A stretch of 50,839 nucleotides of DNA, taken from IMG/VR virus record IMGVR_UViG_3300029858_000017, one strand, 5' to 3'. This stretch comes from a virus. Of this stretch, positions 1-50,839 are shown piece by piece (within the stretch, counting starts at the first letter, position 1; each line of letters opens with the position of its first letter). The notes under the pieces were generated by a model. It worked only from the letters and a program-made list of their open reading frames with translations, was not told where the DNA came from and searched no databases. The translations under genes were made by a program, and so were the position numbers.

Positions 1-99
1 ACGAGTACGACGAGTACGGGGAGCGAAGCCACCACCACCAGTTTTGCGAGGCGCTCAAGCTGCTGTTGTTATAGGTGCTGTTGCTGACGGCGTTCGCCG
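1..99. repeat. Terminal direct repeat copy 1 (identical to 50741..50839); circular-closure overlap
   Basis: Read directly: acgagtacgacgagtacggggagcgaagccaccaccacca...ttgctgacggcgttcgccg occurs at both window ends. It lies inside an ORF and partly inside VR1, so it is not a packaging terminus. Confidence 0.95.
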
Positions 100-673
100 T
101 GGGCTTGCAGAGGCGCGAACTGTTGTCGCTGCTGAACAAGGAAAGCCGCGAGCCCTCTGCGATGCTGTTTTCGCTGCCGAGGCCGACCTCCTGTTTGGAA
201 AGCAGGAAAACCTTATCGACGACGCTCTCCGAGCCGCCGCCGTCTACGGTCGCCTTTGCTACGGTGAGGGTGGTATCGAGGAGGGCGGCTTTCATCTGTG
301 CGGAAAAGTCGGTTAGGAATCCGCTCTGGCCGTCGTAGGGGTTGTAGCTGACGTTTCCGCTGCTTGGGGTTGCGTCTGCGCTGTGCTGCGCGACGTACCA
401 AGGCGAGCCGCTCTTATTCAGCCATTGCCGGATGTTGGAAAGGGCGTAGCGGTTGTTGCCGTAGCTTCTGCGGTTGCTGTCGCTGTTGCCGCTCTCTTTT
501 GCGTCGAATGCTGCAATCTTGAGGATGTTCGCCGCGATGAGGGTGACGGAGTTGGCCGGGTAGCCGCTGTGGTTCTTGTCGGCTACCTGCCAGATGATGG
601 GGCTCCCGTAGTAGGTCGTGCCGGTGTCCTTGACCTTCGCGCCTACGGGGAGGCTGCTGATTGCTTTAGACAT
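1..673 (-). CDS. DGR target protein 1, 5' portion (gene crosses the circular junction and continues 50740 down to 49710; 567 aa in total)
   Basis: ATG at 673-671 preceded by GAAAGGAG. I checked the minus-strand frame triplet by triplet from 673 to 2 and found no stop. It is in frame with tracked ORF 49710..50798 through the overlap (673+1031=1704 nt). Translation MSKAISSLPVGAKVKDTGTTYYGSPIIWQVADKN...NIRQWLNKSG...DKVFLLSKQEVGL...QNWWWWLRSP matches the family I recall as DUF6273. Confidence 0.85.
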   Translation of the reverse strand, partial: MSKAISSLPVGAKVKDTGTTYYGSPIIWQVADKNHSGYPANSVTLIAANILKIAAFDAKESGNSDSNRRSYGNNRYALSNIRQWLNKSGSPWYVAQHSADATPSSGNVSYNPYDGQSGFLTDFSAQMKAALLDTTLTVAKATVDGGGSESVVDKVFLLSKQEVGLGSENSIAEGSRLSLFSSDNSSRLCKPTANAVSNSTYNNSSLSASQNWWWWLRSPYSSYS

Positions 674-1805
674 GGTCTGTGTCGCTCCTTTCAAATATCG
701 AGTTGTAGAGACGGTCGTACTTCTCGATGAGGGCGCGGCAATCGCCGTGGGAAGCGTGTGCCCGCCAGCTTTGGTAGCTTTCGGTTATCTTCTCTCTGGT
801 GATGGCCCCGCTCTCGTACATGACCTTGTACTTGCGGAGTTTCCGCTTCATGCGCTCCCGGCTGGCCTTGCGCAGCTTTCTCACTACCTTGCCGGTGTCC
901 GTGAGGTAGCTGTGGAAGCCGAGGAAATCAAGCCCGTTCCGAAGCGGGAATATCTGCGTTTTCTGGTTCAGCTCAAGCCCTCTGGCGGCGAGGTGCTCCT
1001 CGATTTCCTTCCATGCTGCGCGTAGGGTGTCTTTGTCCTCGTGGATGAGGAAAAAGTCGTCCATGTAGCGGCCGTAGTAACGGATGCGGAGTTTCTCTTT
1101 CACGAGGTGGTCGAGCTTGTTGAGGTAAAGCAGCGCGTATATTTGGCTGCTCTGGTTCCCGATTGGGATGCCGACGTCTCCGGGCGTGCTGTCTATGATG
1201 GCGTCCGACAGGGCGAGGCTGCGCTCGTCATGAAGCAGCTCGCGGACATCCTGCTTTAGAACGTCGTGCCGGATGCTGGAAAAGTAGTGCCGCACGTCAG
1301 CCTTGAGTACCCATCCGTATGCGGAGCCGTGTCGCCGGTAATACTCCCGCATGAAGCCGGAAAGGCGGTCGAGGCCGAAATGGGTTCCTTTTCCTATCTG
1401 GCTGCCGTAATTGTCGAGAATGAACGGCCGCGAGAGGGCGTCGTAAAGGACGTTATCGCAAAAGGCGTGCTGCACGATTTTGTCCTTGAAACTGTTGGTC
1501 TGGATGAGGCGTTTCTTTGGCTCGAATACGTAAAATTCCCGGTAATCGCCGGGCTTGTAGGTGCCCTCGCTCAATTCGTTTTGCAGATAGGCGACGGCCT
1601 CGAGTGCGTTCAGCTCTATCTTGGCGACGGTGTTCTTCCATCGCTTTCCCCGGCGCGAGGCCCGGTAGGCTTTGTAAAGGTTCCCGAAGTCGCAAACCTC
1701 ATCGAAATTCTGCTTGCGGTCTTGCTCCACGTAAACCTCCCTCCAAACACCGCGATAGCCCCTGGGCCCTCTGGGTATGGTTGGGCTCCGGGGCGTCGGT
1801 GTCAT
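666..1805 (-). CDS. DGR reverse transcriptase
   Basis: Tracked ORF 666..2033 contains GIPIGNQSSQIYALLYL (DGR-type [I/L]GxxxSQ) and GRYMDDFFLIH (YxDD). The first 76 tracked codons are the TR read in frame, so the start is moved to ATG 1805 (MTPTPRSP...). Stop TAA 666-668 overlaps the target-1 start. Confidence 0.9.
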   Translation of the reverse strand: MTPTPRSPTIPRGPRGYRGVWREVYVEQDRKQNFDEVCDFGNLYKAYRASRRGKRWKNTVAKIELNALEAVAYLQNELSEGTYKPGDYREFYVFEPKKRLIQTNSFKDKIVQHAFCDNVLYDALSRPFILDNYGSQIGKGTHFGLDRLSGFMREYYRRHGSAYGWVLKADVRHYFSSIRHDVLKQDVRELLHDERSLALSDAIIDSTPGDVGIPIGNQSSQIYALLYLNKLDHLVKEKLRIRYYGRYMDDFFLIHEDKDTLRAAWKEIEEHLAARGLELNQKTQIFPLRNGLDFLGFHSYLTDTGKVVRKLRKASRERMKRKLRKYKVMYESGAITREKITESYQSWRAHASHGDCRALIEKYDRLYNSIFERSDTDHV

Positions 1806-2023
1806 GTGTTTGTCCTCGGCGTTGCGCCTTTGGACGGGATATTCATTCCTTTGATGGGTGGGCCTCTGCTTTCGGCCGCCGGAACGGCGGTCTACTTGGT
1901 CGCGGTGTTCCACCAGAGCCGGGCGCACGCCGTTGTTGCCGTTGTACGCGTTGTTGTTGTTGCTGCTCCCGTCCGTGTTCACGTTGCGCACGTTGTTCGA
2001 GTTCGACGAGTTCGGGGAGCGAA
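1806..2023 (-). ncRNA. Inferred DGR template RNA (TR plus TR-RT spacer)
   Basis: By analogy with characterised DGRs, TR and the downstream spacer are transcribed as the RT template/primer RNA. The ends are not determinable from sequence. Confidence 0.5.
1917..2023 (-). repeat. DGR template repeat (TR), 107 nt, 13 AAC codons, 31 adenines on the coding strand
   Basis: Aligns without gaps to 50661..50767 (VR1) and, over its first 81 nt, to 29943..30023 (VR2). Every mismatch is at a plus-strand T, which is a coding-strand A in TR. Coding sense: VRSPNSSNSNNVRNVNTDGSSNNNNAYNGNNGVRPA. Confidence 0.92.
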
Positions 2024-2078
2024 CAAAGCTCACAAAGGCTGGCGATGCACGTACAATGAATACCCCAATGAAACGAGG

Positions 2079-2480
2079 CTATCCCTTGGGGCTAAACCGC
2101 GTTGCATCCTTCTTTTTCCATGATGCGGTGAGGTTTTTAACGTCGAGTATCTTCTTCGTCCAGTCCTCGCACCTTCGTATGTCGATGTAGCCCCGTTCGA
2201 GGGCGATGTCGAGGAGGTTCAGAAGTACCTTGCATTTTGTGAGGGCCTCCTGCTGCAATCCGGCCCGCTTGGCCGCTTCCTCCGGGCTGCGCGGGTATAT
2301 CTCGTTGGCCTCTATAAGGTCTTGGAGAATGTCGAGTGCTGCCGTTTCCATCCGCTGCGAAAGTGTGAAACGGACGGATTTCGGAAACACTTTGTTGCTG
2401 GCCCAGAGGGTGTGGTTCAGCAGGTCTTTGGCTTTGGTTACGGCGGTGAGTTCGCCTGTTCGGTTGACCGTATCAAGCAC
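2079..2480 (-). CDS. avd: Accessory variability determinant (Avd)-like four-helix-bundle protein
   Basis: 133 aa, basic and helical. ...NKVFPKSVRFTLSQRMETAALDILQDLIEANE... fits the Avd / 23S-rRNA-IVS protein pattern. It sits immediately 5' of TR. GTG start. Confidence 0.75.
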   Translation of the reverse strand: MLDTVNRTGELTAVTKAKDLLNHTLWASNKVFPKSVRFTLSQRMETAALDILQDLIEANEIYPRSPEEAAKRAGLQQEALTKCKVLLNLLDIALERGYIDIRRCEDWTKKILDVKNLTASWKKKDATRFSPKG

Positions 2481-2725
2481 CTCCTGTTCACGAGTTCGTC
2501 GAGCTCCTCTTGGCTGATGCCCTCAACTTCGAGTACGCCCTTCTTGACGGCGATGGTAACGGGTCTGCCGTCTCGGGTCTGGCCGGTCAACGTGAGGCCG
2601 GGCCTGCAACAGGGGCAGGGCTCCCGCAGTTCCGCTATGATGTGCGGAATAAGGCAGGACGCGCCCTCGTCGCTGCAAAGCGCGACGGCCGTCACGCCTC
2701 GACGAGTTTCGTGTTCTTGTTCCAT
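2438..2725 (-). CDS. Hypothetical small Cys-rich protein between tail fibre and avd
   Basis: 95-aa ORF (CSDEGASC...PCPCC) overlapping both neighbours. No family recognised. Confidence 0.35.
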   Translation of the reverse strand: MEQEHETRRGVTAVALCSDEGASCLIPHIIAELREPCPCCRPGLTLTGQTRDGRPVTIAVKKGVLEVEGISQEELDELVNRRCLIRSTEQANSPP

Positions 2726-3390
2726 ACGCCGTCGATGATGGTGATGTTGGTAAGACCGGCGAAATCGGCGCTGAATGTGACGCCGCCGGGCATATCGCCA
2801 GAAACAAGGTCGTTAAGAAGGTCGATGTCTGCGCCGTGCTTGTCGAGAATGTCTTGCAGGCCGATGATGTCGCTGATGGTGTGGCTGTGGCCGATGAGGG
2901 CGTACTTGGCGAGGTCGTCCATCGTCGCGAATGCCTCGGGGTTGATGACAGCCGTAACGAGCGCAACGTTCTTGACGATGGTGACGATGGTGAAGGTTGC
3001 GAGTTTGTTTACGGCGTCCGCGTCGGCTCTTATCCACTCGGGGTGCTGCTGCAAGTAGAGGTAGGCGTAAAGGATGTCGCCCTCGTCCGGGTCTTCTGCC
3101 CAGAGGCCGAGCTCCGTGCAAGAGAAGCCCTGCGCGAGGTCGATGCTGCTGATTTGCACGACGACGGACGCCTCGCCGGTGGCGCTGCTGCTTACGGAGG
3201 CGATTAGGCCGTCTGTGACGTAGTTCCCCAGCTCCGTCATGCCCTCCGGGCTCTTGCCGCTCGGGATGCTGCCGTCGCCTGCTGTGACTTTGGTAAATTT
3301 GAGGGTGCCCTCGGATGCGAGCAGCTTGCCGATGAGGGCGTTGCCCTTCTCGGTCAAATAGCTGCCGTCGTTGAAGCTGATTTCTGGCAT
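2692..3390 (-). CDS. Tail fibre protein (tail-collar fibre N-terminal domain-like)
   Basis: MPEISFNDGSYLTEKGNALIGKLLASEGTLKFTKVTAGDG...ELGLWAEDPDEGDILYAY resembles the P2 gpH/DUF3751-type N-terminus. It is the last gene of the baseplate series. Confidence 0.7.
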   Translation of the reverse strand: MPEISFNDGSYLTEKGNALIGKLLASEGTLKFTKVTAGDGSIPSGKSPEGMTELGNYVTDGLIASVSSSATGEASVVVQISSIDLAQGFSCTELGLWAEDPDEGDILYAYLYLQQHPEWIRADADAVNKLATFTIVTIVKNVALVTAVINPEAFATMDDLAKYALIGHSHTISDIIGLQDILDKHGADIDLLNDLVSGDMPGGVTFSADFAGLTNITIIDGVWNKNTKLVEA

Positions 3391-3403
3391 TGTGCTTCCT
3401 CCT

Positions 3404-4087
3404 TTAGTTGGCTGGTTTTATGGTTACGGCCGTCAGGTAGACGGCTGCGGTGCCCGTGTAGAGCGTTGCCGTTGCTCTGCGGTTGACGTTCGGCGGCCGG
3501 GCCGTGATGCGGGAAGACGTCGCAAAGCCGGTGTTGATGTAGACGGTCTGCGTGTAGCTCTTGCGGCTGCGCAGGAAAAGTCTCATGCCGACACCTGCTG
3601 CGACTATACGCTTCATAACTGCGGCGATGAGGTCTGCCGTGTCAATCTGTGCGGCCGTTAGGATGTCCTCGTCAACGTATATCCAGACTTTGGCCGGGAA
3701 CACCTCGTCGAGGTCAACCTGTCCGGGCTGGATGTCGAAAAGGGTTGCGGCCGCGCTGATGACGGTCTCGATGTCGCCGCCGGAAAGCAGGCTTATCATC
3801 TTGACCTTGATGAGGAGCCGGTAGAACTTGTCCGAGGCTCCATCCCGCGCTACACCGAAGTTCTCGCCGTATCGGTCGAGCACGCTGCCCTGCGCGTTGT
3901 CGAGGTCGTCCCACAGCAGGATTTTGTCTGCCTGCTCATGCACGAGCTCAAGGCCCCACGAGAAGGTGTCAAAGAGGCGGCCAATGTTCGTCTCGAGCGG
4001 CAGGCTGTTGTGGGCGTTTCGGACGTCTGCGCGGTTGTATGCGCCCGTAAGAAGGTCGAGCATCTTTCCGAGGTATCCGTGGCTCAT
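3404..4087 (-). CDS. Baseplate/tail-fibre attachment protein (XkdU / Mu gp48, DUF2313-like)
   Basis: Position directly after baseplate J; size and sequence style; 4-nt overlap with the upstream gene. Confidence 0.55.
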   Translation of the reverse strand: MSHGYLGKMLDLLTGAYNRADVRNAHNSLPLETNIGRLFDTFSWGLELVHEQADKILLWDDLDNAQGSVLDRYGENFGVARDGASDKFYRLLIKVKMISLLSGGDIETVISAAATLFDIQPGQVDLDEVFPAKVWIYVDEDILTAAQIDTADLIAAVMKRIVAAGVGMRLFLRSRKSYTQTVYINTGFATSSRITARPPNVNRRATATLYTGTAAVYLTAVTIKPAN

Positions 4088-5271
4088 GTGATGCTCACCT
4101 TGCTTTCTGCCGTGACCGCTTTCTGGCGGCTGCTTATCTCAATGTTGTCGTAGTTGTAGGCGCTGCCGTCGCTGCTGATTTTGAGTTCGAAGTCGAGGAC
4201 GCCGGGAACGGTGTAAATGACGGCCGGTAGCCGGTTGTAGTAGATGTCCTCGCCGATTGTGGTGCCGCCGTTGGCGTCGCTGCCGATGTAGTCGATGATT
4301 GCTGCCTTGATGAGGGCCTTTCCGTTGGTCGGGAACTTGTCTTCATCGGTTACGAGGTCTGTAATCTTCACCCACACGTCAACGAGCGTGGGCCGCGAGA
4401 ATTTGATGGTGTAGGTCGCTCCGCTGTCGGAGAGGACGGAGACGCTCTTGCCGCCGTGGGTCTGAATGCCTGCGGCCTTGCGCCGGAATATCTGCTTTGC
4501 AATGTCTCCATCGAGGCCGCCGTAAACGACTGCCTCGATGCTGTGTGCCGGGAGGCCGTCGCTGTCTTCCTCGTCCGTGTCGTTCTCGTAGACGATGACG
4601 GCATAGACGCCCTCTACATTTTGGAGAATCTCGCCCCGGATGGCGTCGGCGTTGACGCCGCCTGCGTAGTCAACGGATTTGTAGTAGCGGTCTCTGTAAT
4701 CCTCGTCTGTCTCCCGGGCGCGGCCGCCCTCAAACGCCGCGGGATTGCTGACGTTTGTGATTCCTTCCGGGATGCCGGGGTTTACGATGGTCGTGATGGT
4801 CTCCTTCTCTACGTTGCCGTCTGCGCCTGCTACGGTGGCCTGCGCCGGTAGCGTTACGGTGCCGTCGCTGCCTATCTCTCCGGCCGCCACAACGACGAAC
4901 TGATAGCCCGCTACGGTGGCCGCGAGCCAGCCTGCCGGTACGATGGTGCCCGGTGTGCCCTTGACGGTGATGTAGCCGCTGGCCTTTTGCTCCGAAAGGA
5001 GGCGAAGGCCGATGGCCTTGCCGAGGTTGTATAGGCTGGTTCCCACGGCCGTATCGACGAAACGGCTGTTATAGACGTCCTCGATTGTGGAAAAGAGCAT
5101 ATTCAGAATCCATGCGTAAATCCGTAGGAACAGGCCGATGGGCGAGCGGACGGTGAGGTTGGCCTTGGTGCCGAAAAGCTCTCGCGCCTTGTATTCGAGG
5201 GCGTCGAGGAGTTCTGTGTACGTTGGCCGTCGGAAGCCTCTTTCCGTGAGGCCCCATTCGTTGCTGCTCAT
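4084..5271 (-). CDS. Baseplate J-like protein (XkdT / Mu gp47 / P2 gpJ family)
   Basis: 395 aa. ...GYITVKGTPGTIVPAGW...AAFEGGRARETDEDYRDRY... is typical of the baseplate J family. Confidence 0.8.
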   Translation of the reverse strand: MSSNEWGLTERGFRRPTYTELLDALEYKARELFGTKANLTVRSPIGLFLRIYAWILNMLFSTIEDVYNSRFVDTAVGTSLYNLGKAIGLRLLSEQKASGYITVKGTPGTIVPAGWLAATVAGYQFVVVAAGEIGSDGTVTLPAQATVAGADGNVEKETITTIVNPGIPEGITNVSNPAAFEGGRARETDEDYRDRYYKSVDYAGGVNADAIRGEILQNVEGVYAVIVYENDTDEEDSDGLPAHSIEAVVYGGLDGDIAKQIFRRKAAGIQTHGGKSVSVLSDSGATYTIKFSRPTLVDVWVKITDLVTDEDKFPTNGKALIKAAIIDYIGSDANGGTTIGEDIYYNRLPAVIYTVPGVLDFELKISSDGSAYNYDNIEISSRQKAVTAESKVSIT

Positions 5272-5643
5272 TTATGCGCTCACCTCCATGCTGATTTTCT
5301 GGCCGCTGTAAAGGGTTGCCGCGAGCTCGACGGAAAGGCTGCGGCCGCTCCTGTCCGTCTCAAGGCTATCCACCTGCGCGACGTCGGTTTCTTGGAATAC
5401 TGCTTCGCGGATTACCTCGTCAACCTCGTCCGGCTCGAGCTCTGCGTTCCTCCGGCCTAGAACGCGCTCGTACTCGGTGCCGTGTGTCTCGTCGAGGGGG
5501 AATGTTCCCTTCCACGTGAGGAGCGTAAGACGGACGCATTGCGCCGTGGTGTCGTCTCCGTAGATGTATTCCATGTCGCCGTTCTCGTCGATGGGAATGT
5601 CCATGGTCTCGGGGTCTATGCGTAGTGTCTTGTTTCTTTCCAT
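5272..5643 (-). CDS. Baseplate wedge protein, gp25/gpW-like (XkdS, DUF2634-like)
   Basis: 123 aa immediately upstream of baseplate J. ...AQCVRLTLLTWKGTFPLDETHG... pattern. Confidence 0.6.
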   Translation of the reverse strand: MERNKTLRIDPETMDIPIDENGDMEYIYGDDTTAQCVRLTLLTWKGTFPLDETHGTEYERVLGRRNAELEPDEVDEVIREAVFQETDVAQVDSLETDRSGRSLSVELAATLYSGQKISMEVSA

Positions 5644-5654
5644 GGCTCTCCTCC

Positions 5655-6254
5655 TTATGTCGGCATCGGCCCGCCGCCGTGGGTGTGGTTCTTTAGGCTT
5701 ATTCCTCCTGCTACGACGTCGCCCGTTGCCGTGATGTCGCCGGTCACGGTGAGATTGCCGGTGATTTCAACGTCGCCGAGGATGACGATGCCGGAATCCG
5801 TGACGGCGAGGTAGATGCCGCCGTCGTCGGTGCCGATTGCAAAGCCGTCCGGCAGGCCGGAAACACCGCCGCCTCCCGTGGCGATGCCGCCCATGAATAC
5901 GGCGTCGCTGCTCGAGTGGTTCCGCTCGGTGTTTGGCTCGCCCTCTGCGCCTCCGGCTACGGCGTTGTCGATGTCATGGTCGCAGAAGACGACGCTGCCG
6001 ACGTCACCGGGCTTGTAATTCACGCGCATGGCAAAGCCGCCGCCGCGCTGGCAGGAGACGGGCACGCTCAAGATGGGCGGTTGGCTCTCGTAGCTGCCTT
6101 GGTCGAGGCGCTTGGAAATAGGCTGAACATCGACGGTCATCTTTGCCGGGTCGTATGCGATAATTTTTACAAGCTGCGCGACGTTGATGGCCGCGCTGGC
6201 CGTCTTCTGCTGCTGCTTCTCGTAGTCGTATTGCCTGCTGTTCTTCATGCTCAT
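5655..6254 (-). CDS. Baseplate central spike/hub protein (gpV / Mu gp45-like)
   Basis: 199 aa, Gly-rich beta-repeat C-terminus ...VEITGNLTVTGDITATGDVVAGGISLKNHTHGG; synteny. Confidence 0.55.
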   Translation of the reverse strand: MSMKNSRQYDYEKQQQKTASAAINVAQLVKIIAYDPAKMTVDVQPISKRLDQGSYESQPPILSVPVSCQRGGGFAMRVNYKPGDVGSVVFCDHDIDNAVAGGAEGEPNTERNHSSSDAVFMGGIATGGGGVSGLPDGFAIGTDDGGIYLAVTDSGIVILGDVEITGNLTVTGDITATGDVVAGGISLKNHTHGGGPMPT

Positions 6255-7096
6255 GCCGGTTTCACCTCGATTTCTGTCTTCCAGTCGCCGCTTTGGCTGC
6301 CTCTGTGGGTTCCTCGGACTATCATAAACCGGCCGTTAAGGTCGGAAGACTGGATTTTGATGAGGTCGGCCGGGCCGAGGTGGTAGTTGAGGAGGCTGCT
6401 GCGCTTCTTCGTCGCCGCCTCCTCATTCTTGGTGTCGGTGCTTTTCTTGGTGTCGAGCCCCGTCTCGATATGTATTTCTTCCCGCTCCTCGTCGCTGCGG
6501 AGGAGGCCGGTGCTCGGGGATAGCAGGTAGCCCTTGTTGACGCCGTCTGCGGGGTTGTTGATGATGATTTTCCCGCAACGGATTAGGAAGCGGCTCTTGC
6601 AGTCGCTTACAACGATTTCCGTCAAGACGTCCTTGAGCTTGCCTTTGCAAACCTTCCCCCGGGGGTATTCCTTGTCGATTGCGAGGTCGAAGGTGCCTAT
6701 CTCGATGCCGAAGATGTTGAGAAGGTCTTGGAGCATCGCCTTGGCCTTGATGCCCTTCTGGTAGGTCTTGTTTATCTGGGCCGTGAGCCACTCGTCAAGC
6801 GCCTCCGTCGCGGTTATCTTCGTACACCAGTCCGTGGTGCTGCGCTTGTGCGAAAGTCCGCTGACCTGCCCCACAAAGATGACGCCCATATCGCCCTCGT
6901 AGCCTGCGTTGATGATGACGGGGTCGCCCTTGCGGATGCCGTTGCGCGTGGCTGCCGAAAGGTTGTAGGCGTTGATGGTCGCCGTGGCGAGCTCCTCGCT
7001 GTCTTCAAAAGGCACTTCAAAATCGAATGTGAGGTCGTCAAGGGAATACTTCTTCGCTCCGATTTGCAGGGTTGCTGTCCTAATCCAAAATTCCAT
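6251..7096 (-). CDS. XkdQ/YqbQ-like tail/baseplate hub protein (gpD-like)
   Basis: 281 aa, synteny after the tape measure; MEFWIRTATLQIGAKKYSLDDLTFDFEVPF... N-terminus. Confidence 0.6.
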   Translation of the reverse strand: MEFWIRTATLQIGAKKYSLDDLTFDFEVPFEDSEELATATINAYNLSAATRNGIRKGDPVIINAGYEGDMGVIFVGQVSGLSHKRSTTDWCTKITATEALDEWLTAQINKTYQKGIKAKAMLQDLLNIFGIEIGTFDLAIDKEYPRGKVCKGKLKDVLTEIVVSDCKSRFLIRCGKIIINNPADGVNKGYLLSPSTGLLRSDEEREEIHIETGLDTKKSTDTKNEEAATKKRSSLLNYHLGPADLIKIQSSDLNGRFMIVRGTHRGSQSGDWKTEIEVKPA

Positions 7097-7453
7097 CTAC
7101 GCCGTCCTCCTTTCATGGAGGTAGAGCTTTACCTGCTGACCGAAGTTCTCGAGCGTGACCTCGCTGATGCCTTCCTCGGTCAGGCATTGTGGGATGATGA
7201 CGGGTAGCGGGAATCGCTCGTCTTCGACGCTGCCAAACAGGGGCCTCCCGTATCTCACGATGTCGCCGTACACGAGGGGCTCGCCGTCGCTGCTTTCGAG
7301 GTCGGCGGTGAAGAACTTGCCGACTTCGTTGTACTTGATGGTAAACATATAGGTCTTGTCCGTCAGTTTCACGGAGAAGGTGTAGGGAACTTTGGCCGTG
7401 TCGATGTCGATGTACTCAACCTCCTGCCCGAGGTCTATAAGCTGTAACGCCAT
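7097..7453 (-). CDS. Hypothetical tail/baseplate protein
   Basis: 118-aa ORF abutting the XkdQ-like gene; no family recognised. Confidence 0.5.
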   Translation of the reverse strand: MALQLIDLGQEVEYIDIDTAKVPYTFSVKLTDKTYMFTIKYNEVGKFFTADLESSDGEPLVYGDIVRYGRPLFGSVEDERFPLPVIIPQCLTEEGISEVTLENFGQQVKLYLHERRTA

Positions 7454-8090
7454 GCCTATCCCTCCCTTGCTTTGCTACCGCGACGGCGCGGGCGGTGCCG
7501 TTGTAGCTCGGCGTCGCCCTGCTGGCGGGCCCGCTGCTGCTGGCGGGCTTGCTGTCGTAGCTGCTGACGTACTGCGCGTATGCGCTGCTGGAAATGGTGC
7601 TCGATACGGTGGTCTTGAGGCCGTCCGAGCTTGTCTTCTTGGTCTGTGTCGGGTTGCTGCTGCTTTTGCCGCTGTCCTGCTGCGTCATTGTCGGGTAGGC
7701 CCCAACCTCGACAACCTCGGCCGACGATATGTTGACCTGCTGAAAGGTTGCTTTGAAGGAGCAGCCTTTCGCGTTCTTGGCCGAGGCGTCGAAAGTGAGG
7801 CTTGTTATGACGAGGTTGCTGACGCGGTTCCTGCCGGTGTAGGATACAATGTCGCGGCGCTCCCTCATGTTCTGTAGCGTGCTCTGGGCCTGCTGGCCGC
7901 CGATGATGACGCCGGAAATTGTGAATTTCATCGGGTCTTTGATGACGTGGTCGTTGATGTCGCCGCCACTCTCAATGGGGTTGGAGGTGACTTTGCTCGA
8001 CATCGAGACTTGCTCCGTCTGGATATTGCCGACAGTCTCCGGCTCGAATCTGACCGTGCCGCACTTGCGGCCCGTGATGGTGTATGCCAT
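7416..8090 (-). CDS. Tail protein following tape measure (Dit-like N-terminal motif)
   Basis: ...SKVTSNPIESGGDINDHVIKDPMKFTISGVI... motif; Ser/Thr-rich C-terminus; synteny. Confidence 0.5.
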   Translation of the reverse strand: MAYTITGRKCGTVRFEPETVGNIQTEQVSMSSKVTSNPIESGGDINDHVIKDPMKFTISGVIIGGQQAQSTLQNMRERRDIVSYTGRNRVSNLVITSLTFDASAKNAKGCSFKATFQQVNISSAEVVEVGAYPTMTQQDSGKSSSNPTQTKKTSSDGLKTTVSSTISSSAYAQYVSSYDSKPASSSGPASRATPSYNGTARAVAVAKQGRDRHGVTAYRPRAGG

Positions 8091-8105
8091 AGCTCCGTCA
8101 CCTCC

Positions 8106-10592
8106 TTATGCGTATGCGTGTTTGATTGCCATGGTGTCATACTCGTCCTCGCGGGCCTCCCGGTAGAGGCGCTTGAAGACTTCTTCTATTTGCTGCGTGA
8201 GACGGTCTGCGGTCTCGCCGTCCATGTTGCCCTGCACGGTTATCTGGACGCTCGGCGCGAAACTGCCGCCTCCGCTGACGCTCTGGGCTGCGCCGTTGAT
8301 GAGGCGCTCGCTCTTGTCGGCCGGGATGATGGCGCTGCCTTTCGGGAGGAATGCGACTTCGCCGCCCTCCTCGTTGATGCGCGTCCAGCCGCCCTCGAAG
8401 TTGTCCGTGCCGGATGCGTTGCCCGGAATGCTCGTGCCGGTCACGCTGATGTTGGCCCCGCTGACGCTCTGGGCTGCGCTGGCGATGCGCTGGAACGCAG
8501 AGACGATAGATGTGGCTCCCTCGTCGGCCGCCTTTGTCATGCGGCTCCATGCGGTCTCTGCGTCTATCGCCATTGTCGAGTAGGTGCTGCTGGCCTCTAT
8601 ACCCATTGTCTTGAGGTTGAGGTCGGTGATGTCCTTCGTCTCGATGATGCTTTCCTGCGCCGTCGCGTTGGCCTCTGTGGCTGCGTCGGTGATGCCTGCG
8701 GTGTACTGCGACGTATCGACCGCGAGGCTTGTCTCTTGGCTCGTGCTGTCTGCAAGGCCGTTGACCGCTCCGTTGAGCTCGGTTATCTCGTCCTTGCTGT
8801 CTTTCGCTCCTCCGAAAAGGCCGGAGAAGAAATTTACAACGGCTCCGACGCCATCTGCGAGCCAGCCGATGACCGTTCCGAGGGTGTCGCCGATGACCTT
8901 TAGCACGCTTCCTATCACGTCAAGGACGGGGGAAATGGCCTCGAGAATCGGCGCTATGAGGCCGAGGAGCTCCGCAATGGGCGGCAGAATGGCCTCCGCG
9001 ATGCTCTGGATGACAGGCATAAGCGGCTCGATGAGAGAAATGATGACGTTCAGAATTTCCGTTATGGGCGGCATGAGCGTCTCGACAAGTAGCTGCAATA
9101 TCGACGCGAGCGGAGGCAAAACAACCTGTGCGAGGCTGCCGAACGTGTCTATGAGCGGTAGCGCGGCTTGGAAAACCGTGCCGAGTACGTCGGTTAGGAC
9201 GGGGAGAAGGACGGAGCCGAGTTCGAGGATTACGGGAAGCGCCTGCGAAAGGCCCTCTGAAAGCATTTCGACGAGACCCGTGAGCATCGGCTCAATGGTC
9301 GGCCAACTGTCGATGATGACGCCGTAGAAGTCCGAAAGAACGGGCGCGAATTTGTTTCCAGCATCCTCCATGAAGTTCGCCCAAATGCCTTTGAGGCTCT
9401 TGGTGCTGTTGGTGAGGCCGTCTGTGTCATTGATGGCCGCCTGCTGCACCTTCGAGGTCTGTTCTATCATGGATGCGAGGCGTACCTGCGCGAGCGTGGC
9501 CTCGTCCATCTCGTCGATGTTCTCGCCGAGACCCATGGCCTGCGCCTGCGCCTTGATGGTCGCGTCGTCGAGCTTGATGCCATACTCCGTGAGGGCCGAG
9601 GAGTTGCCCTTGATGCCCTCTTGTATGACGGCCAGCGCGTCTGCGTCCTCCATCTTGAAAGCGTTGCCGAAGTCGTAGGCCAGCGAGGTCGTTATCTTCG
9701 AGAGGTCTGTGGCCGCGTCCTTCGTGAGCCCGAGGTCGGTATACATCGCTTGGTTTTCAACAAGGAAGCCTTTGACCTCCGTTGTGCTGCGGTGTACCGC
9801 GTCGGCGTAGTTGTCGGCCCATGCTGCTGCGTTGGTGCCCTCGAAAAGGGTGTCGAACTTGGCTGCCGTGTTTTCTCCGGCCTTGGCTGCGTCGAGCGCT
9901 GCGGTGGCAAACTCCTTTATGGCCGATGCCGCCGCCTTGATGGCCTCTATGCCGAGAAAGGCTTTGAGAGCCCCAGAAATAGCCTCCTTGACTTTGTTCC
10001 CGGCCTCGCTGCCGGTGTTGCCCGTGTCGTCGAGAGCCTTCTCCGCGTCACCTGCGCCGTCCTCGAGGGCGTCCGTGCTGTCGGCTGCGTGGATGATGGC
10101 CTTGGAGAGCTTGTCTTTTATGGTCTGTATCGGGTGCTTAAAGGCGTTCCCTATGGCCTTGGCTCCCTTGGAAACATCGTTCTTGAAGCCGGTGAACTTC
10201 TTTTGTGTGAAGCTGATGGCCCCGGAGACGCCTGTCTGGAAGCTCTTGGCGAGCGATTGGCCGTCCTTGATGCCTGCGGCCATTGTCTTCTTAAAGGCCG
10301 CGCCGAAGCTGTCGGCCTGTGCTCCCATCTTTCGGAACTTGTCGCCGATGTCGTCTCCGGCCTCCTCAAACCGCTCGCCCATGTTCTGCGCTGCCGAGCC
10401 GACGTCACGGGCTGCGGAGGTTCCCGCTGCGCCCATGCTGCTCATCGCTTGGCTGCAATTCTGTGCGCCGATTTGCGCACGGTCGGTTGCGTCGTCGATG
10501 CGGCCGAGGCCTTGCTCGAGTTGTTCGACGTCGTTAACGGCATCTTCGGAATTGAAACTGATTCCGTATGTGAGCTCTCTCGCGTCTGCCAA
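8106..10592 (-). CDS. Tail tape measure protein
   Basis: 828 aa, Ala/Gly-rich and helical, with a hydrophobic central segment. It lies downstream of the chaperone pair. TTG start with AAGGAGGTG 7 nt upstream. Confidence 0.85.
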   Translation of the reverse strand: MADARELTYGISFNSEDAVNDVEQLEQGLGRIDDATDRAQIGAQNCSQAMSSMGAAGTSAARDVGSAAQNMGERFEEAGDDIGDKFRKMGAQADSFGAAFKKTMAAGIKDGQSLAKSFQTGVSGAISFTQKKFTGFKNDVSKGAKAIGNAFKHPIQTIKDKLSKAIIHAADSTDALEDGAGDAEKALDDTGNTGSEAGNKVKEAISGALKAFLGIEAIKAAASAIKEFATAALDAAKAGENTAAKFDTLFEGTNAAAWADNYADAVHRSTTEVKGFLVENQAMYTDLGLTKDAATDLSKITTSLAYDFGNAFKMEDADALAVIQEGIKGNSSALTEYGIKLDDATIKAQAQAMGLGENIDEMDEATLAQVRLASMIEQTSKVQQAAINDTDGLTNSTKSLKGIWANFMEDAGNKFAPVLSDFYGVIIDSWPTIEPMLTGLVEMLSEGLSQALPVILELGSVLLPVLTDVLGTVFQAALPLIDTFGSLAQVVLPPLASILQLLVETLMPPITEILNVIISLIEPLMPVIQSIAEAILPPIAELLGLIAPILEAISPVLDVIGSVLKVIGDTLGTVIGWLADGVGAVVNFFSGLFGGAKDSKDEITELNGAVNGLADSTSQETSLAVDTSQYTAGITDAATEANATAQESIIETKDITDLNLKTMGIEASSTYSTMAIDAETAWSRMTKAADEGATSIVSAFQRIASAAQSVSGANISVTGTSIPGNASGTDNFEGGWTRINEEGGEVAFLPKGSAIIPADKSERLINGAAQSVSGGGSFAPSVQITVQGNMDGETADRLTQQIEEVFKRLYREAREDEYDTMAIKHAYA

Positions 10593-10613
10593 AATACCAC
10601 CTCCTTATACGAC

Positions 10614-10645
10614 GAAATAGCCGCCCCGGGTAGGGCGGCTATTTC
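10614..10645 (-). other. Perfect 13-bp stem / 6-nt loop hairpin spanning the stop codon of the chaperone extension, just upstream of the tape-measure RBS
   Basis: gaaatagccgccc cgggta gggcggctatttc read directly; no clean U-tract on the minus strand. Confidence 0.6.
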
Positions 10646-10926
10646 TTATTTGGGTTCCATTCGTCTTGCCACATGAGGCGGGCCTCGACGGCCTCGCGGT
10701 ATTCCGCGAAGTCCATGTTTTTGAGCTCTGCGTAGGTAAGGCCGTTTCCGGCGAATACCATACACCAGAACTCTCTATGCCGCCGGGCCCGGCGCTGCGC
10801 TGTGGCGATGCTTGCTTCACTCTCTAAGAAAGGTCTCGATGGCCTTGATGAGCGCCTCCGGGCCCTTGAGGTCTTCCTGCTCGTCAAAGTATGCCATGCC
10901 CTGATTCCGAACCTCTGCGGGGGCAA
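10639..10926 (-). CDS. +1-frame ORF overlapping the tail assembly chaperone 3' end (candidate frameshift extension, gpT-like)
   Basis: The distal 59 aa (ESEASIATAQ...NGLTYAELKNMDFAEYREAVEARLMWQDEWNPNKK) look protein-like. The proximal part is an R/S-rich overlap. Position between tube and tape measure. Confidence 0.5.
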   Translation of the reverse strand: MPPQRFGIRAWHTLTSRKTSRARRRSSRPSRPFLESEASIATAQRRARRHREFWCMVFAGNGLTYAELKNMDFAEYREAVEARLMWQDEWNPNKK

Positions 10927-11149
10927 TCACGCAGTTTTTGAACATCCTGTCCATGTACTCTGCGGATTTCTTCTTGCCGCTGCCGGTATTGCCGCACTCG
11001 TCATTGGTATCGTAGTACCACGTGGGGGAAACGCTTTGCAGCGTGTATTCCGTGCCGTTCACGGTGACTTTCTTCTGCTTCGCCATATGTTTTCTATATC
11101 CCCTTTCGGATAGTGATTTGGGCCTCTTGGGCCAGTTGTTTACGGGCAT
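10817..11149 (-). CDS. Tail assembly chaperone (gpG-like); alternative start ATG 11086
   Basis: 110-aa ORF between tube and tape measure; ...KKVTVNGTEYTLQSVSPTWYYD... Confidence 0.65.
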   Translation of the reverse strand: MPVNNWPKRPKSLSERGYRKHMAKQKKVTVNGTEYTLQSVSPTWYYDTNDECGNTGSGKKKSAEYMDRMFKNCVIAPAEVRNQGMAYFDEQEDLKGPEALIKAIETFLRE

Positions 11150-11162
11150 CTATATCCCCGCC

Positions 11163-11570
11163 TTAACGGTAGTTGAGGTCGGGGATGTAGACGTTCACGG
11201 TTACGGTGCTCGGGTCTTTGGTGCGAGGGGTGTCGGGCATCTTGAGGATGCGGCAATTCTCCTCATTGACCTGCATCGCGTCCGCGTCGTTGACGTCGGA
11301 AAGGGAGAAGCGGACGGCTTTTTTCTTGGCGCACAGCTCGCGGATGTAGGCGAGGCTGGCCGAGGTGCTCATCAGAGGGATGGCTGCGGTGCCGCTGTTG
11401 TTCGCGTTCTCCGAGTAGGTGACGTCGCCCTTCGCTCCGACGTTGGGCGTGACGGCGTCCTCGTTGTGGGTGAGGGTAATCACGCCGTCAGAGGCAAAGC
11501 CGGTGATGACACGGCCGCCGAGGCTGACGGTCACTTTCATGGGGTCGTAGGTGGTGACTTCTTTGGACAT
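11163..11570 (-). CDS. Tail tube protein (DUF3277-like)
   Basis: 135 aa directly after the sheath gene; MSKEVTTYDPMKVTVSLGGRVITGFASDGVITL... style. Confidence 0.7.
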   Translation of the reverse strand: MSKEVTTYDPMKVTVSLGGRVITGFASDGVITLTHNEDAVTPNVGAKGDVTYSENANNSGTAAIPLMSTSASLAYIRELCAKKKAVRFSLSDVNDADAMQVNEENCRILKMPDTPRTKDPSTVTVNVYIPDLNYR

Positions 11571-11592
11571 TGTCTGTTCCTCCTTTCATCGG

Positions 11593-12696
11593 TTACGCGC
11601 TGAGTGTGGCGCGGAGCGTGCCCTTGACCTTGACGCTGTGGACAGCCCCCTCGAGTTGCGCTTCCCACACGATGTCAGGCATCTTGCGGGCCCGGGCCTC
11701 GTCGTCGGTCGCATCGGCCCGCTTGGGGACGGTGACGGTAAAGACGCCTGCATCGCTCTCCGGGTCGGTGGCAATGATGCCGAGGTCGGTGGCGCGGTTG
11801 AGGGCCGCGAAGACGCCGGAGGCGATGAGGGCGAAGCCTGCATCCGTGTACGGAACCTTGGCGTTGTTGAGGAAGATGCTGTAAAGCTCCTCCCTCATGT
11901 ACTGCGCGATATAGTCCGCGCCCATCTGCACATCGATGAACTCGCCGTCGCAGCAGACGCCGTTCTTGACGTAGATTTTCTTGTACTCGTCCGTGAGGAA
12001 ATTGATGTTGGCCTCCTCGAGGGCGTCGCGCTGGGCGTTCGTGAAGTTCGGTAGAGAAATGCCCTGCGGCCGCTTGAACTTCCACGTTACGCTCTGTGGA
12101 TAGAAGGGGCCGACATTGCCGACGTAGGCCGCGTCCGCTTCCTCGTCCAGCTTTGCGCTGTCGGTGCAGATGAGGGCGCAGCGGCGGTTTGTGACGGCGA
12201 GGGATTTGTTGCTCGTCTGGCCGAAGTAGAATTTGCGGTGGTCTTCCTCTCCGGCTCCGAGCTCGGCCTCTGTGGGTTCCGTGCCCTCGGCCCATGCGCA
12301 AAGCGCCTTTACGGCGTCGTCGCCGTCTTGGTCGGTGAGCAGGATGTACCAGTCGTTGTCGGTCTCGCGGATGGTCTCTACGGCCTCCACAAGGGCCTTC
12401 GCCTTGGCTGCTGCATCGCTGCCGGTGGGCGCTGCGATGCCGCCTACCTTCACCTTGCGGATAAGGGTCTCGGCGAGGGTGGTTTTGCCCTGATTGAACA
12501 GGGCCGCAACCTTGCGGTAGGTCTTCTCTGTGTCGCCGCTGTTCGGGAAGTCTGCGGAGACTTCCTCGAGGCTGCGGTAGGTCTTGATGTCCTTCGCTCC
12601 TGCGGTGCTCAAGATTAGGATGTCGAGCGCCTCGGAGGCTTTGGGTTTCGCGTCGATATTAACGACTACGATAACGTCTTTCGCCATTGTGTTCAC
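11593..12696 (-). CDS. Tail sheath protein (DUF3383-like)
   Basis: 367 aa, upstream of tube; ...DNDWYILLTDQDGDD...GPFYPQSVTWKFKRPQGI... pattern. Confidence 0.7.
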   Translation of the reverse strand: MNTMAKDVIVVVNIDAKPKASEALDILILSTAGAKDIKTYRSLEEVSADFPNSGDTEKTYRKVAALFNQGKTTLAETLIRKVKVGGIAAPTGSDAAAKAKALVEAVETIRETDNDWYILLTDQDGDDAVKALCAWAEGTEPTEAELGAGEEDHRKFYFGQTSNKSLAVTNRRCALICTDSAKLDEEADAAYVGNVGPFYPQSVTWKFKRPQGISLPNFTNAQRDALEEANINFLTDEYKKIYVKNGVCCDGEFIDVQMGADYIAQYMREELYSIFLNNAKVPYTDAGFALIASGVFAALNRATDLGIIATDPESDAGVFTVTVPKRADATDDEARARKMPDIVWEAQLEGAVHSVKVKGTLRATLSA

Positions 12697-13241
12697 TCCT
12701 TTTTCGTTTCTTTGAGGACGGCTGTCTCGATGACAGAATCGAGGCGCTCGTCTGCCTTGGTGTAGCGGATTCTCACGTCGAAGCCGTAGCGGCGAGCCGC
12801 TTCATCGACGATGAGCGTGGTTCGGTTGCCGACGTTGGTGACCTCCGCGATGACGATGCCCTTGTCCGCGAGGTCGTGGTACGCTCCGTGCAGGAGGTGG
12901 CCGACGGCCTTTTCGACAATGCTCTGGGCCTCGTCTTCTCCGAAGATGTACGCGGTGTGTGCCTCGTCGGCCCATCTGTTTTCAGAACAGGCCGTGAATG
13001 AGAAGGTGGCCGACGGCTGCTCCCGCCTTTGGTCTTCAATGTAGATTTTGCCGTCCTTCCCGGTGGTCTGCTTCTGGTAGTGGCTCCCGAACTCCCCTGT
13101 TGGCGCGTATGGCGTCGTGATGCTGTAAATTAGGAATGGCACGTCGCGCTCCGGCGAGGCTTGGTCGCTCAAAATAACGTCGATGCCGAGGGCCCCGTGG
13201 AGGCTGTTTACAAGTTCGTTCCGTATTTCGGTGAAGGTCAT
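12693..13241 (-). CDS. Putative tail terminator / neck protein
   Basis: 182 aa; ...DVILSDQASPERDVPFLIYSITTPY... resembles phage neck/tail terminator families; synteny. Confidence 0.5.
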   Translation of the reverse strand: MTFTEIRNELVNSLHGALGIDVILSDQASPERDVPFLIYSITTPYAPTGEFGSHYQKQTTGKDGKIYIEDQRREQPSATFSFTACSENRWADEAHTAYIFGEDEAQSIVEKAVGHLLHGAYHDLADKGIVIAEVTNVGNRTTLIVDEAARRYGFDVRIRYTKADERLDSVIETAVLKETKKE

Positions 13242-13606
13242 TTCGATGCGCTCACTCCTTTCTGCTCGACGACGTAACGCTTCATTGGGTGGATGGGGCC
13301 GTGTGTGAGCTCCTGCTTCACAGTGTAGGTATTGCCGTCGTAGGTGTCGCGTATCTGCTGGCCGACGGTAAGGCTCGGGCCGTTGGTGTAGAGCTTGTGG
13401 CTGTTCTGTGTGTAAGTGCCTGCTGGCGCGTATTGTAGGTCTTCGTTGTTGACTGGCATGATGACGCCTTTGAAGGTCGTTTCATCCGGTTTCGCGCCGG
13501 GAATGAATTGACCTCCGTTGGCCTGCGAGAAGGTCTCGCTCGGGGTTATCGCCACGATGTCATGCAGGAGGCCCAGAGGAATGCTTGGTCTTGCGAACTG
13601 GAACAT
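13238..13606 (-). CDS. Putative head-tail adaptor/neck protein
   Basis: 122-aa ORF in the neck module, overlapping neighbours by 4 nt. Confidence 0.45.
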   Translation of the reverse strand: MFQFARPSIPLGLLHDIVAITPSETFSQANGGQFIPGAKPDETTFKGVIMPVNNEDLQYAPAGTYTQNSHKLYTNGPSLTVGQQIRDTYDGNTYTVKQELTHGPIHPMKRYVVEQKGVSASK

Positions 13607-13609
13607 TGG

Positions 13610-14230
13610 TTATCCCTCCTCGATTTCGTAGCTGATAGAATGGAGCAGGCGGCCGCTGTCGTAAAGCGGAGTAGGCGTCTTCGCCGTGTTCATGGTGATG
13701 TCGCTCTTTGGCGGGTCAATTCCGTCAAGGATGTACTGCTGCGTCATTGCCACGGCCCGCGCCCCGATTATCTCCGCCGCCTCTTTCGCCGTGCCGCCCT
13801 CGAGCATGATGTGGTCAACCGCTGCCCGGCAGGCGGCCTCGAGCTCGCTCTGGCCGGTGTCGTAGCTGGCCCGGATGAAACTGCGCTCCGGGATTGTAAC
13901 GGAGGGGCAGAGGAGGAACAAGAAATTGAGCTTTTCTTTCCCAGCGCTCGTGACGCCGAACAGGTTGCCGGTGTCCTTCGCCCTGATGAAGAACAGGCCG
14001 GGGAAGTCTCGCGGGCTCTTGCCCTCGCTCTTTTTGTCGAGCGGTATTGCAAGGTTCTTGACGTTCTTCGCCCGGATGGTCGCCCCGTACTCGTGGACGC
14101 CTGCGATGGTGAGAATGTCGCTGCCTGCGGTGCCTTGGATTCCTACGTGAATTGTGAGCTTCCCGAGTGCGGAAAGTTCTGTTTTGATGCGCTGCAACTC
14201 TGGGCGCACGGTGTCTTTGATTATCGCCAT
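13610..14230 (-). CDS. Putative tail completion / virion morphogenesis protein (HK97 gp10-like)
   Basis: 206 aa, neck module position. Confidence 0.45.
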   Translation of the reverse strand: MAIIKDTVRPELQRIKTELSALGKLTIHVGIQGTAGSDILTIAGVHEYGATIRAKNVKNLAIPLDKKSEGKSPRDFPGLFFIRAKDTGNLFGVTSAGKEKLNFLFLLCPSVTIPERSFIRASYDTGQSELEAACRAAVDHIMLEGGTAKEAAEIIGARAVAMTQQYILDGIDPPKSDITMNTAKTPTPLYDSGRLLHSISYEIEEG

Positions 14231-14241
14231 GGCCTGCCTCC

Positions 14242-14907
14242 TTATAACCGTGTGTATAGACCGATTGTAGCGAGCCAGCTCTGGCGCGGCTCTTTGTCAA
14301 ACGTCCACGACACGTCGGAAATGCTGAAAGCGGATAGGCCCTGCGCCCCGTTCTGCATGGTGGCAAACTCCTGCTGCACGATGCCCCAAACGACGTTTTG
14401 CAGGTCGTATGGGAGTGTGCAGGGGTCGTCCTCGGTGGCGTCCTTCGGAAGGACGTACCCGGCCGTGTATTTCACCTCGAGGTAGCGGGTTGGGTAGAGG
14501 AAATCGTAGGCGAGGCCGCCGGCGTAACCTCTGAATGCCCATCCGTTGTCTTTGTAGAGGACACCGATTTCGCCGTCCACGCTGTAGTCGTATTCGGACG
14601 GCGAAATGGTGCTCCCGTCAGCCGTGTCTTTGACGTACTCGACGTTTGTGATAGGCCATTGGAGCAAGACAAGCTCCTGCGTACCAGAGGCGACGTATTT
14701 TTGCGTGTAGACCTGCCTGCCGAGCTTGCGCCCGGTCTGGCGCTCTACCCATGCGGACGCTGCGTTGATGAGATTGACGAGTACGGTGTCTCTCTGCGCG
14801 TTTTCGTCCGTAGGGTCAATGCCGAGCATGGCCTTGACGGTTTCAAGGGTTGTGAGGGCGTTCGGCGCGAGTGCCGGTACTGTCGAATTGCCCATGCGCG
14901 TCGTCAC
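14242..14907 (-). CDS. Head-tail connector protein (gp6-like N-terminal domain)
   Basis: ...LTTLETVKAMLGIDPTDENAQRDTVLVNLINAASAWVERQTGRKL... is typical of gp6-like connectors. Confidence 0.65.
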   Translation of the reverse strand: MTTRMGNSTVPALAPNALTTLETVKAMLGIDPTDENAQRDTVLVNLINAASAWVERQTGRKLGRQVYTQKYVASGTQELVLLQWPITNVEYVKDTADGSTISPSEYDYSVDGEIGVLYKDNGWAFRGYAGGLAYDFLYPTRYLEVKYTAGYVLPKDATEDDPCTLPYDLQNVVWGIVQQEFATMQNGAQGLSAFSISDVSWTFDKEPRQSWLATIGLYTRL

Positions 14908-14933
14908 CTCCTTTTCATGGGAAATGAGGGCGG

Positions 14934-15086
14934 CTACTCGCCGCCCTCGCCCTTGCCTTTGCTCTTATTCTTGGTCGCTTTGCTCTCGCTGCCGGTTTCC
15001 TGCTTCGTTTCCTCCACAGGCCGCGCCATTTTATTCTCGGACGGCGCAGGGCTGCGATGCTCTGTGGCCTTGTAGATTCTCGGCAT
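14934..15086 (-). CDS. Hypothetical small Lys-rich protein (50 aa)
   Basis: Internal ATG 15086 of tracked ORF 14934..15179, preceded by GGAGGG and immediately after the upstream stop. Confidence 0.4.
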   Translation of the reverse strand: MPRIYKATEHRSPAPSENKMARPVEETKQETGSESKATKNKSKGKGEGGE

Positions 15087-15100
15087 GGTCGTTCCCTCCG

Positions 15101-15514
15101 TTACACGGGGTTCTCGTTCTTGTCGCCGAGGGCGATGGCTGCGGTCGCCGTGCAGGCCGCGCTGCTGCCGCCGGTGCAAACGACGCTGATGGTCGCCTTG
15201 ACGTAGCGCTTGCAGCCGACAAAATCGCAGTCGATGTTGACGAGCTCACCGCCCGCCTTATCGGTCTCGATGCTGACTGCTCCATCGTCGTCGAGGGCCT
15301 TGTCGAGGACGATGAGCTTGTCACCGCAGGCGGTGAAGGTGCCGTCAGAGGCGTCGCTGTGCGTGAAAACGGCCTTTACGGCCAGCGCGGTCGGGCTGCC
15401 GGTGGGGGTGCCGACCTTGACGCCGATGACGCCGGAAAGAAAGCCCTCGCGGTCAATGGCGTCGCCGCTGGTGTAGGGTGCTACCTTAACGGTCTTGAGA
15501 AGTGCTCTTTTCAT
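15101..15514 (-). CDS. Hypothetical head-associated protein (possible decoration protein)
   Basis: 137 aa directly downstream of the major capsid gene. Confidence 0.45.
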   Translation of the reverse strand: MKRALLKTVKVAPYTSGDAIDREGFLSGVIGVKVGTPTGSPTALAVKAVFTHSDASDGTFTACGDKLIVLDKALDDDGAVSIETDKAGGELVNIDCDFVGCKRYVKATISVVCTGGSSAACTATAAIALGDKNENPV

Positions 15515-15550
15515 TGGGTGTTCCTCCTTTTGGTTTCGTCGCCCATCGCC

Positions 15551-17080
15551 TTAAACGATGAGCGCATTCTTGACAACGATGAAGCTCTCCGCATGGCGGG
15601 CCGCGATGTCAACGTACATCAGGGCGCGGGTCGCGGCGAGGTTCTCCTCGAATGCGTTGTGCTGGTTGCCTTCCTCGTCCGTCCAAGAGCCGTCGAGGGT
15701 AGTGTAGGTCTCGAGGCCAAGCTGTTCGCCCACGAGAAGATCCGCCCAGTTGCCGAAGATGATGCTCGTCTTCTTGTTCTCGGTCGCAATCTGGTTGCTG
15801 ACCTTGTAGGGGAATCCGAGAAGCTTGCCCGCGTTCATCTCCTCGCGGTAGATGTAGTCGCCGGTGGTCGTCTTGATGTTCTTGAGGTAGCCCTCCATCA
15901 TGGAGTTGAACGTCCAGCCGAGTGCGAGGTCGTCCACGTTCTTGCTCATGACGGTGGAAACGAGCCACACAGGGAAATCGGCGGTCAGCTTGCCCTCTGC
16001 GGAGGCGAGGTTGGTGTCGTTGAGGCTGGCCGCGTTGACGGTCTGCACATCCTTGTTCGCGGTGATGCCGAGAGGCTGGAACTCGCCGCCAGTGCCGAAC
16101 ATCGCGCCGAAGTCGAGGCCCAGCTCCATGCGGCGGGTCAGGTCATTGGCGAAAAGTGCGTCGGCGCTGTAGTTTGTGCTCATGAGCAGTTCGCGGGTCT
16201 GTGGCACGATGGCCTCGAGGCGCTTCGCGGACAGTTTGATGTTGCCGTAGGTGGGCTGGGTCTTGCCAATCTTGCGAGCCTCGCCGCCCCACGTTGCGCG
16301 AGCCCCGGAGGTCATCTTGGGGATGTTGAGGTTGCCGTTCGCCATAGGCACCTTGCGAGCGCCCAGCTCGAAGATGACGGTCTTGGCGTACAGCATTTCG
16401 ATGATTTCGTCGAGGTAAATCTCGGGGATGAGGAAGCCGCCAGCGGTGGGGTTAGTGACGGACATGGCCTTGAACTCGCGGGCCATATCCTCGTCGCCGT
16501 AGTGCTTCTTCGCGTAGAAGGCTGCGGCCTCGGGGTCGTGACGGCCGAACACGTCAAGGCACTTGACGGCGCGGGCGAGCTGCACCTCGGGGGGCAGTTT
16601 CTTCTTCTCGGTTTGCTGCCGGGCTGCGGCGCGGGCCATGTAGATGTCGGAATACTTGCGCTGCGCGGGGGCTGCGGCGCGGGTCTTGGTCTGGCGCTTC
16701 TTGGTGGCCTTGGCCGCCTTGGCCTCGGCCTCCTCGTCGTCCTCCTTCTCCTCGGTCTCCTCGTCATCGGCCTTGGTCTCGTCGTCGCCGGTTTCCATGG
16801 CGTCAAGGATGGCGGCCGCCTCGGCGAGTACCTCGTCTGCGGTCAGGTCTTCGCTGACTTCCTCGCCAGCTTCCTTGCGGGCCTTGCGCTTCTCGGTGGC
16901 TGCCTCAACGGCGGCCTCGATGACCTCCATGATGCCCTCGTTGAGGGTGGGGTCGTCCTGCTCGGTCAGGTCTTTCTCCTCGTCGCCGAGGCACTCCTTG
17001 ACGGCCTGCTTGACCATTTCCTTGAGGTCGTCTGCGCTCATCTTCATAGACTTCGCGCCGGGGATGCTCTTTTTGTTCAT
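15551..17080 (-). CDS. Major capsid protein, HK97 fold, with ~200-aa acidic N-terminal (delta/scaffold-like) region
   Basis: 509 aa. The C-terminal 300 aa (...GGFLIPEIYLDEIIEMLYAKTVI...TWGGEARKIGKTQPTYGNIKLSAKRLEAIVP...) are HK97-MCP-like. Confidence 0.9.
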   Translation of the reverse strand: MNKKSIPGAKSMKMSADDLKEMVKQAVKECLGDEEKDLTEQDDPTLNEGIMEVIEAAVEAATEKRKARKEAGEEVSEDLTADEVLAEAAAILDAMETGDDETKADDEETEEKEDDEEAEAKAAKATKKRQTKTRAAAPAQRKYSDIYMARAAARQQTEKKKLPPEVQLARAVKCLDVFGRHDPEAAAFYAKKHYGDEDMAREFKAMSVTNPTAGGFLIPEIYLDEIIEMLYAKTVIFELGARKVPMANGNLNIPKMTSGARATWGGEARKIGKTQPTYGNIKLSAKRLEAIVPQTRELLMSTNYSADALFANDLTRRMELGLDFGAMFGTGGEFQPLGITANKDVQTVNAASLNDTNLASAEGKLTADFPVWLVSTVMSKNVDDLALGWTFNSMMEGYLKNIKTTTGDYIYREEMNAGKLLGFPYKVSNQIATENKKTSIIFGNWADLLVGEQLGLETYTTLDGSWTDEEGNQHNAFEENLAATRALMYVDIAARHAESFIVVKNALIV

Positions 17081-17096
17081 GTTGTTGTCCTCCTTA

Positions 17097-18089
17097 TCAG
17101 AACGTGATTTCGATGGTGGGTGTCTGCGATTTCTGTGCCCGCGACGCTGCGGGTTTGGTCTGCGGTTTCCGGCTGGCCGCCTTTTCTCCTTCGACCTCGG
17201 TAATGAGGGCGTCGAGGGTCTTGGCCGCCTTTTTCATGGTCTCGCTCGCGTCTTTGAGCGTCTTGAGGCGGGCGCTGCTGATTTTGCGGCCCTCCTTTAC
17301 GTCGCTCGCGGCGTCGGAAACGATTTTCGCTGCTCGGTCGGCCGCCTCGGCTGCCTTGTAGCCGGTGATGGTGGCCTCGGGATTCATGGCCCATGTGACA
17401 ATGGAAACTTCCCAGAGCTTCACCTCGCGGAGGTGCCGGATGCCGCTCTCGTCGTAATCGAATACGACGGGGTCGTAGCCGATGGAAAGTTCGTTGAGCA
17501 CGCCGTCTTTCAGCAGAACCTTCACGTCGCGTCCCATGCTGGTGTCGCTTACCTTGGCCTTGATGAACAGGCCTTTGGCGTCCTCTCGGAGTTCAATGGG
17601 GCGGCCAATGGGGAGCCAGCAGTCATTGTGGAGCGCCAGAATCTTTACGCGCTCCCATCCTTCGGCGATTGTCTTCGTGAAGGCTCCGGGCTCTATGATG
17701 TCGCCGCCGTCGTCGATATTTCCAACGACGGCCCCATACCCGGAGAAGATGCCTTGCTCCTCGTCGTAGTCGTCCACGTTGAACAGCAGGGTCTTGTACT
17801 CTGTTTTGATGCCCTGCTTCTTTGCCCCTCGGGTGAGGGACTTCTCCCACGCCTCTCTGCCGGTCTTGGGAGAGTAATAATTCGGCGATACACGCAGGTT
17901 TGCCAGCGCGAGCTTCGCCGCTATTACCGGGTCGTCTGCGACGACGTTGGTCGCCGCGTCCTTCGTGCCGTGTCTGGCCGATTCTGCGGCCATTCCTGCG
18001 GCCAAAGTTTCCGGGGCTATCTTTTCCTTATCGAGGTCGATGCCGCCGTTTCTGGCCGCCTCTGCGGCTTGCTGTGGGGTGAAATCCAT
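17097..18089 (-). CDS. Prohead protease (HK97 family, S78/U35) with C-terminal coiled-coil
   Basis: ...FSGYGAVVGNIDDGGDIIEPGAF...LHNDCWLPIGRP...ELSIGY...LWEVSIVTWAMNPEA... Start moved to ATG 18089 with AGGAGG 8 nt upstream. Confidence 0.85.
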   Translation of the reverse strand: MDFTPQQAAEAARNGGIDLDKEKIAPETLAAGMAAESARHGTKDAATNVVADDPVIAAKLALANLRVSPNYYSPKTGREAWEKSLTRGAKKQGIKTEYKTLLFNVDDYDEEQGIFSGYGAVVGNIDDGGDIIEPGAFTKTIAEGWERVKILALHNDCWLPIGRPIELREDAKGLFIKAKVSDTSMGRDVKVLLKDGVLNELSIGYDPVVFDYDESGIRHLREVKLWEVSIVTWAMNPEATITGYKAAEAADRAAKIVSDAASDVKEGRKISSARLKTLKDASETMKKAAKTLDALITEVEGEKAASRKPQTKPAASRAQKSQTPTIEITF

Positions 18090-18100
18090 TTCTCTACCTC

Positions 18101-20251
18101 CTAAAAGTTCGGCGTCATCACGCATCGGCACTGAATGACCTCCTCTGCGGGCCCGTCCGGGTCTCGGGGGAAGCGTAAGCCGTTGCTGAATTTGCCGTCG
18201 ATGGGTACTGTCTCGCCGTTCATGCGCTTGTGGTCGCGCCGGTAGTCTGGCGTGGTGCTCATGTGGTGCCACGTCTTTGTCTGGGCTCCGGCCTTTACTA
18301 CCATGTCGTACTGGCCGGTGGAGAGGCTCGTCATGGTCTCCTGCTGCGCGATGAGGTGAGCGCGGGTCTCCGTGGTCTGCATTTCCTGCATGATGCTATC
18401 GGCGATGAGCTGCGTGCTGTCGCCGTTCTCGATGCCGTTGGAAACGATGCGGGCAATGTTGTCCTTCGTGGCCTGCTGGATGTTGACGACGCGCCTGCCG
18501 CCTCGCAGCTTGGCCGTGCTGATGAGCTCGGGCCGCTGCACTCCGCGCAGGCCGTAAAGATTCTGCGCGGCCTGCGCTCCGGCGTTGTATGTCTTTTTCC
18601 ACAACGGCTCGAAAATCTTGTTTAGAACATCCGTCTCGCTCGGCCAGTCGATGAGGCTGCCTACGAACTCGTCAAGGAGGCTTTTTTGCTGTGCCTCTGA
18701 AAGGGCCGCCCATGCTGCCGTGTCTACCTGCCCGGTCTCGGTGATGTAGTCCTTGAGGTAATCAAAGGCCGTGCGCCCGGCTTTCTGCGTGGTTCCGAGG
18801 GCCTCGCCGATGCGGCGGGCCTGCTCCCGGAAATACTTGCTTGTTGCAATCTCAAAGGCCGTTATGCCCTCTCTGGCGGCTGCGTCCTCGCTGCGGGCGA
18901 CAGCTCGTAGGCTGACGCTCTTGCGCTGCTTCCCGCCGAGGCCGCCGATGGTGATGGTGTCGCCGTGTTCCTCCTCGGCTGGTTCTTCGACTTCGATTTC
19001 CTCTGCCGGGGCCTCCTCGCCGTATTGCAGGTTCGCCATGCTGCTCGAAACGGCTACGGGGTCTTCGTCCGCTCTAACAAAGATGTCGGAGAAAGTCGTC
19101 TTGTAGACGTCGCCGCCTGTCCGGGCCGCTGGCATATCCAAAAGCTCGCGGGCCTCGTCTTTGGTGATGAGCCCTGCGTTCCATCCGTCAATGGCTTTCA
19201 TCTTGTCGAACTCTTGGTTTCGCGGCACGATGTCGTCGTAGCGCCAGATGAGGTGGTCGCCGAAAAGCGGGAGAAGCTGCTGGTTTATGGCGTCCTCGCG
19301 TCTGCGTAGGCGCGGCATGAGGACGTTCTGCGCGTAGATGTACTGCGCGGCCTCGGATGTGGCCCGGTTGCTGCTCTCGGTGATGCCCATGATTTCACGT
19401 GGTACGCCGAAATGCTCGAGGCAGGCGTCGCGGATGAAGGTGCGGCCGTTTACCATGTCCATGTCCTTCATGCTCTCCGCGACTTTCTGGATGGTGATTT
19501 CTCCGTCCGTGGTCGCTATGCCGTGGCTCTTGAATACGCCTTTGAAGCGTTCGAGCCACTCGGCGCGGAATCGCTTGCGCTGCTCGTCGCTGCTTCCGGG
19601 CATACTAACGATGAGGTTCGGCGTCGCGTCGTTGTAAAAGAAACGTTTCTGAAACTGCGCTGCGTACTCGTCGATTTCAACCTCATCGGCGATGGCCTCC
19701 GCTTGACCGAGGCCGCGAAGGAACGGGTCGAGGGGGTTGAGCTCCTTCATGACGAACATATCATCGACGCTCACCTCGAGGATGGTGCCGGATGTCGTCT
19801 TGACGGAGTAGTACGGGTGGTCGAGGTAAGGCGTCATCAGTACCCAATGGGTAGGTACGGGCCAAAGCTCGGCCGGGCGGCCTGCTGCGTCGCGTTCTAT
19901 GACGAAATAGCCCTCGCCCTTTAGAAGGATGTAGGTCTCCTCAAGCTGCCAAAGGCTTGCGCGGGTAAATTCGTGCAGAGGGTTCGGGTTCTCCCAGAAC
20001 TCGAGGAACGAGTGCCGGGTAACTTCTCTTTCGTTGCCGTTGCTGTCGATGGTGAGGAGCTTGCCGGAAGCAAAAGAGAGGTCGGATGCGATGCGCGTTA
20101 CCACGGCGAGGCGCGGGTTCTTCGCGTACATCTTCATCCAGTCTTGGGTGTTCCGCTCCGGCGGGCGCGTCCAGCGCGGTATCATGCGGTTGTTCCCTGC
20201 GTTGTGGAACTCCTCGCTTGGGGCCTGCCTGCGCCGGTTATAAATCGCCAC
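18101..20251 (-). CDS. Portal protein fused to a MuF/SPP1 gp7-like head morphogenesis domain
   Basis: 716 aa. The N-terminal ~430 aa are HK97-type portal-like. The C-terminus ends ...DHKRMNGETVPIDGKFSNGLRFPRDPDGPAEEVIQCRCVMTPNF (MuF signature). GTG start. Confidence 0.85.
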   Translation of the reverse strand: MAIYNRRRQAPSEEFHNAGNNRMIPRWTRPPERNTQDWMKMYAKNPRLAVVTRIASDLSFASGKLLTIDSNGNEREVTRHSFLEFWENPNPLHEFTRASLWQLEETYILLKGEGYFVIERDAAGRPAELWPVPTHWVLMTPYLDHPYYSVKTTSGTILEVSVDDMFVMKELNPLDPFLRGLGQAEAIADEVEIDEYAAQFQKRFFYNDATPNLIVSMPGSSDEQRKRFRAEWLERFKGVFKSHGIATTDGEITIQKVAESMKDMDMVNGRTFIRDACLEHFGVPREIMGITESSNRATSEAAQYIYAQNVLMPRLRRREDAINQQLLPLFGDHLIWRYDDIVPRNQEFDKMKAIDGWNAGLITKDEARELLDMPAARTGGDVYKTTFSDIFVRADEDPVAVSSSMANLQYGEEAPAEEIEVEEPAEEEHGDTITIGGLGGKQRKSVSLRAVARSEDAAAREGITAFEIATSKYFREQARRIGEALGTTQKAGRTAFDYLKDYITETGQVDTAAWAALSEAQQKSLLDEFVGSLIDWPSETDVLNKIFEPLWKKTYNAGAQAAQNLYGLRGVQRPELISTAKLRGGRRVVNIQQATKDNIARIVSNGIENGDSTQLIADSIMQEMQTTETRAHLIAQQETMTSLSTGQYDMVVKAGAQTKTWHHMSTTPDYRRDHKRMNGETVPIDGKFSNGLRFPRDPDGPAEEVIQCRCVMTPNF

Positions 20252-20298
20252 GGCTCGTCACCTCGCTTTCATGTCTGTTCATTGTGCTGCGTCCTCCT

Positions 20299-21753
20299 TT
20301 AGTCAACGTCGAGGCTCCACCTGCGGTTGGCGTTCTGGGCCGCGTCGATGAGCATAGTCGCGGCGTCCGGGGCGTCGTCGTGCTCGTTTGGGCCTATGAT
20401 GGTGTAGCCTGTGAGTTGGTCGTAGAATTTCTCGTAGTCGCTCCCGTGAGCGTAGTCCTGCCGGAAATATATGTGCTGCTTAACTTGGGCGCTCGCTGTG
20501 AGGATGCGGGTCTCCTTATTGGCCGAGGACGCGACGGGCTCGATGGCCGTGTAGCCTCCGGCCTTTTCCTTGATGCTCTTGGCGTAGAGGCGGCCGCCCG
20601 CGTTGCTCTCGATGCGGAATCTCTGTATCTTCCAGTTCTCGAGCAGGCTGATGGTGAGGGGCTCCGTGACCTCGGCTTGCGCCTGCGTGAATATGCAGTC
20701 AACGATGTAAATGTCTGTGCCGAAAAGGTAGGCGACGAGCATGGCGTAATAGTCCGTGCCGGTGTCTGCGACGTCTGCCACGGCGATGACGCCGTCCGGG
20801 GTTCGGCCTCGGATGTCGTCGAGCTCGAAGTAATTGAGGCTCTCGGCGGGGAACAAAAGGCCCTCGGCCGGTTTCGGGTCTTGCTGGTAAAGGCTGCGGA
20901 AGACGTGCGGGTTGGCGGCCTTTTGTGATAAAAGGCGCTCAAGGCTGTGCCGCTCCGGCCATAGCGCCTCGCCGTCGTTTCGTGGGTCGAGCTCTGTCGG
21001 GTCGCCCTCCTTGATGGCTGGGAACTTGATGACTTCCCATTCCTCCGGCTCTCGCTTGAGTAATACTCCGGCGAGGTCGTCTTGGTGCCAGCGCGTGAGG
21101 GTGATGAGCTGGCGGCTGGCGTTGTGGAGGCGGGTGCTTGCTACGGTGTCGTACCAGTCTTGTATGCTGCGTCGTACCGTCGGGCTCCATGCGTCCTTGG
21201 GGTCTTTGTATGGGTCGTCGATGATGAGAACGTCTATGGCCCGGCCAGTGAGGCCGCCGCCTATGCCGACAGTGACGAGGCCGCCTCTGTGGTCTACTAC
21301 CTCAAACTCGTCCGCATTGCGTAGCCACGCGCCTCCTATGCGGGCGTTAGAGGCGTTCAGCCGCGTTCCGGGGTAAATCGCGGCGTATTTCCTTGTGTCA
21401 ATGATGCGCTGCCCGTCGCGGTTGAACTTGGATGCAAAATCGTGGTTATAGGAGACAAGGCCGATGCGGAGGTCTGGGTTGTCGCCTAACATCTTGGCCG
21501 GAAGGCGGCGGCTGCACAGCTCGCTCTTGCCGTGCTGCGGCGGCATGAATATCATGAGCTTTTTTATCTTCCCGGCCGCAAATTCGTCGAGTTTTCTTGC
21601 GTATGTCTTGTGGTGCCAGTTCTCGACGTATAGCGGGTTCGTGTACTTGGTGAAGTTGATGAGGCTGCGCCGGGCAAGTTCCATCCTCGCGGCCCGCGCT
21701 ATGTCTCGTAGCTGCTGCTTTGTGTATAGGCTTTCCCGGGCGTCAATCCCCAT
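20299..21753 (-). CDS. terL: Terminase large subunit
   Basis: ...LMIFMPPQHGKSELCSRRLP... Walker A-like motif and a C-terminal nuclease region. Start set to ATG 21753 (GGAGG 8 nt upstream); ATG 21759 is possible. Confidence 0.9.
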   Translation of the reverse strand: MGIDARESLYTKQQLRDIARAARMELARRSLINFTKYTNPLYVENWHHKTYARKLDEFAAGKIKKLMIFMPPQHGKSELCSRRLPAKMLGDNPDLRIGLVSYNHDFASKFNRDGQRIIDTRKYAAIYPGTRLNASNARIGGAWLRNADEFEVVDHRGGLVTVGIGGGLTGRAIDVLIIDDPYKDPKDAWSPTVRRSIQDWYDTVASTRLHNASRQLITLTRWHQDDLAGVLLKREPEEWEVIKFPAIKEGDPTELDPRNDGEALWPERHSLERLLSQKAANPHVFRSLYQQDPKPAEGLLFPAESLNYFELDDIRGRTPDGVIAVADVADTGTDYYAMLVAYLFGTDIYIVDCIFTQAQAEVTEPLTISLLENWKIQRFRIESNAGGRLYAKSIKEKAGGYTAIEPVASSANKETRILTASAQVKQHIYFRQDYAHGSDYEKFYDQLTGYTIIGPNEHDDAPDAATMLIDAAQNANRRWSLDVD

Positions 21754-22309
21754 CGTCATCACCTCCGTCCATTCTGGCGAGCTTCTCGAGGTCTTCCTCG
21801 GATAGCTTCGACCAGTCGATTCCGCTTTCGGTCTGGCCGTTCTGGCCGGGTCTGGCCGGGGTGCCGGTCGGGCTCTGTCCATATCCTATCTCTGCGAGGC
21901 GGTTGCTGCTTTCGAGCTTCGCACCCTCCGTTATGAGGCGTATGATGGAGTTCACGTCAAGGTCGTCGGGCTTGAGTTTCTCAAGGGCCTCGAGGGCCTT
22001 TTTCTGCATAAAGACGCCAGTCTTGGTCTGCCGCCGCCTCATGTCCTTCGCGTCCTTGAGGCTTTGCACGCGGGCCTGCCGGTCGAGGTCGATGTCGTAT
22101 GCCCGGGCCCGCTCTACCCATTCCCATTGTGCACTCCATCGTGCTAAAAGCTGTCTACTTTTGCCCAACTGCTTCGCCACGGCCTGTTGGCTGCGCTCCG
22201 AGCCTAAATCGCGGTAGATGGAAAATGCCTCGAACGCCTGCGCACTTTCACCTTTTTGGCGCTCCCACGGGAGGAGGCCCGTGTCTGCTGCGGTGCGTTT
22301 CGTTGGCAT
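21743..22309 (-). CDS. terS: Terminase small subunit (HTH-containing)
   Basis: 188 aa directly upstream of and overlapping terL; ...ERSQQAVAKQLGKSRQLLARWSAQWEW... HTH. Confidence 0.7.
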   Translation of the reverse strand: MPTKRTAADTGLLPWERQKGESAQAFEAFSIYRDLGSERSQQAVAKQLGKSRQLLARWSAQWEWVERARAYDIDLDRQARVQSLKDAKDMRRRQTKTGVFMQKKALEALEKLKPDDLDVNSIIRLITEGAKLESSNRLAEIGYGQSPTGTPARPGQNGQTESGIDWSKLSEEDLEKLARMDGGDDDGD

Positions 22310-22319
22310 TCTCCCTCCC

Positions 22320-23588
22320 TCATTTCTTCACGGTGTATTTGTAGATGATGTCTCCGTTCTCATCCTTTCCGGCCGGGGTAAGCACGCCGCCGTAAGCCTT
22401 GGCGGGGCTTGTGCCTCCTTTGATGTTGTTCCAGTTGTTCCGCAGCCATTGGGCCATTGTGGTGTCGTAGAGGAGGGCCCGGGCGCGGTTGCTGCCCGTG
22501 TTGTAACCGCAGGCGCTTACCCACGGAAAACCGAAATACCGTTTGATTGGCTCCTCGATGTCGGAGAAGCGGACGCGGCCGTTTTCTCTGGCAAGGATGA
22601 TGGCGTTGCCGATGTTGCCGGTCTGACTGACGCCCCACTCGGGCGGTACGCCACAGCAGTTGCAGGCGTCGTTGCACTCGCGGCAAAATGCGTCGGAGAC
22701 GTGGAAACGCATACCGTAGCCGTGCGCTATCTGCCTCATGTCGTGTATGATGGGGGCCTTTATGGCTCTGTTCAGCCGCTTGTATCCGGCCTGTTTGCTC
22801 TGCTCCATGTAGAACTTGTGGATGTCGTAGCCGAGCACCTCGCTCATGCCTGCGTATCTGGCCTTGAGCCGCTCATCGGCTCTGCTCTCCATGCAGAAGA
22901 ACTCCGTTGTGACGCTGTCGGCTCCGGCTTCGTGCGCGAGGCGTATGAGTGTCGGGTAGTCGTCGCTTGCTCCGATGATGTAGGGTCTCAAGCGCAGAGT
23001 AACGTGTACGCCGATGTCGGTGAGGCGCTTAATGGCTGCGAGGCGGGCCTGCGGAGATGGTACCCCTTTTTCTATCCGCTTGGCCTTTTCTGCGTCGGCG
23101 GTGATGATGCTGATTTTGACGTGCCAGTTGTGCGTGTGCCGGGCGAAAAGCTCCATGTATCGCTCGTCCTCCGTCCACCATGCCGCCTTGGTCGAAAAGG
23201 AGAGGGGGTAGTCTATCTTGTCGAAGTAGCGAAGGAGTTCGAGGGTGACGCCGTTCCTGCGCTCGTACTCGTCGAACTCGTCCGCGAGGCCGCCCCATTG
23301 CATGATGCGCCGGTCTCGGATGTAGGGGAAGAATTGGACGTCTGTCTTGTTCGCGGCCGCCGTGTTGTTCACAGCTGCGTTCTCGAAAAGGGCTATAACC
23401 TTCTCCGGGTTGACGCAGCGCGGCTTGGCTTCGAGGTAGCCCTTGACGGTGTGGCTTTTCTGGAAGAATGAAAAGCAGTAAAGGCAGTTGTAGGAGCATC
23501 GGCTGTAGGTGTCGAAGGTCATCGGCATGGAGCAGTCCGGGATTTCCATGCTCCATCGCGGGCTTGTGTAGTTCTGCTTAAGCTCCAT
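22320..23588 (-). CDS. Radical SAM protein (SPL/DNA-photolyase-like family suspected)
   Basis: CSYNCLYC (CX3CX2C) near the N-terminus. 422 aa from ATG 23588, with GGAGGGAGGG upstream. Confidence 0.8.
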   Translation of the reverse strand: MELKQNYTSPRWSMEIPDCSMPMTFDTYSRCSYNCLYCFSFFQKSHTVKGYLEAKPRCVNPEKVIALFENAAVNNTAAANKTDVQFFPYIRDRRIMQWGGLADEFDEYERRNGVTLELLRYFDKIDYPLSFSTKAAWWTEDERYMELFARHTHNWHVKISIITADAEKAKRIEKGVPSPQARLAAIKRLTDIGVHVTLRLRPYIIGASDDYPTLIRLAHEAGADSVTTEFFCMESRADERLKARYAGMSEVLGYDIHKFYMEQSKQAGYKRLNRAIKAPIIHDMRQIAHGYGMRFHVSDAFCRECNDACNCCGVPPEWGVSQTGNIGNAIILARENGRVRFSDIEEPIKRYFGFPWVSACGYNTGSNRARALLYDTTMAQWLRNNWNNIKGGTSPAKAYGGVLTPAGKDENGDIIYKYTVKK

Positions 23589-24069
23589 AGTGCTGCCCTC
23601 CCTCCGTGTCGAGTATCTCGCCGTTGAAGCGGCTGCCATACTCGAGGAAGACATTCCGTGCCTTGGTCTTGGTCGTCTTAACGAAAGCCGGTGTGATGGT
23701 GCTCCCGGACGCGCGTAAGCGCTGCATCGACGTGGCGAGCTTACACTTGACGAGGTACATCTTGACGGGCTCGCCAAGGCTTTCTATGTACTGCATCATG
23801 CCGGGGTTGGTGATGCGGTCGCCCTCGAGGACGACATTCTGGCCCTTGAGGCGTTTAAGCTGCTGCTTTATCTTTGGGGCCGCGTTGTACGGGAGCGTGT
23901 CGGTGCCCTCCGTGCGCTTGTCGATGCCGTACTTTCCGAGTAGAACAAAATCGCCGGAGCGCGTCAGGGGAATTATATCCTCGAACACCTCCGGCTCTGC
24001 CTTGATGAAATTCTCTCGGACGAACGTGGTTTTTCCGCTCCCGCTCTGTCCTATGATGACGTAAAACAT
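23578..24069 (-). CDS. P-loop NTPase / kinase-like protein
   Basis: MFYVIIGQSGSGKTTF Walker A. ATG 24069 with AAGGAGGG upstream. Confidence 0.75.
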   Translation of the reverse strand: MFYVIIGQSGSGKTTFVRENFIKAEPEVFEDIIPLTRSGDFVLLGKYGIDKRTEGTDTLPYNAAPKIKQQLKRLKGQNVVLEGDRITNPGMMQYIESLGEPVKMYLVKCKLATSMQRLRASGSTITPAFVKTTKTKARNVFLEYGSRFNGEILDTEGGQHYGA

Positions 24070-24082
24070 GGTCGCCCTCCTT

Positions 24083-24658
24083 TCAGTCCATGCGGATGAC
24101 CGTGGTGCTCGCGCCATTTTTTACGGCTCCGCTGTGGCCGTTCTCCTCGGCCCATGACCGGGCGTCGGATGCGTGCTCAAATGCGAGGGTGATTACCCAC
24201 GACGCGCCTACGTAGTCGCCGGGCTCGTCGTCGTATTCCTCGGCGTCGTTCTCGAGGTCGTCGTTCCGGGCAAGGATGAGCGCGATTTCCTGCGCGGAGA
24301 ATCCCGTCGCCTTTGCCTCCTCGATTTCGTAGTCGCCTAAAAGCTGCTCGAGCTTGGAATAATCCCATTGGCCCTTGATTTTGTTGAGAGCCACGTTCAA
24401 GAGCTTTTCTTCCTTCTCGTCAAGGTCAACGACGGAGACGGTCGCGGTCTGGCGGCCGAGGTGCTTATAGACGGCCAGCCTTTGATGGCCGCCGACGATG
24501 CGGCCGGTGCGCTGATTCCAGACGATGGGTGCCACTTCGCCGAATGTCTCGATGCTGTTCTTGAGGCGCTCAAATTCCGGGTCGCCGGGTTCCAGCGCGA
24601 CGCGGGGGTTGTAGTCGGCTGTGTGAAGCTGCTCAAGCGGCATTTCTCTAATTTCCAT
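24083..24658 (-). CDS. ParB N-terminal (ParB/Srx nuclease-like) domain protein, paralogue 2
   Basis: ...YNPRVALEPGDPEFERLKNSIETFGEVAPIVWNQRTGRIVGGHQRL... Confidence 0.8.
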   Translation of the reverse strand: MEIREMPLEQLHTADYNPRVALEPGDPEFERLKNSIETFGEVAPIVWNQRTGRIVGGHQRLAVYKHLGRQTATVSVVDLDEKEEKLLNVALNKIKGQWDYSKLEQLLGDYEIEEAKATGFSAQEIALILARNDDLENDAEEYDDEPGDYVGASWVITLAFEHASDARSWAEENGHSGAVKNGASTTVIRMD

Positions 24659-25271
24659 AAGCGGTTCCCTCCATGTGGACGACCATGTTCCGGCTGCCTT
24701 TCGGAAACTCCTTTTCGAGCTCGTGCTCTGCTAGCCAGTCCATAGCGGCATCGCGGTCTGGGAAGGAGAGGTATATGCTGAACTCTCCATCATCGTCGCT
24801 GCCGCTTTCGTCCTCGTTTTCTTCGTCGCCGGTGTCGGCGTCTTCGTACTCCTCAACGACATCATCCGCTTCTTCGCCGAACAGGGTTTCTATTTCTCCC
24901 TCCGAAAAGCCGGTAAAGAGAATTTCGTCGGTCTCGAACTCGGAAAGCAGGGTTTCCAGTTTCCCGTAGTCCCATTGGCCCTCAACCTTGTTCATGGCGA
25001 CGTTGAGGAGCTTTTCCTGCCGTTCGTCAAGGTCTACGGCGACGGCCTCCGTCTCTGTCTCGCCGAGGTTGGTGAGGATGTAGTAGCGCTGGTGCCCGCT
25101 GATGAGGTTGCCTGTTCTGGCGTTCACAACAAGCGGGTCTACGAGGCCCCACCTTTCGATGGAGCCCTTGAGGGCTTCGTACTCCTTTTCGCCGGGCTCA
25201 AGCCTTTTTCTCGGGTTGTATGCTGCCGGTCTGATGTCCCGTAGGAGCATTCTCTTGGTCTGCATCTGCAT
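24648..25271 (-). CDS. ParB N-terminal (ParB/Srx nuclease-like) domain protein, paralogue 1
   Basis: ...YNPRKRLEPGEKEYEALKGSIERWGLVDPLVVNARTGNLISGHQRY... Clear DNA- and protein-level similarity to 24083..24658 indicates a tandem duplication. Confidence 0.8.
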   Translation of the reverse strand: MQMQTKRMLLRDIRPAAYNPRKRLEPGEKEYEALKGSIERWGLVDPLVVNARTGNLISGHQRYYILTNLGETETEAVAVDLDERQEKLLNVAMNKVEGQWDYGKLETLLSEFETDEILFTGFSEGEIETLFGEEADDVVEEYEDADTGDEENEDESGSDDDGEFSIYLSFPDRDAAMDWLAEHELEKEFPKGSRNMVVHMEGTAYGN

Positions 25272-25386
25272 TTGGGCGGTTCGCCTCCTTCTTTGGTTCG
25301 TATGGGCACCGTGGGAACGGGCAATGCAGTCTCCCGCCGCAGTCCGTTGACCGGATGCACGCAGGGCACTCTGCTTTTGCTTTCAC
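25198..25386 (-). CDS. Hypothetical small Cys-rich protein (first ORF after the late leader)
   Basis: GTG 25386 with GAAGGAGGAC 4 nt upstream; ...ECPACIRSTDCGGRLHCPFPRCP... Overlaps the ParB start by 74 nt. Confidence 0.4.
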   Translation of the reverse strand: MKAKAECPACIRSTDCGGRLHCPFPRCPYEPKKEANRPNADADQENAPTGHQTGSIQPEKKA

Positions 25387-25404
25387 GGTCGTCCTCCTTC
25401 GCGC

Positions 25405-25436
25405 ACGAAAAAGGCCGCCCGGGTGGCCGGGCGGCT
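25405..25436 (-). terminator. Rho-independent terminator (9-bp GC stem, 4-nt loop, CUUUUUC tail)
   Basis: Minus strand reads GCCGCCCGG CCAC CCGGGCGGC CTTTTTC (stems 25435-25427 and 25422-25414). Confidence 0.7.
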
Positions 25437-25462
25437 CATCGACAGTTTTTCAGTATGGGTAT

Positions 25463-25491
25463 AGTGTACCACACAAAATTGCACAGGTCTA
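25463..25491 (-). promoter_or_regulatory. Candidate late-operon promoter (-35 TAGACC, 17-nt spacer, -10 TACACT) flanked by two AAAATTGCA repeats (25475-25483, 25512-25520)
   Basis: Read from the minus strand: TAGACC tgtgcaattttgtgtgg TACACT. Confidence 0.4.
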
Positions 25492-25526
25492 TTGCGCGAT
25501 TTTTTCGCCCAAAAATTGCATCCGGG

Positions 25527-26039
25527 TCACAACACGGCCTGCGCTCCGTAAAGCATGACAGCAACCTTCTGAACGAGCCGTTTTCGGTTCCTCCATACGG
25601 TGGTGTAATCGCATGGAATGGTCTCTGCTATCTGCTCGTCGCTGCGGCCGTCGATGTACTTGCCCTTGACGGTCTCGTAGTACGTGTCGGCCTCGATGGC
25701 TGTCAAAGCCTTTTCCACGCACTCTATCTCGTAGGTGTCGGCCGCGATGGTCGCCTCCATGTCCATGACGAGGGCCTCAAGTATCTCCTCTTGGGTTAGC
25801 CGGATGCCGGTGCGCGAGAATCTCACAATGGATTTGCTGCGCTGCGGGGCTCCGTATGTTTTGATTTCTTCGAGCTTCTCTCGGTCTTCTTTGACCTTGA
25901 GCTTCAGAACAGGGATGGCGTAGAGCCTGCGCTCGGTTGCCTTGTAAGCGTCCTTCGCCACGCTCATGCCCTGCATCCGTCCGGCGTTAACGGCCTTTTG
26001 GATTATTGCGTCGAAGTCCGGGTTTTTGGTTTTTCCCAT
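25527..26039 (-). CDS. Late gene transcriptional regulator (ArpU/RinA/sigma-70 region-4-like)
   Basis: 170 aa from ATG 26039 (AAAGGAGG upstream). The C-terminus ...KYIDGRSDEQIAETIPCDYTTVWRNRKRLVQKVAVMLYG is region-4 HTH-like. It precedes the packaging operon. Confidence 0.6.
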   Translation of the reverse strand: MGKTKNPDFDAIIQKAVNAGRMQGMSVAKDAYKATERRLYAIPVLKLKVKEDREKLEEIKTYGAPQRSKSIVRFSRTGIRLTQEEILEALVMDMEATIAADTYEIECVEKALTAIEADTYYETVKGKYIDGRSDEQIAETIPCDYTTVWRNRKRLVQKVAVMLYGAQAVL

Positions 26040-26103
26040 TGTGTAGCCGCCTCCTTTTCGGTGGTTTATGGGGTGGCCGTTCCTCAAAGGGGGCGGCCGG
26101 TCT

Positions 26104-26478
26104 TTACTCCTCCGGGAATGGGTCGTCGTAGTCTTCATAAGCCTGCGGCGCTGCTTCCCTGCGGGGGCCGCCGAGGAATTGAACGTCGTCCGCGATGCAC
26201 TCGGCGACGGTGCGTTTGTTCCCGTCCTTGTCCTCGTAGCTGCGGTTCTGCCATGTTCCAATGACGGCCGCTTGTCGGCCCTTGGTGAGGTAGCGGGCGC
26301 AGAGGTCGGCGGTGTTCCTCCACGCGATGACGTTTATAAAATCGACGGGCCGGTTGCCGTCTTTGTCCTTGTGGTCTCGCTCGACGGCGAGGGTGAAACT
26401 GCAAGTGGTGACGCCGCTGCGGGTGACGCGGCGTTCCGGGTCTTTCGTGAGATTCCCGATGAGAATGACCTTATTCAT
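26104..26478 (-). CDS. ssb: Single-stranded DNA-binding protein
   Basis: MNKVILIGNLTKDPERRVTRSGVTTCSFTLAV...VIAWRNTADLCARYLTKGRQAAVIG... with acidic tail DDPFPEE. Confidence 0.9.
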   Translation of the reverse strand: MNKVILIGNLTKDPERRVTRSGVTTCSFTLAVERDHKDKDGNRPVDFINVIAWRNTADLCARYLTKGRQAAVIGTWQNRSYEDKDGNKRTVAECIADDVQFLGGPRREAAPQAYEDYDDPFPEE

Positions 26479-26725
26479 GCTTGCGCTCCTTTTCCGTAAG
26501 CTCGGCGAGCCGGGCTCGTACCTGCTTTAGCAAGAAAAGCCTCTTTGAGGCTTGCTTGGTCGCAGCAGGCATTATTCCGGCAAGGTTCGGGGAAATGATG
26601 CCGAGGAGGGCTTGCGAGCCCTCCGGCGGGTGCGCTGCGCGTTCCGTGCTGGCGATTTCTGCGTCGAGGTCTGCCAGCAGCTTGGTGTCGCTGATTTGAC
26701 CTGCGAGATTGATGACGTTCTTCAT
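26471..26725 (-). CDS. Hypothetical protein (84 aa)
   Basis: ATG 26725 with AAAGGAGA upstream; the upstream part of tracked ORF 26471..26959 is discarded. Confidence 0.55.
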   Translation of the reverse strand: MKNVINLAGQISDTKLLADLDAEIASTERAAHPPEGSQALLGIISPNLAGIMPAATKQASKRLFLLKQVRARLAELTEKERKHE

Positions 26726-26736
26726 GGTGTCTCCTT

Positions 26737-27093
26737 TCATCCGACGTATTCTTTCGGCGGGGTCTCGAACTCCTCGCCGATTTTCTTCCAGAGGTGGAGG
26801 CAGTACGGGTGGCGGTTTACGTATTGGCTGCGCGGCGGGTGGTATTCCACGACGCATTCCTCCTCGCCCCAGAAGATGTCTTTTATCATGCACATTTCTT
26901 CCCACGTGGGGCAGCGCCGGGCGAGGCTGACGCTGACGTGTTCCCAGCCGCCTCCCCACGACGCAACGATGACGACGGCTTCCGGCTTGTAGCTCGGGTG
27001 GTTGAGGTGGGCCGCGAAGCCGTCGAGGCCGGTCTGGACAATGCTCAGGCGGTAGTTGGCCTTGATGTCGGAAATTGGTCTCATCGGCTTCAC
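26737..27093 (-). CDS. Conserved hypothetical phage protein
   Basis: 118 aa; ...GGGWEHVSVSLARRCPTWEEMCMIKDIFWGEEECVVEYHPP... motif seen in phage proteins of unknown function. Confidence 0.6.
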   Translation of the reverse strand: MKPMRPISDIKANYRLSIVQTGLDGFAAHLNHPSYKPEAVVIVASWGGGWEHVSVSLARRCPTWEEMCMIKDIFWGEEECVVEYHPPRSQYVNRHPYCLHLWKKIGEEFETPPKEYVG

Positions 27094-27419
27094 TCCTCCC
27101 GTCGCAGAAATCCCATGAGCCGCCCGATGCTGATGCAGCTATCCATGAGGACGTCCAGCCGCATTGCTTTTGTCTCCTCGTCGGAGTTCTTCGCCCGCTG
27201 CGCCATTCCGGCGAGGTCGGCCATGTTCCCGCGTAGATGGACGAGCTCGTTATGCTCGTCGCTGGCCGCTGCCGCAGCTCGGATGGCTTCTGCGAGGTCT
27301 TCGTTGTTGCGGCGGGCCGTGTCGTAGCGTGTGATGCCGGTTTCTTGGTATGCGTTGTAGGCGGTGTCGGCCTTATTCTGGTAGCGCTCCGCGAGCTTGT
27401 AGAGCTTTTCTTTGTCCAT
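27090..27419 (-). CDS. Hypothetical protein (109 aa)
   Basis: ATG 27419 with GAGGTG upstream; the tracked start (27431) is a GTG overlapping the upstream stop. Confidence 0.55.
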   Translation of the reverse strand: MDKEKLYKLAERYQNKADTAYNAYQETGITRYDTARRNNEDLAEAIRAAAAASDEHNELVHLRGNMADLAGMAQRAKNSDEETKAMRLDVLMDSCISIGRLMGFLRREE

Positions 27420-27427
27420 GCTGCACC

Positions 27428-27655
27428 TCACTTCTCGAGAACGTCTCTAAAGGCCCCGGCGATGCACTCTGCCATTCTGGTCGCGGTCTTTGTCTCGCTC
27501 TCTCTCGCGGCTCTTTTGATGGCTTCGCCGATTTCCTCGGGCTCGAGGCCGGTGTTTTCATAGGCTGCGAGGCGCTGTAAGAGGGTTTCCTTCGTGGCTG
27601 CGCTCCAATAGCCGGTCTTGATTCCGTTCACTCTTTCGTGTGTAAGTCGCTTCAT
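27428..27655 (-). CDS. Hypothetical protein (75 aa)
   Basis: ATG 27655 with GAGGAG upstream. Confidence 0.55.
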   Translation of the reverse strand: MKRLTHERVNGIKTGYWSAATKETLLQRLAAYENTGLEPEEIGEAIKRAARESETKTATRMAECIAGAFRDVLEK

Positions 27656-27669
27656 ACTGCGCTCCTCTC

Positions 27670-28206
27670 TCAATCCAGCAGCAGAAGTACGCCGTTCCGT
27701 CCTACGGAGAGGCGGTAGGGTTCGAGTTCCTCTGCGGTTGCGTGCTTGTGTCCAAACAGGGCCTTCATGTCCTTCCATACCTCCCAAGGAACGCGATAAC
27801 AGTCTCCGTGTCCGAGGCCCGCGACGATGAAGCAATCGGCCCCCATGCGCTGGTACTTGTCGAGCTGCTCTGCCTGCTCCCGTGTCACTCGACTTTGGTC
27901 GATGCGGGTGTCGGCCGTGTACTTGGCGTCAAAAAGAACTGTCCGGCCGCCCTTGAGAGTGCCTTTGTAGTCGGCCTGTGCGTGTTTCTCGTAGTAGGCG
28001 ATGAACTTCCCGTTTCCGAGGTCGCGGGTTGGGCGCATGGGCTCCGGCGTCTTCTCGATGGCCGCCTCTCCTTTCTGCTCATAGTAGCGGAGTGCGAGGT
28101 CGATGTAGTCCTCGAAGTGCTTGCCCTGTGCCTTGGAAATAGCCCCTTTGTACTGCTTCACTGGGTCTTTTCGGTGCGTGGTCTGCCGGTATGGCTGTCT
28201 CGCCAT
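27670..28206 (-). CDS. recU: RecU-like Holliday junction resolvase
   Basis: ...GKHFEDYIDLALRYYEQKGEAAIEKTPEP...DYKGTLKGGRTVLFDAKYT...QAEQLDKYQRMGADCFIV... fits the RecU family layout. Confidence 0.65.
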   Translation of the reverse strand: MARQPYRQTTHRKDPVKQYKGAISKAQGKHFEDYIDLALRYYEQKGEAAIEKTPEPMRPTRDLGNGKFIAYYEKHAQADYKGTLKGGRTVLFDAKYTADTRIDQSRVTREQAEQLDKYQRMGADCFIVAGLGHGDCYRVPWEVWKDMKALFGHKHATAEELEPYRLSVGRNGVLLLLD

Positions 28207-28391
28207 GTTCTCCCTCCTTTGTTTGGCTTGTTTGTTGTATCTCCGTATCTCATGGCATTCAGGTGGTCGCGCACGAGCTTGTCGATGACGCGGCCGGGGC
28301 TGCTGTAACCGGCCATTGCCGCGAGGCGGTAGAGGTGGTAATGTGTCTGCGCCGTTACGGTGGTCGTGAGGCGCTTTGTGCCCTTGCTCAT
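28158..28391 (-). CDS. Ribbon-helix-helix-like DNA-binding protein
   Basis: MSKGTKRLTTTVTAQTHYHLYRLAAMAGYSSPGRVIDKLVRDHL; the C-terminus overlaps the recU start by 49 nt. Confidence 0.45.
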   Translation of the reverse strand: MSKGTKRLTTTVTAQTHYHLYRLAAMAGYSSPGRVIDKLVRDHLNAMRYGDTTNKPNKGGRTWRDSHTGRPRTEKTQ

Positions 28392-28558
28392 TGGCGTTGG
28401 CTCCCTTCTCTCCAAAACTCGACGAAGTAAGTGTATTGCTTGCTCGCCCCGCGCTTTTCTCGGCCGTGTCTTACGGTGTAGCCGTTCCGCGCAAGGATGA
28501 CTATGAGCGTGTCGCGGTCTGCCGGTGAGGCGCAGTCGATTTTCTGGCGGTCGTTCAT
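28388..28558 (-). CDS. Hypothetical protein (56 aa)
   Basis: ATG 28558 overlapping the upstream stop (ATGA). Confidence 0.5.
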   Translation of the reverse strand: MNDRQKIDCASPADRDTLIVILARNGYTVRHGREKRGASKQYTYFVEFWREGSQRQ

Positions 28559-29397
28559 CCGTTCAGCCCTCCGTCCATACCGCTCGGGTATTCCCGGATG
28601 AGGTCGTCGCCCCAGACGGCCTTGAGGCTGTCTTTCATGAAGACCGGGACGCCTGTTATGCTGGCGTCGTCCACGATGGCTTGTATCCATTCGCGCTTGG
28701 GCTGCTTCTTTGCGCTGCCGGGGCCGGTCATTGCTCCGATGATTACCCATTCGACCTTTTTCTCGTAGCCCTCGCTGCCGTTGCCGCGCTCTCCGGCGGC
28801 CTCGAAGGGCTCAAGGAGCGGCTCGATGCTGGCGAAGGTATTGTGATGCTTGCTCCACCAGAAAGGCTTATCTGGGCCGGTTGTGGTCGTTCCGTACCAG
28901 AAATTCCGTTCCTCCGGGAGCTTCCCTTTGCTGGCAAGGTCGAGGTATCTGGCCGGGTTCTTAGTGAGAAACAGGTACGTATGCTGCGGTGCCCTTTTGC
29001 AGGCGTCGAAAATCCGCTCTATCCACTCGTCGGGTACCCATGCGCCGAAAAGGTCGCTCATGCTGCACACGAAGATGTTGGACGGCGCCTTGCGCTGCTC
29101 CGGGTATGTGAGGGTGTAGGCGTGTAGCGTCGGTGCAAAGCCTTTCGGGTACGGTGTCGGCCTGCGGTAGCCGCCCTCTTTGGTCTTTAGGCGCGTTGGC
29201 CGTTCCACGACGTAAAGCTCCGGGCCGCCGTCCGCGCTGGGTGCTGTGGTGATTGCCTCGTCCGGCCACTCGTCGATTTTCGGTTCAAACCTGCTGACGA
29301 TGCGCTGGGCGTAGCAGTATTCGCAGCCGTGTCGGCAGCCGGTAACGGGGTTCCATGTGTGGCTGCACCACTCGATTTTTGTCTTGTGGACGTTCAT
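28555..29397 (-). CDS. Phage Gp37/Gp68 family protein (DUF5131)
   Basis: MNVHKTKIEWCSHTWNPVTGCRHGCEYCYAQRI is the family's hallmark N-terminus and includes CX3CX2C. Confidence 0.85.
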   Translation of the reverse strand: MNVHKTKIEWCSHTWNPVTGCRHGCEYCYAQRIVSRFEPKIDEWPDEAITTAPSADGGPELYVVERPTRLKTKEGGYRRPTPYPKGFAPTLHAYTLTYPEQRKAPSNIFVCSMSDLFGAWVPDEWIERIFDACKRAPQHTYLFLTKNPARYLDLASKGKLPEERNFWYGTTTTGPDKPFWWSKHHNTFASIEPLLEPFEAAGERGNGSEGYEKKVEWVIIGAMTGPGSAKKQPKREWIQAIVDDASITGVPVFMKDSLKAVWGDDLIREYPSGMDGGLNG

Positions 29398-29569
29398 GGT
29401 CTATCCTCCTTCGTTCTTTTTCCTGCCTCCCCGACGGGATGGGGCGCGGCCGGGTATCCTCTTGGCCGCACCTGCTCGGGTCGTTCGTGCATGGGTTCCT
29501 GCACTTCCCGCGCTGCTGGCAATCTACGCAGCATCGGCTGTCTCTGGCCCTGTCGCAATAGAAAATCAT
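29285..29569 (-). CDS. Possible small Cys-rich protein (MIFYCDRARDSRCCVDCQQRGKCRNPC...)
   Basis: The only ORF covering the 188-nt gap 29398-29585, but it overlaps the Gp37/Gp68 gene by 113 nt. Confidence 0.25.
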   Translation of the reverse strand: MIFYCDRARDSRCCVDCQQRGKCRNPCTNDPSRCGQEDTRPRPIPSGRQEKERRRIDHERPQDKNRVVQPHMEPRYRLPTRLRILLRPAHRQQV

Positions 29570-29585
29570 GCAGCGCCGAGGTTCT

Positions 29586-30449
29586 TTACTCGTCGTCATC
29601 TTCTACAATGGCTGCGAGGTGTTCGAGCTTGCGCTGTTCTGCTTCGCTGTTGTCTCCGAAGATGACGTCGAGTTGGTTGAGCATGATGCTGACGTCGGCG
29701 CGTTCCTCTTCGACGGATGCGATGATGGCGTCGTAGTCGCCCTGATTGAAGTCCTCGTGACGGACGTACTTGAGCAGGGATTTTGTGAGCTCGCTCATTT
29801 CCTCCACGGCCATGAGGATTTGTGCCCTTTCTCCGAACTTGACGACGGCCGCCTCGTAGAGGGCCATTTCCCGCTGCTCCGGCGTTTGTTCGTCCTCGCC
29901 GCTGTCATCGACAGATACCGAGATTTCAGATTTCAGATACAAAGCCGGGCGCACGCCGTAGTGGCCGTAGTACGCGTTGTTGCCGTTGCTGCTCCCGTCC
30001 GAGCTCACGTAGCGCACGAGGGAATTGTAGTCGTCAAGTCCACTGTATGGGGTGGCTGTCCACCACCATTTTCCGATGGGCGGGAGGATGTCACGGTGCC
30101 TGCGGTAGTCCTCCATCGTTAGCAGGCCTACCTTGACGCTGTCCTTCCCGTACTTTGGGAGGCCGTCGTCCGCTGTGAGGTCGATGACGTACTCGCAGAT
30201 GTTCCCGGCTCCGAGCTCGTCTTCCAGCTTGCGCAGGAACTCGCCGTTGAGGTAGGCGCGAAGGGTGGAAGCTGCGAAATCGCACTTGTTTCCTTCGTCG
30301 AATGCCCTGTTTTCGGTGATGTCGGTGGAAACGACGAAGGTGCGGAGGGGGAGCCCTTGGCTGCTCCTGCTGTGGTCGAGCACCGTCCACTGGATGCCTG
30401 CGCCGTAAAAGGTTTCGCCGCGCTTGAGGTCTTTGAGCTGTTTTTTCAT
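29586..30449 (-). CDS. DGR target protein 2: DUF6273-like variable domain fused to a C-terminal MazG-like (all-alpha NTP pyrophosphohydrolase-like) domain
   Basis: 287 aa. The N-terminal part is paralogous to target 1 (GIQWTVLD...STLRAYLNGEF...VGLLTMEDY...WWWTATPYS...GVRPALYL). It contains VR2. The C-terminus has ...FGERAQILMAVEEMSELTKSLLKYVR...VEEERADVSIMLNQLDVIFG... Confidence 0.85.
   Translation of the reverse strand: MKKQLKDLKRGETFYGAGIQWTVLDHSRSSQGLPLRTFVVSTDITENRAFDEGNKCDFAASTLRAYLNGEFLRKLEDELGAGNICEYVIDLTADDGLPKYGKDSVKVGLLTMEDYRRHRDILPPIGKWWWTATPYSGLDDYNSLVRYVSSDGSSNGNNAYYGHYGVRPALYLKSEISVSVDDSGEDEQTPEQREMALYEAAVVKFGERAQILMAVEEMSELTKSLLKYVRHEDFNQGDYDAIIASVEEERADVSIMLNQLDVIFGDNSEAEQRKLEHLAAIVEDDDE
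29943..30023 (-). repeat. DGR variable repeat 2 (VR2), 81 nt aligned to TR 1917..1997
   Basis: 12 mismatches to TR, all at TR coding-strand adenines. Homology stops abruptly 5' (coding sense) of 30023. Confidence 0.85.
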
Positions 30450-30479
30450 GTGTACGTTCCTTTCTGGCCTGTGGCCCTG

Positions 30480-31100
30480 TTATGCGTTGTAAGGGTCGGT
30501 GTAGCTCCAATCCCATGTTTCGCCGGTCTTTTCGTAGGTGGTGCGGTAGTGGTTATGGGCTCCGTCGCCCTCAAAGAAGAAATAATCTTCCGGGAGTGTG
30601 CGGCCGACGTTGGTCTCGCCGGTCTTCTCGGCCCACCATCGCTGTAAAACGTCATCCGCAAGCTCGATGAGCTCTGCTGTTGCCGGGCTCTCCTCGCTGT
30701 ATGCGAATTGGTGCGGGGCCGTTATGACTTCCTCTATGCTGCTGCCGTAGATGCCTGCGTCGTAGCGGTTCAGAATGCACCAGATGACGGCTGCCTGTTC
30801 GGCCTTGCTCTGAATGCCTCTTGCCTCGGCCCATACAACCTTGGCGCACATGGTTACGGTCTCCTCGGTGTACGGGGGCGCTGCGGCCTGCTCCGGCGTG
30901 TGGAGTTCTTCTTGGTCGCTGTCGCTCTCGGACGGCTCTGTCGCCGCCTCCGGCGCGGCGTCTGTCTGGTAAGCCCTCGTTACCGTCCGGGTCTCGATGC
31001 CCTTTTCCGTGGCCGTGACGGGCTTGAGGGCCCCTCCCGCCGCGAATACGCTTGCTGCGAGTATCAGCAGAAAGATTGCGGCGGTCGTAAATCTATTCAT
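30480..31100 (-). CDS. Secreted cell wall hydrolase, SleB/CwlJ (Hydrolase_2)-like
   Basis: Signal-peptide-like MNRFTTAAIFLLILAASVFAAGG, then ...AKVVWAEARGIQSKAEQAAVIWCILNR...APHQFAY... Confidence 0.75.
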   Translation of the reverse strand: MNRFTTAAIFLLILAASVFAAGGALKPVTATEKGIETRTVTRAYQTDAAPEAATEPSESDSDQEELHTPEQAAAPPYTEETVTMCAKVVWAEARGIQSKAEQAAVIWCILNRYDAGIYGSSIEEVITAPHQFAYSEESPATAELIELADDVLQRWWAEKTGETNVGRTLPEDYFFFEGDGAHNHYRTTYEKTGETWDWSYTDPYNA

Positions 31101-31791
31101 CGTCGTTTGTCTCCTCTCTGGCCTCAAGGGCCTTTGTCTGCGCCTTCTCGAGCCGGTCGGAAAGGGAATCGAGGCTGTATCTGCCGTTGTAGTAGTTCTG
31201 CTGCTCCTGCCATTGGCGGTTTACTCCCTCAATGAGGCGTCGGCTGCCGTCGCTCTGCGCGGCGCTGACAGCTTCGATTCTTTCTCGGAGGGCGGGCGGC
31301 AGCATCGCCTGTTTCCGCTGCCGCTCGACCTTCTCCTCGTAGGCTTGCAGAAATGCAACGCGGTCGAGGCCCGCCTTTGAGGCGCTCCCTCTGGCGTATG
31401 CGACGTGCATCGCGTAAAGCTGCCCGTATCCGATGGCGTCAATGGTCTCCGCGATGGCTGCCGGAAGCTCGCGGTGGTAGTCCCTGTGGCAATACTCTCC
31501 GGCGACGGAAAGGTACTTCGCCACGACGGCCCATGCCTCGTCGGGCGGTATGATGTCCGGGTGCTGTATGCGCGTCATAAGCTCCCGTATCTCTGCGATG
31601 GAGGGCGGCCATTTCGACGTGCTGATGTGCTGCTTAACGGCCAGCCCTACGAGGCCCGCGTTGTCCTCGCTGAAAATGTCGGCCCAGACAGCTACCATGC
31701 TGCGGATGTGGTTCTCGTCCTTGAACTTGTCGAAGTTCGGGTAGGCCATTGTTATAATGCCTATGAGCTTGATGGTCTCCTTTTGGGTCAC
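31093..31791 (-). CDS. Helicase loader-like protein (G39P-like N-terminal domain)
   Basis: ...MAYPNFDKFKDENHIRSMVAVWADIFSEDNAGLVGLAVKQHISTSKWPPSIAEI... GTG 31791 overlaps the upstream stop (GTGA); ATG 31749 is an alternative. Confidence 0.5.
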   Translation of the reverse strand: MTQKETIKLIGIITMAYPNFDKFKDENHIRSMVAVWADIFSEDNAGLVGLAVKQHISTSKWPPSIAEIRELMTRIQHPDIIPPDEAWAVVAKYLSVAGEYCHRDYHRELPAAIAETIDAIGYGQLYAMHVAYARGSASKAGLDRVAFLQAYEEKVERQRKQAMLPPALRERIEAVSAAQSDGSRRLIEGVNRQWQEQQNYYNGRYSLDSLSDRLEKAQTKALEAREETNDDE

Positions 31792-32813
31792 CAGTCGTCG
31801 CCTCCTTCCTCGTCTAACATCTTCCCGAGAACCTCGAGGGTGTTCGGTTTCCCTCCGGCCCTTGGCCGGGCCTGCGGTGCTACCTCCTCCGGGCCGCTGT
31901 ACTGGTTCTCCCATTCGCGGCCGTTGAGCCACGTTGCCGGGTGCGGGGTGTATCGTATCTCGCGGAAACGGCTGTCGAATGCCTTTGCGGTTTCTACGGC
32001 GTTAATAATCCGCTCCGCGAGTTCCTCGTCCGGCTCTATCTTGGCCCACGCCTTTTCTGCGTCTCCTATGCTGACCTTTCGGGGGTACACGGCCCAAAAG
32101 GCATTGAAGCGTGTTTCCTGCGTTTTTGTCAGCGTAGAAGGCTTTCGCCTGCGCGGCTTTGGCGCTGCGTCCTCGAGAAAATCAGGTTCAGCGTTGCCGG
32201 TGCCGTCGGGCTCCGGCTCGGCCGCTCCCCCAATGGGGGGTAAGGGGGGTATATCTTCTTCCTGTTTACTGTTACTGCTTACTGTATACTGTTTACTGTT
32301 TACTGGTTGCTGTAAGGGTTTCGGAAGGGTTTCCGAAAGGGTTTCGGAAGGGTTTCCGCAACCGTTCCGAAAGGGTTTCCGAAACAGTTTCGGTAAGGCT
32401 TCCAGCAAGGGTTTCAAATACGGCTTCCCGGCCTCGTTTGCGAGCCCTTCGAGGTGTGCGTAGACCGTGTGAAAGAGGTCGCTACGGGGCAGGCCCTCGA
32501 GCTTTGTAAGCGCTCCTTTTACTTGGTTCGGGTTCTCGATGGGGTTATAGCGCAGAAAATTCTTGAGAAGAATCATTCGCGTGTCTTCCTCGTAGATGAC
32601 TATTCCGCTTCCGAAAAGCTCTCGCCATGCGTGTGAAAACCGTTTTTCCGGGAGTTTCGTGTCTTCGAGGGCGTATGCCTTTGGTAGCTGGTAGCATCCG
32701 AGTACGTTCCTGTGCTTGGTCGTGAGTAGGTAAATCAAGAGGTATCGGGCGTCCGGCGACAGCGTGAGGACTTTCTCATCGTCCCAGAAACGGGCGTCTA
32801 TTTTGGAATACAA
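31788..32813 (-). CDS. Replisome organizer / replication initiator (DnaD-like phage family)
   Basis: MYSKIDARFWDDEKVLTLSPDARYLLIYLLTTKHRNVLGCYQLP... is the typical phage replisome-organizer N-terminus. The central linker carries DNA iterons. Confidence 0.65.
   Translation of the reverse strand: MYSKIDARFWDDEKVLTLSPDARYLLIYLLTTKHRNVLGCYQLPKAYALEDTKLPEKRFSHAWRELFGSGIVIYEEDTRMILLKNFLRYNPIENPNQVKGALTKLEGLPRSDLFHTVYAHLEGLANEAGKPYLKPLLEALPKLFRKPFRNGCGNPSETLSETLPKPLQQPVNSKQYTVSSNSKQEEDIPPLPPIGGAAEPEPDGTGNAEPDFLEDAAPKPRRRKPSTLTKTQETRFNAFWAVYPRKVSIGDAEKAWAKIEPDEELAERIINAVETAKAFDSRFREIRYTPHPATWLNGREWENQYSGPEEVAPQARPRAGGKPNTLEVLGKMLDEEGGDDW
32265..32313. repeat. Seven tandem heptamers (T/A)T(A/G)CTGN (consensus TTACTGT)
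   Basis: tttactg ttactgc ttactgt atactgt ttactgt ttactgg ttgctgt read directly. Confidence 0.85.
32314..32418. repeat. About nine 11-12-bp iterons AAGGGTTTC(C/G)G(A); candidate origin of replication inside the organizer gene
   Basis: aagggtttcgg aagggtttccga aagggtttcgg aagggtttccgc aaccgttccga aagggtttccga aacagtttcggt aaggcttcc...aagggtttcaaa. The units are read in different codon phases. Confidence 0.7.
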
Positions 32814-32859
32814 TGCGGTTTCACCTCCTCCTATCGGATGGAGGGGAGGCGGGCCTCCC

Positions 32860-35800
32860 TCAATCCATCGTAACTGTGCTGCCGTCTTCGCCTGCGTGTA
32901 CGGTGATGTTCTGCGGGAAGCGGGCTTTCATCGTCGGGTCATGGCTGATGGCGAGAATCCGCATTCCGGGGTTTCTGGCCGCCATGCTCGAAAGGGCGTC
33001 GGCGTATGCCTCCGTGCCCTCTGCGTCGAGGAATGGAGGCTCATCTATAAACAGCATCCCGAGCTGGATGCCCGCCCTGCGGGCTTTGATGTCTGCGAGG
33101 CCGAGGGTGACGGCCAGCGCAATCTTGACTTTCTCGCCGCCGCTGTGGCTTTGGTACGGACGGCTGCTGCCGCTGATGCTGTTAATCCAGACGTCAAGGC
33201 TATTGACTACCTGCTTGGTGCTGCGCTGCTCGCGCTCGGTGCGAATGTCAACGGCCATCTTGCCGCCGGTCATGGCTGCAAGAATGTCGTTTGCCCGGTG
33301 CATAATCTCTGGAACGATGCCCCGAATTATCATGTACTGGATGCCGTCGAGGCCGAACGCCTGCACAAGCGTCTGGTAGTCGTCGAGGGTCTTGGCCGTC
33401 GCGCTGATTTCTGCACGGTAGGCGGTGGCCTGCTGTGCTGCCTCCTCAATGGCTGTGAGACGGGTCTGGATGCCTCCGCGTTCGGTTGCAAGGCTGGTGA
33501 GGTGGTCGGCGAGTGTCTTCCTGCGGGCGGTAAGCTGCTCGAGGTTTCCGCTTCCCTCCGGGATTCTGGCTCGGATTTCTCCAGCGTCGATAACGGTAAG
33601 CGCCTTTTTTGCGTCAAGCTCCGTGGCCTCTGCCTCGAACGCCTCTATCTGCGGAAGCAGGGCGGCCGCTGTGGCTGCTGCGGCTTTGCATTGGGGAAGT
33701 GTGTCGGCGAGGGCTTTCGATGCTTTCAGCGACGCTCTGGCGGCCTCTGCACGAGCTTCGGCGGCTTCGAGTGGTTTCTTCTCCGCTTCAATGGCTTCCA
33801 GCCGGGCCCGGGCCTCGGCTTGCTTTGCCTCCTCGGCTGCGATGGCTGCGTCGAGTTCCTTGACGGACGCCTCTGCTGCTGCCAGCTTTGGCGCGAGGGC
33901 TGCGAGCCCTTTGTGCTGTAGTTCCTTGTCCGCGATGGCTGCGATGTCGGCTGCCGGGTCTCCTACGGTGTCGTACTGCGCTTTCGCCGCTCCGTACTCG
34001 ACGGAAAGGCGGTCGTACTCTGTGCGGTCTTCTTTCCGGGTCTTCTCTAGCGTCTCCTTGAGGGCGTCGAGCGTTCCCTTGGCCGTGACGGCGTTCTTCA
34101 AGAAATTGCAGGTCGCCTCCTCCGGGTGCGGGCATCCGCTGTCGTCGAGGATGGCCGCCGTTTTGCCGTAGTAAGAGATGCGCTGATTGATGTTGTCGAT
34201 GCGGGCGCGGCTCTCGGTGAGGAATGTATCGCGGGCCTGCTTGGCTGCTACGAGCGCCTTATGTGCCTCTGTGAATTTGGCGAGGCGGCTCTCTGCCTCC
34301 CTGCGGGCCGGGACGAGTGCTTCGATGGCTGCGGCCGCTGCTTCGATGTCTTCCTTGCGCTCGAGGATGGCCCGGGCCTGCTCTTTGCTTTTCTGGCGGC
34401 TCTCAACGACGCTCTGCGACGTTTTGAGGGTCTCTCCGATAGAATTGGCCTCTTGGGTAAGGCTGCGGAGTTTCTCGACGTCTGGCGCGGTTTCCTCGAT
34501 GTCTGCGCGAGCTGCCTCCACGTCGGCCGCTGCCTTTTCTGCTGCCGGAAGGGCTGCTGCGAGGCGCTCGGCGTCGCTGTGCTTCCTGCGGGCGGTTTCT
34601 GCCTGCTGCCGTTTGGCTGCCGCGTCTGCTTCCAGCCGGTCGGCCTCCTTGAGTTTCTCGTCGGCCTGCCGTGTAAGCTCCTCCCGCATGGCCTCGCTGC
34701 GTTGTTCCTCTGCGATGACTGCGTCGAGGGTTTCTGTCTCTGCACTGGCCGCTGCTGTTTTCTCGTCGATGCTTGTGATGTCTTCCTCGAGGGCGGCTTT
34801 GGCTGCTATCTGCTCCTCAAGGATGGAAAGACGCTCGCGGGTGGCTGCGATTTTCCTGCGCTGCTCCGTGGAGCAGTCCTTTGCGAGCTCCTCGAGCCGG
34901 GTGTAAATGTCAAGGCCGAGGAGGGCGCTCAACACTTCCATGCGGCGGTCGCTGTCCGCGTCGAGGAACAGGCCGTAGGCGTCCTGCCTGATGAGGGCTA
35001 CGCTGCAAAAGGTGTTGCAGTCCATTCCGAGGATGCGCTCGATGCGGGCCTGCGTGAGTTTCATCGTCGTGTCGCTCTCGTCGAGCCATTCATCGGTGCC
35101 CGGGTTGCGACGGTGGATGGCGAGTGTACCGCGTCCGGCCTTGGTGCGGGTGCGGATGACGCGGTAGGTCTCCGGCCCCATAGCAAACTCGAAGGTGATG
35201 GCTCCGCTTTTGGTGCCGTCGCGTACCCAGCCGCCGATGTCCTCTTTTCGGGTCTGCTCGAAAAGGCAATCCGCAATGGCGTCCATGAACAGGCTGCTCT
35301 TTCCGACGCCGTTTTGGCCGTTGACCATTGCCATGCGGATGTCCTCGAATGTGAAATCCGCTGCGGAATAGCTGCGGTAGTTCTTGACCTCTACTCTGAC
35401 GGGTGCGAAGCTGCCGGTACGCTTGTCCGCGTCTCGACCGTCGTCGGCCCTTTTAATGAGCGGTGCGGCCAACTCCGTGAGGCGGCTGATGGTCGCCGGG
35501 TCGAGCTCTGCACGCTCGAGGTATCTGTGCAGGGCCTCGGTCGGCCCTTCGTGCTCCGTGAGCTCCGGGGCTGCATTGACGTCCTCGATGTCCTCCGGGA
35601 GAACTTCTGCGACGTAGAACGCGCCTGCTGCAACGAGGGCCTTTTGCAGCTCGGCTCGGTTGAGTGCCTTGTCGATGTCCGGGGCGCAGGTGTATCGGAC
35701 GCGAACGAGGGCGTCTTTCATCGCGGCCGGGGTCTCCGGCAGTTTGCCGGTGGCCGTGTACGCTGCGATGTCGTCCGGCCCGAGGCGGTAGGTGTAGTGT

Positions 35801-36663
35801 CTGCGCTCCGGGGTGTTGATGAACTTGCTTTTGACGGCTGTGCCCGGTAGGCTGACGGGCGATGTAATCATCTGGTGAATGTAGAATCCGTGTTCCGTGC
35901 CCTCGTCGTTGAAAGTGAGCTGATTCGGACTGCCGCAGTAGTACGCCGGGGTGTTGCAGGGTAGCTTCTGCGGGTGGTGGATGTGACCGAAGCACGCGAG
36001 GTCTACGCCGGTGCTGTCGATGGTGGACGGGAGGATGACTACGTCCTGTCCGGCGAGGAAGGTGCTGCCGTTGTCGGCCTCCGCTCCGGCTACGGTGTAA
36101 TGAGCGACGAGGATGGCTGGGATGCTCTTGTCAAGCTCCGTGGAAAGGCCGAGAAGAACGTCGTTGATGAGTGCGGTCGCGTTGCGGTTCTCTGTTTCCT
36201 TGTCCACGCCCGGAACGAAAAGCCGTAGACGACCCTTGTCAAAGCCGGGGAGAGCGAGGATTTGCATGTCGCCCTCGCTGGTTGTGAGGCGCTCGATGCC
36301 CGGCGTGGTGTAGATGTGGAGGTTTGCTTCGTCCTTGGTGATTTCGCGCACAGTCTCAAATGCGCGTGGGTTGTCGTGGTTCTCTGTACCGAACAGGAGA
36401 ACTACCTGCTCGCTGCATCTGCAAAGGGGCCGCAGGAATGTCGTGATGGCGTCGTTTACATCGTCAAGGGCCGTATCAGCCCAAACGCGGGAGCGGTTGA
36501 AAAGGTCGCCCGCTACGATGCTGACATTCGGCTTCTCCTTTTCGGCTACTTCTACGATGTGTTTCATGCAGGCGAGGGTGTCCTGCCTGCGGGCGTTCTT
36601 CCCGTCTCTGACAGGGCCGTTGAGGTCGCCGAGGTGCGTGTCGGCGGTGTGGAGTATCTTCAT
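32860..36663 (-). CDS. Single-chain SbcD-SbcC (Mre11-Rad50-like) nuclease/ATPase fusion
   Basis: N-terminus MKILHTADTHLGD...VAGDLFN...GTENHD...FGHIHH (metallophosphoesterase). Then ...MVNGQNGVGKSSL (Walker A), ~600 aa of coiled coil, and ...HSGGEKVKIALAV...MLFIDEPPFLD (signature/Walker B). Confidence 0.85.
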   Translation of the reverse strand: MKILHTADTHLGDLNGPVRDGKNARRQDTLACMKHIVEVAEKEKPNVSIVAGDLFNRSRVWADTALDDVNDAITTFLRPLCRCSEQVVLLFGTENHDNPRAFETVREITKDEANLHIYTTPGIERLTTSEGDMQILALPGFDKGRLRLFVPGVDKETENRNATALINDVLLGLSTELDKSIPAILVAHYTVAGAEADNGSTFLAGQDVVILPSTIDSTGVDLACFGHIHHPQKLPCNTPAYYCGSPNQLTFNDEGTEHGFYIHQMITSPVSLPGTAVKSKFINTPERRHYTYRLGPDDIAAYTATGKLPETPAAMKDALVRVRYTCAPDIDKALNRAELQKALVAAGAFYVAEVLPEDIEDVNAAPELTEHEGPTEALHRYLERAELDPATISRLTELAAPLIKRADDGRDADKRTGSFAPVRVEVKNYRSYSAADFTFEDIRMAMVNGQNGVGKSSLFMDAIADCLFEQTRKEDIGGWVRDGTKSGAITFEFAMGPETYRVIRTRTKAGRGTLAIHRRNPGTDEWLDESDTTMKLTQARIERILGMDCNTFCSVALIRQDAYGLFLDADSDRRMEVLSALLGLDIYTRLEELAKDCSTEQRRKIAATRERLSILEEQIAAKAALEEDITSIDEKTAAASAETETLDAVIAEEQRSEAMREELTRQADEKLKEADRLEADAAAKRQQAETARRKHSDAERLAAALPAAEKAAADVEAARADIEETAPDVEKLRSLTQEANSIGETLKTSQSVVESRQKSKEQARAILERKEDIEAAAAAIEALVPARREAESRLAKFTEAHKALVAAKQARDTFLTESRARIDNINQRISYYGKTAAILDDSGCPHPEEATCNFLKNAVTAKGTLDALKETLEKTRKEDRTEYDRLSVEYGAAKAQYDTVGDPAADIAAIADKELQHKGLAALAPKLAAAEASVKELDAAIAAEEAKQAEARARLEAIEAEKKPLEAAEARAEAARASLKASKALADTLPQCKAAAATAAALLPQIEAFEAEATELDAKKALTVIDAGEIRARIPEGSGNLEQLTARRKTLADHLTSLATERGGIQTRLTAIEEAAQQATAYRAEISATAKTLDDYQTLVQAFGLDGIQYMIIRGIVPEIMHRANDILAAMTGGKMAVDIRTEREQRSTKQVVNSLDVWINSISGSSRPYQSHSGGEKVKIALAVTLGLADIKARRAGIQLGMLFIDEPPFLDAEGTEAYADALSSMAARNPGMRILAISHDPTMKARFPQNITVHAGEDGSTVTMD

Positions 36664-37028
36664 TGCGCTGCCTCCTTATGGAACAGAGCGGCGACGTCCT
36701 CGAGCCTTTCGGGGAGCCGTGCCTGTTCGTTGTTGAATCCGTTGAAATCTCCGAGGGTGAGGGGCTCGTATCTGCCCGTCGCCCTCCCGGTGTCGTAGTA
36801 GAGCTCGAGCCGGTCGTCTTGAAATCCCGGCGTGATGGTGATGGTGCTTTTGCCGAGCTTGATGTAGACCGCTGCTCTAAGTCCGAAGGGGCCGCTCACG
36901 ACAACCGGCTGGCCGGTGAGCTCCTCGAGGTCTGCTGCGAGGGGGAATATGGCTGTTTCCATCCATCTTGCGCGACCGGTCTTCTCGTTCGCGAGGCGGT
37001 AAATCTTCTCGTACTTGCTCTCACTCAT
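36660..37028 (-). CDS. Hypothetical protein (122 aa)
   Basis: ATG 37028 overlapping the upstream stop (ATGA). Confidence 0.55.
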   Translation of the reverse strand: MSESKYEKIYRLANEKTGRARWMETAIFPLAADLEELTGQPVVVSGPFGLRAAVYIKLGKSTITITPGFQDDRLELYYDTGRATGRYEPLTLGDFNGFNNEQARLPERLEDVAALFHKEAAQ

Positions 37029-37348
37029 GCCGGTTCCTCCTTTGCGAGGGCCGCCGCAAGCTCTTGGAGCATCTTGCAAATGGCCTCTGCGTCATACACG
37101 AGCTCGCGGGCGCTTGGAACGCCTTTGACGCCATTCCGCTTTGCCTCTATCCACAGTTCGATGTGTTCGTCGATGTCGAAGTTGGCCGCGTATTCCTTGA
37201 CGTTCTGAATGAAGTTTTTGGAATCCACGCAAATGCTGAAATCTTCTCCGGCCGGGGATTCCTTGCGGAGTTCCACGTCCTCGTTCGCGTCGAGGTAGAT
37301 TGACCAATCGAGGCGCTCACATATCTCGGTGGTTTTGTCGTTAAGCAT
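37025..37348 (-). CDS. Hypothetical protein (107 aa)
   Basis: ATG 37348 overlapping the upstream TGA by 1 nt. Confidence 0.55.
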   Translation of the reverse strand: MLNDKTTEICERLDWSIYLDANEDVELRKESPAGEDFSICVDSKNFIQNVKEYAANFDIDEHIELWIEAKRNGVKGVPSARELVYDAEAICKMLQELAAALAKEEPA

Positions 37349-38346
37349 CAGCGGCCTCCTCTCGAGGCCCGCTCCGCTTTTTGGCACTTGGCGCAGAGGC
37401 AGCGGCCGTACTGGCGCTTGCTGTAGCTGCGGATGTTCTCGGGCGTCCATGTCTGGCCGTTGCGGGCCTGCGTCTCTACAATCTGTTCGCCACAGTCGTC
37501 GCAGAAGATGAGGTTCGGGCTTTCAAAATCCGGGGCATCATCGGGCTCGTCCGGAATGTCCGGCGTGGGGTAGCCACTGTCGGCTCCGTCGTCTGGAACA
37601 TCTACGGCCGCCGGGAGCGCTGCCGAATTGCCGCTGATGGCTGCGCGGGGGCTGCCTGCGCCCTCGAACAGCATCCCCATGGATTGCAGGTAGTTGGCTG
37701 CTACGGCCTCCTTGATTTCCGGGGCCTCGAGGTTCGGAACAACGTGCGCGATGATGAAGGGCTTGCGCAGCTCCGGGATGGTGTAGGTTGCTGCGAGGCC
37801 GAGGGCTGCGCGAAGGGCCCGCATAAATGCCTTGCTCTCTGCCATTGCTGTGCGGTGCGGCAGGAAGCGCTTGTACTGTGCGTCGGTCATGCTCTCCTTT
37901 TCTGCTGCGCAGTCGATTTCGCGGGTGGCTTTCATCAAGCGGAAGCCGCCGGAGGGCTCTGGGACGCGAATGGTAACGGTCACGGCCACGTTATACTGCG
38001 CCGGGCAAGTGCCGCAGGCTTTGGGTTTGCCGACGGCCCGCGCCATGTCCACACATCGCTTGCAGCCGTCCGTCATGCCGCTCTCGGTGTCTACGATGCT
38101 GATGTTGGCCGCTGCTGCGAGCTTCATGCCGCCTACCTTGGTGATGGCGTATTTGCCGCTGCTCTTTTCGCGGTAGACGTCTTTGCTGTTCTCCGGGTCG
38201 CTGACGTCGAGCTGTACCTTGTTCACGATGATGCGTTGCAGGTTGCTCATTACCTGCATGGTCGTGACTGGGATGAGGACGTTAAACTTATCGGGCGGAT
38301 ACTCGTTGAGCTGTACGATGGTGCCCGCGATGCTGTTGTTTGCCAT
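37348..38346 (-). CDS. Putative DNA-binding/recombination-associated protein with Cys clusters (possible single-strand annealing protein)
   Basis: 332 aa from ATG 38346 (GGAAAGGAG upstream). ...AMAESKAFMRALRAALGL... plus CKRC..CGTC and CDDC..CAKC motifs. Context with SbcCD, SSB and RecU. The function is weakly supported. Confidence 0.4.
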   Translation of the reverse strand: MANNSIAGTIVQLNEYPPDKFNVLIPVTTMQVMSNLQRIIVNKVQLDVSDPENSKDVYREKSSGKYAITKVGGMKLAAAANISIVDTESGMTDGCKRCVDMARAVGKPKACGTCPAQYNVAVTVTIRVPEPSGGFRLMKATREIDCAAEKESMTDAQYKRFLPHRTAMAESKAFMRALRAALGLAATYTIPELRKPFIIAHVVPNLEAPEIKEAVAANYLQSMGMLFEGAGSPRAAISGNSAALPAAVDVPDDGADSGYPTPDIPDEPDDAPDFESPNLIFCDDCGEQIVETQARNGQTWTPENIRSYSKRQYGRCLCAKCQKAERASRGGR

Positions 38347-38363
38347 TGAAAATGCTCCTTTCC

Positions 38364-38392
38364 TTGACATCCGGCCTTGGCCGGTGTAGAAT
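38364..38392 (+). promoter_or_regulatory. Near-consensus sigma-70-type promoter on the plus strand (TTGACA, 17 nt, TAGAAT), antisense to gene 38402..38905
   Basis: ccTTGACAtccggccttggccggtgTAGAATaag read directly. The spacer contains the palindrome CCGGCCTTGGCCGG. Confidence 0.45.
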
Positions 38393-38401
38393 AAGCGTAG
38401 G

Positions 38402-38905
38402 TTATTTACCAGAGGCCGTTTCTGTTGCAGCAGGGCGGCCTTTTCCCATGTCTCTGGACATGGCCCAGATTGCGATGTCTGTAATGGTCTCCTCGAGCGA
38501 GCGAAGAAATTCGAGCGCCCGGTCGAAGTCCTCCCGTTCATAGCTGTCCACTATTCCATCGTCGGCAATGCTCTCGAGCGTGTCGGCGATTTCTTTTGCC
38601 TTGCGCAGCCTTTGGCTGACGCGCAGCGCGGCCCACGGGAGGTCTCTGTCTGTGGCCGTCTTGCCGGTCTTGCGCCCTATCGGACAATCGCTGCAATAGC
38701 GGAGCATGATGTCCGGGCGGTTGTAGCCCTGCGCGTACTGTGTGATGTCGTCCGGGCTTGGGGTAACTTCTCCGCGCTCATGCCGTCCGATGGTCTCGGG
38801 CGAGTACGGGAGGTCTATGCTCGCCGTTTCTCGTGACACATATCCGGCCGACAAACGTGCCTCACGGAGATATGTTGGGGTGGTCGATGTTACTTGGTTT
38901 GACAC
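38402..38905 (-). CDS. XRE-family helix-turn-helix regulator
   Basis: ...YLREARLSAGYVSRETASIDLPYSPETIGRHERGEVTPSPDDITQYAQGY... GTG start with AAGGAGG 8 nt upstream. Confidence 0.65.
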   Translation of the reverse strand: MSNQVTSTTPTYLREARLSAGYVSRETASIDLPYSPETIGRHERGEVTPSPDDITQYAQGYNRPDIMLRYCSDCPIGRKTGKTATDRDLPWAALRVSQRLRKAKEIADTLESIADDGIVDSYEREDFDRALEFLRSLEETITDIAIWAMSRDMGKGRPAATETASGK

Positions 38906-38956
38906 GCCGTTCGCCTCCTTTCTGCGGTAGAATATAGGCGTGGTTGAGGGTGGTGG

Positions 38957-40054
38957 TCAGTCCGTAGGCTTGAGGCACTTGAGGTACTTCGCGGCCCGGA
39001 TGGCGTTGTCGGTGAGTTGTCTTTGCCATGCGCCCTGTGAGGGGGCCCACTTGAACGCTGCTCCACGGAGCTCCGTGCGGGTGTCGTTGTCCGGCTTCTC
39101 GTCAAAGAACACCTGAATGCGGTTCTCATCGGTATTCATAACGACCTTGCCGCCGTCGAACTCCCATCCGGCCGGGGCCGCGCTGCTGCTGCGCTTTTCG
39201 AGTTCCGTGATGCGTTCCTTGATGCGCCGGATGTTCGCGTTGTTGTTGGAGAGGGAGTACGAGGCGAATGGCTTGTCTTCGAGGTGCCAATCGGAGCCCA
39301 TAGCTGCCTCGGCCTTTGCGATTTCCTCCTCCGTGAGGTAGGGGCAGTCCTTGAGGGTCTTGTGCTTGCGCCAGTAAGCGTTGACGTCCTTCATCGTCTG
39401 CTGCGCTGCCTCGAGCTTTGCGAGCTTGGTCTTGAGCTTGGTGACGGCTGCCGGGTCGTCGCTGCTGATGCCTCCCTTGCCCGTGCTGCGGATTTTGTCG
39501 AGGATGCCTTGGATGTCTTTCCACTCCTGCATATTACGGTCTGCGGCGCGGTTCTGCTTCTCTTTCTTTGAAACGGGGAAGTTGCTGCCGCCCGCGATGA
39601 GGATGGAGGGGCATCGGGTCTGGATGGAGTAGTTGGCGTTGAGGTTCTCTGCGAGCTTGCGGGCGTAGGTGTTGAGAAGGCTGTCTACGCGGTCGTGGTA
39701 CATGGGGTCGATGCGGCGCTTCTGGCGGTACGCGAGGTATGCAGCCCTGTCAACCTCGACGCGGTAGCCTGCGGTCGCGCTGCCCTCTACATAGTCGCTA
39801 AAGCTGTTCATGCGCTTGGCCTGCCGCGCAGTCGTCTCGCTGATGGCGTAGTACATAGGCGTCTGCCCAGCAGGCTTGAGCTCGTAGGCGTCGGCCTGCT
39901 CTGCGGTGAGCTCGTCTTCGTAGTCGAGCCAGCCCCAAACGCGGCCGAGGTAGTCGATGTCGGTTCCGTTGCTGCCGTAATTCCCGAGGGTTGCCGGGCG
40001 GCCCGGGTAAGTTCCGGGTGCGACGGGGCGCTGCGTGGAATAATAGCGGTACAT
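38957..40054 (-). CDS. DUF3560 domain protein with extra N-terminal domain
   Basis: ...GGISSDDPAAVTKLKTKLAKLEAAQQTMKDVNAYWRKH...YSLSNNNANIRRIKERITELEKR...IQVFFDEKPDNDTRTELRGAAFKWAPSQGAWQRQLTDNA matches my recollection of DUF3560 proteins of plasmids and ICEs. Confidence 0.6.
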   Translation of the reverse strand: MYRYYSTQRPVAPGTYPGRPATLGNYGSNGTDIDYLGRVWGWLDYEDELTAEQADAYELKPAGQTPMYYAISETTARQAKRMNSFSDYVEGSATAGYRVEVDRAAYLAYRQKRRIDPMYHDRVDSLLNTYARKLAENLNANYSIQTRCPSILIAGGSNFPVSKKEKQNRAADRNMQEWKDIQGILDKIRSTGKGGISSDDPAAVTKLKTKLAKLEAAQQTMKDVNAYWRKHKTLKDCPYLTEEEIAKAEAAMGSDWHLEDKPFASYSLSNNNANIRRIKERITELEKRSSSAAPAGWEFDGGKVVMNTDENRIQVFFDEKPDNDTRTELRGAAFKWAPSQGAWQRQLTDNAIRAAKYLKCLKPTD

Positions 40055-40057
40055 GGT

Positions 40058-40444
40058 TCAATGTCTCCTTTCTGATTTCGGCGGCGTGTCCTGCTTGTAG
40101 AAGCAGTTGCCGCAGTAAGTCCAATGCTGTCCGTCCTTCTTGAAGGTCGCGAATGTGGGTCGCCATTTGCCGGTGTCCGGGTCGAGTTCGTGGCTGTACG
40201 GCTCGCCCGTCTGTAGGAATCCGAAGCTCATAAACGCGGGTGGGAGGCAGTCGCGCATTTCATCGACGATGCGCTCCTCTACATAGTCGCCGGGGCTGGC
40301 CGCTTCCTCAAAACTCCCGGCCGCCTCCCAATCGGCATAGGTCACCAGCTTGTGGGTCGGCTGCTCTGCGTTATTCTCGCGGCAGTCGCACCTCTCTCCG
40401 GGGTCAAGGGCACATCCGCAGGCTGGACAAAAGTAGTTGTGCAT
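40058..40444 (-). CDS. Hypothetical protein with N-terminal zinc-ribbon-like CPACGC...CDC
   Basis: 128 aa; ATG 40444 with GAAAGGAGA upstream. Confidence 0.6.
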   Translation of the reverse strand: MHNYFCPACGCALDPGERCDCRENNAEQPTHKLVTYADWEAAGSFEEAASPGDYVEERIVDEMRDCLPPAFMSFGFLQTGEPYSHELDPDTGKWRPTFATFKKDGQHWTYCGNCFYKQDTPPKSERRH

Positions 40445-40737
40445 TTATAGGTCTCCTTTCTCTTGATTTTCCGTCTCGGTTTCTCGGGGTGGCACCATGC
40501 TCGCAGCTTCCATCCGAAGTACGGGAGTGCGATGACGTAAAGCGGGAGGAACATTTCGCCGCCGGGTAAACCGGCTCGGGAGGTGAGCTTGTCGAACATG
40601 ATGAACGCGATGCGGGCAATAATGCCGCCGAAGATGATGAGCGTCGTGACGCGGGAAAGAGCGCGTAGGTCTGCGCGTATGCGCTTGCGCTGCTCCTGCT
40701 GCCGTCTGAACTCCTCGCGGCTTTGGGGCCTATACAT
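40342..40737 (-). CDS. Hypothetical membrane protein
   Basis: ATG 40737; hydrophobic segments TTLIIFGGIIARIAFIMF and MFLPLYVIALPYFGW; the 3' end overlaps the next gene by ~100 nt. Confidence 0.4.
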   Translation of the reverse strand: MYRPQSREEFRRQQEQRKRIRADLRALSRVTTLIIFGGIIARIAFIMFDKLTSRAGLPGGEMFLPLYVIALPYFGWKLRAWCHPEKPRRKIKRKETYKCTTTFVQPADVPLTPERGATAARITQSSRPTSW

Positions 40738-40954
40738 GGGGCTTCCTCCTCTCTGGCTTCTTGGCGGTGATGTCTTCGCCGCAGTAGAACTTCTCGCAGA
40801 ATCTCCGGCGCGGAACACGGCCCGCGATGGTTTCGTACCCTTCGGCCTCGAGCTCCTTGTTCATCTTTCGGATTATCTCGTAGGCTTTGGATTTGGAGAT
40901 GCCGAGAATTTCCATGACGTCGCCCACGAACAGGAATTTGTAGGTCTGTTGCAT
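40730..40954 (-). CDS. Small HTH DNA-binding protein (excisionase/regulator-like)
   Basis: MQQTYKFLFVGDVMEILGISKSKAYEIIRKMNKELEAEGYETIAGRVPRRRFCEKFY is the pattern of Firmicutes MGE Xis/HTH_17-like proteins. Confidence 0.6.
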   Translation of the reverse strand: MQQTYKFLFVGDVMEILGISKSKAYEIIRKMNKELEAEGYETIAGRVPRRRFCEKFYCGEDITAKKPERRKPHV

Positions 40955-40973
40955 GGCCGGTTCTCCTCTCTGG

Positions 40974-41195
40974 TTAGGTTCGGTTGGTGGCGACGGAGGC
41001 TTCGTAGTCCTCCATGTAGCGGCGCACCTTGGGAATGAGCTCGTGTCCGGCACAGCGGCCGGTGGTGCATTCGACGAGGGTGGAGTGCTTGACGTCGGCT
41101 GCCGCCGCTACCTGCTTGTAGGTGATGCCGTTCCGGGCACAGAACTGCAAAAGCTCGAGGCCGAAAGCGGTCTTAGGGTTCTTGCGGGCTGGCAT
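40974..41195 (-). CDS. Small HTH protein (Cro-like candidate)
   Basis: MPARKNPKTAFGLELLQFCARNGITYKQVAAAADVKHSTLVE...; ATG 41195. Confidence 0.55.
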   Translation of the reverse strand: MPARKNPKTAFGLELLQFCARNGITYKQVAAAADVKHSTLVECTTGRCAGHELIPKVRRYMEDYEASVATNRT

Positions 41196-41281
41196 TTTCT
41201 TCACTTCCTTTCTTGTTTGGCTTGTTTGTTGGCTGCGCTTGTGGTATACTGTTGTGTGGGTAGCTGTGTTCGGCGACCGCG

Positions 41282-41467
41282 TTACGCTCTGGCGAGGCGG
41301 GGCCCATAGGCCCCATCCCGGTCGAGAAGCGTGAGTAGCGTGGTGTCGAGCAGGCTGTCCGGGCGCTGCCGAGCTTCTTTCTCGAGTGCCTCCTCCGGGC
41401 TGTTCGCCTGCTGGTGGGAAACAACCTGTTCCGGGGTCTCGAGGCGGTAGATGTCGTAAGTGTTCAC
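41282..41467 (-). CDS. Hypothetical protein (61 aa)
   Basis: GTG start overlapping the upstream stop (GTGA); AAAGGAGG upstream. Confidence 0.5.
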   Translation of the reverse strand: MNTYDIYRLETPEQVVSHQQANSPEEALEKEARQRPDSLLDTTLLTLLDRDGAYGPRLARA

Positions 41468-41751
41468 GGCGTTACCTCCTTTGGCTCGTCATAGACGAGG
41501 TAGATGTCTCCGCTGTCCTCCCAGCTTACGGTTTCGATGGCCTTGTGTTCGGTGACGAGCCATGCGGCTTGCCCCATTGCTGCGGCGACATACTTGGCTG
41601 GAACAAGCCTGCGCTTTGTAGGGCGGCTCCATCCCCGTGGTTTGACTTCGCCGTAGGTGATGTTCTTCTTCAAGGCTCGGAAGGCTGCGGGGCTTTGAAC
41701 TTCCATGCCGACGGTGATGCCGTCGAACTGTCTCATGTGGAGGTGCGTCAT
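41464..41751 (-). CDS. Hypothetical protein (95 aa)
   Basis: ATG 41751 overlapping the upstream stop (ATGA). Confidence 0.5.
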   Translation of the reverse strand: MTHLHMRQFDGITVGMEVQSPAAFRALKKNITYGEVKPRGWSRPTKRRLVPAKYVAAAMGQAAWLVTEHKAIETVSWEDSGDIYLVYDEPKEVTP

Positions 41752-41942
41752 TCGTCGCTCGCCTCCTCTGCGGGTAACATTTCGCATTCATCTACGAGGC
41801 TGTCGCCTCCGGGAAAACGATAGATGGGGGCCGGGCCGCCCTCGAGGAGGGGCTGTGCCCCTACGAGGTAGGCGTCGTAGCCTCTGGCATGGATTTTGAG
41901 GGGCCAGTCGTAGCGTCTGGCGAGCTCGTCTCTGTAGCTCAT
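41748..41942 (-). CDS. Hypothetical protein (64 aa)
   Basis: ATG 41942 overlapping the upstream stop (ATGA). Confidence 0.5.
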   Translation of the reverse strand: MSYRDELARRYDWPLKIHARGYDAYLVGAQPLLEGGPAPIYRFPGGDSLVDECEMLPAEEASDE

Positions 41943-42214
41943 TCTGCATCCCTCCACTTGAAGTCTCTCCAGACTTTGCCGGTGAAGCGGGTGACGATGC
42001 TCTCCATGAGTGCTTCCTGCTCGTTGAATGCCTTGTTGAAGGCCACGCGAACGAAGTTGTTACTGACGGTTTCCATAGCCGCGCAAGCCTCGAGGAGTTG
42101 GTCTCTGCAATTCGGAACGAGGATGCGGTCGTCTTTGTACTGCTTGAAGTCCTCGAAGAACGGCTCGTACTTTTCCGTTAGGAGCTGCGCTCTGAGCTTG
42201 TAGATGTTAGTCAT
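41939..42214 (-). CDS. Hypothetical protein (91 aa)
   Basis: ATG 42214; coupled to the upstream gene. Confidence 0.5.
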   Translation of the reverse strand: MTNIYKLRAQLLTEKYEPFFEDFKQYKDDRILVPNCRDQLLEACAAMETVSNNFVRVAFNKAFNEQEALMESIVTRFTGKVWRDFKWRDAE

Positions 42215-42413
42215 CGTCGGAAACCTCCTCCGCGTCTTCGATGTCTTCTTCGGTGATGCTGCCGTAGGTGTAGCCCCTGTCGTTGCGAAGGAAGACAGGG
42301 CGTTCGGGGTCAAAGCTCTCGAGGATTTCAATGAGCTCGCCGGCGGTCAACGTCCGGCCGCATTGCTCCGGGCTGTAGCCGTTGCGGTTGCCCTCGATGT
42401 AGATGGGTCTCAT
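42207..42413 (-). CDS. Hypothetical acidic protein (68 aa)
   Basis: ATG 42413 with GAAAGGAGAAG upstream. Confidence 0.55.
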   Translation of the reverse strand: MRPIYIEGNRNGYSPEQCGRTLTAGELIEILESFDPERPVFLRNDRGYTYGSITEEDIEDAEEVSDDD

Positions 42414-42442
42414 GGTCTTCTCCTTTCTCCGGGCCGGGGCGG

Positions 42443-43030
42443 TTAGGCCCCGGCGGTGATGTAGTCGTAGAGCTTGGCTTTGAGGGTTACGATTTCGTCC
42501 TCTGCGGCCTCTGCGCGAGCCTCCGCTGCGGTGGTTCTGTCAACGAGGCTGTTGTAGCTGGCCTCGGCTTCGATGCGCCGGTTCTGCGCGTCCGTGAGCT
42601 CTGCCTTGATGGCTGCGATTTCATCGCGGGCCTTGTCGAGGTCGTTGCTGAACGTGTTGGCGGCTTCGTGGAAGTAGTCGGCGTCCTTCTTGCTGGATTC
42701 GTAACGCTCCTTCATGCTGAGCGCGAAGTCGTTCTCGATGTTCTCCTCGGCGTCTTCAAAGCATCCTGCAAACGCGGTCGCGAGATAGCTGTTGGGGACG
42801 AGCTCCTCGACCATCTGCATGATGGCTGCGAGCGTGTCGCGTTCCTGCTGCTTGGTGGCTCCGACGTCCTCTCGAATAAGCTCAATGCCGATGATGTCCG
42901 GGATGATGCTGCAAAAGGCTTTGCAGGATGCCTTGAATGCCTTGCGGGCTGCGGTCTCGCTGCGCTCGGTGATGTTGGTGGTCTCGGTTTCGCTGTCGGG
43001 GGTGCCGTATGTAATGCGGTAGAGGTTCAT
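42443..43030 (-). CDS. First early gene: hypothetical coiled-coil protein (195 aa)
   Basis: ATG 43030 with GAAAGGAGAAG upstream; the first ORF after the early promoter. Confidence 0.6.
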   Translation of the reverse strand: MNLYRITYGTPDSETETTNITERSETAARKAFKASCKAFCSIIPDIIGIELIREDVGATKQQERDTLAAIMQMVEELVPNSYLATAFAGCFEDAEENIENDFALSMKERYESSKKDADYFHEAANTFSNDLDKARDEIAAIKAELTDAQNRRIEAEASYNSLVDRTTAAEARAEAAEDEIVTLKAKLYDYITAGA

Positions 43031-43110
43031 TGTCTTCTCCTTTCGGCGGCGGGCGGCGGCCCGTGTCGGTCTGGCGCTCAAATGCGCCTCGTTTGTTGGT
43101 TGTTGGCTTA

Positions 43111-43139
43111 ATTATAGTCCGCATATGAGGGCTTGTAAA
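43111..43139 (-). promoter_or_regulatory. Early leftward promoter (-35 TTTACA, 17-nt spacer, -10 TATAAT)
   Basis: Minus strand reads TTTACAagccctcatatgcggacTATAAT, in the divergent repressor/early intergenic region. Confidence 0.65.
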
Positions 43140-43152
43140 GACCATTTGCGGA
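43118..43152. promoter_or_regulatory. Candidate operator pair: inverted 10-mers TCCGCA(T/A)ATG (43118-43127 and complement of 43143-43152)
   Basis: tccgcatatg ... catttgcgga, a 9/10 inverted match. One copy lies in the promoter spacer and the other just upstream of the -35. Confidence 0.4.
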
Positions 43153-43206
43153 TTTTCTCAAAAATTTTTCCGTATCCCGGCCCATCTGGGCTGCAAGGAG
43201 GTTCAA

Positions 43207-43593
43207 ATGACGATTTGCGAACGTGTCTTTTCTCTGCTGGCCGATGCTGGCCGCGAGCAGCGCGAGCTGGCAAAATTCATCGGCGTTCCGGCGAAAACCG
43301 TTAGCACGTGGAAGGTGCGCGGGACGAATCCGGGCGCAGAATACATCGCTGCGATTGCCGAGTTTTTTTCTGTCTCAGTGGACTACATCTTGACAGGGGA
43401 AGAAAAGGAATACCGGCTGTCTCCGGCCGACGAGGAGGTGCTTTCTGCGTACCACTCGCTGCCGCGCCCGGAGCAGGTTTATATCTTGAGCGAAATGTAC
43501 CGCCGTGCTGGCCGCATCTCCTCTCCCGCCGAAGTAATCGGGGAAGATAAAAAGACGGCCGGGCCCGAATCCGCTGTCGGGTCGGCCGTGTGA
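43207..43593 (+). CDS. CI-like repressor (XRE-family HTH)
   Basis: MTICERVFSLLADAGREQRELAKFIGVPAKTVSTWKVRGTNPGAEYIAAIAEFFSVSVDYILTG; AAGGAGG upstream; divergent from the early operon. Confidence 0.8.
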   Translation: MTICERVFSLLADAGREQRELAKFIGVPAKTVSTWKVRGTNPGAEYIAAIAEFFSVSVDYILTGEEKEYRLSPADEEVLSAYHSLPRPEQVYILSEMYRRAGRISSPAEVIGEDKKTAGPESAVGSAV

Positions 43594-43627
43594 TATACGT
43601 TGACTTTTCTCCCGGGGGTGAAAAGAA

Positions 43628-43912
43628 ATGAAGACTGGCTATCTGTCGTGCCGCCTCTGCGGCGCGGAAACGAACTGCGTGGAGCTGACGGTGGGCCTCT
43701 GCCCGGCCTGCGAAAAAATAAAGGCCGACGAGCTGGCCGCTCTGCATCGCTGCTTTGACAGGAAACTCGCCGAAGGTGACGCCGGGGCCGCTGCGTTGGC
43801 CGTTGAGGAAATTGAAAACTATGAGCGCCTATATGGCGTCCGGCTCGCTGCTGCGCCGTCTGTGGCCGCTATGCGGGCTGCCGTTGGAAGGAGGGAGGGC
43901 CGTGGGGCTTAA
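43628..43912 (+). CDS. Hypothetical zinc-ribbon protein (CRLCG...CPAC)
   Basis: 94-aa ORF on the lysogeny strand. Confidence 0.5.
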   Translation: MKTGYLSCRLCGAETNCVELTVGLCPACEKIKADELAALHRCFDRKLAEGDAGAAALAVEEIENYERLYGVRLAAAPSVAAMRAAVGRREGRGA

Positions 43913-44528
43913 CGAAATGATTAGGAGAGGTGCGGGTTCCGCTCTGGCCGAAATCGAAAAGCTGGACGAGTTTATCGAGCGGAATCCTCGTGCCTCACTT
44001 CGCAAGTTCAAGAAATGGGCAATGGAAGAGAGGCTTTCGCTGCCTCTCTTTGAGAAGGTTTTGGCGCTCTCGTTTGTCGGCGAGCGCGGCGTGTTCGCCG
44101 CGTGGAAAGCGCAATGTGAGGCCGTTCTCGGTGTTAACGGTGCGGAAATGCGAGCTAAAGAGCTGATGCTGGTTCCCTTGGCTGCTGGTTCTGACGAGCT
44201 TCTCTCAAAGGCTCTCCGGGGTGAAATCGTTCGCCCCGGGCCAGAAATTGGGATGCCTCTGAAAGAAATGCGTGAGAAGTACGAAGTCACTCATGTTCGT
44301 TGGATTGCAAAGAGTGGCGCTTGCGCGGGCTGCGCGGCTCTGGATGGTCGTATGTTCACGCTCGGGGAGGCCGAGGCTTTTGTCGAGAATAAGAAACACG
44401 AGGGCTGCCGCTGCCGTTGGGAGCCTGTGTACGGGTTTAAGGCTCCGCTGAAATATCCTCCAAAAGATGTGCCTTGCACACTATTCTCGACATTCTGTGA
44501 GGCCGCCGAGCTTTTCCCGGAGGCGTAA
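43902..44528 (+). CDS. Hypothetical lysogeny-module protein with MuF-like C-terminal Cys motif
   Basis: GTG 43902 (GGAGGGAGGG just upstream) or ATG 43917. ...WIAKSGACAGCAALDGRMFTLGEAEAFVENKKHEGCRCRWEPV... Confidence 0.5.
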   Translation: MGLNEMIRRGAGSALAEIEKLDEFIERNPRASLRKFKKWAMEERLSLPLFEKVLALSFVGERGVFAAWKAQCEAVLGVNGAEMRAKELMLVPLAAGSDELLSKALRGEIVRPGPEIGMPLKEMREKYEVTHVRWIAKSGACAGCAALDGRMFTLGEAEAFVENKKHEGCRCRWEPVYGFKAPLKYPPKDVPCTLFSTFCEAAELFPEA

Positions 44529-44532
44529 GTGT

Positions 44533-45624
44533 ATGCCGGTCTATAAAGACGAGAAACGAGGGACTTGGTACGCCTCGTTCTACTACACGGATTGGTCTGG
44601 AAAACGGAAGCTGAAAAAGAAGCGGGGGTTTGAACGTCGGAAGGATGCGCAGGAGTTTGAGCGCGAATTTCTGGCGAAGTCGGAACAATCCTGTGATATG
44701 ACGTTCGCCTCTCTTGTCGAGCTATACAACGATGATATGGCCTCGCGGCTCCGGCTCTCGACGCGGAAAAGCAAGGAATACCTGATGGAGCGTCATATCC
44801 TTCCCTTTTTCCGCGACTTGCCCGTAAACAAAATAACTCCCGCCCATGTCCGTAAATGGCAGGCGGGATTGCTGGCCGGTGGCTATAAGCCGACATATGT
44901 GAAGAATATAAACAATCAGCTTGTAGCCGTTCTGAACTATGCCGTTCGCTACTATCACCTTGGTTCTAATCCCTGTCACGTGGCCGGGAGCGTCGGCAGT
45001 AAAAAGGCTGGCGCAATGAAGTTCTGGACGGTCGAGCAGTTCAATACCTTCTTGGCCTGCGTAAAGAGGCCCTCGGCCCGTGCCGGTTTCTCCATCCTGT
45101 TCTGGACGGGAATCCGTATCGGCGAGCTTCTCGCGCTTACGCTGGATGATATAGACCTCGAGCGCCGGACGCTGCGGGTGTCGAAGTCTTACCAGAACAT
45201 AGACGGGGAGGATGTAATAACGCCTCCGAAGACGCCGAAGGGAAACAGGGTCGTTCCGCTGCCAGAGGCGATGTGCGACGTCGTCCGGGTGTATGTAGAG
45301 GCTCTTTATGACTACGAGCCGGATGAGCGCCTTTTCCCGTTCACGAAGTCCTATTTCCACAAGGAGATGGCGAAAGCGTGCGCGGCCTCCGGCGTTCCGA
45401 AAATTCGGCTGCACGACTTGAGACACTCTCACGCCTCGCTGCTGATTGAAATGGGTGTGCCTGTCCTGCTTATCTCCGAGCGCCTCGGTCACGAGGATGT
45501 GGAGACGACGCTGCGGACGTATGGGCACCTCTATCCGGCTCGGAACGATGACACGATGCAGCGGCTTAACGCTCTAATGGTGCCTACACCTCCGGCCGGG
45601 GAAGACGACCCGGGCGATGCTTAA
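44533..45624 (+). CDS. int: Tyrosine integrase
   Basis: MPVYKDEKRGTWYASFYYTDWSGKRK... (SAM-like N-terminus); ...FWTGIRIGELLAL..., ...HDLRHSHASLLIEMG..., ...LGHEDVETTLRTYGHLY (R..HxxR..Y). Confidence 0.9.
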   Translation: MPVYKDEKRGTWYASFYYTDWSGKRKLKKKRGFERRKDAQEFEREFLAKSEQSCDMTFASLVELYNDDMASRLRLSTRKSKEYLMERHILPFFRDLPVNKITPAHVRKWQAGLLAGGYKPTYVKNINNQLVAVLNYAVRYYHLGSNPCHVAGSVGSKKAGAMKFWTVEQFNTFLACVKRPSARAGFSILFWTGIRIGELLALTLDDIDLERRTLRVSKSYQNIDGEDVITPPKTPKGNRVVPLPEAMCDVVRVYVEALYDYEPDERLFPFTKSYFHKEMAKACAASGVPKIRLHDLRHSHASLLIEMGVPVLLISERLGHEDVETTLRTYGHLYPARNDDTMQRLNALMVPTPPAGEDDPGDA

Positions 45625-45869
45625 CCGTGGCATTGCTGTGGTATTGCCATCGTTCGCCGTGGCATTGGCTTGGTATTGCGAGGGTGAATATTCCGGCGCA
45701 TAATCCGCAATATGTGGAATATGCGTACTAAGATGAAGTCTGTAAATCCGCAATAACGGTATCGCAAACCTTGGCAAAAGAGTGGGAATAAGGTCTGGAA
45801 TGCCGAAAAGCCTTTATTTTCAATGGTTTTACGTGGAACCGTGAGAACAATGGCATTAAAATGGCATTA
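45625..45869. other. Putative attP region with three direct-repeat families (candidate arm-type/accessory sites)
   Basis: 23-mers CCGTGGCATTGNNNTGGTATTGC at 45625 and 45657; AATCCGCAATA at 45702 and 45745; AATGGCATTA at 45849 and 45860. Non-coding, directly 3' of int. Confidence 0.5.
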
Positions 45870-45888
45870 GTTTTCCCGTAAACGAAAA

Positions 45889-45920
45889 AATAGCCCCTGC
45901 CGGTTGAGGCAGGGGCTATT
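45889..45920 (-). terminator. Rho-independent terminator (13-bp stem) ending the lysis operon; possibly bidirectional for int
   Basis: aatagcccctgcc ggttga ggcaggggctatt. On the minus strand it is followed by TTTTTTCG; on the plus strand by attcctttt. Confidence 0.8.
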
Positions 45921-45939
45921 ATTCCTTTTGGGCGCTCGC

Positions 45940-46737
45940 TTACGCGGGCGTTCCGCTCTTTGTGGTGATGTAGGTCGGGAAGCCTGCGGCCTTGAGCTTG
46001 GCCGCGCAGGCGGTCGCGTTTGCTTTCTGGGCGAATGCGCCTACCTGCACCTTGTAGTAGCCGTCGCTCTGTACGAGGTAGGTGTCGAAGCCTGCGGCCT
46101 TGACCTTGTCCCTCTGGGTTTTGGCGTTGGCAAGGTTCTTGAATGCACCGGTCTGCACGCGGTAGAGCGTCTTGGCCTGCTCCTCCGGCTCCGGCTTGGC
46201 GGTGTCCGTCGCGCCGAGGCGCTTGTTGACCTCGGCGGCGATTTCTCCGTGCCTGCTGTAGAGGTAGGTGCCCGGGCAGCTCTTGTTCGCGTAGTCGCGG
46301 TGGACGGTCATGTTGCAGCCGTTGAGGTGGTTCATGCGCTCGTTCTTGTTCGTAGACCAGACGAGCTTTTTGATGCCGTTCCGCTTGCAGATGTCGGTCA
46401 CGAGGTCGAGCATCGCGGCGTAGGCTTTCTCGGTAACGGCGTAGGGCTCTTTGTTGTCGCTGGCGACTTCGATTGTGATGGCCCTGTGGTCGTTCACTCC
46501 GCTCGAGGTACACCACGAGCGGTCGCCCTCGTCCACGCAGAGGCCGATGCTGCCGTCGTAGCCGACGACGTAGTTGCAGGACGCTTTCTTGCTTGTCGGC
46601 TGAAATACCTCGCAGCCGCGCTTTGCCGTTACCTGCGCAACGAAACAATGGATGGTGATGGTGTCGATTTTGTGATTACGCGGGCTGTTTTTGTTCGGGC
46701 TGATGAGGGTATAGTTCGCGAGAGGGCTGTTGCTCAT
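45940..46737 (-). CDS. Endolysin: N-acetylmuramoyl-L-alanine amidase (Amidase_2) with C-terminal SPOR repeats
   Basis: ...IDTITIHCFV...CNYVVGYDGSIGLCVDEGDRSW...HRDYANKSCPG... then YRVQTGAFKNLANAKTQRDKVKAAGFDTYLV and YKVQVGAFAQKANATACAAKLKAAGFPTYI. Confidence 0.85.
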   Translation of the reverse strand: MSNSPLANYTLISPNKNSPRNHKIDTITIHCFVAQVTAKRGCEVFQPTSKKASCNYVVGYDGSIGLCVDEGDRSWCTSSGVNDHRAITIEVASDNKEPYAVTEKAYAAMLDLVTDICKRNGIKKLVWSTNKNERMNHLNGCNMTVHRDYANKSCPGTYLYSRHGEIAAEVNKRLGATDTAKPEPEEQAKTLYRVQTGAFKNLANAKTQRDKVKAAGFDTYLVQSDGYYKVQVGAFAQKANATACAAKLKAAGFPTYITTKSGTPA

Positions 46738-46753
46738 TCCGGGGTGCTCCTTT

Positions 46754-47101
46754 CTACTTCTCCGCGTTTGTCGCGGGCTCTGCGATGCCTCCGATGGTTA
46801 GAAATCCGTTGTTGAGGTCGTAAACTGCTGCTTCAATGAGGGCGTCGAGTTTGCTCTCGTCCACGGTCATGCCGTGTTCACGGAGCCAGTTGATGACGTA
46901 CTCCTTCTTCTCCGCGCCTCGGCCGCTGCCGGTGTAAATCTGCTCGGCGGCCGTGACTGCGATGCGTACCCACGCATTGATTTGCTGCTGCTGGTTGGCC
47001 GTGGTCTTCCCTTTGATGTAGGGGATGACGAAAGCAGTGATGAGGGCCGCGATGAGGGCCGCTACAGCCTTGATGATGGGGGTGATGTCGTAAATGGTCA
47101 T
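46754..47101 (-). CDS. Holin (LL-H-like)
   Basis: 115 aa; N-terminal TM segment IIKAVAALIAALITAFVIPYI; immediately upstream of the endolysin. Confidence 0.6.
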   Translation of the reverse strand: MTIYDITPIIKAVAALIAALITAFVIPYIKGKTTANQQQQINAWVRIAVTAAEQIYTGSGRGAEKKEYVINWLREHGMTVDESKLDALIEAAVYDLNNGFLTIGGIAEPATNAEK

Positions 47102-47116
47102 GGTGATTCCTCCTTT

Positions 47117-47464
47117 TCATTGGTCGGTGTGTATTTCATCGTCCGGCGCGGGCGGCTCGTCCAGAATGGGGTTGCCGTCCGCGTCGAGGTGATGCTTGTT
47201 CCTGCTCATCTTCTCGCCAAGGCTCTTTCCGGCGTAGGTGATGAGATAACCTATGCAGGCCGTGAAGACGGTCGTTGTGACGTCCGAGGCGGCGTCCTTC
47301 TCAAAGGCCGCCAGCGCGTAAGAGGATATAACGGCCGCAGTCGCTATGCAGGAGGCCCAGACAGCGAGCTTTTTCGAGAACTCCGTCTTTTTGGCCTTGC
47401 TTTTCCTGCGCCTGCGCTTCTTCCGGCGAAAGAGCCCCAAAAAGGTCTTCACACGGCCCGTCAC
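47117..47464 (-). CDS. Membrane protein of the lysis cassette (two TM segments; holin-like)
   Basis: Basic N-terminus RRKKRRRRKSKAKK, then LAVWASCIATAAVISSYALAAF and TTTVFTACIGYLITYAG. Confidence 0.5.
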   Translation of the reverse strand: MTGRVKTFLGLFRRKKRRRRKSKAKKTEFSKKLAVWASCIATAAVISSYALAAFEKDAASDVTTTVFTACIGYLITYAGKSLGEKMSRNKHHLDADGNPILDEPPAPDDEIHTDQ

Positions 47465-47772
47465 TCCTCTCTGTGGTTGTGGTTCTCCTCGATGCGGTCG
47501 ATGCGCTTATGGGCCTGCTTCGCGCTTGCCTCGACGGCGGTGAGGCGCTCAAGGAATTGCGTGTTTGTGTTCCTCTGTTCCCTCTGCTCTGCCTTGATGT
47601 CGTCGATGCCGCTCTTGATGTAGCCTATCTCCGTCAAGACGGTGCCGCTCTGCTTGCCCTCGTCTGAATCATCCTTCTTTCGGTTGCGCTTGTAGGTGGC
47701 AAGGCCGAAAACGATGGCGCAGACCGTGCCGAGAATGCCGAGGACGGTCGAAACTACTGCGAGTTCATTCAT
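47461..47772 (-). CDS. xhlA: XhlA-like membrane-anchored coiled-coil lysis protein
   Basis: N-terminal TM segment LAVVSTVLGILGTVCAIVFGLA, then ...IDDIKAEQREQRNTNTQFLERLTAVEASAKQAHKRIDRIEE. Confidence 0.5.
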   Translation of the reverse strand: MNELAVVSTVLGILGTVCAIVFGLATYKRNRKKDDSDEGKQSGTVLTEIGYIKSGIDDIKAEQREQRNTNTQFLERLTAVEASAKQAHKRIDRIEENHNHREE

Positions 47773-47790
47773 AGGGTTCCTCCTTTCTGC

Positions 47791-48843
47791 CTAACGGCTT
47801 TTTACGTAGAGGCAAAAGACGTAGCCGACGGCGATGTGCCCCTCTATCACTGCGGCGGCGTTGCACCATCCGGCCTCTCGCGGCATGGCTATCAAGAGGT
47901 CTCCCTTGTTGAGTGTGCCGATGCTGCTGTGCTCGGTGCTCCGGCCCGTCCTGATGTTGACGTCCTGTCCGGAACAGGTCGCCGGGTAGGCGCGGGTGGA
48001 GGCGGTGTCTGTTGCGTCTGCCTTTACGTATTTGGAGGAAATGAAGCCTTTTACGATGCGGCCTTTGATGACGGTGGCCGCTTCACACCATCCGTCTGCG
48101 GCCGGGAGTGCGAGAATCTCCTCGCCCTTCCTAACGATGCCGAGGGCTTTGTGGCCCTTTCCGGGCCCCTCACGGAAATAAACGGAGTTGCCGGAACATT
48201 TGCCGTTGAAAGGCTTTGCCGCGTTTTCCGGGGCTCCTTTGGGCTCTGCTGGCCCGTCTGCGGCGAGGTCGTACTCAAAATATTTATCCATGACGCCCCA
48301 CCAGCCCCATTGCCGCTGTTTGAGGTCTGTAATGACTACGCCGTAGTCCTTCCCTCTGGCCTCAAGTACCTGCCAATCGAGAGGGCCGCTGCCGGTCTTC
48401 TTCCAAAGGTAGCCGACGTGGGTGATGCCCGCCGCACTCGGGCCGCTGAACAGGGCGACGCCGGGAAGCTGCGGGAGGCCAGCGAGGGTGGTGTCTTTCT
48501 TGGTGCAGCTCTTGCGGCTGCACCAGTTCGCGTAATTGTAGCGAGCCTTGGTGTCGATGCTCGCGCCGGTCTGCTCCCGGTAGTAGACTTCGGAAAGGCT
48601 GTTACAGTCGAACACGCGGTGTCCTACCCACTTTTTGTAGTCCTCGTAGTAGCTCTCCCACTTGTCGCCGTAGCTGCTCTTGGCTCGGGCGCGGATGTAG
48701 TCGTCGGTGGCCGTGCGGCCGTCGCCGCCCATGACGTAGCCGTATTGGCTCGCGGGCGGCCTGCTGGCCGCTTTGCCGTTGGTCGTAACTGCATGGCCCT
48801 CGTAGCTGCGCAGGAAGCCGGAGATTTTGATTTTCTGTGCCAT
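47791..48843 (-). CDS. NlpC/P60-type peptidoglycan endopeptidase with two C-terminal SH3b-like domains
   Basis: ...HRVFDCNSLSEVYY... (catalytic Cys), ...GITHVGYLW... (His), and duplicated ...VYFREGPGKGHKALGIVRKGEEILAL..GWCEA / ...VNIRTGRSTEHSSIGTLNKGDLLIAM..GWCNA. Confidence 0.6.
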   Translation of the reverse strand: MAQKIKISGFLRSYEGHAVTTNGKAASRPPASQYGYVMGGDGRTATDDYIRARAKSSYGDKWESYYEDYKKWVGHRVFDCNSLSEVYYREQTGASIDTKARYNYANWCSRKSCTKKDTTLAGLPQLPGVALFSGPSAAGITHVGYLWKKTGSGPLDWQVLEARGKDYGVVITDLKQRQWGWWGVMDKYFEYDLAADGPAEPKGAPENAAKPFNGKCSGNSVYFREGPGKGHKALGIVRKGEEILALPAADGWCEAATVIKGRIVKGFISSKYVKADATDTASTRAYPATCSGQDVNIRTGRSTEHSSIGTLNKGDLLIAMPREAGWCNAAAVIEGHIAVGYVFCLYVKSR

Positions 48844-48881
48844 TCGTTTCCCTCCCTTCTAACTGGAAAGGAGGCCGCCGC

Positions 48882-49691
48882 TTACGCGGTGACCTCCTCG
48901 TAAAAGTCGCCTGTGAGGGCTGGCGGCCGCCAGTTTGCCTGCTTCGTGAACTGTCGCAGGACGTGGTAAGTTTTGGCGTAGTCCGTGAAGTAGTCGCCCA
49001 CGTTGAACACATGGCCGTCTTCCAACTCGCTCCATTTGGGGTATGTGGTCGTTTCGCTGCCGCCAGTGTCGCCGCCTGTGCTGCCGCCGCTGTCCTCGCC
49101 GCCCGTCTCGCCGCCGCTCTCGGTGTACTCCTTGTATTGGCTAGGAACAAGGCTCGGGTAGTGCGGCTCGTAGAGGGTGATGCCCTCCGGGTGGATGGGC
49201 GTATAGAGTTTGTTGTCCGTGGGGTCGCGGCGAACGCTGCCGTACGGAACGTGCTCGCCCCACGCGAAGTCGAGGTAGCCGGTCTCCGGCTCGCTGCGGA
49301 TGAGTCGGAACAGGGTGCGGCCGCCCTCCGTGCCCGGGGCCCATCCTGCCTGTGCGAGGTGTGCCTGTGTGCAAATGTAGGTGCTGCCGTCCGAGGCGAT
49401 GACGGGCTCGTTCTTAAAGATTTGCCCCATGTCGGCGCTCCACGTTCTGGCGTTGCCGACGGTGGCGACGGCTGCGAGCTGGGTGTCGGAAAGGTCGCCG
49501 GAGCCGATGACGTCGGCCCGCAGAAGGCTTTCTTGCGCTTTCTGCGCGTGGATTTCCGGGACAGTGATATTGGCTGCCTCGAGGGCGTCAACGATGGCGA
49601 GGATGGCGGCCCATAGGTCGCTGTTTTCCTGCGCCTTTTCCTGCTTTTGCAGGGTTCGGATGTAGTCGAGGCTCTTGGTGATGTCGTTCAT
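48882..49691 (-). CDS. Putative carbohydrate-binding (CBM5/12-like repeats) virion/receptor-binding accessory protein
   Basis: Two ...W....Y..GD.V....G..Y.C.Q.H..Q.GW.P...-like modules (ARTWSADMGQIFKNEPVIASDGSTYICTQAHLAQAGWAPG; YPKWSELEDGHVFNVGDYFTDYAKTYHVLRQFTKQANWRPP). Confidence 0.45.
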   Translation of the reverse strand: MNDITKSLDYIRTLQKQEKAQENSDLWAAILAIVDALEAANITVPEIHAQKAQESLLRADVIGSGDLSDTQLAAVATVGNARTWSADMGQIFKNEPVIASDGSTYICTQAHLAQAGWAPGTEGGRTLFRLIRSEPETGYLDFAWGEHVPYGSVRRDPTDNKLYTPIHPEGITLYEPHYPSLVPSQYKEYTESGGETGGEDSGGSTGGDTGGSETTTYPKWSELEDGHVFNVGDYFTDYAKTYHVLRQFTKQANWRPPALTGDFYEEVTA

Positions 49692-49709
49692 TTCGTGCTC
49701 CTCCTCTCG

Positions 49710-50839
49710 TTACACGTAAGAACCGGACGGCGGCTGGCACCAGATTTCGTCGTAGCCGGTGGTCTTCGTGATTTTGACCTTGACGCCTACGGCCCACTTC
49801 GCGGCCGTCTTGCTGGCGTTCGTGAACAGGTGCTTGAGGCCGGGGGTTGCGGTCTCCCACGTCGGGGATGCGTCCATTGCGTTGTTGCTGACGGAAAGGA
49901 CTACGGCGCTGTCGGCTGCGTAGTAGCGGAGCGAGACGAGGATTTTCTGTGCCTTTGCGTCGGTCTCGATGGGGCCGACGATGAACTCGATGCCGCTGAC
50001 GCTGCGCGTGAATGTGGTGGTGCGGGTCGCGCTGTTCCCGGCGCTGTCGGTGACTGTGACCTTCATCGTGTGCTGGCCGTCCGCGAGGCCTGCGAACTGC
50101 GCGGCCGTGAGGGCGAATGTGTAGGTCTGATTTCTGACGGCGTCCTCGATGGTGTCAACCTCTACGTCGTCGAGGCTCTTTACTACGGTGAGCTCGTCGG
50201 TGGTGTCCGCGTCGTTGACCGTGAAGGAAACGGAGGGCGGGCTCGTGACGGTGCCGAGGTTGGTGTCGCTGCCGGAAACGGTCGGGTCTACATTATGGAC
50301 GACAGTTCTGCTCGGGCCCGTGAGGTAGCTGCTGTATGCGCCTAGGTTGTCCTTCGCCCGGACACGCCATTGTACCGTGTTCGCGCTGCTGCCTACGCCG
50401 GTGTCCGTGTACGTGAGTGCGCTGCCCGCGTAAATCTGCGTGAACGAGCCGCTATTGATTTTGCGCTCGAGCTCGTAGCTGACTGCGCCTCCTTCGGGGT
50501 CGGTGCTGCCTGCCCACGTGATGACAGCGCCTTTCCCGCTGCGGATGGTCTCGGGTACCGTGATGCTGGGCGGGGTCGTCGGGGCTTGGTTCCAGACGAT
50601 GGTGTAGGCCCCGTCGCTGTCTGCGCTGTCAGATACCAAGATTCCAGAGGACAGATTCAAAGCCGGGCGCACGCCGACGTAGCCGTAGTACGCGCCGCTG
50701 TAGCTGCTGCTCCCGTCCGCGTGCACGACGCGCACGTAGGACGAGTACGACGAGTACGGGGAGCGAAGCCACCACCACCAGTTTTGCGAGGCGCTCAAGC
50801 TGCTGTTGTTATAGGTGCTGTTGCTGACGGCGTTCGCCG
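49710..50839 (-). CDS. DGR target protein 1, 3' portion (VR1, then FN3/Ig-like domains and C-terminal domain)
   Basis: The tracked ORF 49710..50798 'M' is an internal TTG. The frame stays open to the window end and joins 1..673. Downstream of VR1: ...PSITVPETIRSGKGAVITWAGSTDPEGGAVSYELERKINSGSFTQIYAG...VQWRVRAKDNLGAYS (FN3-like). Confidence 0.85.
   Translation of the reverse strand, partial: ANAVSNSTYNNSSLSASQNWWWWLRSPYSSYSSYVRVVHADGSSSYSGAYYGYVGVRPALNLSSGILVSDSADSDGAYTIVWNQAPTTPPSITVPETIRSGKGAVITWAGSTDPEGGAVSYELERKINSGSFTQIYAGSALTYTDTGVGSSANTVQWRVRAKDNLGAYSSYLTGPSRTVVHNVDPTVSGSDTNLGTVTSPPSVSFTVNDADTTDELTVVKSLDDVEVDTIEDAVRNQTYTFALTAAQFAGLADGQHTMKVTVTDSAGNSATRTTTFTRSVSGIEFIVGPIETDAKAQKILVSLRYYAADSAVVLSVSNNAMDASPTWETATPGLKHLFTNASKTAAKWAVGVKVKITKTTGYDEIWCQPPSGSYV
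50661..50767 (-). repeat. DGR variable repeat 1 (VR1), 107 nt
   Basis: Gapless alignment to TR 1917..2023 with 18 mismatches, all at TR coding-strand adenines. Encodes LRSPYSSYSSYVRVVHADGSSSYSGAYYGYVGVRPA versus TR-encoded VRSPNSSNSNNVRNVNTDGSSNNNNAYNGNNGVRPA. Confidence 0.92.
50741..50839. repeat. Terminal direct repeat copy 2 (identical to 1..99)
   Basis: See copy 1. Confidence 0.95.

Follow-up and report, generated by a model that had tools for sequence, protein, structure and literature searches.

The window analyzed here, i.e., the whole stretch of 50,839 nt, is in all likelihood the complete circular genome of a phage of the myovirus type that probably infects gut Oscillospiraceae, and it carries a complete two-target DGR. 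Read on the minus strand, the cassette runs in the order avd, TR, spacer, RT, target 1. Target 2 and its variable repeat VR2 lie about 28 kb from this cassette, in the replication and recombination module. The first-pass annotation had proposed a complete DGR with the target downstream of the RT, and indeed avd, TR, spacer, a DGR-clade RT and a target in that position were all present.

Genome Organization and Circularity

The last 99 nt of the window (50741..50839, no strand assigned) are an exact copy of positions 1-99 and were treated as an assembly overlap. Since the end of the window repeats its opening, the contig is circular with a true length of 50,740 nt, and target 1 and VR1 therefore span the window ends. 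Genes follow each other in the succession terminase, portal, capsid, sheath, tape measure, baseplate and tail fibre, then the DGR, and then lysis. The cassette was placed earlier at the distal end of the tail-fibre module, which agrees with its position here, flanked by tail-fibre/baseplate genes on one side and by lysis genes on the other. The phage probably infects a Flavonifractor-like genus of Oscillospiraceae, different from the host of the Faecalibacterium phages. Megablast of positions 1-12000 against 50,697 phage records (INPHARED) gave zero nucleotide-level matches, and relatives were recovered at the protein level or in IMG/VR only. A promoter and terminator scan of positions 1-3500 returned counts at chance level, and none could be called around avd and TR.

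Template and Variable Repeats

The TR (1917..2023, minus strand) is the 107-nt AAC-rich repeat seen previously between avd and the RT; it contains 31 adenines and exactly 13 in-frame AAC codons, and matches both variable repeats without gaps. VR1 (intact copy at 50661..50767, minus strand) encodes residues 216-251 of target 1. Positions 50741-50767 within it are the same sequence as 1-27, and only 27 nt of VR1 fall inside the span 1-2480 covered by the first-pass annotation. VR2 (29943..30023, minus strand) is 81 nt long, encodes residues 143-169 of target 2 and corresponds to the 3′ part of the TR (1997..1917), the match ending abruptly 5′ of 30023. Genome-wide, the repeat occurs in three copies only, and no third VR was found.

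The alignment of TR with VR, suggested earlier as a check, gave mismatches at TR adenines exclusively, 18/18 in VR1 and 12/12 in VR2, with zero at non-adenines. For VR1, the chance of such an adenine-only pattern is (31/107)^18 = 2e-10. The figure of 15^13 protein variants derived from the AAC codons is correct as arithmetic (1.9e15), but it is a theoretical ceiling; five more single-adenine codons would lift the theoretical number to about 2e18.

Reverse Transcriptase and Avd

The DGR reverse transcriptase (666..1730, minus strand; 354 aa from GTG 1730) is encoded by an intact ORF, catalytic motifs included. The YMDD motif and IGNQSSQ box reported for it were recovered as RYMDD and IPIGNQSSQ in the ORF ending at 666. 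Its top PDB match was 8ub7_A, the BPP-1 DGR RT, with 3.3e-41 and 145 bits, while a group II maturase reached 3.5e-11 and 46 bits, and retron-type RTs 29 bits. The enzyme thus groups with the DGR clade, as expected from the earlier reading, and not with retrons, group II introns or Abi. RT relatives are encoded in 160 phage records, Bordetella and Faecalibacterium phages among them.

The NCBIfam library gave no DGR RT match for this protein, and its best models were group_II_RT_mat (108 bits, cut-off 300) and Drt3a (62 bits, cut-off 200), with retron St85 at 38 bits (cut-off 235). Taken by themselves, the two best models would favor a retron, group II intron or Abi/DRT defence RT lying beside a coincidental repeat. 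We regard such an origin as having next to no probability. The NCBIfam scores stay far under the family cut-offs of 200-550 bits, and the BPP-1 DGR RT is ahead of other solved RTs by 100 bits. An Rfam scan of 1600-2600 matched no family, intron and retron RNAs included, and TR/VR mismatches confined to adenines, as found here at two loci, are specific for DGRs.

The span 666..1805 assigned to the RT at first was retained at its stop and revised at its start. The ORF stays open back to ATG 1805, where relatives show in-frame stops, whereas GGAGGGAGG sits 5 nt ahead of GTG 1730. As judged from these sequence features, GTG 1730 is probably the start rather than ATG 1805.

The basic ORF directly upstream, pointed out in the same annotation, is the accessory gene avd (2079..2480, minus strand, read from 2480 to 2079; 133 aa, GTG start, pI 9.3), and its product matches Avd-family profiles. 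The match to NCBIfam DivGenRetAVD (E 2.6e-11, 43.7 bits against a cut-off of 80) took in profile positions 3-104 of 104, and that to Pfam bAvd had E 4.8e-7, under the gathering score. PDB sequences gave no match to a solved Avd, either with the single query or with a 13-sequence profile, so that the NCBIfam and Pfam profiles are the basis for calling it Avd. The avd orthologues keep the same position in relatives.

Spacer RNA and 3′ Ends of the Repeats

The 186 nt from the TR to the RT start (1731..1916, minus strand) comprise an IMH*-like TR flank and a structured RNA. In 16 relatives, 18 pairs in 6 helices were 93% paired, compared with 28-57% in slid controls, and double-sided changes were found in 31 cells vs 12.6 ± 2.4 in shuffles. 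As judged from this covariation, the spacer is a conserved, covarying structured RNA. A long-range pairing suggested by RNAalifold, between alignment columns 10-13 and 202-205, was probably spurious and was removed before the pairs were counted.

The G+C-rich 3′ end GGCGTGCGCCCGGCT is common to the TR, VR1 and VR2. Directly after it, both VR1 and VR2 continue with TTTGnATCTG, while the TR continues with CTGGTGGAA. This difference between VR-specific and TR-specific flanks is an asymmetry of the IMH/IMH* type, from which we infer a role as homing signal. Folding energies 3′ of VR1 and VR2 were no better than those of shuffles (z = +1.4 and -0.6, respectively) when a BPP-1-style hairpin was looked for.

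Target 1

Target 1 is encoded on the minus strand in two parts, which are joined across the circular junction. The 5′ part (1..673, with ATG at 673..671) runs from codon 1 through codon 224 to the first base of codon 225, and the 3′ part (49710..50740) holds the rest of the 567 aa, with the Ig-like domains and the stop. The 567-aa ORF described earlier does carry a variable repeat, VR1, but it is not intact within the linear window and requires circularisation (673..1, then 50740..49710). The overlap of the RT stop TAA (668..666) with the ATG of target 1 was correctly noted and is contained in ATGTCTAA. It amounts to 8 nt and resembles those seen in nd4, nd12, and Lelie. An AAGGAG of its own precedes the ATG of target 1 by 11 nt. 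Translational coupling from the RT to target 1 may exist, as far as can be inferred from the sequence.

Pfam assigned DUF6273 to aa 41-255 (E 4.8e-39) and the Ig-like domain Big_13 to aa 382-469 of target 1. The protein matched phrog_10993, “Hoc-like head decoration,” at 8e-199 over aa 1-560, and was 45% identical over its full length to the nd12 tentaclin (tgt1). The name “tentaclins” was given to targets with a 5′-proximal VR just past the RT (PMC10743442). By sequence similarity, target 1 is such a tentaclin or Hoc-like protein, with an N-terminal DUF6273 domain containing VR1, followed by Ig-like domains. The residues encoded by VR1 are 216-251 of 567, so that the repeat is located mid-protein and not at the C-terminus. 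Both VR1 and VR2 are situated at the C-terminal end of the Pfam domain DUF6273, described as a C-lectin fold in published models (PMC10743442). The VR domains of both targets are accordingly predicted to adopt a C-lectin fold, on the basis of the Pfam assignment and these models.

Target 2 and Its MazG-Like Domain

Target 2 (29586..30449, minus strand) has 287 aa and consists of a DUF6273 (C-lectin-type) part followed by a C-terminal MazG-like domain. The first-pass annotation was silent on this remote target, and it mentioned neither the structure of the spacer nor the likely start of the RT. Neighboring genes encode a Holliday-junction resolvase and a DnaD-like loader. Residues 1-207 matched phrog_9958 at 8.8e-58, and residues 193-283 matched phrog_2245, “NTP pyrophosphohydrolase,” at 2e-18 to 1.8e-17. 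We recovered 697 homologues. Full-length homologues form at least 120 clusters at 90% identity, and a prophage copy is present in the cultured Pseudoflavonifractor sp. Marseille-P3106.

The C-terminal domain, at about aa 190-287 (29589..29882, minus strand), resembles an all-alpha NTP-pyrophosphohydrolase domain of the MazG type in AF2 and Foldseek analyses. AF2 modeled it as four helices with pLDDT 93.7, while the model of full-length target 2, from an alignment of 49 sequences with 67-93% identity, had pLDDT 37 and was unusable. The top 50 PDB matches in Foldseek were all of the MazG type (DCTPP1, iMazG, RS21-C6, DR2231, and MazG), with probabilities of 0.75-0.99 and query TM-scores of 0.40-0.57, at E-values of only 0.08-0.4. 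A profile of the domain matched iMazG 2q73 with E 0.036, the EEMSEL and EERADV motifs being aligned to the iMazG motifs. Within these motifs E216, E217, E220, E248, R250, and A251 are invariant in the 49 full-length homologues, E249 and D252 (of EERAD) are nearly invariant, and both motifs are kept in the stand-alone homologues as well. Pfam returned no significant family for the domain, with weak matches to DUF2443 in some homologues. DUF3310, found at the N-terminus of nd12 tgt2, was considered as kin of the MazG-like domain and was ruled out (hhalign probability 0.2%). Judged by the predicted structure and the motifs together, the domain has a MazG-like fold with a metal-binding EExxE...ExxD motif, and it is a predicted NTP-PPase. 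A small second target can thus bear a conserved MazG-like enzyme domain within the replication module.

Two readings of the function of target 2 were compared. Firstly, it could be a virion receptor-binding protein like Mtd, with the MazG-like four-helix domain serving only as an oligomerisation or attachment module, a reading to which we give less than even confidence. MazG-type domains are oligomeric helical bundles, which would suit such a module, and the small target of Lelie is devoid of a MazG-like domain. Target 2 is also homologous to tgt2 of nd12 (48% identity) and of nd4 (41% identity), both proposed to be Mtd-like receptor-binding proteins of the virion (PMC10743442). The location of the gene speaks against a virion protein, as its neighbors function in replication and recombination and the tail genes are about 28 kb off; in nd4, nd12, and Lelie, too, a long distance separates the small target from the tail genes. 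In addition, the EExxE...ExxD residues are invariant or nearly so among homologues 66-97% identical, and this conservation argues for retained catalysis over a mere scaffold.

Secondly, target 2 may be an intracellular, non-structural enzyme, in which a DGR-reprogrammable binding domain is joined to an active MazG-like NTP pyrophosphohydrolase and which is expressed with the replication genes. It would then retarget an enzyme or decoy against variable host factors, e.g., defence proteins. We put this forward tentatively, again with less than even confidence. If it holds, hypermutation would serve host attachment through target 1 and retargeting of an enzyme or decoy through target 2, the latter being a phage-encoded and widespread “antibody-enzyme” fusion. 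A non-structural target 2 would extend the role of phage DGRs past receptor binding to intracellular phage-host conflict, and such a role is testable in a cultured lysogen with a homologue.

Apparent Activity and Proposed Mechanism

A contig from IMG/VR (L006) is 99.5% identical to this genome over 9.1 kb and has an identical TR. Fifteen of the 45 differences between the two are located inside the 107-nt VR1, all at TR-adenine positions, which makes the density of differences in VR1 about 40x that elsewhere (0.33% of positions). For target 2, 31 close homologues showed high entropy (2.3-3.3 bits) at AAC-templated residues only, and single 90%-identity clusters of homologues contained 1,500-3,900 distinct sequences each. 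By this comparison between genomes, the DGR is apparently active. The same TR/VR pattern could also be a fossil of past activity, with diversification ended, and the relatives Lelie and CP11 indeed showed no read-level VR variation in culture (PMC11792537). We find this improbable here, given that the RT ORF and its catalytic motifs are intact, that the pairing in the spacer is conserved, and that the TR is identical in the L006 contig despite the VR1 differences at adenine sites.

By homology to BPP-1, a complex of RT and Avd would bind the RNA spanning TR and spacer by means of the spacer structure. Priming of cDNA synthesis would take place from the spacer, and copying would proceed through the TR, with bases misincorporated at random opposite adenines. 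This cDNA would replace either VR1 or VR2, the 3′ junction being fixed by the common G+C-rich end and the 5′ junction being set at the point where homology ends, which we propose as the reason why VR2 is shorter. In this way, information would flow in one direction only, from a constant TR, and as many as 13 Asn codons (11 in VR2) would be rewritten in the binding surfaces of two different proteins.

Comparison with Known Systems

The order avd-TR-RT-target was stated to differ from that of BPP-1 (target-avd-TR-RT), which proved correct, whereas the novelty implied by this did not hold. Among 80 relatives retrieved from IMG/VR (RTs 52-100% identical), 62 had the same layout, the VR being located some 0.7 kb inside the post-RT gene, and so did the cultured phages FP_Brigit, FP_Toutatis, and Lelie as well as nd4 and nd12. 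In most of the 62, TR/VR mismatches were all at TR adenines, and the others had at most 2 elsewhere. The order avd-TR-RT-target belongs to the “B1” architectures (avd-TR-RT) described by Wu et al., and surveys list avd-TR-RT cores with variable position of the target (PMC5758913). The departure from BPP-1 and the 8-nt overlap could be read as a new DGR architecture, with a translationally coupled post-RT target, working unlike known DGRs. With the layout so frequent and the position of the target already known to vary, we hold this to be very improbable. In FP_Brigit and FP_Toutatis, moreover, the RT and target are separated by gaps of 19-23 nt, so that the overlap is not required. The gene order is normal for this phage clade, and the only unusual part is the distant target 2 with its binding domain and MazG-like domain. 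As a representative of a gut-phage DGR clade already described, the element is clean, complete and apparently active, and it leaves the knowledge of DGR architecture unchanged. It does provide a reference set of parts, comprising the TR, the covariation-backed spacer RNA, a corrected RT start and IMH-like ends common to two VRs.

Closest in design are nd12 and nd4 (Baykov et al., 2023, PMC10743442; OR777946, OR777945), with RTs 45-53% identical to the RT described here. They have the same order of avd, TR, RT and target 1, an overlapped RT stop, and a tentaclin as target 1, with an N-terminal DUF6273/C-lectin domain containing the VR and subsequent Ig-like domains. In both, another VR, shorter than the first, lies 10-14 kb away in the gene of a small DUF6273 protein, surrounded by non-structural genes. 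The tgt2 of nd12 has an N-terminal DUF3310 and that of nd4 only a short helical tail, whereas target 2 here has a complete C-terminal MazG-like domain. In FP_Brigit and FP_Toutatis (Cornuault, 2018, PMC5883640) and in Lelie (PMC11792537) the RT is about 47% identical, with the TR upstream of it and the VR in the gene directly downstream. The target of FP_Brigit is annotated as Hoc-like and has its Ig-like part in common with target 1, although FP_Brigit and FP_Toutatis have a short gap in place of the overlap. Two DUF6273 targets, one large and one small, are encoded by Lelie; the gene of the small one (215 aa) is located at a distance of about 14 kb, and the protein is without a MazG-like domain.

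The mechanistic prototype is the BPP-1 DGR (mtd-avd-TR-brt). It agrees with the present system in full-length RT homology, an Avd-family accessory protein, adenine-specific differences between TR and VR, a G+C-rich common 3′ end with VR- and TR-specific flanks, and a structured spacer past the TR. It differs in that its target is upstream of avd with the VR at the Mtd C-terminus, while here the target is post-RT and the VR mid-protein; besides, the phage described here has two targets, and no VR-flanking hairpin was detected. As regards target 2 only, there is a further likeness to the DGR fusions of cellular conflict systems (e.g., PMC10907252), in that a hypervariable C-lectin-type domain is combined with a conserved enzymatic domain. 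Those fusions, whose partners are effector or signalling domains, are bacterial and chromosomal, while the one described here is phage-encoded and has a small, predicted MazG-like partner.

Genome form and organization of the DGR cassette

A repeat comparison of both ends showed that positions 50741-50839 of the window are an exact 99-nt copy of positions 1-99. This identifies the window as a circular assembly with a true length of 50,740 bp, and the duplication is probably an assembly overlap with k = 99. All genes annotated here, including every component of the diversity-generating retroelement (DGR), are carried on the minus strand, where the order from 5' to 3' is terminase, portal, protease, major capsid, tail sheath, tape measure, baseplate wedge and tail fibre. 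The tail-fibre gene (2692..3390) is the last of the tail module and is followed by a Cys-rich ORF of 95 aa (2438-2725; phrog_21058, function unknown), the accessory gene avd (2480..2079), the template repeat (TR, 2023..1917), a spacer, the reverse transcriptase (RT) gene and the 567-aa ORF of target 1. The latter runs from ATG 673..671 to position 1 and continues from 50740 to the stop at 49710; both target 1 and its variable repeat VR1 cross the window ends, and hence are split in window coordinates. Two unknown ORFs and holin-like ORFs separate target 1 from the endolysin gene (45940..46737). The first-pass annotation was correct in placing the cassette at the distal end of the tail module, with the tail fibre preceding it and the lysis genes coming after.

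The basic upstream ORF proposed as avd encodes 133 aa with a pI of 9.3 and was confirmed as such, matching NCBIfam DivGenRetAVD over the whole profile (E 2.6e-11) and Pfam bAvd (E 4.8e-7), with both scores below the curated cut-offs. The last 43 nt of the 95-aa ORF overlap the GTG start of avd, and avd may therefore be translated by coupling to this upstream ORF.

Reverse transcriptase

Both motifs reported for the RT are present in the ORF, within IPIGNQSSQ and RYMDD. Its best solved relative is the DGR RT of Bordetella phage BPP-1, the prototype system (8ub7_A; 3.3e-41, 145 bits, aligned residues 33-361), while group II maturase scored 46 bits and retron-type RTs 29 bits, which places it with DGR RTs rather than with the retron, group II or Abi clades. 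The scores with NCBIfam models for group II, DRT, retron and Abi were all far under the respective cut-offs.

In relatives with 57-84% identical RTs, in-frame stops precede the conserved NF(D/E) region, and the RTs start 3-8 codons before it; the position corresponding to ATG 1805 of the window is non-coding there. In addition, GGAGGGAGG stands 5 nt ahead of GTG 1730. For these reasons the RT is probably a protein of 354 aa starting at GTG 1730 (1730..666), which leaves a spacer of probably 186 nt (1916..1731) between TR and the RT start.

Template repeat, VR1 and target 1

The repeat is exactly 107 nt, ungapped, and contains 13 AAC codons in the frame of the target, as originally described, with 31 adenines in TR. 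The number of 15^13 protein variants calculated from these codons stands as a theoretical ceiling only. All 18 differences between TR and VR1 are at TR adenines (chance (31/107)^18 = 2e-10), and no mismatch falls on another base. The interpretation of the element as a DGR is thus right, both by the RT being nearest to that of BPP-1 and by the position of the TR/VR1 mismatches. The span first reported, 1-2480, holds only 27 nt of VR1, and the intact repeat is found outside it, at 50767..50661 (minus). It codes for residues 216-251 of 567 and so is situated mid-protein, not C-terminally. Target 1 as a whole matches phrog_10993 (8e-199). The RT stop (TAA 668..666) does overlap the target ATG, as ATGTCTAA, and the two genes may be translationally coupled.

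A second target in the replication module

A repeat search of the window revealed a third TR copy at about 29,940-30,049. This copy, VR2, was refined to 30023..29943 and matches TR 1997..1917 over 81 nt; the 12 mismatches all fall on adenines, and the similarity breaks off abruptly at the 5' end of VR2. The repeat is in frame with a 287-aa ORF, target 2 (30449..29586, minus), of which it encodes residues 143-169. The neighbours of target 2 include a Holliday-junction resolvase, a DnaD-like loader/replication initiator and a 1267-aa SbcCD-like ORF. Target 2 lies outside the coordinates covered by the first-pass annotation and is, in our opinion, the most interesting lead.

Two families, phrog_9958 and Pfam DUF6273, match the first 207 residues, and phrog_2245, annotated "nucleoside triphosphate pyrophosphohydrolase", matches residues 193-283 (1.8e-17). 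The C-terminal domain was modelled as a four-helix bundle (pLDDT 93.7), for which the top 50 Foldseek matches in PDB were all of MazG type (DCTPP1, iMazG, RS21-C6, DR2231, YpjD, MazG), with probability 0.75-0.99, TM-score up to 0.57 and weak E-values of 0.08-0.4. The motifs EEMSEL and EERADV align to the iMazG motifs and are invariant or nearly so among the examined homologues. Stand-alone versions of the MazG-like domain (100-115 aa) occur in Clostridia phages and prophages. The fusion with DUF6273 is common: the best 120 matches listed are nearly all full-length and belong to separate 90%-identity clusters. Copies were found in Oscillospiraceae and Flavonifractor MAGs, as well as in a 414-kb scaffold of the cultured Pseudoflavonifractor sp. 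Marseille-P3106. A locus of this strain (LT827125.1 343551-356456), part of a related prophage, encodes a 302-aa homologue with 48% identity, in which C-lectin and MazG-like domains are arranged as in target 2 and EEMSEL/EERADV are intact, and the cultured organism is a possible experimental system. Judged from sequence and model, target 2, encoded in the replication module, is predicted to combine the binding domain that is diversified with a conserved enzyme domain of MazG type. This raises the possibility that a non-structural protein acting inside the cell is also diversified by the DGR.

Several other features of this region were recorded. Just upstream of target 2 is a 215-aa ORF (30480-31127, minus; phrog_30550) with weak endolysin matches. 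In some relatives it is called together with target 2 as a single 425-aa protein (Pfam PF07486 + PF19789), which is either a read-through/fusion variant or a gene-calling artefact. Directly downstream of target 2 is a 280-aa ORF (28555-29397, minus; phrog_2045, function unknown) with a CxxxCxxC-like motif near its N-terminus (GCRHGCEYCYA). The DnaD-like/replication-initiator gene (31788..32813, minus) contains two adjoining tandem arrays at 32258-32415. One consists of approximately 7.6 copies of CTGTTTA, and the other repeats a 12-nt unit approximately 8.8 times (AAGGGTTTCCGA; 23-nt double unit, score 118). Both resemble origin iterons located inside the initiator gene. The 1267-aa ORF (32860-36663, minus) opens with the SbcD/Mre11-type phosphoesterase motif MKILHTADTHLGD, continues as a long coiled-coil ATPase and, from its translation alone, looks like a fusion protein of the SbcCD/Mre11-Rad50 kind.

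Putative homing signals and spacer RNA

TR, VR1 and VR2 have the G+C-rich 3' end GGCGTGCGCCCGGCT in common. Directly after it, both VRs carry TTTGnATCTG whereas TR carries CTGGTGGAA, a difference that reads as an asymmetry of the IMH/IMH* kind. In BPP-1, IMH/IMH* asymmetry makes homing one-way. Folding of the flanks downstream of VR1 and VR2 gave no significant hairpin.

The spacer was aligned among 16 relatives, including the Faecalibacterium phages FP_Brigit and FP_Toutatis. The alignment holds 18 base pairs in 6 helices, 93% paired, while controls with pair partners slid by 1-3 columns were 28-57% paired. Changes on both sides of a pair were found in 31 cells, against 12.6 +/- 2.4 in column shuffles; one example, just 3' of TR, is GGTGG/CCACC to GATGG/CCATC. 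By this alignment the spacer is a conserved structured RNA, and an Rfam search of the region matched no family. By analogy with BPP-1, the spacer RNA would be the element bound by the RT-Avd complex and used for priming.

Natural variation

Over 9.1 kb, an IMG/VR contig (L006) shares 99.5% identity with the window. The two TRs are identical, and 15 of the 45 differences lie in the 107-nt VR1, all 15 at positions templated by TR adenines. In 31 homologues of target 2, each at least 88% identical, column entropy reached 2.3-3.3 bits only at the AAC-templated residues 144, 147, 149, 155-158, 161, 163 and 164, and the remaining columns, including the MazG-like domain, were essentially invariant. 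Single 90%-identity clusters of target 2 comprised from 1,533 to 3,915 distinct sequences. These differences between genomes are evidence for DGR activity in nature.

Comparison with known DGRs

The gene order avd-TR-RT-target was first regarded as novel, which is wrong. A search with the RT retrieved 80 IMG/VR loci (52-100% identity), and 62 of them have TR upstream of RT and VR some 0.7 kb inside the gene that follows it; TR/VR mismatches are confined to TR adenines in most of the 62, and the others have at most 2 elsewhere. The same layout is found in FP_Brigit, FP_Toutatis and Lelie, all Faecalibacterium phages, and in the gut phages nd4 and nd12. Wu et al. (PMC5758913) described 48 architectures, including avd-TR-RT cores with varied target arrangements. 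We found no description of a MazG-like domain in a DGR target; the top-ranked paper from a full-text literature search for DGR together with MazG makes no such connection. Baykov et al. (2023; PMC10743442) named targets with N-terminal C-lectin plus Ig "tentaclins", and reported DGRs with a tentaclin right after RT and a small DUF6273 second target with a shorter VR; in that description the small targets of nd4 and nd12 consist of one globular domain flanked by short helices. The first target of nd12 is 45% identical to target 1 over its full length. The second targets of nd12 and nd4 are 48% and 41% identical to target 2, respectively, in the C-lectin part, and the small target of Lelie is 31% identical. 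The small targets of nd4, nd12 and Lelie likewise lie 10-14 kb from RT, amid non-structural genes. The element studied here belongs to this published kind of two-target gut-phage DGR.

Follow-up and report, generated by a model that had tools for sequence, protein, structure and literature searches.

The window analysed here, a stretch of 50,839 nt of phage DNA, is a circular assembly (bases 1-99 are identical to bases 50741-50839) that carries a single DGR with two target genes. The cognate reverse transcriptase (RT) and an Avd-like gene are found in the same genome with the template repeat (TR) sitting between both, an accessory (Avd) gene upstream of the TR being the typical DGR placement. 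The upstream end of target 1 runs across the circular junction, and the gene is listed below in two parts.

100-673, minus strand: target 1, N-terminal part, with its ATG at 673 (circular reconstruction, 567 aa in all)
666-1805, minus strand: DGR reverse transcriptase, 379 aa from the ATG at 1805 (Pfam RVT_1, E 2.5e-16)
1917-2023, minus strand: TR; VR2 is templated by its 3′ 81 nt, VR1 by all 107 nt
2079-2480, minus strand: Avd-like accessory protein, 133 aa (Pfam bAvd, E 4.8e-7, a match below the Pfam curated cutoff; 23S_rRNA_IVP, E 4.9e-4)
49710-50839, minus strand: target 1, C-terminal part, tentaclin-type (DUF6273 with VR1, then Ig/Fn3-like domains)

Target 1 matches DUF6273 (E 4.8e-39) and Big_13 in Pfam, and its VR1 (50661-50767) has 18 mismatches to the TR, all on TR adenines. 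Target 2 is remote from these genes; as the window is circular, TR and VR2 are separated by 27.9 kb directly or by 22.6 kb across the junction, the two distances given in the original prediction. Target 2 and its two neighbours comprise the following features.

28555-29397, minus strand: downstream neighbour, DUF5131 (Gp37/Gp68 family; Pfam, E 6e-41)
29586-30449, minus strand: target 2, one ORF for a 287-aa fusion of a DUF6273 (putatively C-type-lectin-like) domain, an acidic linker and a predicted MazG-like domain
29586-29879, minus strand: predicted MazG-like all-alpha NTP pyrophosphohydrolase domain, aa 191-287 (phrog_2245, E 1.8e-17)
29694-29708, minus strand: EERAD, aa 248-252, predicted second metal-binding motif, helix 3, aligned with the motifs of 5ie9 and iMazG
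29790-29804, minus strand: EEMSE, aa 216-220, predicted first metal-binding motif, helix 2, aligned to EExGEL of 5ie9 and iMazG
29895-30449, minus strand: N-terminal DUF6273 domain, aa 1-185, member of the phrog_9958 "small DGR target" family
29912-29958, minus strand: 3′ boundary element of VR2, from the alignment of TR, VR1 and VR2
29943-30023, minus strand: VR2, codons 143-169, 81 nt, with 12 differences from the TR (1917-1997), all at TR adenines
30480-31127, minus strand: upstream neighbour, SleB-like cell-wall hydrolase (Pfam Hydrolase_2)

VR2 differs from the TR by 10 mismatches over 79 nt (25 adenines) or 12 over 81 nt (27 adenines), every one on an adenine, and the chance of all 12 falling there is P 2.5e-7, which bears out the 12 adenine-only differences first read from this sequence. 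At the 3′ side, a G/C-rich stretch of 16 nt, CGGCGTGCGCCCGGCT, is common to TR, VR1 and VR2, and it is followed by about 31 nt that are common to VR1 and VR2 and differ in the TR, a likeness for which protein conservation may account in part. By the established DGR homing model, from which a homing role for this element is deduced, it would function as an IMH-like sequence in the VRs versus IMH* in the TR.

Seven phage genomes that are 99.6-99.9% identical outside VR2 vary at 21 of the 27 TR-adenine sites and at none of the 54 other VR2 sites (Fisher p 2e-14). The same is seen at the protein level, where variation among 117 homologues is confined to codons templated by AAC in the TR, and again in three 90%-identity clusters of 1,533-3,915 distinct sequences. 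About 10 VR2 codons are templated in this way (residues 144, 147, 149, 155-158, 161, 163 and 164), and the reading frame sets the TR adenines in AAC codons, whose mutation to stop codons is impossible. Target 2 is thus a genuine second target, as the original prediction had it, on which the phage's single DGR still acts, and VR2 is not an invariant repeat left beside a varying VR1. It could be argued that VR2 is mutated merely by its resemblance to the TR, its variation having no selected function, and some Toutatisvirus phages do hold both targets without a DGR. Yet the scaffold and the enzyme domain are strongly conserved while the AAC-templated codons alone vary, the putative homing element is kept in VR2, the template is stop-proof, and related phages have the second-target gene in their core set (98.8% in Toutatisvirus). 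We consider such a relic extremely improbable, and it was rejected on the variation among the seven genomes.

The N-terminal domain of target 2 matches Pfam DUF6273 over aa 1-174 (E 1.6e-13) and the phrog_9958 profile over its full length, residues 1-207 aligning on positions 3-210 of 210 (E 8.8e-58). It shares 41% identity with nd4_tgt2, for which AlphaFold reportedly gave a C-type lectin fold (PMC10743442). Our own full-length AlphaFold2 model of target 2, built from 51 homologues, reached a pLDDT of 40 and was discarded, and a C-type-lectin-like fold is therefore assigned as putative, from homology to nd4_tgt2 and from the literature. The domain had been taken for a paralogue of the variable domain of target 1; both are indeed DUF6273 domains, but their relation is distant: identity is 28% in the N-terminal part and 63% in the part templated by the TR.

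No hydrophobic segment was detected in target 2 (maximum Kyte-Doolittle 19-residue mean 0.84), in agreement with the earlier view that it has neither signal peptide nor transmembrane segment; the SleB-like neighbour has an N-terminal one (maximum 2.37 at residue 16). The beta-prism/beta-sandwich N-terminal attachment domain of the Mtd type is absent as well, and since DUF6273/phrog_9958 begins at residue 1 there is no room for it. The tgt2 proteins likewise have no N-terminal beta-prism/beta-sandwich domains (PMC10743442).

Target 2 lies in a replication module with primase, DnaD-like, helicase loader, RecU and ParB-like genes, the terminase being 8 kb downstream, and in each lineage examined it is found in this module, away from the tail genes. 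Among the neighbours named beforehand, the SleB-like hydrolase, Gp37/Gp68 and RecU were recovered, whereas an SSB was not found among the ORFs scanned. Gene order around target 2 is kept in other genomes (L004-L006 and L027-L032). A promoter and terminator scan around the gene gave nothing beyond shuffled expectation, and megablast of the surrounding 8 kb against GenBank phages returned no match.

The C-terminal domain was modelled separately. The AlphaFold2 model of its 97 aa has four helices (pLDDT 95.8), and its BFVD structure matches are phage NTP pyrophosphohydrolases (TM 0.84-0.87, E down to 7e-6, with rmsd 1.5 at TM 0.87). In the PDB, the top 50 structure matches are all MazG-like with a probability of 0.94-0.99, but with E of just 0.05-0.3 and TM of 0.43-0.62, and a profile search of PDB sequences led to 5ie9, 2q73 and 2q5z. 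Residues E216, E217, E220, E248/E249 and D252 show no or next to no variation across 51 fused sequences and a further 66 relatives, most of which stand alone. Curated MazG models (Pfam PF03819/PF12643, NCBIfam) gave no match to the domain at E<=10, Pfam on 37 stand-alone relatives gave scattered weak matches, chiefly DUF2443 and DUF5446, with PF03819 in 1 of the 37 (E 0.063), and single-sequence phmmer against the PDB returned noise alone. The domain belongs to a large unannotated family with more than 5,600 matches. Taken together, the model and the structure searches support a MazG-like all-alpha NTP pyrophosphohydrolase fold for the C-terminal 97 or so aa, with its metal-binding motif intact, and thereby the recognition of EExxE...ExxD helices after the VR from the letters alone.

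The fusion is not confined to this window. Target 2 has 697 homologues, of which more than 100 are full length at 66-97% identity, and identity falls to 41-66% among the hundreds of sequences that still have the fusion. An artefact of assembly or of a frameshift was ruled out by these hundreds of full-length homologues and by the identical gene structure in independent samples, and the ORF is continuous as originally read. In related phages (L007-L009), the slot between Hydrolase_2 and DUF5131 is occupied by a stand-alone MazG-like gene, showing that the fusion is derived, the MazG-like gene being the resident of the replication module in front of which the diversified domain was added.

Compact genomes can give rise to fusions between neighbours by chance. 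Perhaps, then, a diversified-target gene simply landed beside the resident MazG-like gene and the frames merged, leaving two independent domains with no mechanistic meaning in their union. The stand-alone gene in the same slot fits such an origin, as does the junction, which coincides with the stand-alone start (M-TPEQxEMALYE in the free protein, Q-TPEQREMALYE in the fusion), and an internal ATG at M195 with GGAG 9 nt upstream may also yield free MazG. Single fusions to both flanking genes (Hydrolase_2 and DUF5131) exist too, and many family members, such as Toutatis gp24 and nd4_tgt2, have no enzyme domain at all. Against an accident stand the conservation of the architecture in hundreds of sequences and the independent recurrence of nucleotide-enzyme fusions. 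The diversified domain is joined to further phrog_2245 MazG-like domains (P0301, P0354, P0357, P0393 and P0446), to a DUF3310 "nucleotide kinase" (nd12, P0339, P0330 and P0317), to a pyrophosphatase of phrog_3301 (P0314) and to a nucleoside 2-deoxyribosyltransferase-like protein of phrog_355 (P0427 and P0432), that is, to at least four nucleotide-enzyme families and at either end. Fusions to methylases, RecT or regulators, which are common replication-module genes, were not seen among 60 long representatives. We therefore hold an incidental fusion to be decidedly unlikely. Around the Pseudoflavonifractor and Flavonifractor fusions, a search for a TR over 10 kb to either side, a range too short for a remote TR, gave just a chance 64-nt repeat.

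Phage DGR targets are usually taken as receptor-binding or adhesion proteins, and this is also how the nd4/nd12 and Toutatis authors regard the small second targets, with DUF3310 suggested as a multimerisation interface. By extension, target 2 could be an extracellular or virion-associated binder or adhesin like Mtd, in which the helical domains (MazG-like, DUF3310 and the like) serve mainly as oligomerisation or attachment scaffolds for several lectin domains. Target 2 and the tentaclin target are of one Pfam family and have the TR, the VR position and the putative homing elements in common; virion proteins need no signal peptide; and one fused lineage, P0384, retains the helical domain without the acidic motif residues, which indicates that catalysis is not always required. 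However, the gene lies in the replication module rather than by the tail genes in each lineage examined, and the protein has no N-terminal beta-prism or sandwich attachment domain. Moreover, EExxE...ExxD is invariant in the 51 fused sequences and kept in 5 of 6 distant fused lineages, and invariant catalytic residues count against a pure scaffold, which would have no need of them. Partners drawn from four nucleotide-enzyme families with different folds are also hard to square with a shared scaffold role. On balance, a virion binder appears unlikely to us, if a little less so than an incidental fusion.

The explanation which we favour, and which we judge rather probable overall, is that of an active second target fused to a MazG-like domain and having an intracellular, enzyme-coupled role. 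The RT/Avd pair makes TR-derived, adenine-mutagenised cDNA that replaces VR2 in trans, over 22.6-27.9 kb, homing presumably through the G/C-rich 3′ end and the IMH-like flank that VR1 and VR2 have in common. Each replacement randomises the AAC-templated codons near the C-terminal end of the DUF6273 domain, a region that forms a surface beta-hairpin in published models of related targets. The randomised domain is tethered by the short acidic linker to the MazG-like domain with its intact metal-site motif. Produced with the early/replication genes, the protein would act in the cytoplasm of the infected cell, where the variable domain may offer a changeable specificity for a strain-variable component of the host or of a competitor, or for a nucleotide-derived ligand. 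As a probable oligomer, the MazG-like domain would hydrolyse nucleotides, either in sanitation of the dNTP pool or in removal of an alarmone or signal, and the oligomer may also make the binder multivalent. That a cytoplasmic early protein joins variable binding specificity and MazG-like nucleotide hydrolysis, all parts taken jointly, is a tentative proposal to which we give slightly less than even weight. The intracellular, enzyme-coupled role is plausible and unproven; the hypervariable intracellular recognition put forward in the original prediction is consistent with the evidence, including the replication-module site and a protein having neither signal peptide nor transmembrane segment, and stays an inference. 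The receptor-binding view in the literature, the enzyme-free family members, the motif loss in P0384 and the flanking-gene fusions all count against the explanation which we favour, as do the lack of a match to Pfam and NCBIfam MazG models and a lectin fold assigned through homology and the literature.

A more far-reaching version, somewhat unlikely in our opinion, is that the DGR evolves an intracellular "antibody-enzyme" in real time. A hypervariable lectin-fold binder of strain-variable host defence components, or of diverse nucleotide-derived immune signals or their precursors, would here be coupled to nucleotide-processing enzymes (MazG-like in this phage; in other lineages another pyrophosphatase, a deoxyribosyltransferase-like domain or a gp1.7-like kinase), by which the nucleotides concerned would be destroyed or diverted. 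If this is true, the virus would possess an adaptive system of counter-defence. A precedent for a MazG-like phage enzyme as a counter-defence factor exists in Atd1, an anti-defence pyrophosphatase that depletes (p)ppGpp (bioRxiv 10.1101/2022.06.09.495361).

The previous economical hypothesis for the small second targets was host-surface recognition. Active diversification, the replication-module site and recurrent nucleotide-enzyme fusions together move the most economical hypothesis to an intracellular activity in nucleotide metabolism or signalling. The literature itself treats the function of this small second target, common among gut-phage DGRs, as an open question (PMC11792537; PMC10743442). 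Several experimental handles are at hand, since the catalytic motif and the variable surface are both defined, syntenic phages offer the protein with and without the fusion, and natural VR variants number in the thousands.

Target 2 had been thought to have no described equivalent, which does not hold for the layout, since Faecalibacterium-type phages (Toutatis, nd4/nd12, Lelie) with a small DUF6273 second target in a remote, non-structural region are published (PMC10743442; PMC11792537; bioRxiv 10.1101/2024.10.15.618418). Apparently unreported in the literature found are the fusion to a MazG-like domain and, more broadly, the repeated joining of this domain to nucleotide enzymes. The tgt2 proteins of nd4/nd12, Toutatis, Lelie and prophage CP11 are, like target 2, of the phrog_9958 family, and their phages resemble the window in having Avd-TR-RT-tentaclin together with a remote small DUF6273 target in a non-structural/replication region, one TR for two targets, and the VR at the C-terminal end of DUF6273. 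In contrast to target 2 with its C-terminal MazG-like domain, Toutatis gp24 has no enzyme domain, nd4_tgt2 has a short helical tail alone, and nd12_tgt2 carries an N-terminal DUF3310, read in the literature as a possible multimerisation motif.

Target 2 resembles Mtd of Bordetella phage BPP-1 in that its VR lies C-terminally in a putative lectin-like domain, in the mutagenesis of adenines within AAC codons, and in a candidate IMH-type 3′ element. Mtd, however, is a trimer at the tail-fibre tip, with an N-terminal beta-prism and beta-sandwich, encoded beside its DGR, whereas target 2 has no such N-terminal domains, is remote from its TR and carries an enzyme domain. For the C-terminal domain, the comparison group comprises iMazG (2q5z/2q73), Bacillus MazG (5ie9), DR2231, RS21-C6/DCTPP1 and phage NTP pyrophosphohydrolases, small all-alpha enzymes in which about 100 aa fold into a four-helix bundle, helix 2 bearing EExxE and helix 3 ExxD, as predicted here; the domain in the window differs from them in being missed by Pfam MazG models and in its covalent joining to a DGR-diversified binding domain. 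Atd1 is likened to it by type, as a phage MazG-like catalytic domain with twin acidic motifs, and unlike target 2 it is not fused to a variable binding domain.

A further comparison is with multicellular bacteria, in which DGR targets have C-type-lectin domains fused to STAND NTPases, TIR, CHAT or phosphodiesterase domains and were proposed to recognise variable intracellular ligands (PMC10907252). Like target 2, whose CLec-type fold is putative, these cellular proteins combine a DGR-diversified CLec-type domain with an enzymatic or signalling domain and are predicted to be cytoplasmic. They are putative immune sensors, encoded by the host and large, with many domains, whereas target 2 is phage-encoded, small, made of two domains, partnered with a predicted nucleotide hydrolase and placed in a replication module. 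If the coupling of its two domains is functional, target 2 would give viruses a counterpart to the cytoplasmic, DGR-diversified sensors that have been proposed for multicellular bacteria.

An exact 99-nt repeat at both ends (bases 1-99 and 50741-50839) marks the window as a circular assembly with a length of 50,740 bp; its G+C content is 59% and nearly all of its genes are carried on the minus strand. A complete DGR is located past the baseplate and tail genes, and a repeat search of the window found TR-like sequence in exactly three copies, the third lying inside the ORF of target 2.

Components of the DGR and its two targets
666-1805, (-): DGR reverse transcriptase (Pfam RVT_1, E 2.5e-16)
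1917-2023, (-): TR, from the repeat search
2079-2480, (-): Avd-like gene (Pfam bAvd, E 4.8e-7)
start at 673, across the junction to 49710, (-): target 1, 567 aa, from circular reconstruction
50661-50767, (-): VR1, in the N-terminal DUF6273 domain of target 1
29586-30449, (-): target 2, 287 aa, carrying the third TR-like copy

In target 1, the DUF6273 domain with VR1 is followed by Ig-like domains, which is the published "tentaclin" layout. The arbitrary linearisation point splits this gene, VR1 being 27-133 nt away from that point. On the coding strand, the ungapped alignment of VR2 and TR has 10 mismatches in 79 nt, all at TR adenines (25 available). Over 81 nt (VR2 29943-30023, TR 1917-1997) there are 12 mismatches, all at the 27 available adenines, just as the original prediction had it (random chance 2.5e-7); its figures for the TR-VR2 distance, 27.9 kb directly and 22.6 kb through the junction, were correct as well. 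VR1 differs from TR at 18 positions, 18/18 at adenines (P 1.8e-12). The G/C-rich 16-mer CGGCGTGCGCCCGGCT ends TR, VR1 and VR2 alike, and past it VR1 and VR2 are similar (TTGnATCTG...TCTGnAATCTnGGTATCTG) but TR is unlike both. The established DGR homing model places IMH at the targets and IMH* at the template; the 3' arrangement would agree with it, and coding constraints may explain part of the likeness between VR1 and VR2.

VR2 is a live DGR target, on three lines of evidence. Among 117 full-length target-2 homologues, column entropy is high at residues 147, 149, 155-158, 161, 163 and 164, weaker at 144, 150, 153 and 160, and near zero elsewhere; the variable residues are exactly those whose codons are AAC, or hold single adenines, in TR. 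Three clusters at 90% identity or above comprise 2,142, 3,915 and 1,533 distinct target-2 sequences, and the 14-15 members sampled from each show 5-9 different residues at the variable positions, with sporadic single changes only outside them. At the DNA level, the target-2 gene with 1.5-kb flanks was compared between the window and six contigs from other samples, which are 99.6-99.9% identical to it outside VR2.

Variable sites among the seven sequences
TR-adenine positions of VR2: 21/27
other VR2 positions: 0/54
rest of the target-2 gene: 7/783
flanks of the target-2 gene: 17/2,999

Adenine and non-adenine positions of VR2 thus differ with a Fisher p of 2e-14, which presumes a TR common to the near-identical phages. 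The original prediction had allowed for an invariant VR2, a relic repeat; VR2 varies, and its variation, confined to TR-adenine sites in near-identical genomes, rules the relic out. Codon 143 (TR AAC, VR2 TCC) is fixed in 7/7 of these genomes, while codon 144 (the two spanning 30018-30023) is CTC or CAC among them and encodes L, R, H or Y among cluster members; on the 5' side, effective mutagenesis seems to begin at codon 144.

A search of a large protein collection with target 2 gave 697 matches, more than 100 of them of about 287 aa with 99-100% query coverage and 66-97% identity, and many full-length homologues lie on ~50-kb contigs of identical gene order. The ORF is therefore continuous and the fusion real, as had been suggested; a frameshift or assembly artefact is excluded as its source, and any reading of target 2 as relic or artefact is very unlikely.

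Pfam and NCBIfam scans did not recognise the C-terminal domain, whose family (>5,600 matches) consists mostly of stand-alone proteins of ~100-107 aa without Pfam annotation. The PHROG profile phrog_2245, "nucleoside triphosphate pyrophosphohydrolase", matches residues 193-283 (E 2e-17), and the three best PDB sequences for the family profile, at E of only 0.025-0.07, are Bacillus MazG 5ie9 and integron iMazG 2q73 and 2q5z, with which the EExxEL and EExxDV motifs align. AlphaFold2 (66-sequence alignment) predicts a confident four-helix bundle (pLDDT 95.8), for which Foldseek retrieved phage NTP pyrophosphohydrolases among viral models (TM 0.84-0.87, rmsd 1.5-1.8 A, E down to 7e-6); against the PDB, the best 50 folds are all MazG-like (iMazG, RS21-C6/DCTPP1, DR2231, 5ie9; probability 0.94-0.99), with weak E-values. 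Fused and stand-alone relatives alike show no or almost no variation at E216, E217, E220, K227, E248/E249 and D252. On account of these matches and residues, the proposed MazG-like nature of the last ~100 aa holds in fold and motif, and this half is a predicted enzyme. The profile of phrog_9958, the "small DGR target" family, reaches residue 207 and overlaps MazG-like helix 1 (29829-29873, aa 193-207), and the helical tail of nd4_tgt2 (4001-4705 of related locus L001) aligns weakly with MazG helices 1-2, without EExxE. Perhaps unfused small targets once had an enzyme domain and their "short alpha-helical regions" are what is left of it, or evolution ran the other way.

Target 2 lies in a replication module, with DUF5131 (Gp37/Gp68), RecU, a helicase loader, a DnaD-like protein, an SbcCD-like 1,267-aa protein, a primase and two ParB-like proteins as further neighbours; the large terminase gene is 8 kb further downstream. 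Of the neighbours originally named, the SleB-like hydrolase, Gp37/Gp68 and RecU are present, while SSB was not found among the window ORFs scanned.

Features around target 2
24083-24658 and 24648-25271: adjacent paralogues, ParB-like or methyltransferase-N-terminal-like (phrog_620/phrog_498), between replication module and packaging genes
30480-31127, (-): SleB-like Hydrolase_2 with N-terminal hydrophobic segment, directly upstream of the target-2 slot
31788-32813, (-): DnaD-like replication-initiator gene
32293-32419: eight overlapping copies of a ~11-12-nt periodic repeat (GGGTTTCGGAAG / GGGTTTCCGAAA), embedded in the DnaD-like gene

These repeats resemble the iterons of a replication origin, here one embedded in a gene. 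The hydrolase, with its membrane or signal segment, is conserved upstream of the target/MazG slot, and a lytic enzyme is not usually encoded in a replication module.

Related phages share the order SbcC-like, DnaD/DnaB_2, Hydrolase_2, X, DUF5131, RecU, and in three of them (L007-L009) slot X is a stand-alone MazG-like gene of 105-112 aa. The fusion junction (Q-TPEQREMALYE) corresponds to the stand-alone start (M-TPEQxEMALYE). Since the same slot holds the stand-alone gene and the junction falls at its start, the MazG-like gene is a resident of the early/replication gene set, and the diversified DUF6273 domain was joined in frame to its N-terminus in the window's lineage. An in-frame internal ATG (M195; 29862-29870), at the MazG-like domain start and close to the start of stand-alone homologues, has a GGAG 9 nt upstream; translation from it might, speculatively, yield a short MazG protein on its own, which could assemble into mixed oligomers with the fusion protein.

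An exhaustive HMMER search with the target-2 N-terminal domain gave 1,228 representative clusters. Architectures were read from the best 150 representatives (pairwise identity 50% or less) and from GenBank phages.

Architectures of the target-2 N-terminal domain
domain alone: Toutatis gp24
with Ig-like domains (tentaclin type): P0302, P0332, P0341
C-terminal MazG-like, phrog_2245: P0301, P0354, P0357, P0393, P0446; P0384 by custom profile
N-terminal pyrophosphatase of another family, phrog_3301: P0314
N-terminal nucleoside 2-deoxyribosyltransferase-like, phrog_355 / DUF4406 / DUF7768: P0427, P0432
N-terminal DUF3310 "nucleotide kinase"-like: nd12 target 2, P0339, P0330, P0317

One further protein (P0308), a giant of 6,979 aa with 19 matched stretches of the domain, has an unrelated architecture. 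The window's two flanking genes (Hydrolase_2, DUF5131) are also fused to the domain in single cases, which look like occasional read-through; one database protein (P0009, 425 aa) joins Hydrolase_2 to a DUF6273-MazG protein. That target 2 itself is an incidental fusion of independent functions is improbable, set beside the several nucleotide-enzyme families above. The catalytic motif is kept in 5/6 distant MazG fusions and lost in P0384 (296 aa), where AEKMRAL replaces EEMSEL and STARAD replaces EERAD, suggesting that the helical domain can persist in a non-catalytic role. A reading of target 2 as an extracellular or virion binder, with helical domains as scaffolds, is rather unlikely.

A functionally coupled intracellular role is our tentative preference, with somewhat less than an even chance. 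Its starting points are directly readable: TR-templated, adenine-specific diversification of ~10 codons in a binding-type domain, covalent linkage of that domain to a MazG-like domain whose metal site is intact, a lack of export signals (KD19 maximum 0.84, in line with the predicted absence of a signal peptide or TM segment) and a gene context in the replication module. Target 2 would then be expressed with the early genes and act in the cytoplasm, the variable domain supplying changeable specificity and the MazG-like domain nucleotide hydrolysis and probably oligomerisation. Atd1, a phage MazG-like enzyme, depletes (p)ppGpp and is a counter-defence precedent (preprint, bioRxiv 10.1101/2022.06.09.495361); for cyanophage MazG, work cited in PMC7981956 is quoted there as finding no alarmone hydrolysis.

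Pseudoflavonifractor sp. Marseille-P3106 and a Flavonifractor MAG carry full-length fusions with 47-48% identity, and the closest relatives in the literature are Faecalibacterium phages; the host probably belongs to the gut Oscillospiraceae. The original claim of no described equivalent was too strong, because two-target DGRs with a remote small DUF6273 target have already been described in nd4/nd12, Toutatis, Lelie and CP11, where the function of the small target is either given as unclear or taken to be receptor binding (PMC10743442; PMC11792537; bioRxiv 10.1101/2024.10.15.618418). For nd12, the authors interpreted the DUF3310 motif as a possible multimerisation interface (PMC10743442). The papers found on DGRs with MazG, and those that mention DUF6273, describe neither a MazG-fused DGR target nor the nucleotide-enzyme fusion pattern. 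The nearest conceptual analogue is host-encoded, namely proteins, predicted to be cytoplasmic, in which a CLec domain diversified by a DGR is joined to a STAND, TIR, CHAT or phosphodiesterase domain (PMC10907252).

Follow-up and report, generated by a model that had tools for sequence, protein, structure and literature searches.

[quoted passage not shown] In it, sequence is transferred from a template repeat (TR) to a variable repeat (VR) with changes specific to adenines, Avd is paired with a reverse transcriptase (RT), a functional non-coding RNA lies downstream of TR and the 3′ end of VR is GC-rich (PMC6182149, PMC3240598). Elements with other targets were described in 2023-2024. The human-gut myoviruses nd4 and nd12 (OR777945, OR777946) carry tentaclin DGRs with two targets, the second of which is a small DUF6273 protein with a shorter VR (PMC10743442). 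DUF6273 DGR targets also occur in the Faecalibacterium (pro)phages Lelie, CP11, Roos, Pioen, FP_Toutatis and FP_Brigit, temperate gut phages of Bacillota in which VR is placed at the C-terminal end of DUF6273. A large target and a small one are both present in Lelie and CP11. For this group of phages, activity was deduced from adenine-specific variation among cognate genomes (PMC11792537).

The DGR analyzed here is of this already described type and is related to those of nd4, nd12 and the Faecalibacterium phages. It is located on a 50,839-nt stretch of viral DNA (IMG/VR record IMGVR_UViG_3300029858_000017, hereafter the window) representing a genome of 50,740 bp that is circular in the assembly and encodes sheath, baseplate, portal, capsid, integrase and CI repressor. 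All features listed above for the three known systems recur in the window, except that it departs from BPP-1 in its order avd-TR-RT-target, where the target comes after RT, in a VR internal to the ORF, in a DUF6273 target rather than Mtd, in the presence of two targets and in the absence of a detectable hairpin after VR. nd4 and nd12 are phages distinct from the one in the window and resemble it at the protein level only, with 41-48% identity for the small target; for the Faecalibacterium phages, the identity of target 2 drops to only about 31%. Positions 1-20000 of the window gave no megablast match among GenBank phages. Taken together, VR1 is very probably the variable repeat of a functional DGR with two targets in a temperate, contractile-tailed human-gut phage. 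For annotation, the 50.7-kb contig can accordingly be labelled a temperate gut phage whose hypermutation system is directed at two proteins.

Table 1. Features of the DGR and its two targets in the window.
Feature	Position	Strand	Description
Target gene 1, 5′ part	1..673	minus	ATG 673-671; DUF6273 aa 41-255, 4.8e-39
DGR reverse transcriptase (RT)	666..1805	minus	RVT_1 2.5e-16; stop codon 666-668
Spacer RNA, non-coding, TR-RT gap	1806..1916	minus	five helices; alignment of 41 related loci
TR, template repeat	1917-2023	minus	107 nt; 13 AAC, 1 ACG, plus GAC, AGC, AGC, TAC
avd, accessory variability determinant, 133 aa	2079..2480	minus	phrog_3206 'Avd protein of DGR' 5.7e-30
Target gene 2, 287 aa	29586..30449	minus	DUF6273-type domain with VR2 (1.6e-13), putative C-terminal all-helical MazG-like domain
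Conserved DNA motif TTGTATCTGAAATCTGAAATCTCGGTATCTGT	29911..29942	minus	directly 3′ of VR2
VR2	29943-30023	minus	81 nt matching 3′ part of TR; aa 140-166 of 287-aa target 2
Target gene 1, 3′ part	49710..50839	minus	DUF6273 end with VR1, Ig-like domains, C-terminal anchor-like domain
Conserved DNA motif TTGAATCTGTCCTCTGGAATCTTGGTATCTGA	50629..50660	minus	directly 3′ of VR1
VR1	50661-50767	minus	aa 216-251 of 567-aa target 1

Exactly three copies of the repeat, starting at 1917, 29943 and 50661, are present in the window, and the two VRs lie 20.7 kb apart. TR and VR1 align without gaps over 107 nt. An earlier note made from the sequence had counted 18 differences between them, each at a TR adenine, with the 76 other positions identical and all 14 mutable codons changed. 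Software recounting reproduced these figures exactly. TR contains 31 plus-strand T, i.e. coding-strand A, 18 of which differ in VR1, and no mismatch falls on a non-adenine position (P = 1.8e-12, hypergeometric, for 18/18 mismatches on 31 T among 107 positions). The mismatches comprise nine T>A, seven T>C and two T>G on the plus strand, corresponding to A>T, A>G and A>C on the coding strand. In frame, all 13 AAC codons and the single ACG codon of TR are altered, resulting in amino acid changes at residues 220, 223, 225, 226, 229, 231, 232, 237-240, 243, 245 and 246 of target 1. From the genetic code, 13 AAC and one ACG can give rise to approx. 15^13 x 4 = 8e15 stop-free protein variants. VR2 is alignable to TR over 81 nt only, and there 13/13 mismatches coincide with TR adenines. 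VR1 and VR2 have the GC-rich 3′ end GGCGTGCGCCCGGCT in common. The adenines of GAC, AGC, AGC and TAC, which the note had regarded as structural, are indeed the same as in TR in both VRs; they are not exempt from change, as shown by the alleles described below.

The genes and RNA adjoining the repeat further support the signature of adenine-specific mutagenic retrohoming that had been proposed. On the minus strand, the order is avd, TR, structured spacer RNA, RT and target 1, with target 1 starting only 2 nt after the stop codon of RT, and TR occupies non-coding DNA between avd and the RT gene. Matches of the avd product to Pfam bAvd (4.8e-7) and NCBIfam DivGenRetAVD (2.6e-11) are significant, yet remain under the curated cut-offs. 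RTs of the DGR type are characterized by the motifs [I/L]GxxxSQ and YxDD. The RT translation contains IGNQSSQ and YMDD, and scores of group II, retron, Drt and Abi models against it were all far under cut-offs. Its start codon is uncertain and may be the ATG at 1805 or an internal GTG. A-biased TR/VR pairs were found at 122/160 loci encoding relatives of the RT, and the order TR-RT-VR is repeated in about 100 related loci.

The spacer RNA between TR and RT has the layout CTGGTGGA...AAGTAG-hairpin-GAAAGCAGAGG..CCACC-ATCAAAGGA-hairpins-AAACACA. RNAalifold on 41 related loci yielded 17 base pairs, 11 of them with compensatory changes. Pairing was possible in 93.5% of the alignment cells compared to at most 48% when the partners were slid, and the covariation score was 0.43 as opposed to 0.21 for shuffled alignments. 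A search of the whole window, spacer RNA included, against Rfam at gathering thresholds gave no family match. By analogy with BPP-1, from which the function is taken (PMC6182149), the spacer probably represents the functional non-coding RNA segment downstream of TR.

Further copies of the same phage were retrieved from other human-gut metagenomes and added 18 VR1 and 12 VR2 alleles, so that, including the window, 19 distinct VR1 and 13 distinct VR2 alleles are at hand. They differ solely at TR-adenine sites, apart from one in-frame extra codon. Over 76 nt, the search pattern allowed no change at non-adenine positions, and alleles deviating there would have escaped the search unless their contig had a second copy that fitted it. 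The adenine-only rule also holds in the 31 nt that the pattern left free, and in nine contigs fetched via their TR copy the extra codon was the only non-adenine change in VR1. Among 15 copies of TR in other samples, 13 were identical. Codons that are constant in the window vary elsewhere: TAC is replaced by TGC or TTC, GAC by GGC and AGC by GGC in other alleles. As the four adenines do mutate, their constancy in the window reflects selection, not protection. Recombination between repeat copies was considered for four contigs (L089, L094, L090 and L117), but at a coverage of 0.9-2.7x assembly chimeras are more likely. These contigs were left out of the final allele counts; the set used for the VR1 substitution spectrum still took in L094.

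Divergence amounted to 15.2% inside VR1 versus 0.40% in the flanks (about 0.3-0.4%). In a pairwise comparison of contigs, the mean flank divergence of 0.05 was too high owing to flanks shifted by indels, and only the pairs with zero flank differences were considered from it. Contigs L099 and L113, for instance, agree at all 1200 flanking nt but differ at 19 of the 107 nt of VR1. This comparison of consensus contigs between samples supports recent and repeated DGR activity across human samples, in line with the earlier proposal that the element is, or recently was, active. Moreover, public metagenomes with 19 VR1 and 13 VR2 alleles hold a natural allele series that can be mined for tolerated residues on the DUF6273 surface.

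Could the 18 differences nevertheless be frozen, VR1 and VR2 having been diversified in the past by an element now inactive here? The source sample is represented by a single consensus sequence, and the phages Lelie, Lagaffe_CP and CP11 gave no read-level signal when sequenced (PMC11792537), both of which would fit such a fossil DGR. It is nonetheless improbable, given that none of RT, Avd, TR and spacer is disrupted, that contig L001 encodes an RT with 100% identity to this one but carries a different VR1, and that almost every sample differs from the others in its VR1 and VR2 alleles despite a flank divergence of 0.3-0.4%; the flank-identical pair separated by 19 VR1 sites is equally hard to reconcile with it. 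Even less probable is an assembly product, in which VR1 would be blended, as a mosaic or consensus, from several alleles present side by side, or wrongly joined from the three copies of the repeat. VR1 is flanked on both sides by genuine target 1 sequence, and no break interrupts the ORF at the junction, although the 99-nt terminal overlap of the contig falls inside VR1 and the four low-coverage contigs do join flanks of different repeat copies. Besides, a mosaic would still hold adenine-site variants only, so that the DGR signature stands. Finally, the idea of ordinary paralogous repeats, i.e. coding segments duplicated and shaped by normal mutation and selection without reverse transcription, draws on the DUF6273 domain of both targets, for which some similarity is expected by common descent, but is effectively refuted by a mismatch spectrum confined to the adenines of one non-coding copy between avd and RT, and the target genes share little DNA identity upstream of their VRs.

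If the functional DGR operates according to the BPP-1 paradigm, an RT-Avd complex would bind the TR-spacer RNA (PMC6182149, PMC5703328, PMC3240598), which would be reverse-transcribed with random misincorporation opposite template adenines. The resulting cDNA would then replace the 107 nt of VR1 or at most 81 nt of VR2. Its entry might be guided by the common GC-rich 3′ end together with the motif that follows each VR, and the variants would fall at the C-terminus of the DUF6273 domain, in a β-hairpin and the loops next to it. The motif, approx. 30 nt in length, is conserved after both VRs and after the VRs of related loci and does not follow TR. A 13-mer within it, TCTTGGTATCTGA, is exact in 68/101 related loci, where the rare codons TTG, TCT and GTA are retained. 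These properties make it a candidate target-recognition element. A hairpin or cruciform like that of BPP-1 was not detected 3′ of VR1, VR2 or TR; since DNA folding downstream was no better than that of shuffled sequences (z +1.4, −0.6), we do not claim a cruciform. A non-hairpin motif after VR and a spacer RNA absent from Rfam could sharpen the view of target and template recognition in this large clade of Bacillota-phage DGRs.

Target 1 is a tentaclin-type protein consisting of an N-terminal DUF6273 domain with VR, Ig-like domains and a C-terminal anchor-like domain. Its intact 567-aa ORF spans the junction of the circular contig. The last 99 nt of the window (50741-50839) equal the first 99 nt (1-99), and because of this terminal repeat positions 50741-50767 of VR1 are the same DNA as 1-27. 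VR1 is internal to the ORF and is placed at the C-terminal end of DUF6273, as is VR2 in target 2; the VRs of published tentaclins have this placement too. A Big_13 match covers aa 382-469, and aa 252-560 match phrog_10993 'Hoc-like head decoration' (6e-104). The last 110 aa are 33-40% identical to the tentaclins of nd4, nd12 and FP_Mushu, 96-99% of their length being aligned with E values of 2e-12 to 3e-14. In the AF2 model (pLDDT 93), a hairpin formed by strands 226-230 and 236-240 bears most of the variable residues. Foldseek returned a single solved-structure match to this model, 9qa6 (E 6e-15, TM 0.68), with EgtB/FGE and CD94 as weak matches only; beyond this DUF6273 domain of an IgA protease, Foldseek against solved structures did not confirm a C-type lectin fold. 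The 9qa6 entry is the N-terminal DUF6273 domain of the Thomasclavelia ramosa IgA protease (PMC12402451). In contrast to target 1, it belongs to a non-diversified bacterial surface enzyme outside any DGR. The target 1 gene is located at the end of the tail module, and its product is presumably a ligand- or receptor-binding adhesin.

The host could not be named directly because a scan of GTDB genomes for the exact repeat pattern gave no match. The closest relatives of the RT come from Oscillospiraceae other than Faecalibacterium and, by themselves, point to this family as the probable host. The nd4-like prophage reported in Flavonifractor plautii (PMC10743442) agrees with these relatives.

The target 2 gene is located in the replication/early module, and the MazG-like C-terminal domain of its product is a testable lead. 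MazG-like all-α NTP pyrophosphohydrolases bind metal through the motifs EExxE and ExxxD. The corresponding EEMSE and EERAD of target 2 are almost invariant among its homologues, hundreds of which have the same length; across 24 homologues five of the motif residues never vary, and conservation of E249 is at least 90%. Target 2 matches phrog_9958 (8.8e-58) and the NTP pyrophosphohydrolase profile phrog_2245 (1.8e-17 to 2e-18), the alignment to the latter covering positions 120-206 of the 218 in the profile. When 50 homologues were combined into a profile, weak matches were obtained to the MazG-like structures 5ie9 (E 0.07), 2q73 (0.19) and 4qgp (0.43). Searches with the C-terminal domain in Pfam, NCBIfam and, by single-sequence phmmer, the PDB gave no match, and neither did Pfam searches with ten stand-alone homologues of it. 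The AF2 model of target 2 is of low confidence (pLDDT approx. 38), and around VR the sequence profile aligns to 9qa6. A tblastn search with the 287-aa protein found no phage record matching past residue 234, leaving the last approx. 50 residues of the MazG-like domain without a counterpart in phage records. Likewise, a MazG-like domain on the small target is absent from the description of nd4 and nd12 (PMC10743442). We tentatively consider, as a rather unlikely option, that target 2 is an intracellular, non-structural protein and not a virion receptor-binding one, in which a diversified DUF6273 domain is fused to a MazG-like pyrophosphohydrolase domain. If so, an enzyme would carry a targeting module that can be diversified, for example for anti-defence or the hydrolysis of nucleotide signals. 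Target 2 is kept in hundreds of related gut phages.

The pattern that separates the first variable repeat (VR1) from the template repeat (TR) is restricted to template adenines and far beyond chance. A scripted recount aligned TR (1917-2023) with VR1 (50661-50767) over 107 nt without gaps and returned exactly the 18 differences, all at TR adenines, that an earlier note on this DNA had claimed. By plus-strand base of TR they comprise T>A at nine, T>C at seven and T>G at two positions; not one falls outside the 31 T of TR, and the remaining 76 positions are the same in both repeats, as the note had also stated. The probability that 18 of 18 mismatches land on these 31 T is 1.8e-12. In frame on the minus (coding) strand, TR contains 13 AAC codons and one ACG codon, and translation bore out that all 14 of these mutable codons are altered in VR1, so that 14 amino acids are exchanged. 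The match between TR and the second variable repeat (VR2, from 29943) is limited to 81 nt, and its 13 mismatches again lie without exception at TR adenines. The window contains the 16-mer with which the repeat opens at three places, 1917, 29943 and 50661, whereas chance would give zero copies, and a degenerate 76-nt pattern run over the window recovered these three copies without adding another.

Alleles from other samples strengthened the DGR reading of this pattern, including the proposal that the element is, or recently was, active. In an IMG/VR contig whose reverse transcriptase (RT) is 100% identical to that of the window (L001), 15 of the 45 differences in 9137 aligned nt are located within the 107-nt VR1, and TR is identical. 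When the 76-nt repeat pattern, carrying N at each TR-adenine site, was run against IMG/VR and a metagenome collection, it yielded 7 and 32 stretches, respectively, from the human gut wherever a source was named. Repeat copies were assigned by their flanks, and four chimeric contigs were removed from the counts. Thirteen of 15 TR copies were identical and two had the first AAC read as TAC. Counting those of the window, there were 19 distinct VR1 alleles (18 of 107 nt and one of 110 nt) and 13 distinct VR2 alleles. All substitutions in the collected alleles lie at TR-adenine sites, and this holds as well for the 31 nt in VR1 left unconstrained by the pattern. Nine contigs retrieved through their TR copy provide an unbiased VR1 sample, and eight of them show adenine-site changes only; the ninth (L114) has an extra codon as well. 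Divergence from the window amounted to 15.2% in VR1 versus 0.40% in its flanks and to 17.9% in VR2 versus 0.28%. Two contigs (L099 and L113) have no difference over 1200 nt of flank and 19 in VR1. Such an allele series within near-identical flanks is expected from mutagenic retrohoming that was recent and repeated, and a long-dead element is hard to reconcile with it. This activity is seen across samples, the source itself being represented by one consensus contig.

The four adenines in TR codons GAC, AGC, AGC and TAC, regarded as structural in the earlier note, are kept in VR1 and VR2 of the window as described there, but their constancy did not extend to other alleles. Six alleles read TGC or TTC where TR has TAC, of which five are real and one comes from the chimera L117; GAC has become GGC in three alleles and AGC has become GGC in one. 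As these adenines are mutable, their constancy in the window reflects purifying selection. The two TR copies with TAC in place of the first AAC (L084 and L085; IMG/VR 3300029432_000087 and 3300029360_000503) carry a T that is common to 14 of 18 VR1 alleles at this site. The 110-nt VR1 allele (L114, about 11231-11340) has one additional in-frame codon in its AAC run, and target 2 homologues vary by 1-4 residues at the place of the AAC run (alignment A3, columns about 155-165). This length polymorphism suggests slippage on AAC repeats during cDNA synthesis or replication. In the four chimeric contigs, the 5′ flank of TR is joined to the 3′ flank of VR2 (L089, L094) or the 5′ part of VR2 to the 3′ flank of VR1 (L090, L117). 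Coverage of these contigs is 0.9-2.7x, and misassembly across the 76 nt common to the copies is their probable origin; recombination between the direct repeats might also have produced such junctions.

The genes around the repeat all reside on the minus strand, in the 5′ to 3′ order Avd, TR, spacer, RT and target 1, whose start sits 2 nt beyond the RT stop. Of 160 loci with a gene for a related RT, about 100 show the order TR-RT-VR.

Features of the DGR, its two targets and the lysogeny region
Feature	Position	Strand	Evidence or remark
Avd homologue	2480-2079	minus	phrog_3206 'Avd protein of DGR' (5.7e-30); sub-threshold bAvd, DivGenRetAVD
TR	2023-1917	minus	alignment to VR1/VR2
Non-coding spacer, 111 nt	1916-1806	minus	conserved structured RNA in 41 related loci
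Reverse transcriptase	about 1805-666	minus	RVT_1 (2.5e-16); IGNQSSQ and YMDD in translation
Target 1	start 673, stop 49710 across contig junction	minus	ORF, 567 aa
Post-VR1 motif	50629-50660	minus	TTGAATCTGTCCTCTGGAATCTTGGTATCTG
Post-VR2 motif	29911-29942	minus	TTGTATCTGAAATCTGAAATCTCGGTATCTG
Target 2	30449-29586	minus	287 aa
Target 2 C-terminal domain	29586-29900	minus	95 or so residues
CI-type repressor and tyrosine integrase	43207-45624	plus, opposite to DGR	lower-GC patch

By analogy with the Bordetella phage BPP-1 system (PMC6182149, PMC5703328, PMC3240598), RT and Avd would bind the TR-spacer RNA, cDNA would be made with misincorporation opposite template adenines, and the mutated cDNA would replace the VR. 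A structured spacer RNA and a conserved motif after the VRs fit a mechanism of this type. The spacer downstream of TR is kept in the related loci at RT identities of 45-100%. Its RNA forms five helices with compensatory changes in 11 of 17 pairs; 93.5% of alignment cells are paired versus at most 48% with the partners slid, and the covariation score is 0.43 versus 0.21 after shuffling. Rfam holds no family for it. Homology between TR, VR1 and VR2 ends at the same base, just past the GC-rich GGCGTGCGCCCGGCT. Directly after VR1 and VR2, and absent after TR, follows a similar 30-nt motif of repeated (A/T)ATCT ending in TCTTGGTATCTGA, a 13-mer found unaltered in 68 of 101 related loci, synonymous sites included. 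Among the codons it keeps are TTG and TCT, which this genome seldom uses (5-6% within their synonymous families), and GTA, a minority choice (20%); in more distant loci the amino acids after the VR are kept and the codons are not. We infer that this motif is a candidate DNA-level target-recognition element with the role of the IMH-proximal region in BPP-1. In contrast to BPP-1, no hairpin after the VRs was predicted better than in shuffled sequence.

Target 1 combines a DUF6273 domain (residues 41-255, 4.8e-39) with a Big_13 Ig-like domain, and its C-terminal 300 residues match phrog_10993 'Hoc-like head decoration' (6e-104). Since VR1 codes for residues 216-251, it is internal to the gene yet located at the C-terminal end of the DUF6273 domain. 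A confident AlphaFold2 model of residues 1-275 (pLDDT 93.2) places most variable residues on or around a predicted β-hairpin of strands 226-230 and 236-240. Assembled as a circle, the contig measures 50,740 bp; the first 99 nt of the window repeat the last 99 (1-99 = 50741-50839), so that the 5′ 27 nt of VR1 recur at positions 1-27. This overlap looks like a k-mer-sized circularisation overlap. It lies within VR1 and the gene for target 1, and the DGR target would be cut in two by annotating the contig as linear DNA.

Target 2 contains the C-terminal part of DUF6273 (1.6e-13), and its residues 1-207 match phrog_9958. Its gene belongs to the replication/early module and not to the tail genes; genes for a SleB-like hydrolase and DUF5131 flank it, and those for an SbcC-like ATPase and RecU are nearby. 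Fused to the diversified DUF6273 is an all-helical C-terminal domain that matches phrog_2245 'nucleoside triphosphate pyrophosphohydrolase' (2e-18). EEMSE and EERAD motifs hardly vary among 24 homologues: five of their residues are invariant, and E249 is conserved in at least 90%. This domain has about 2000 representatives at 50% identity, mostly stand-alone proteins of about 100 aa, and is recognised by neither Pfam nor NCBIfam. A 50-member profile gave weak matches to the MazG-like structures 5ie9, 2q73 and 4qgp (E 0.07-0.4), and the AlphaFold2 model of target 2 failed (pLDDT 38). A MazG-like nature is plausible but unproven. Our literature search found no paper linking a DGR target to MazG. 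A 377-aa close relative of the target 1 N-terminal domain (P0035, 71% identity) has, at its C-terminus, the MazG-like helical domain seen in target 2 in place of the Ig-like domains, indicating that the two architectures exchange modules.

DUF6273-type DGR targets in gut phages have already been published, and the present system belongs with the tentaclin-type phage DGRs of gut Bacillota that have two targets. The definition of tentaclins comes from phages nd4 and nd12, in whose DGRs a small DUF6273 protein with a shorter VR serves as additional target (PMC10743442), and a large-plus-small target pair is also present in the Faecalibacterium prophages Lelie and CP11 (PMC11792537), just as here. 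Target 1 agrees with the tentaclin definition in every respect that could be tested. The alignment of its C-terminal 110 residues to nd4, nd12 and FP_Mushu covers 96-99% of that segment, and target 2 is 41-48% identical to the second targets of nd4 and nd12. A specialist is therefore unlikely to be surprised; what is added are the post-VR DNA motif, the covarying spacer RNA and the enzyme-like tail of target 2. Many predicted structures of gut-phage DUF6273 proteins match the target 1 model. Among solved structures the model resembles a single one, the N-terminal DUF6273 domain of the Thomasclavelia ramosa IgA protease (9qa6; E 6e-15, TM 0.68), to which no function has been assigned (PMC12402451). 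The DGR-diversified phage domain shares its fold with the N-terminal domain of this gut-bacterial IgA protease, and a common ligand class is conceivable.

Tail sheath and baseplate wedge genes, together with those for integrase and CI-type repressor, identify a temperate tailed phage with a contractile tail; portal, major capsid and amidase endolysin genes are also present in the window. Two repeat-bearing metagenome contigs exceed the phage in length (168 kb, L087/L107; 70 kb, L112/L114), which fits the integrase and a prophage state, and the phage is probably integrated in this form. The closest genomic RT relatives are from human-gut Clostridia and Oscillospiraceae MAGs (84% identity), followed by Pseudoflavonifractor and Flavonifractor (76%) and by Oscillibacter and Dysosmobacter (66%). 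These relatives point to Oscillospiraceae (Flavonifractor, Pseudoflavonifractor, Oscillibacter) as putative hosts; in agreement with this, an nd4-like prophage has been reported from Flavonifractor plautii.
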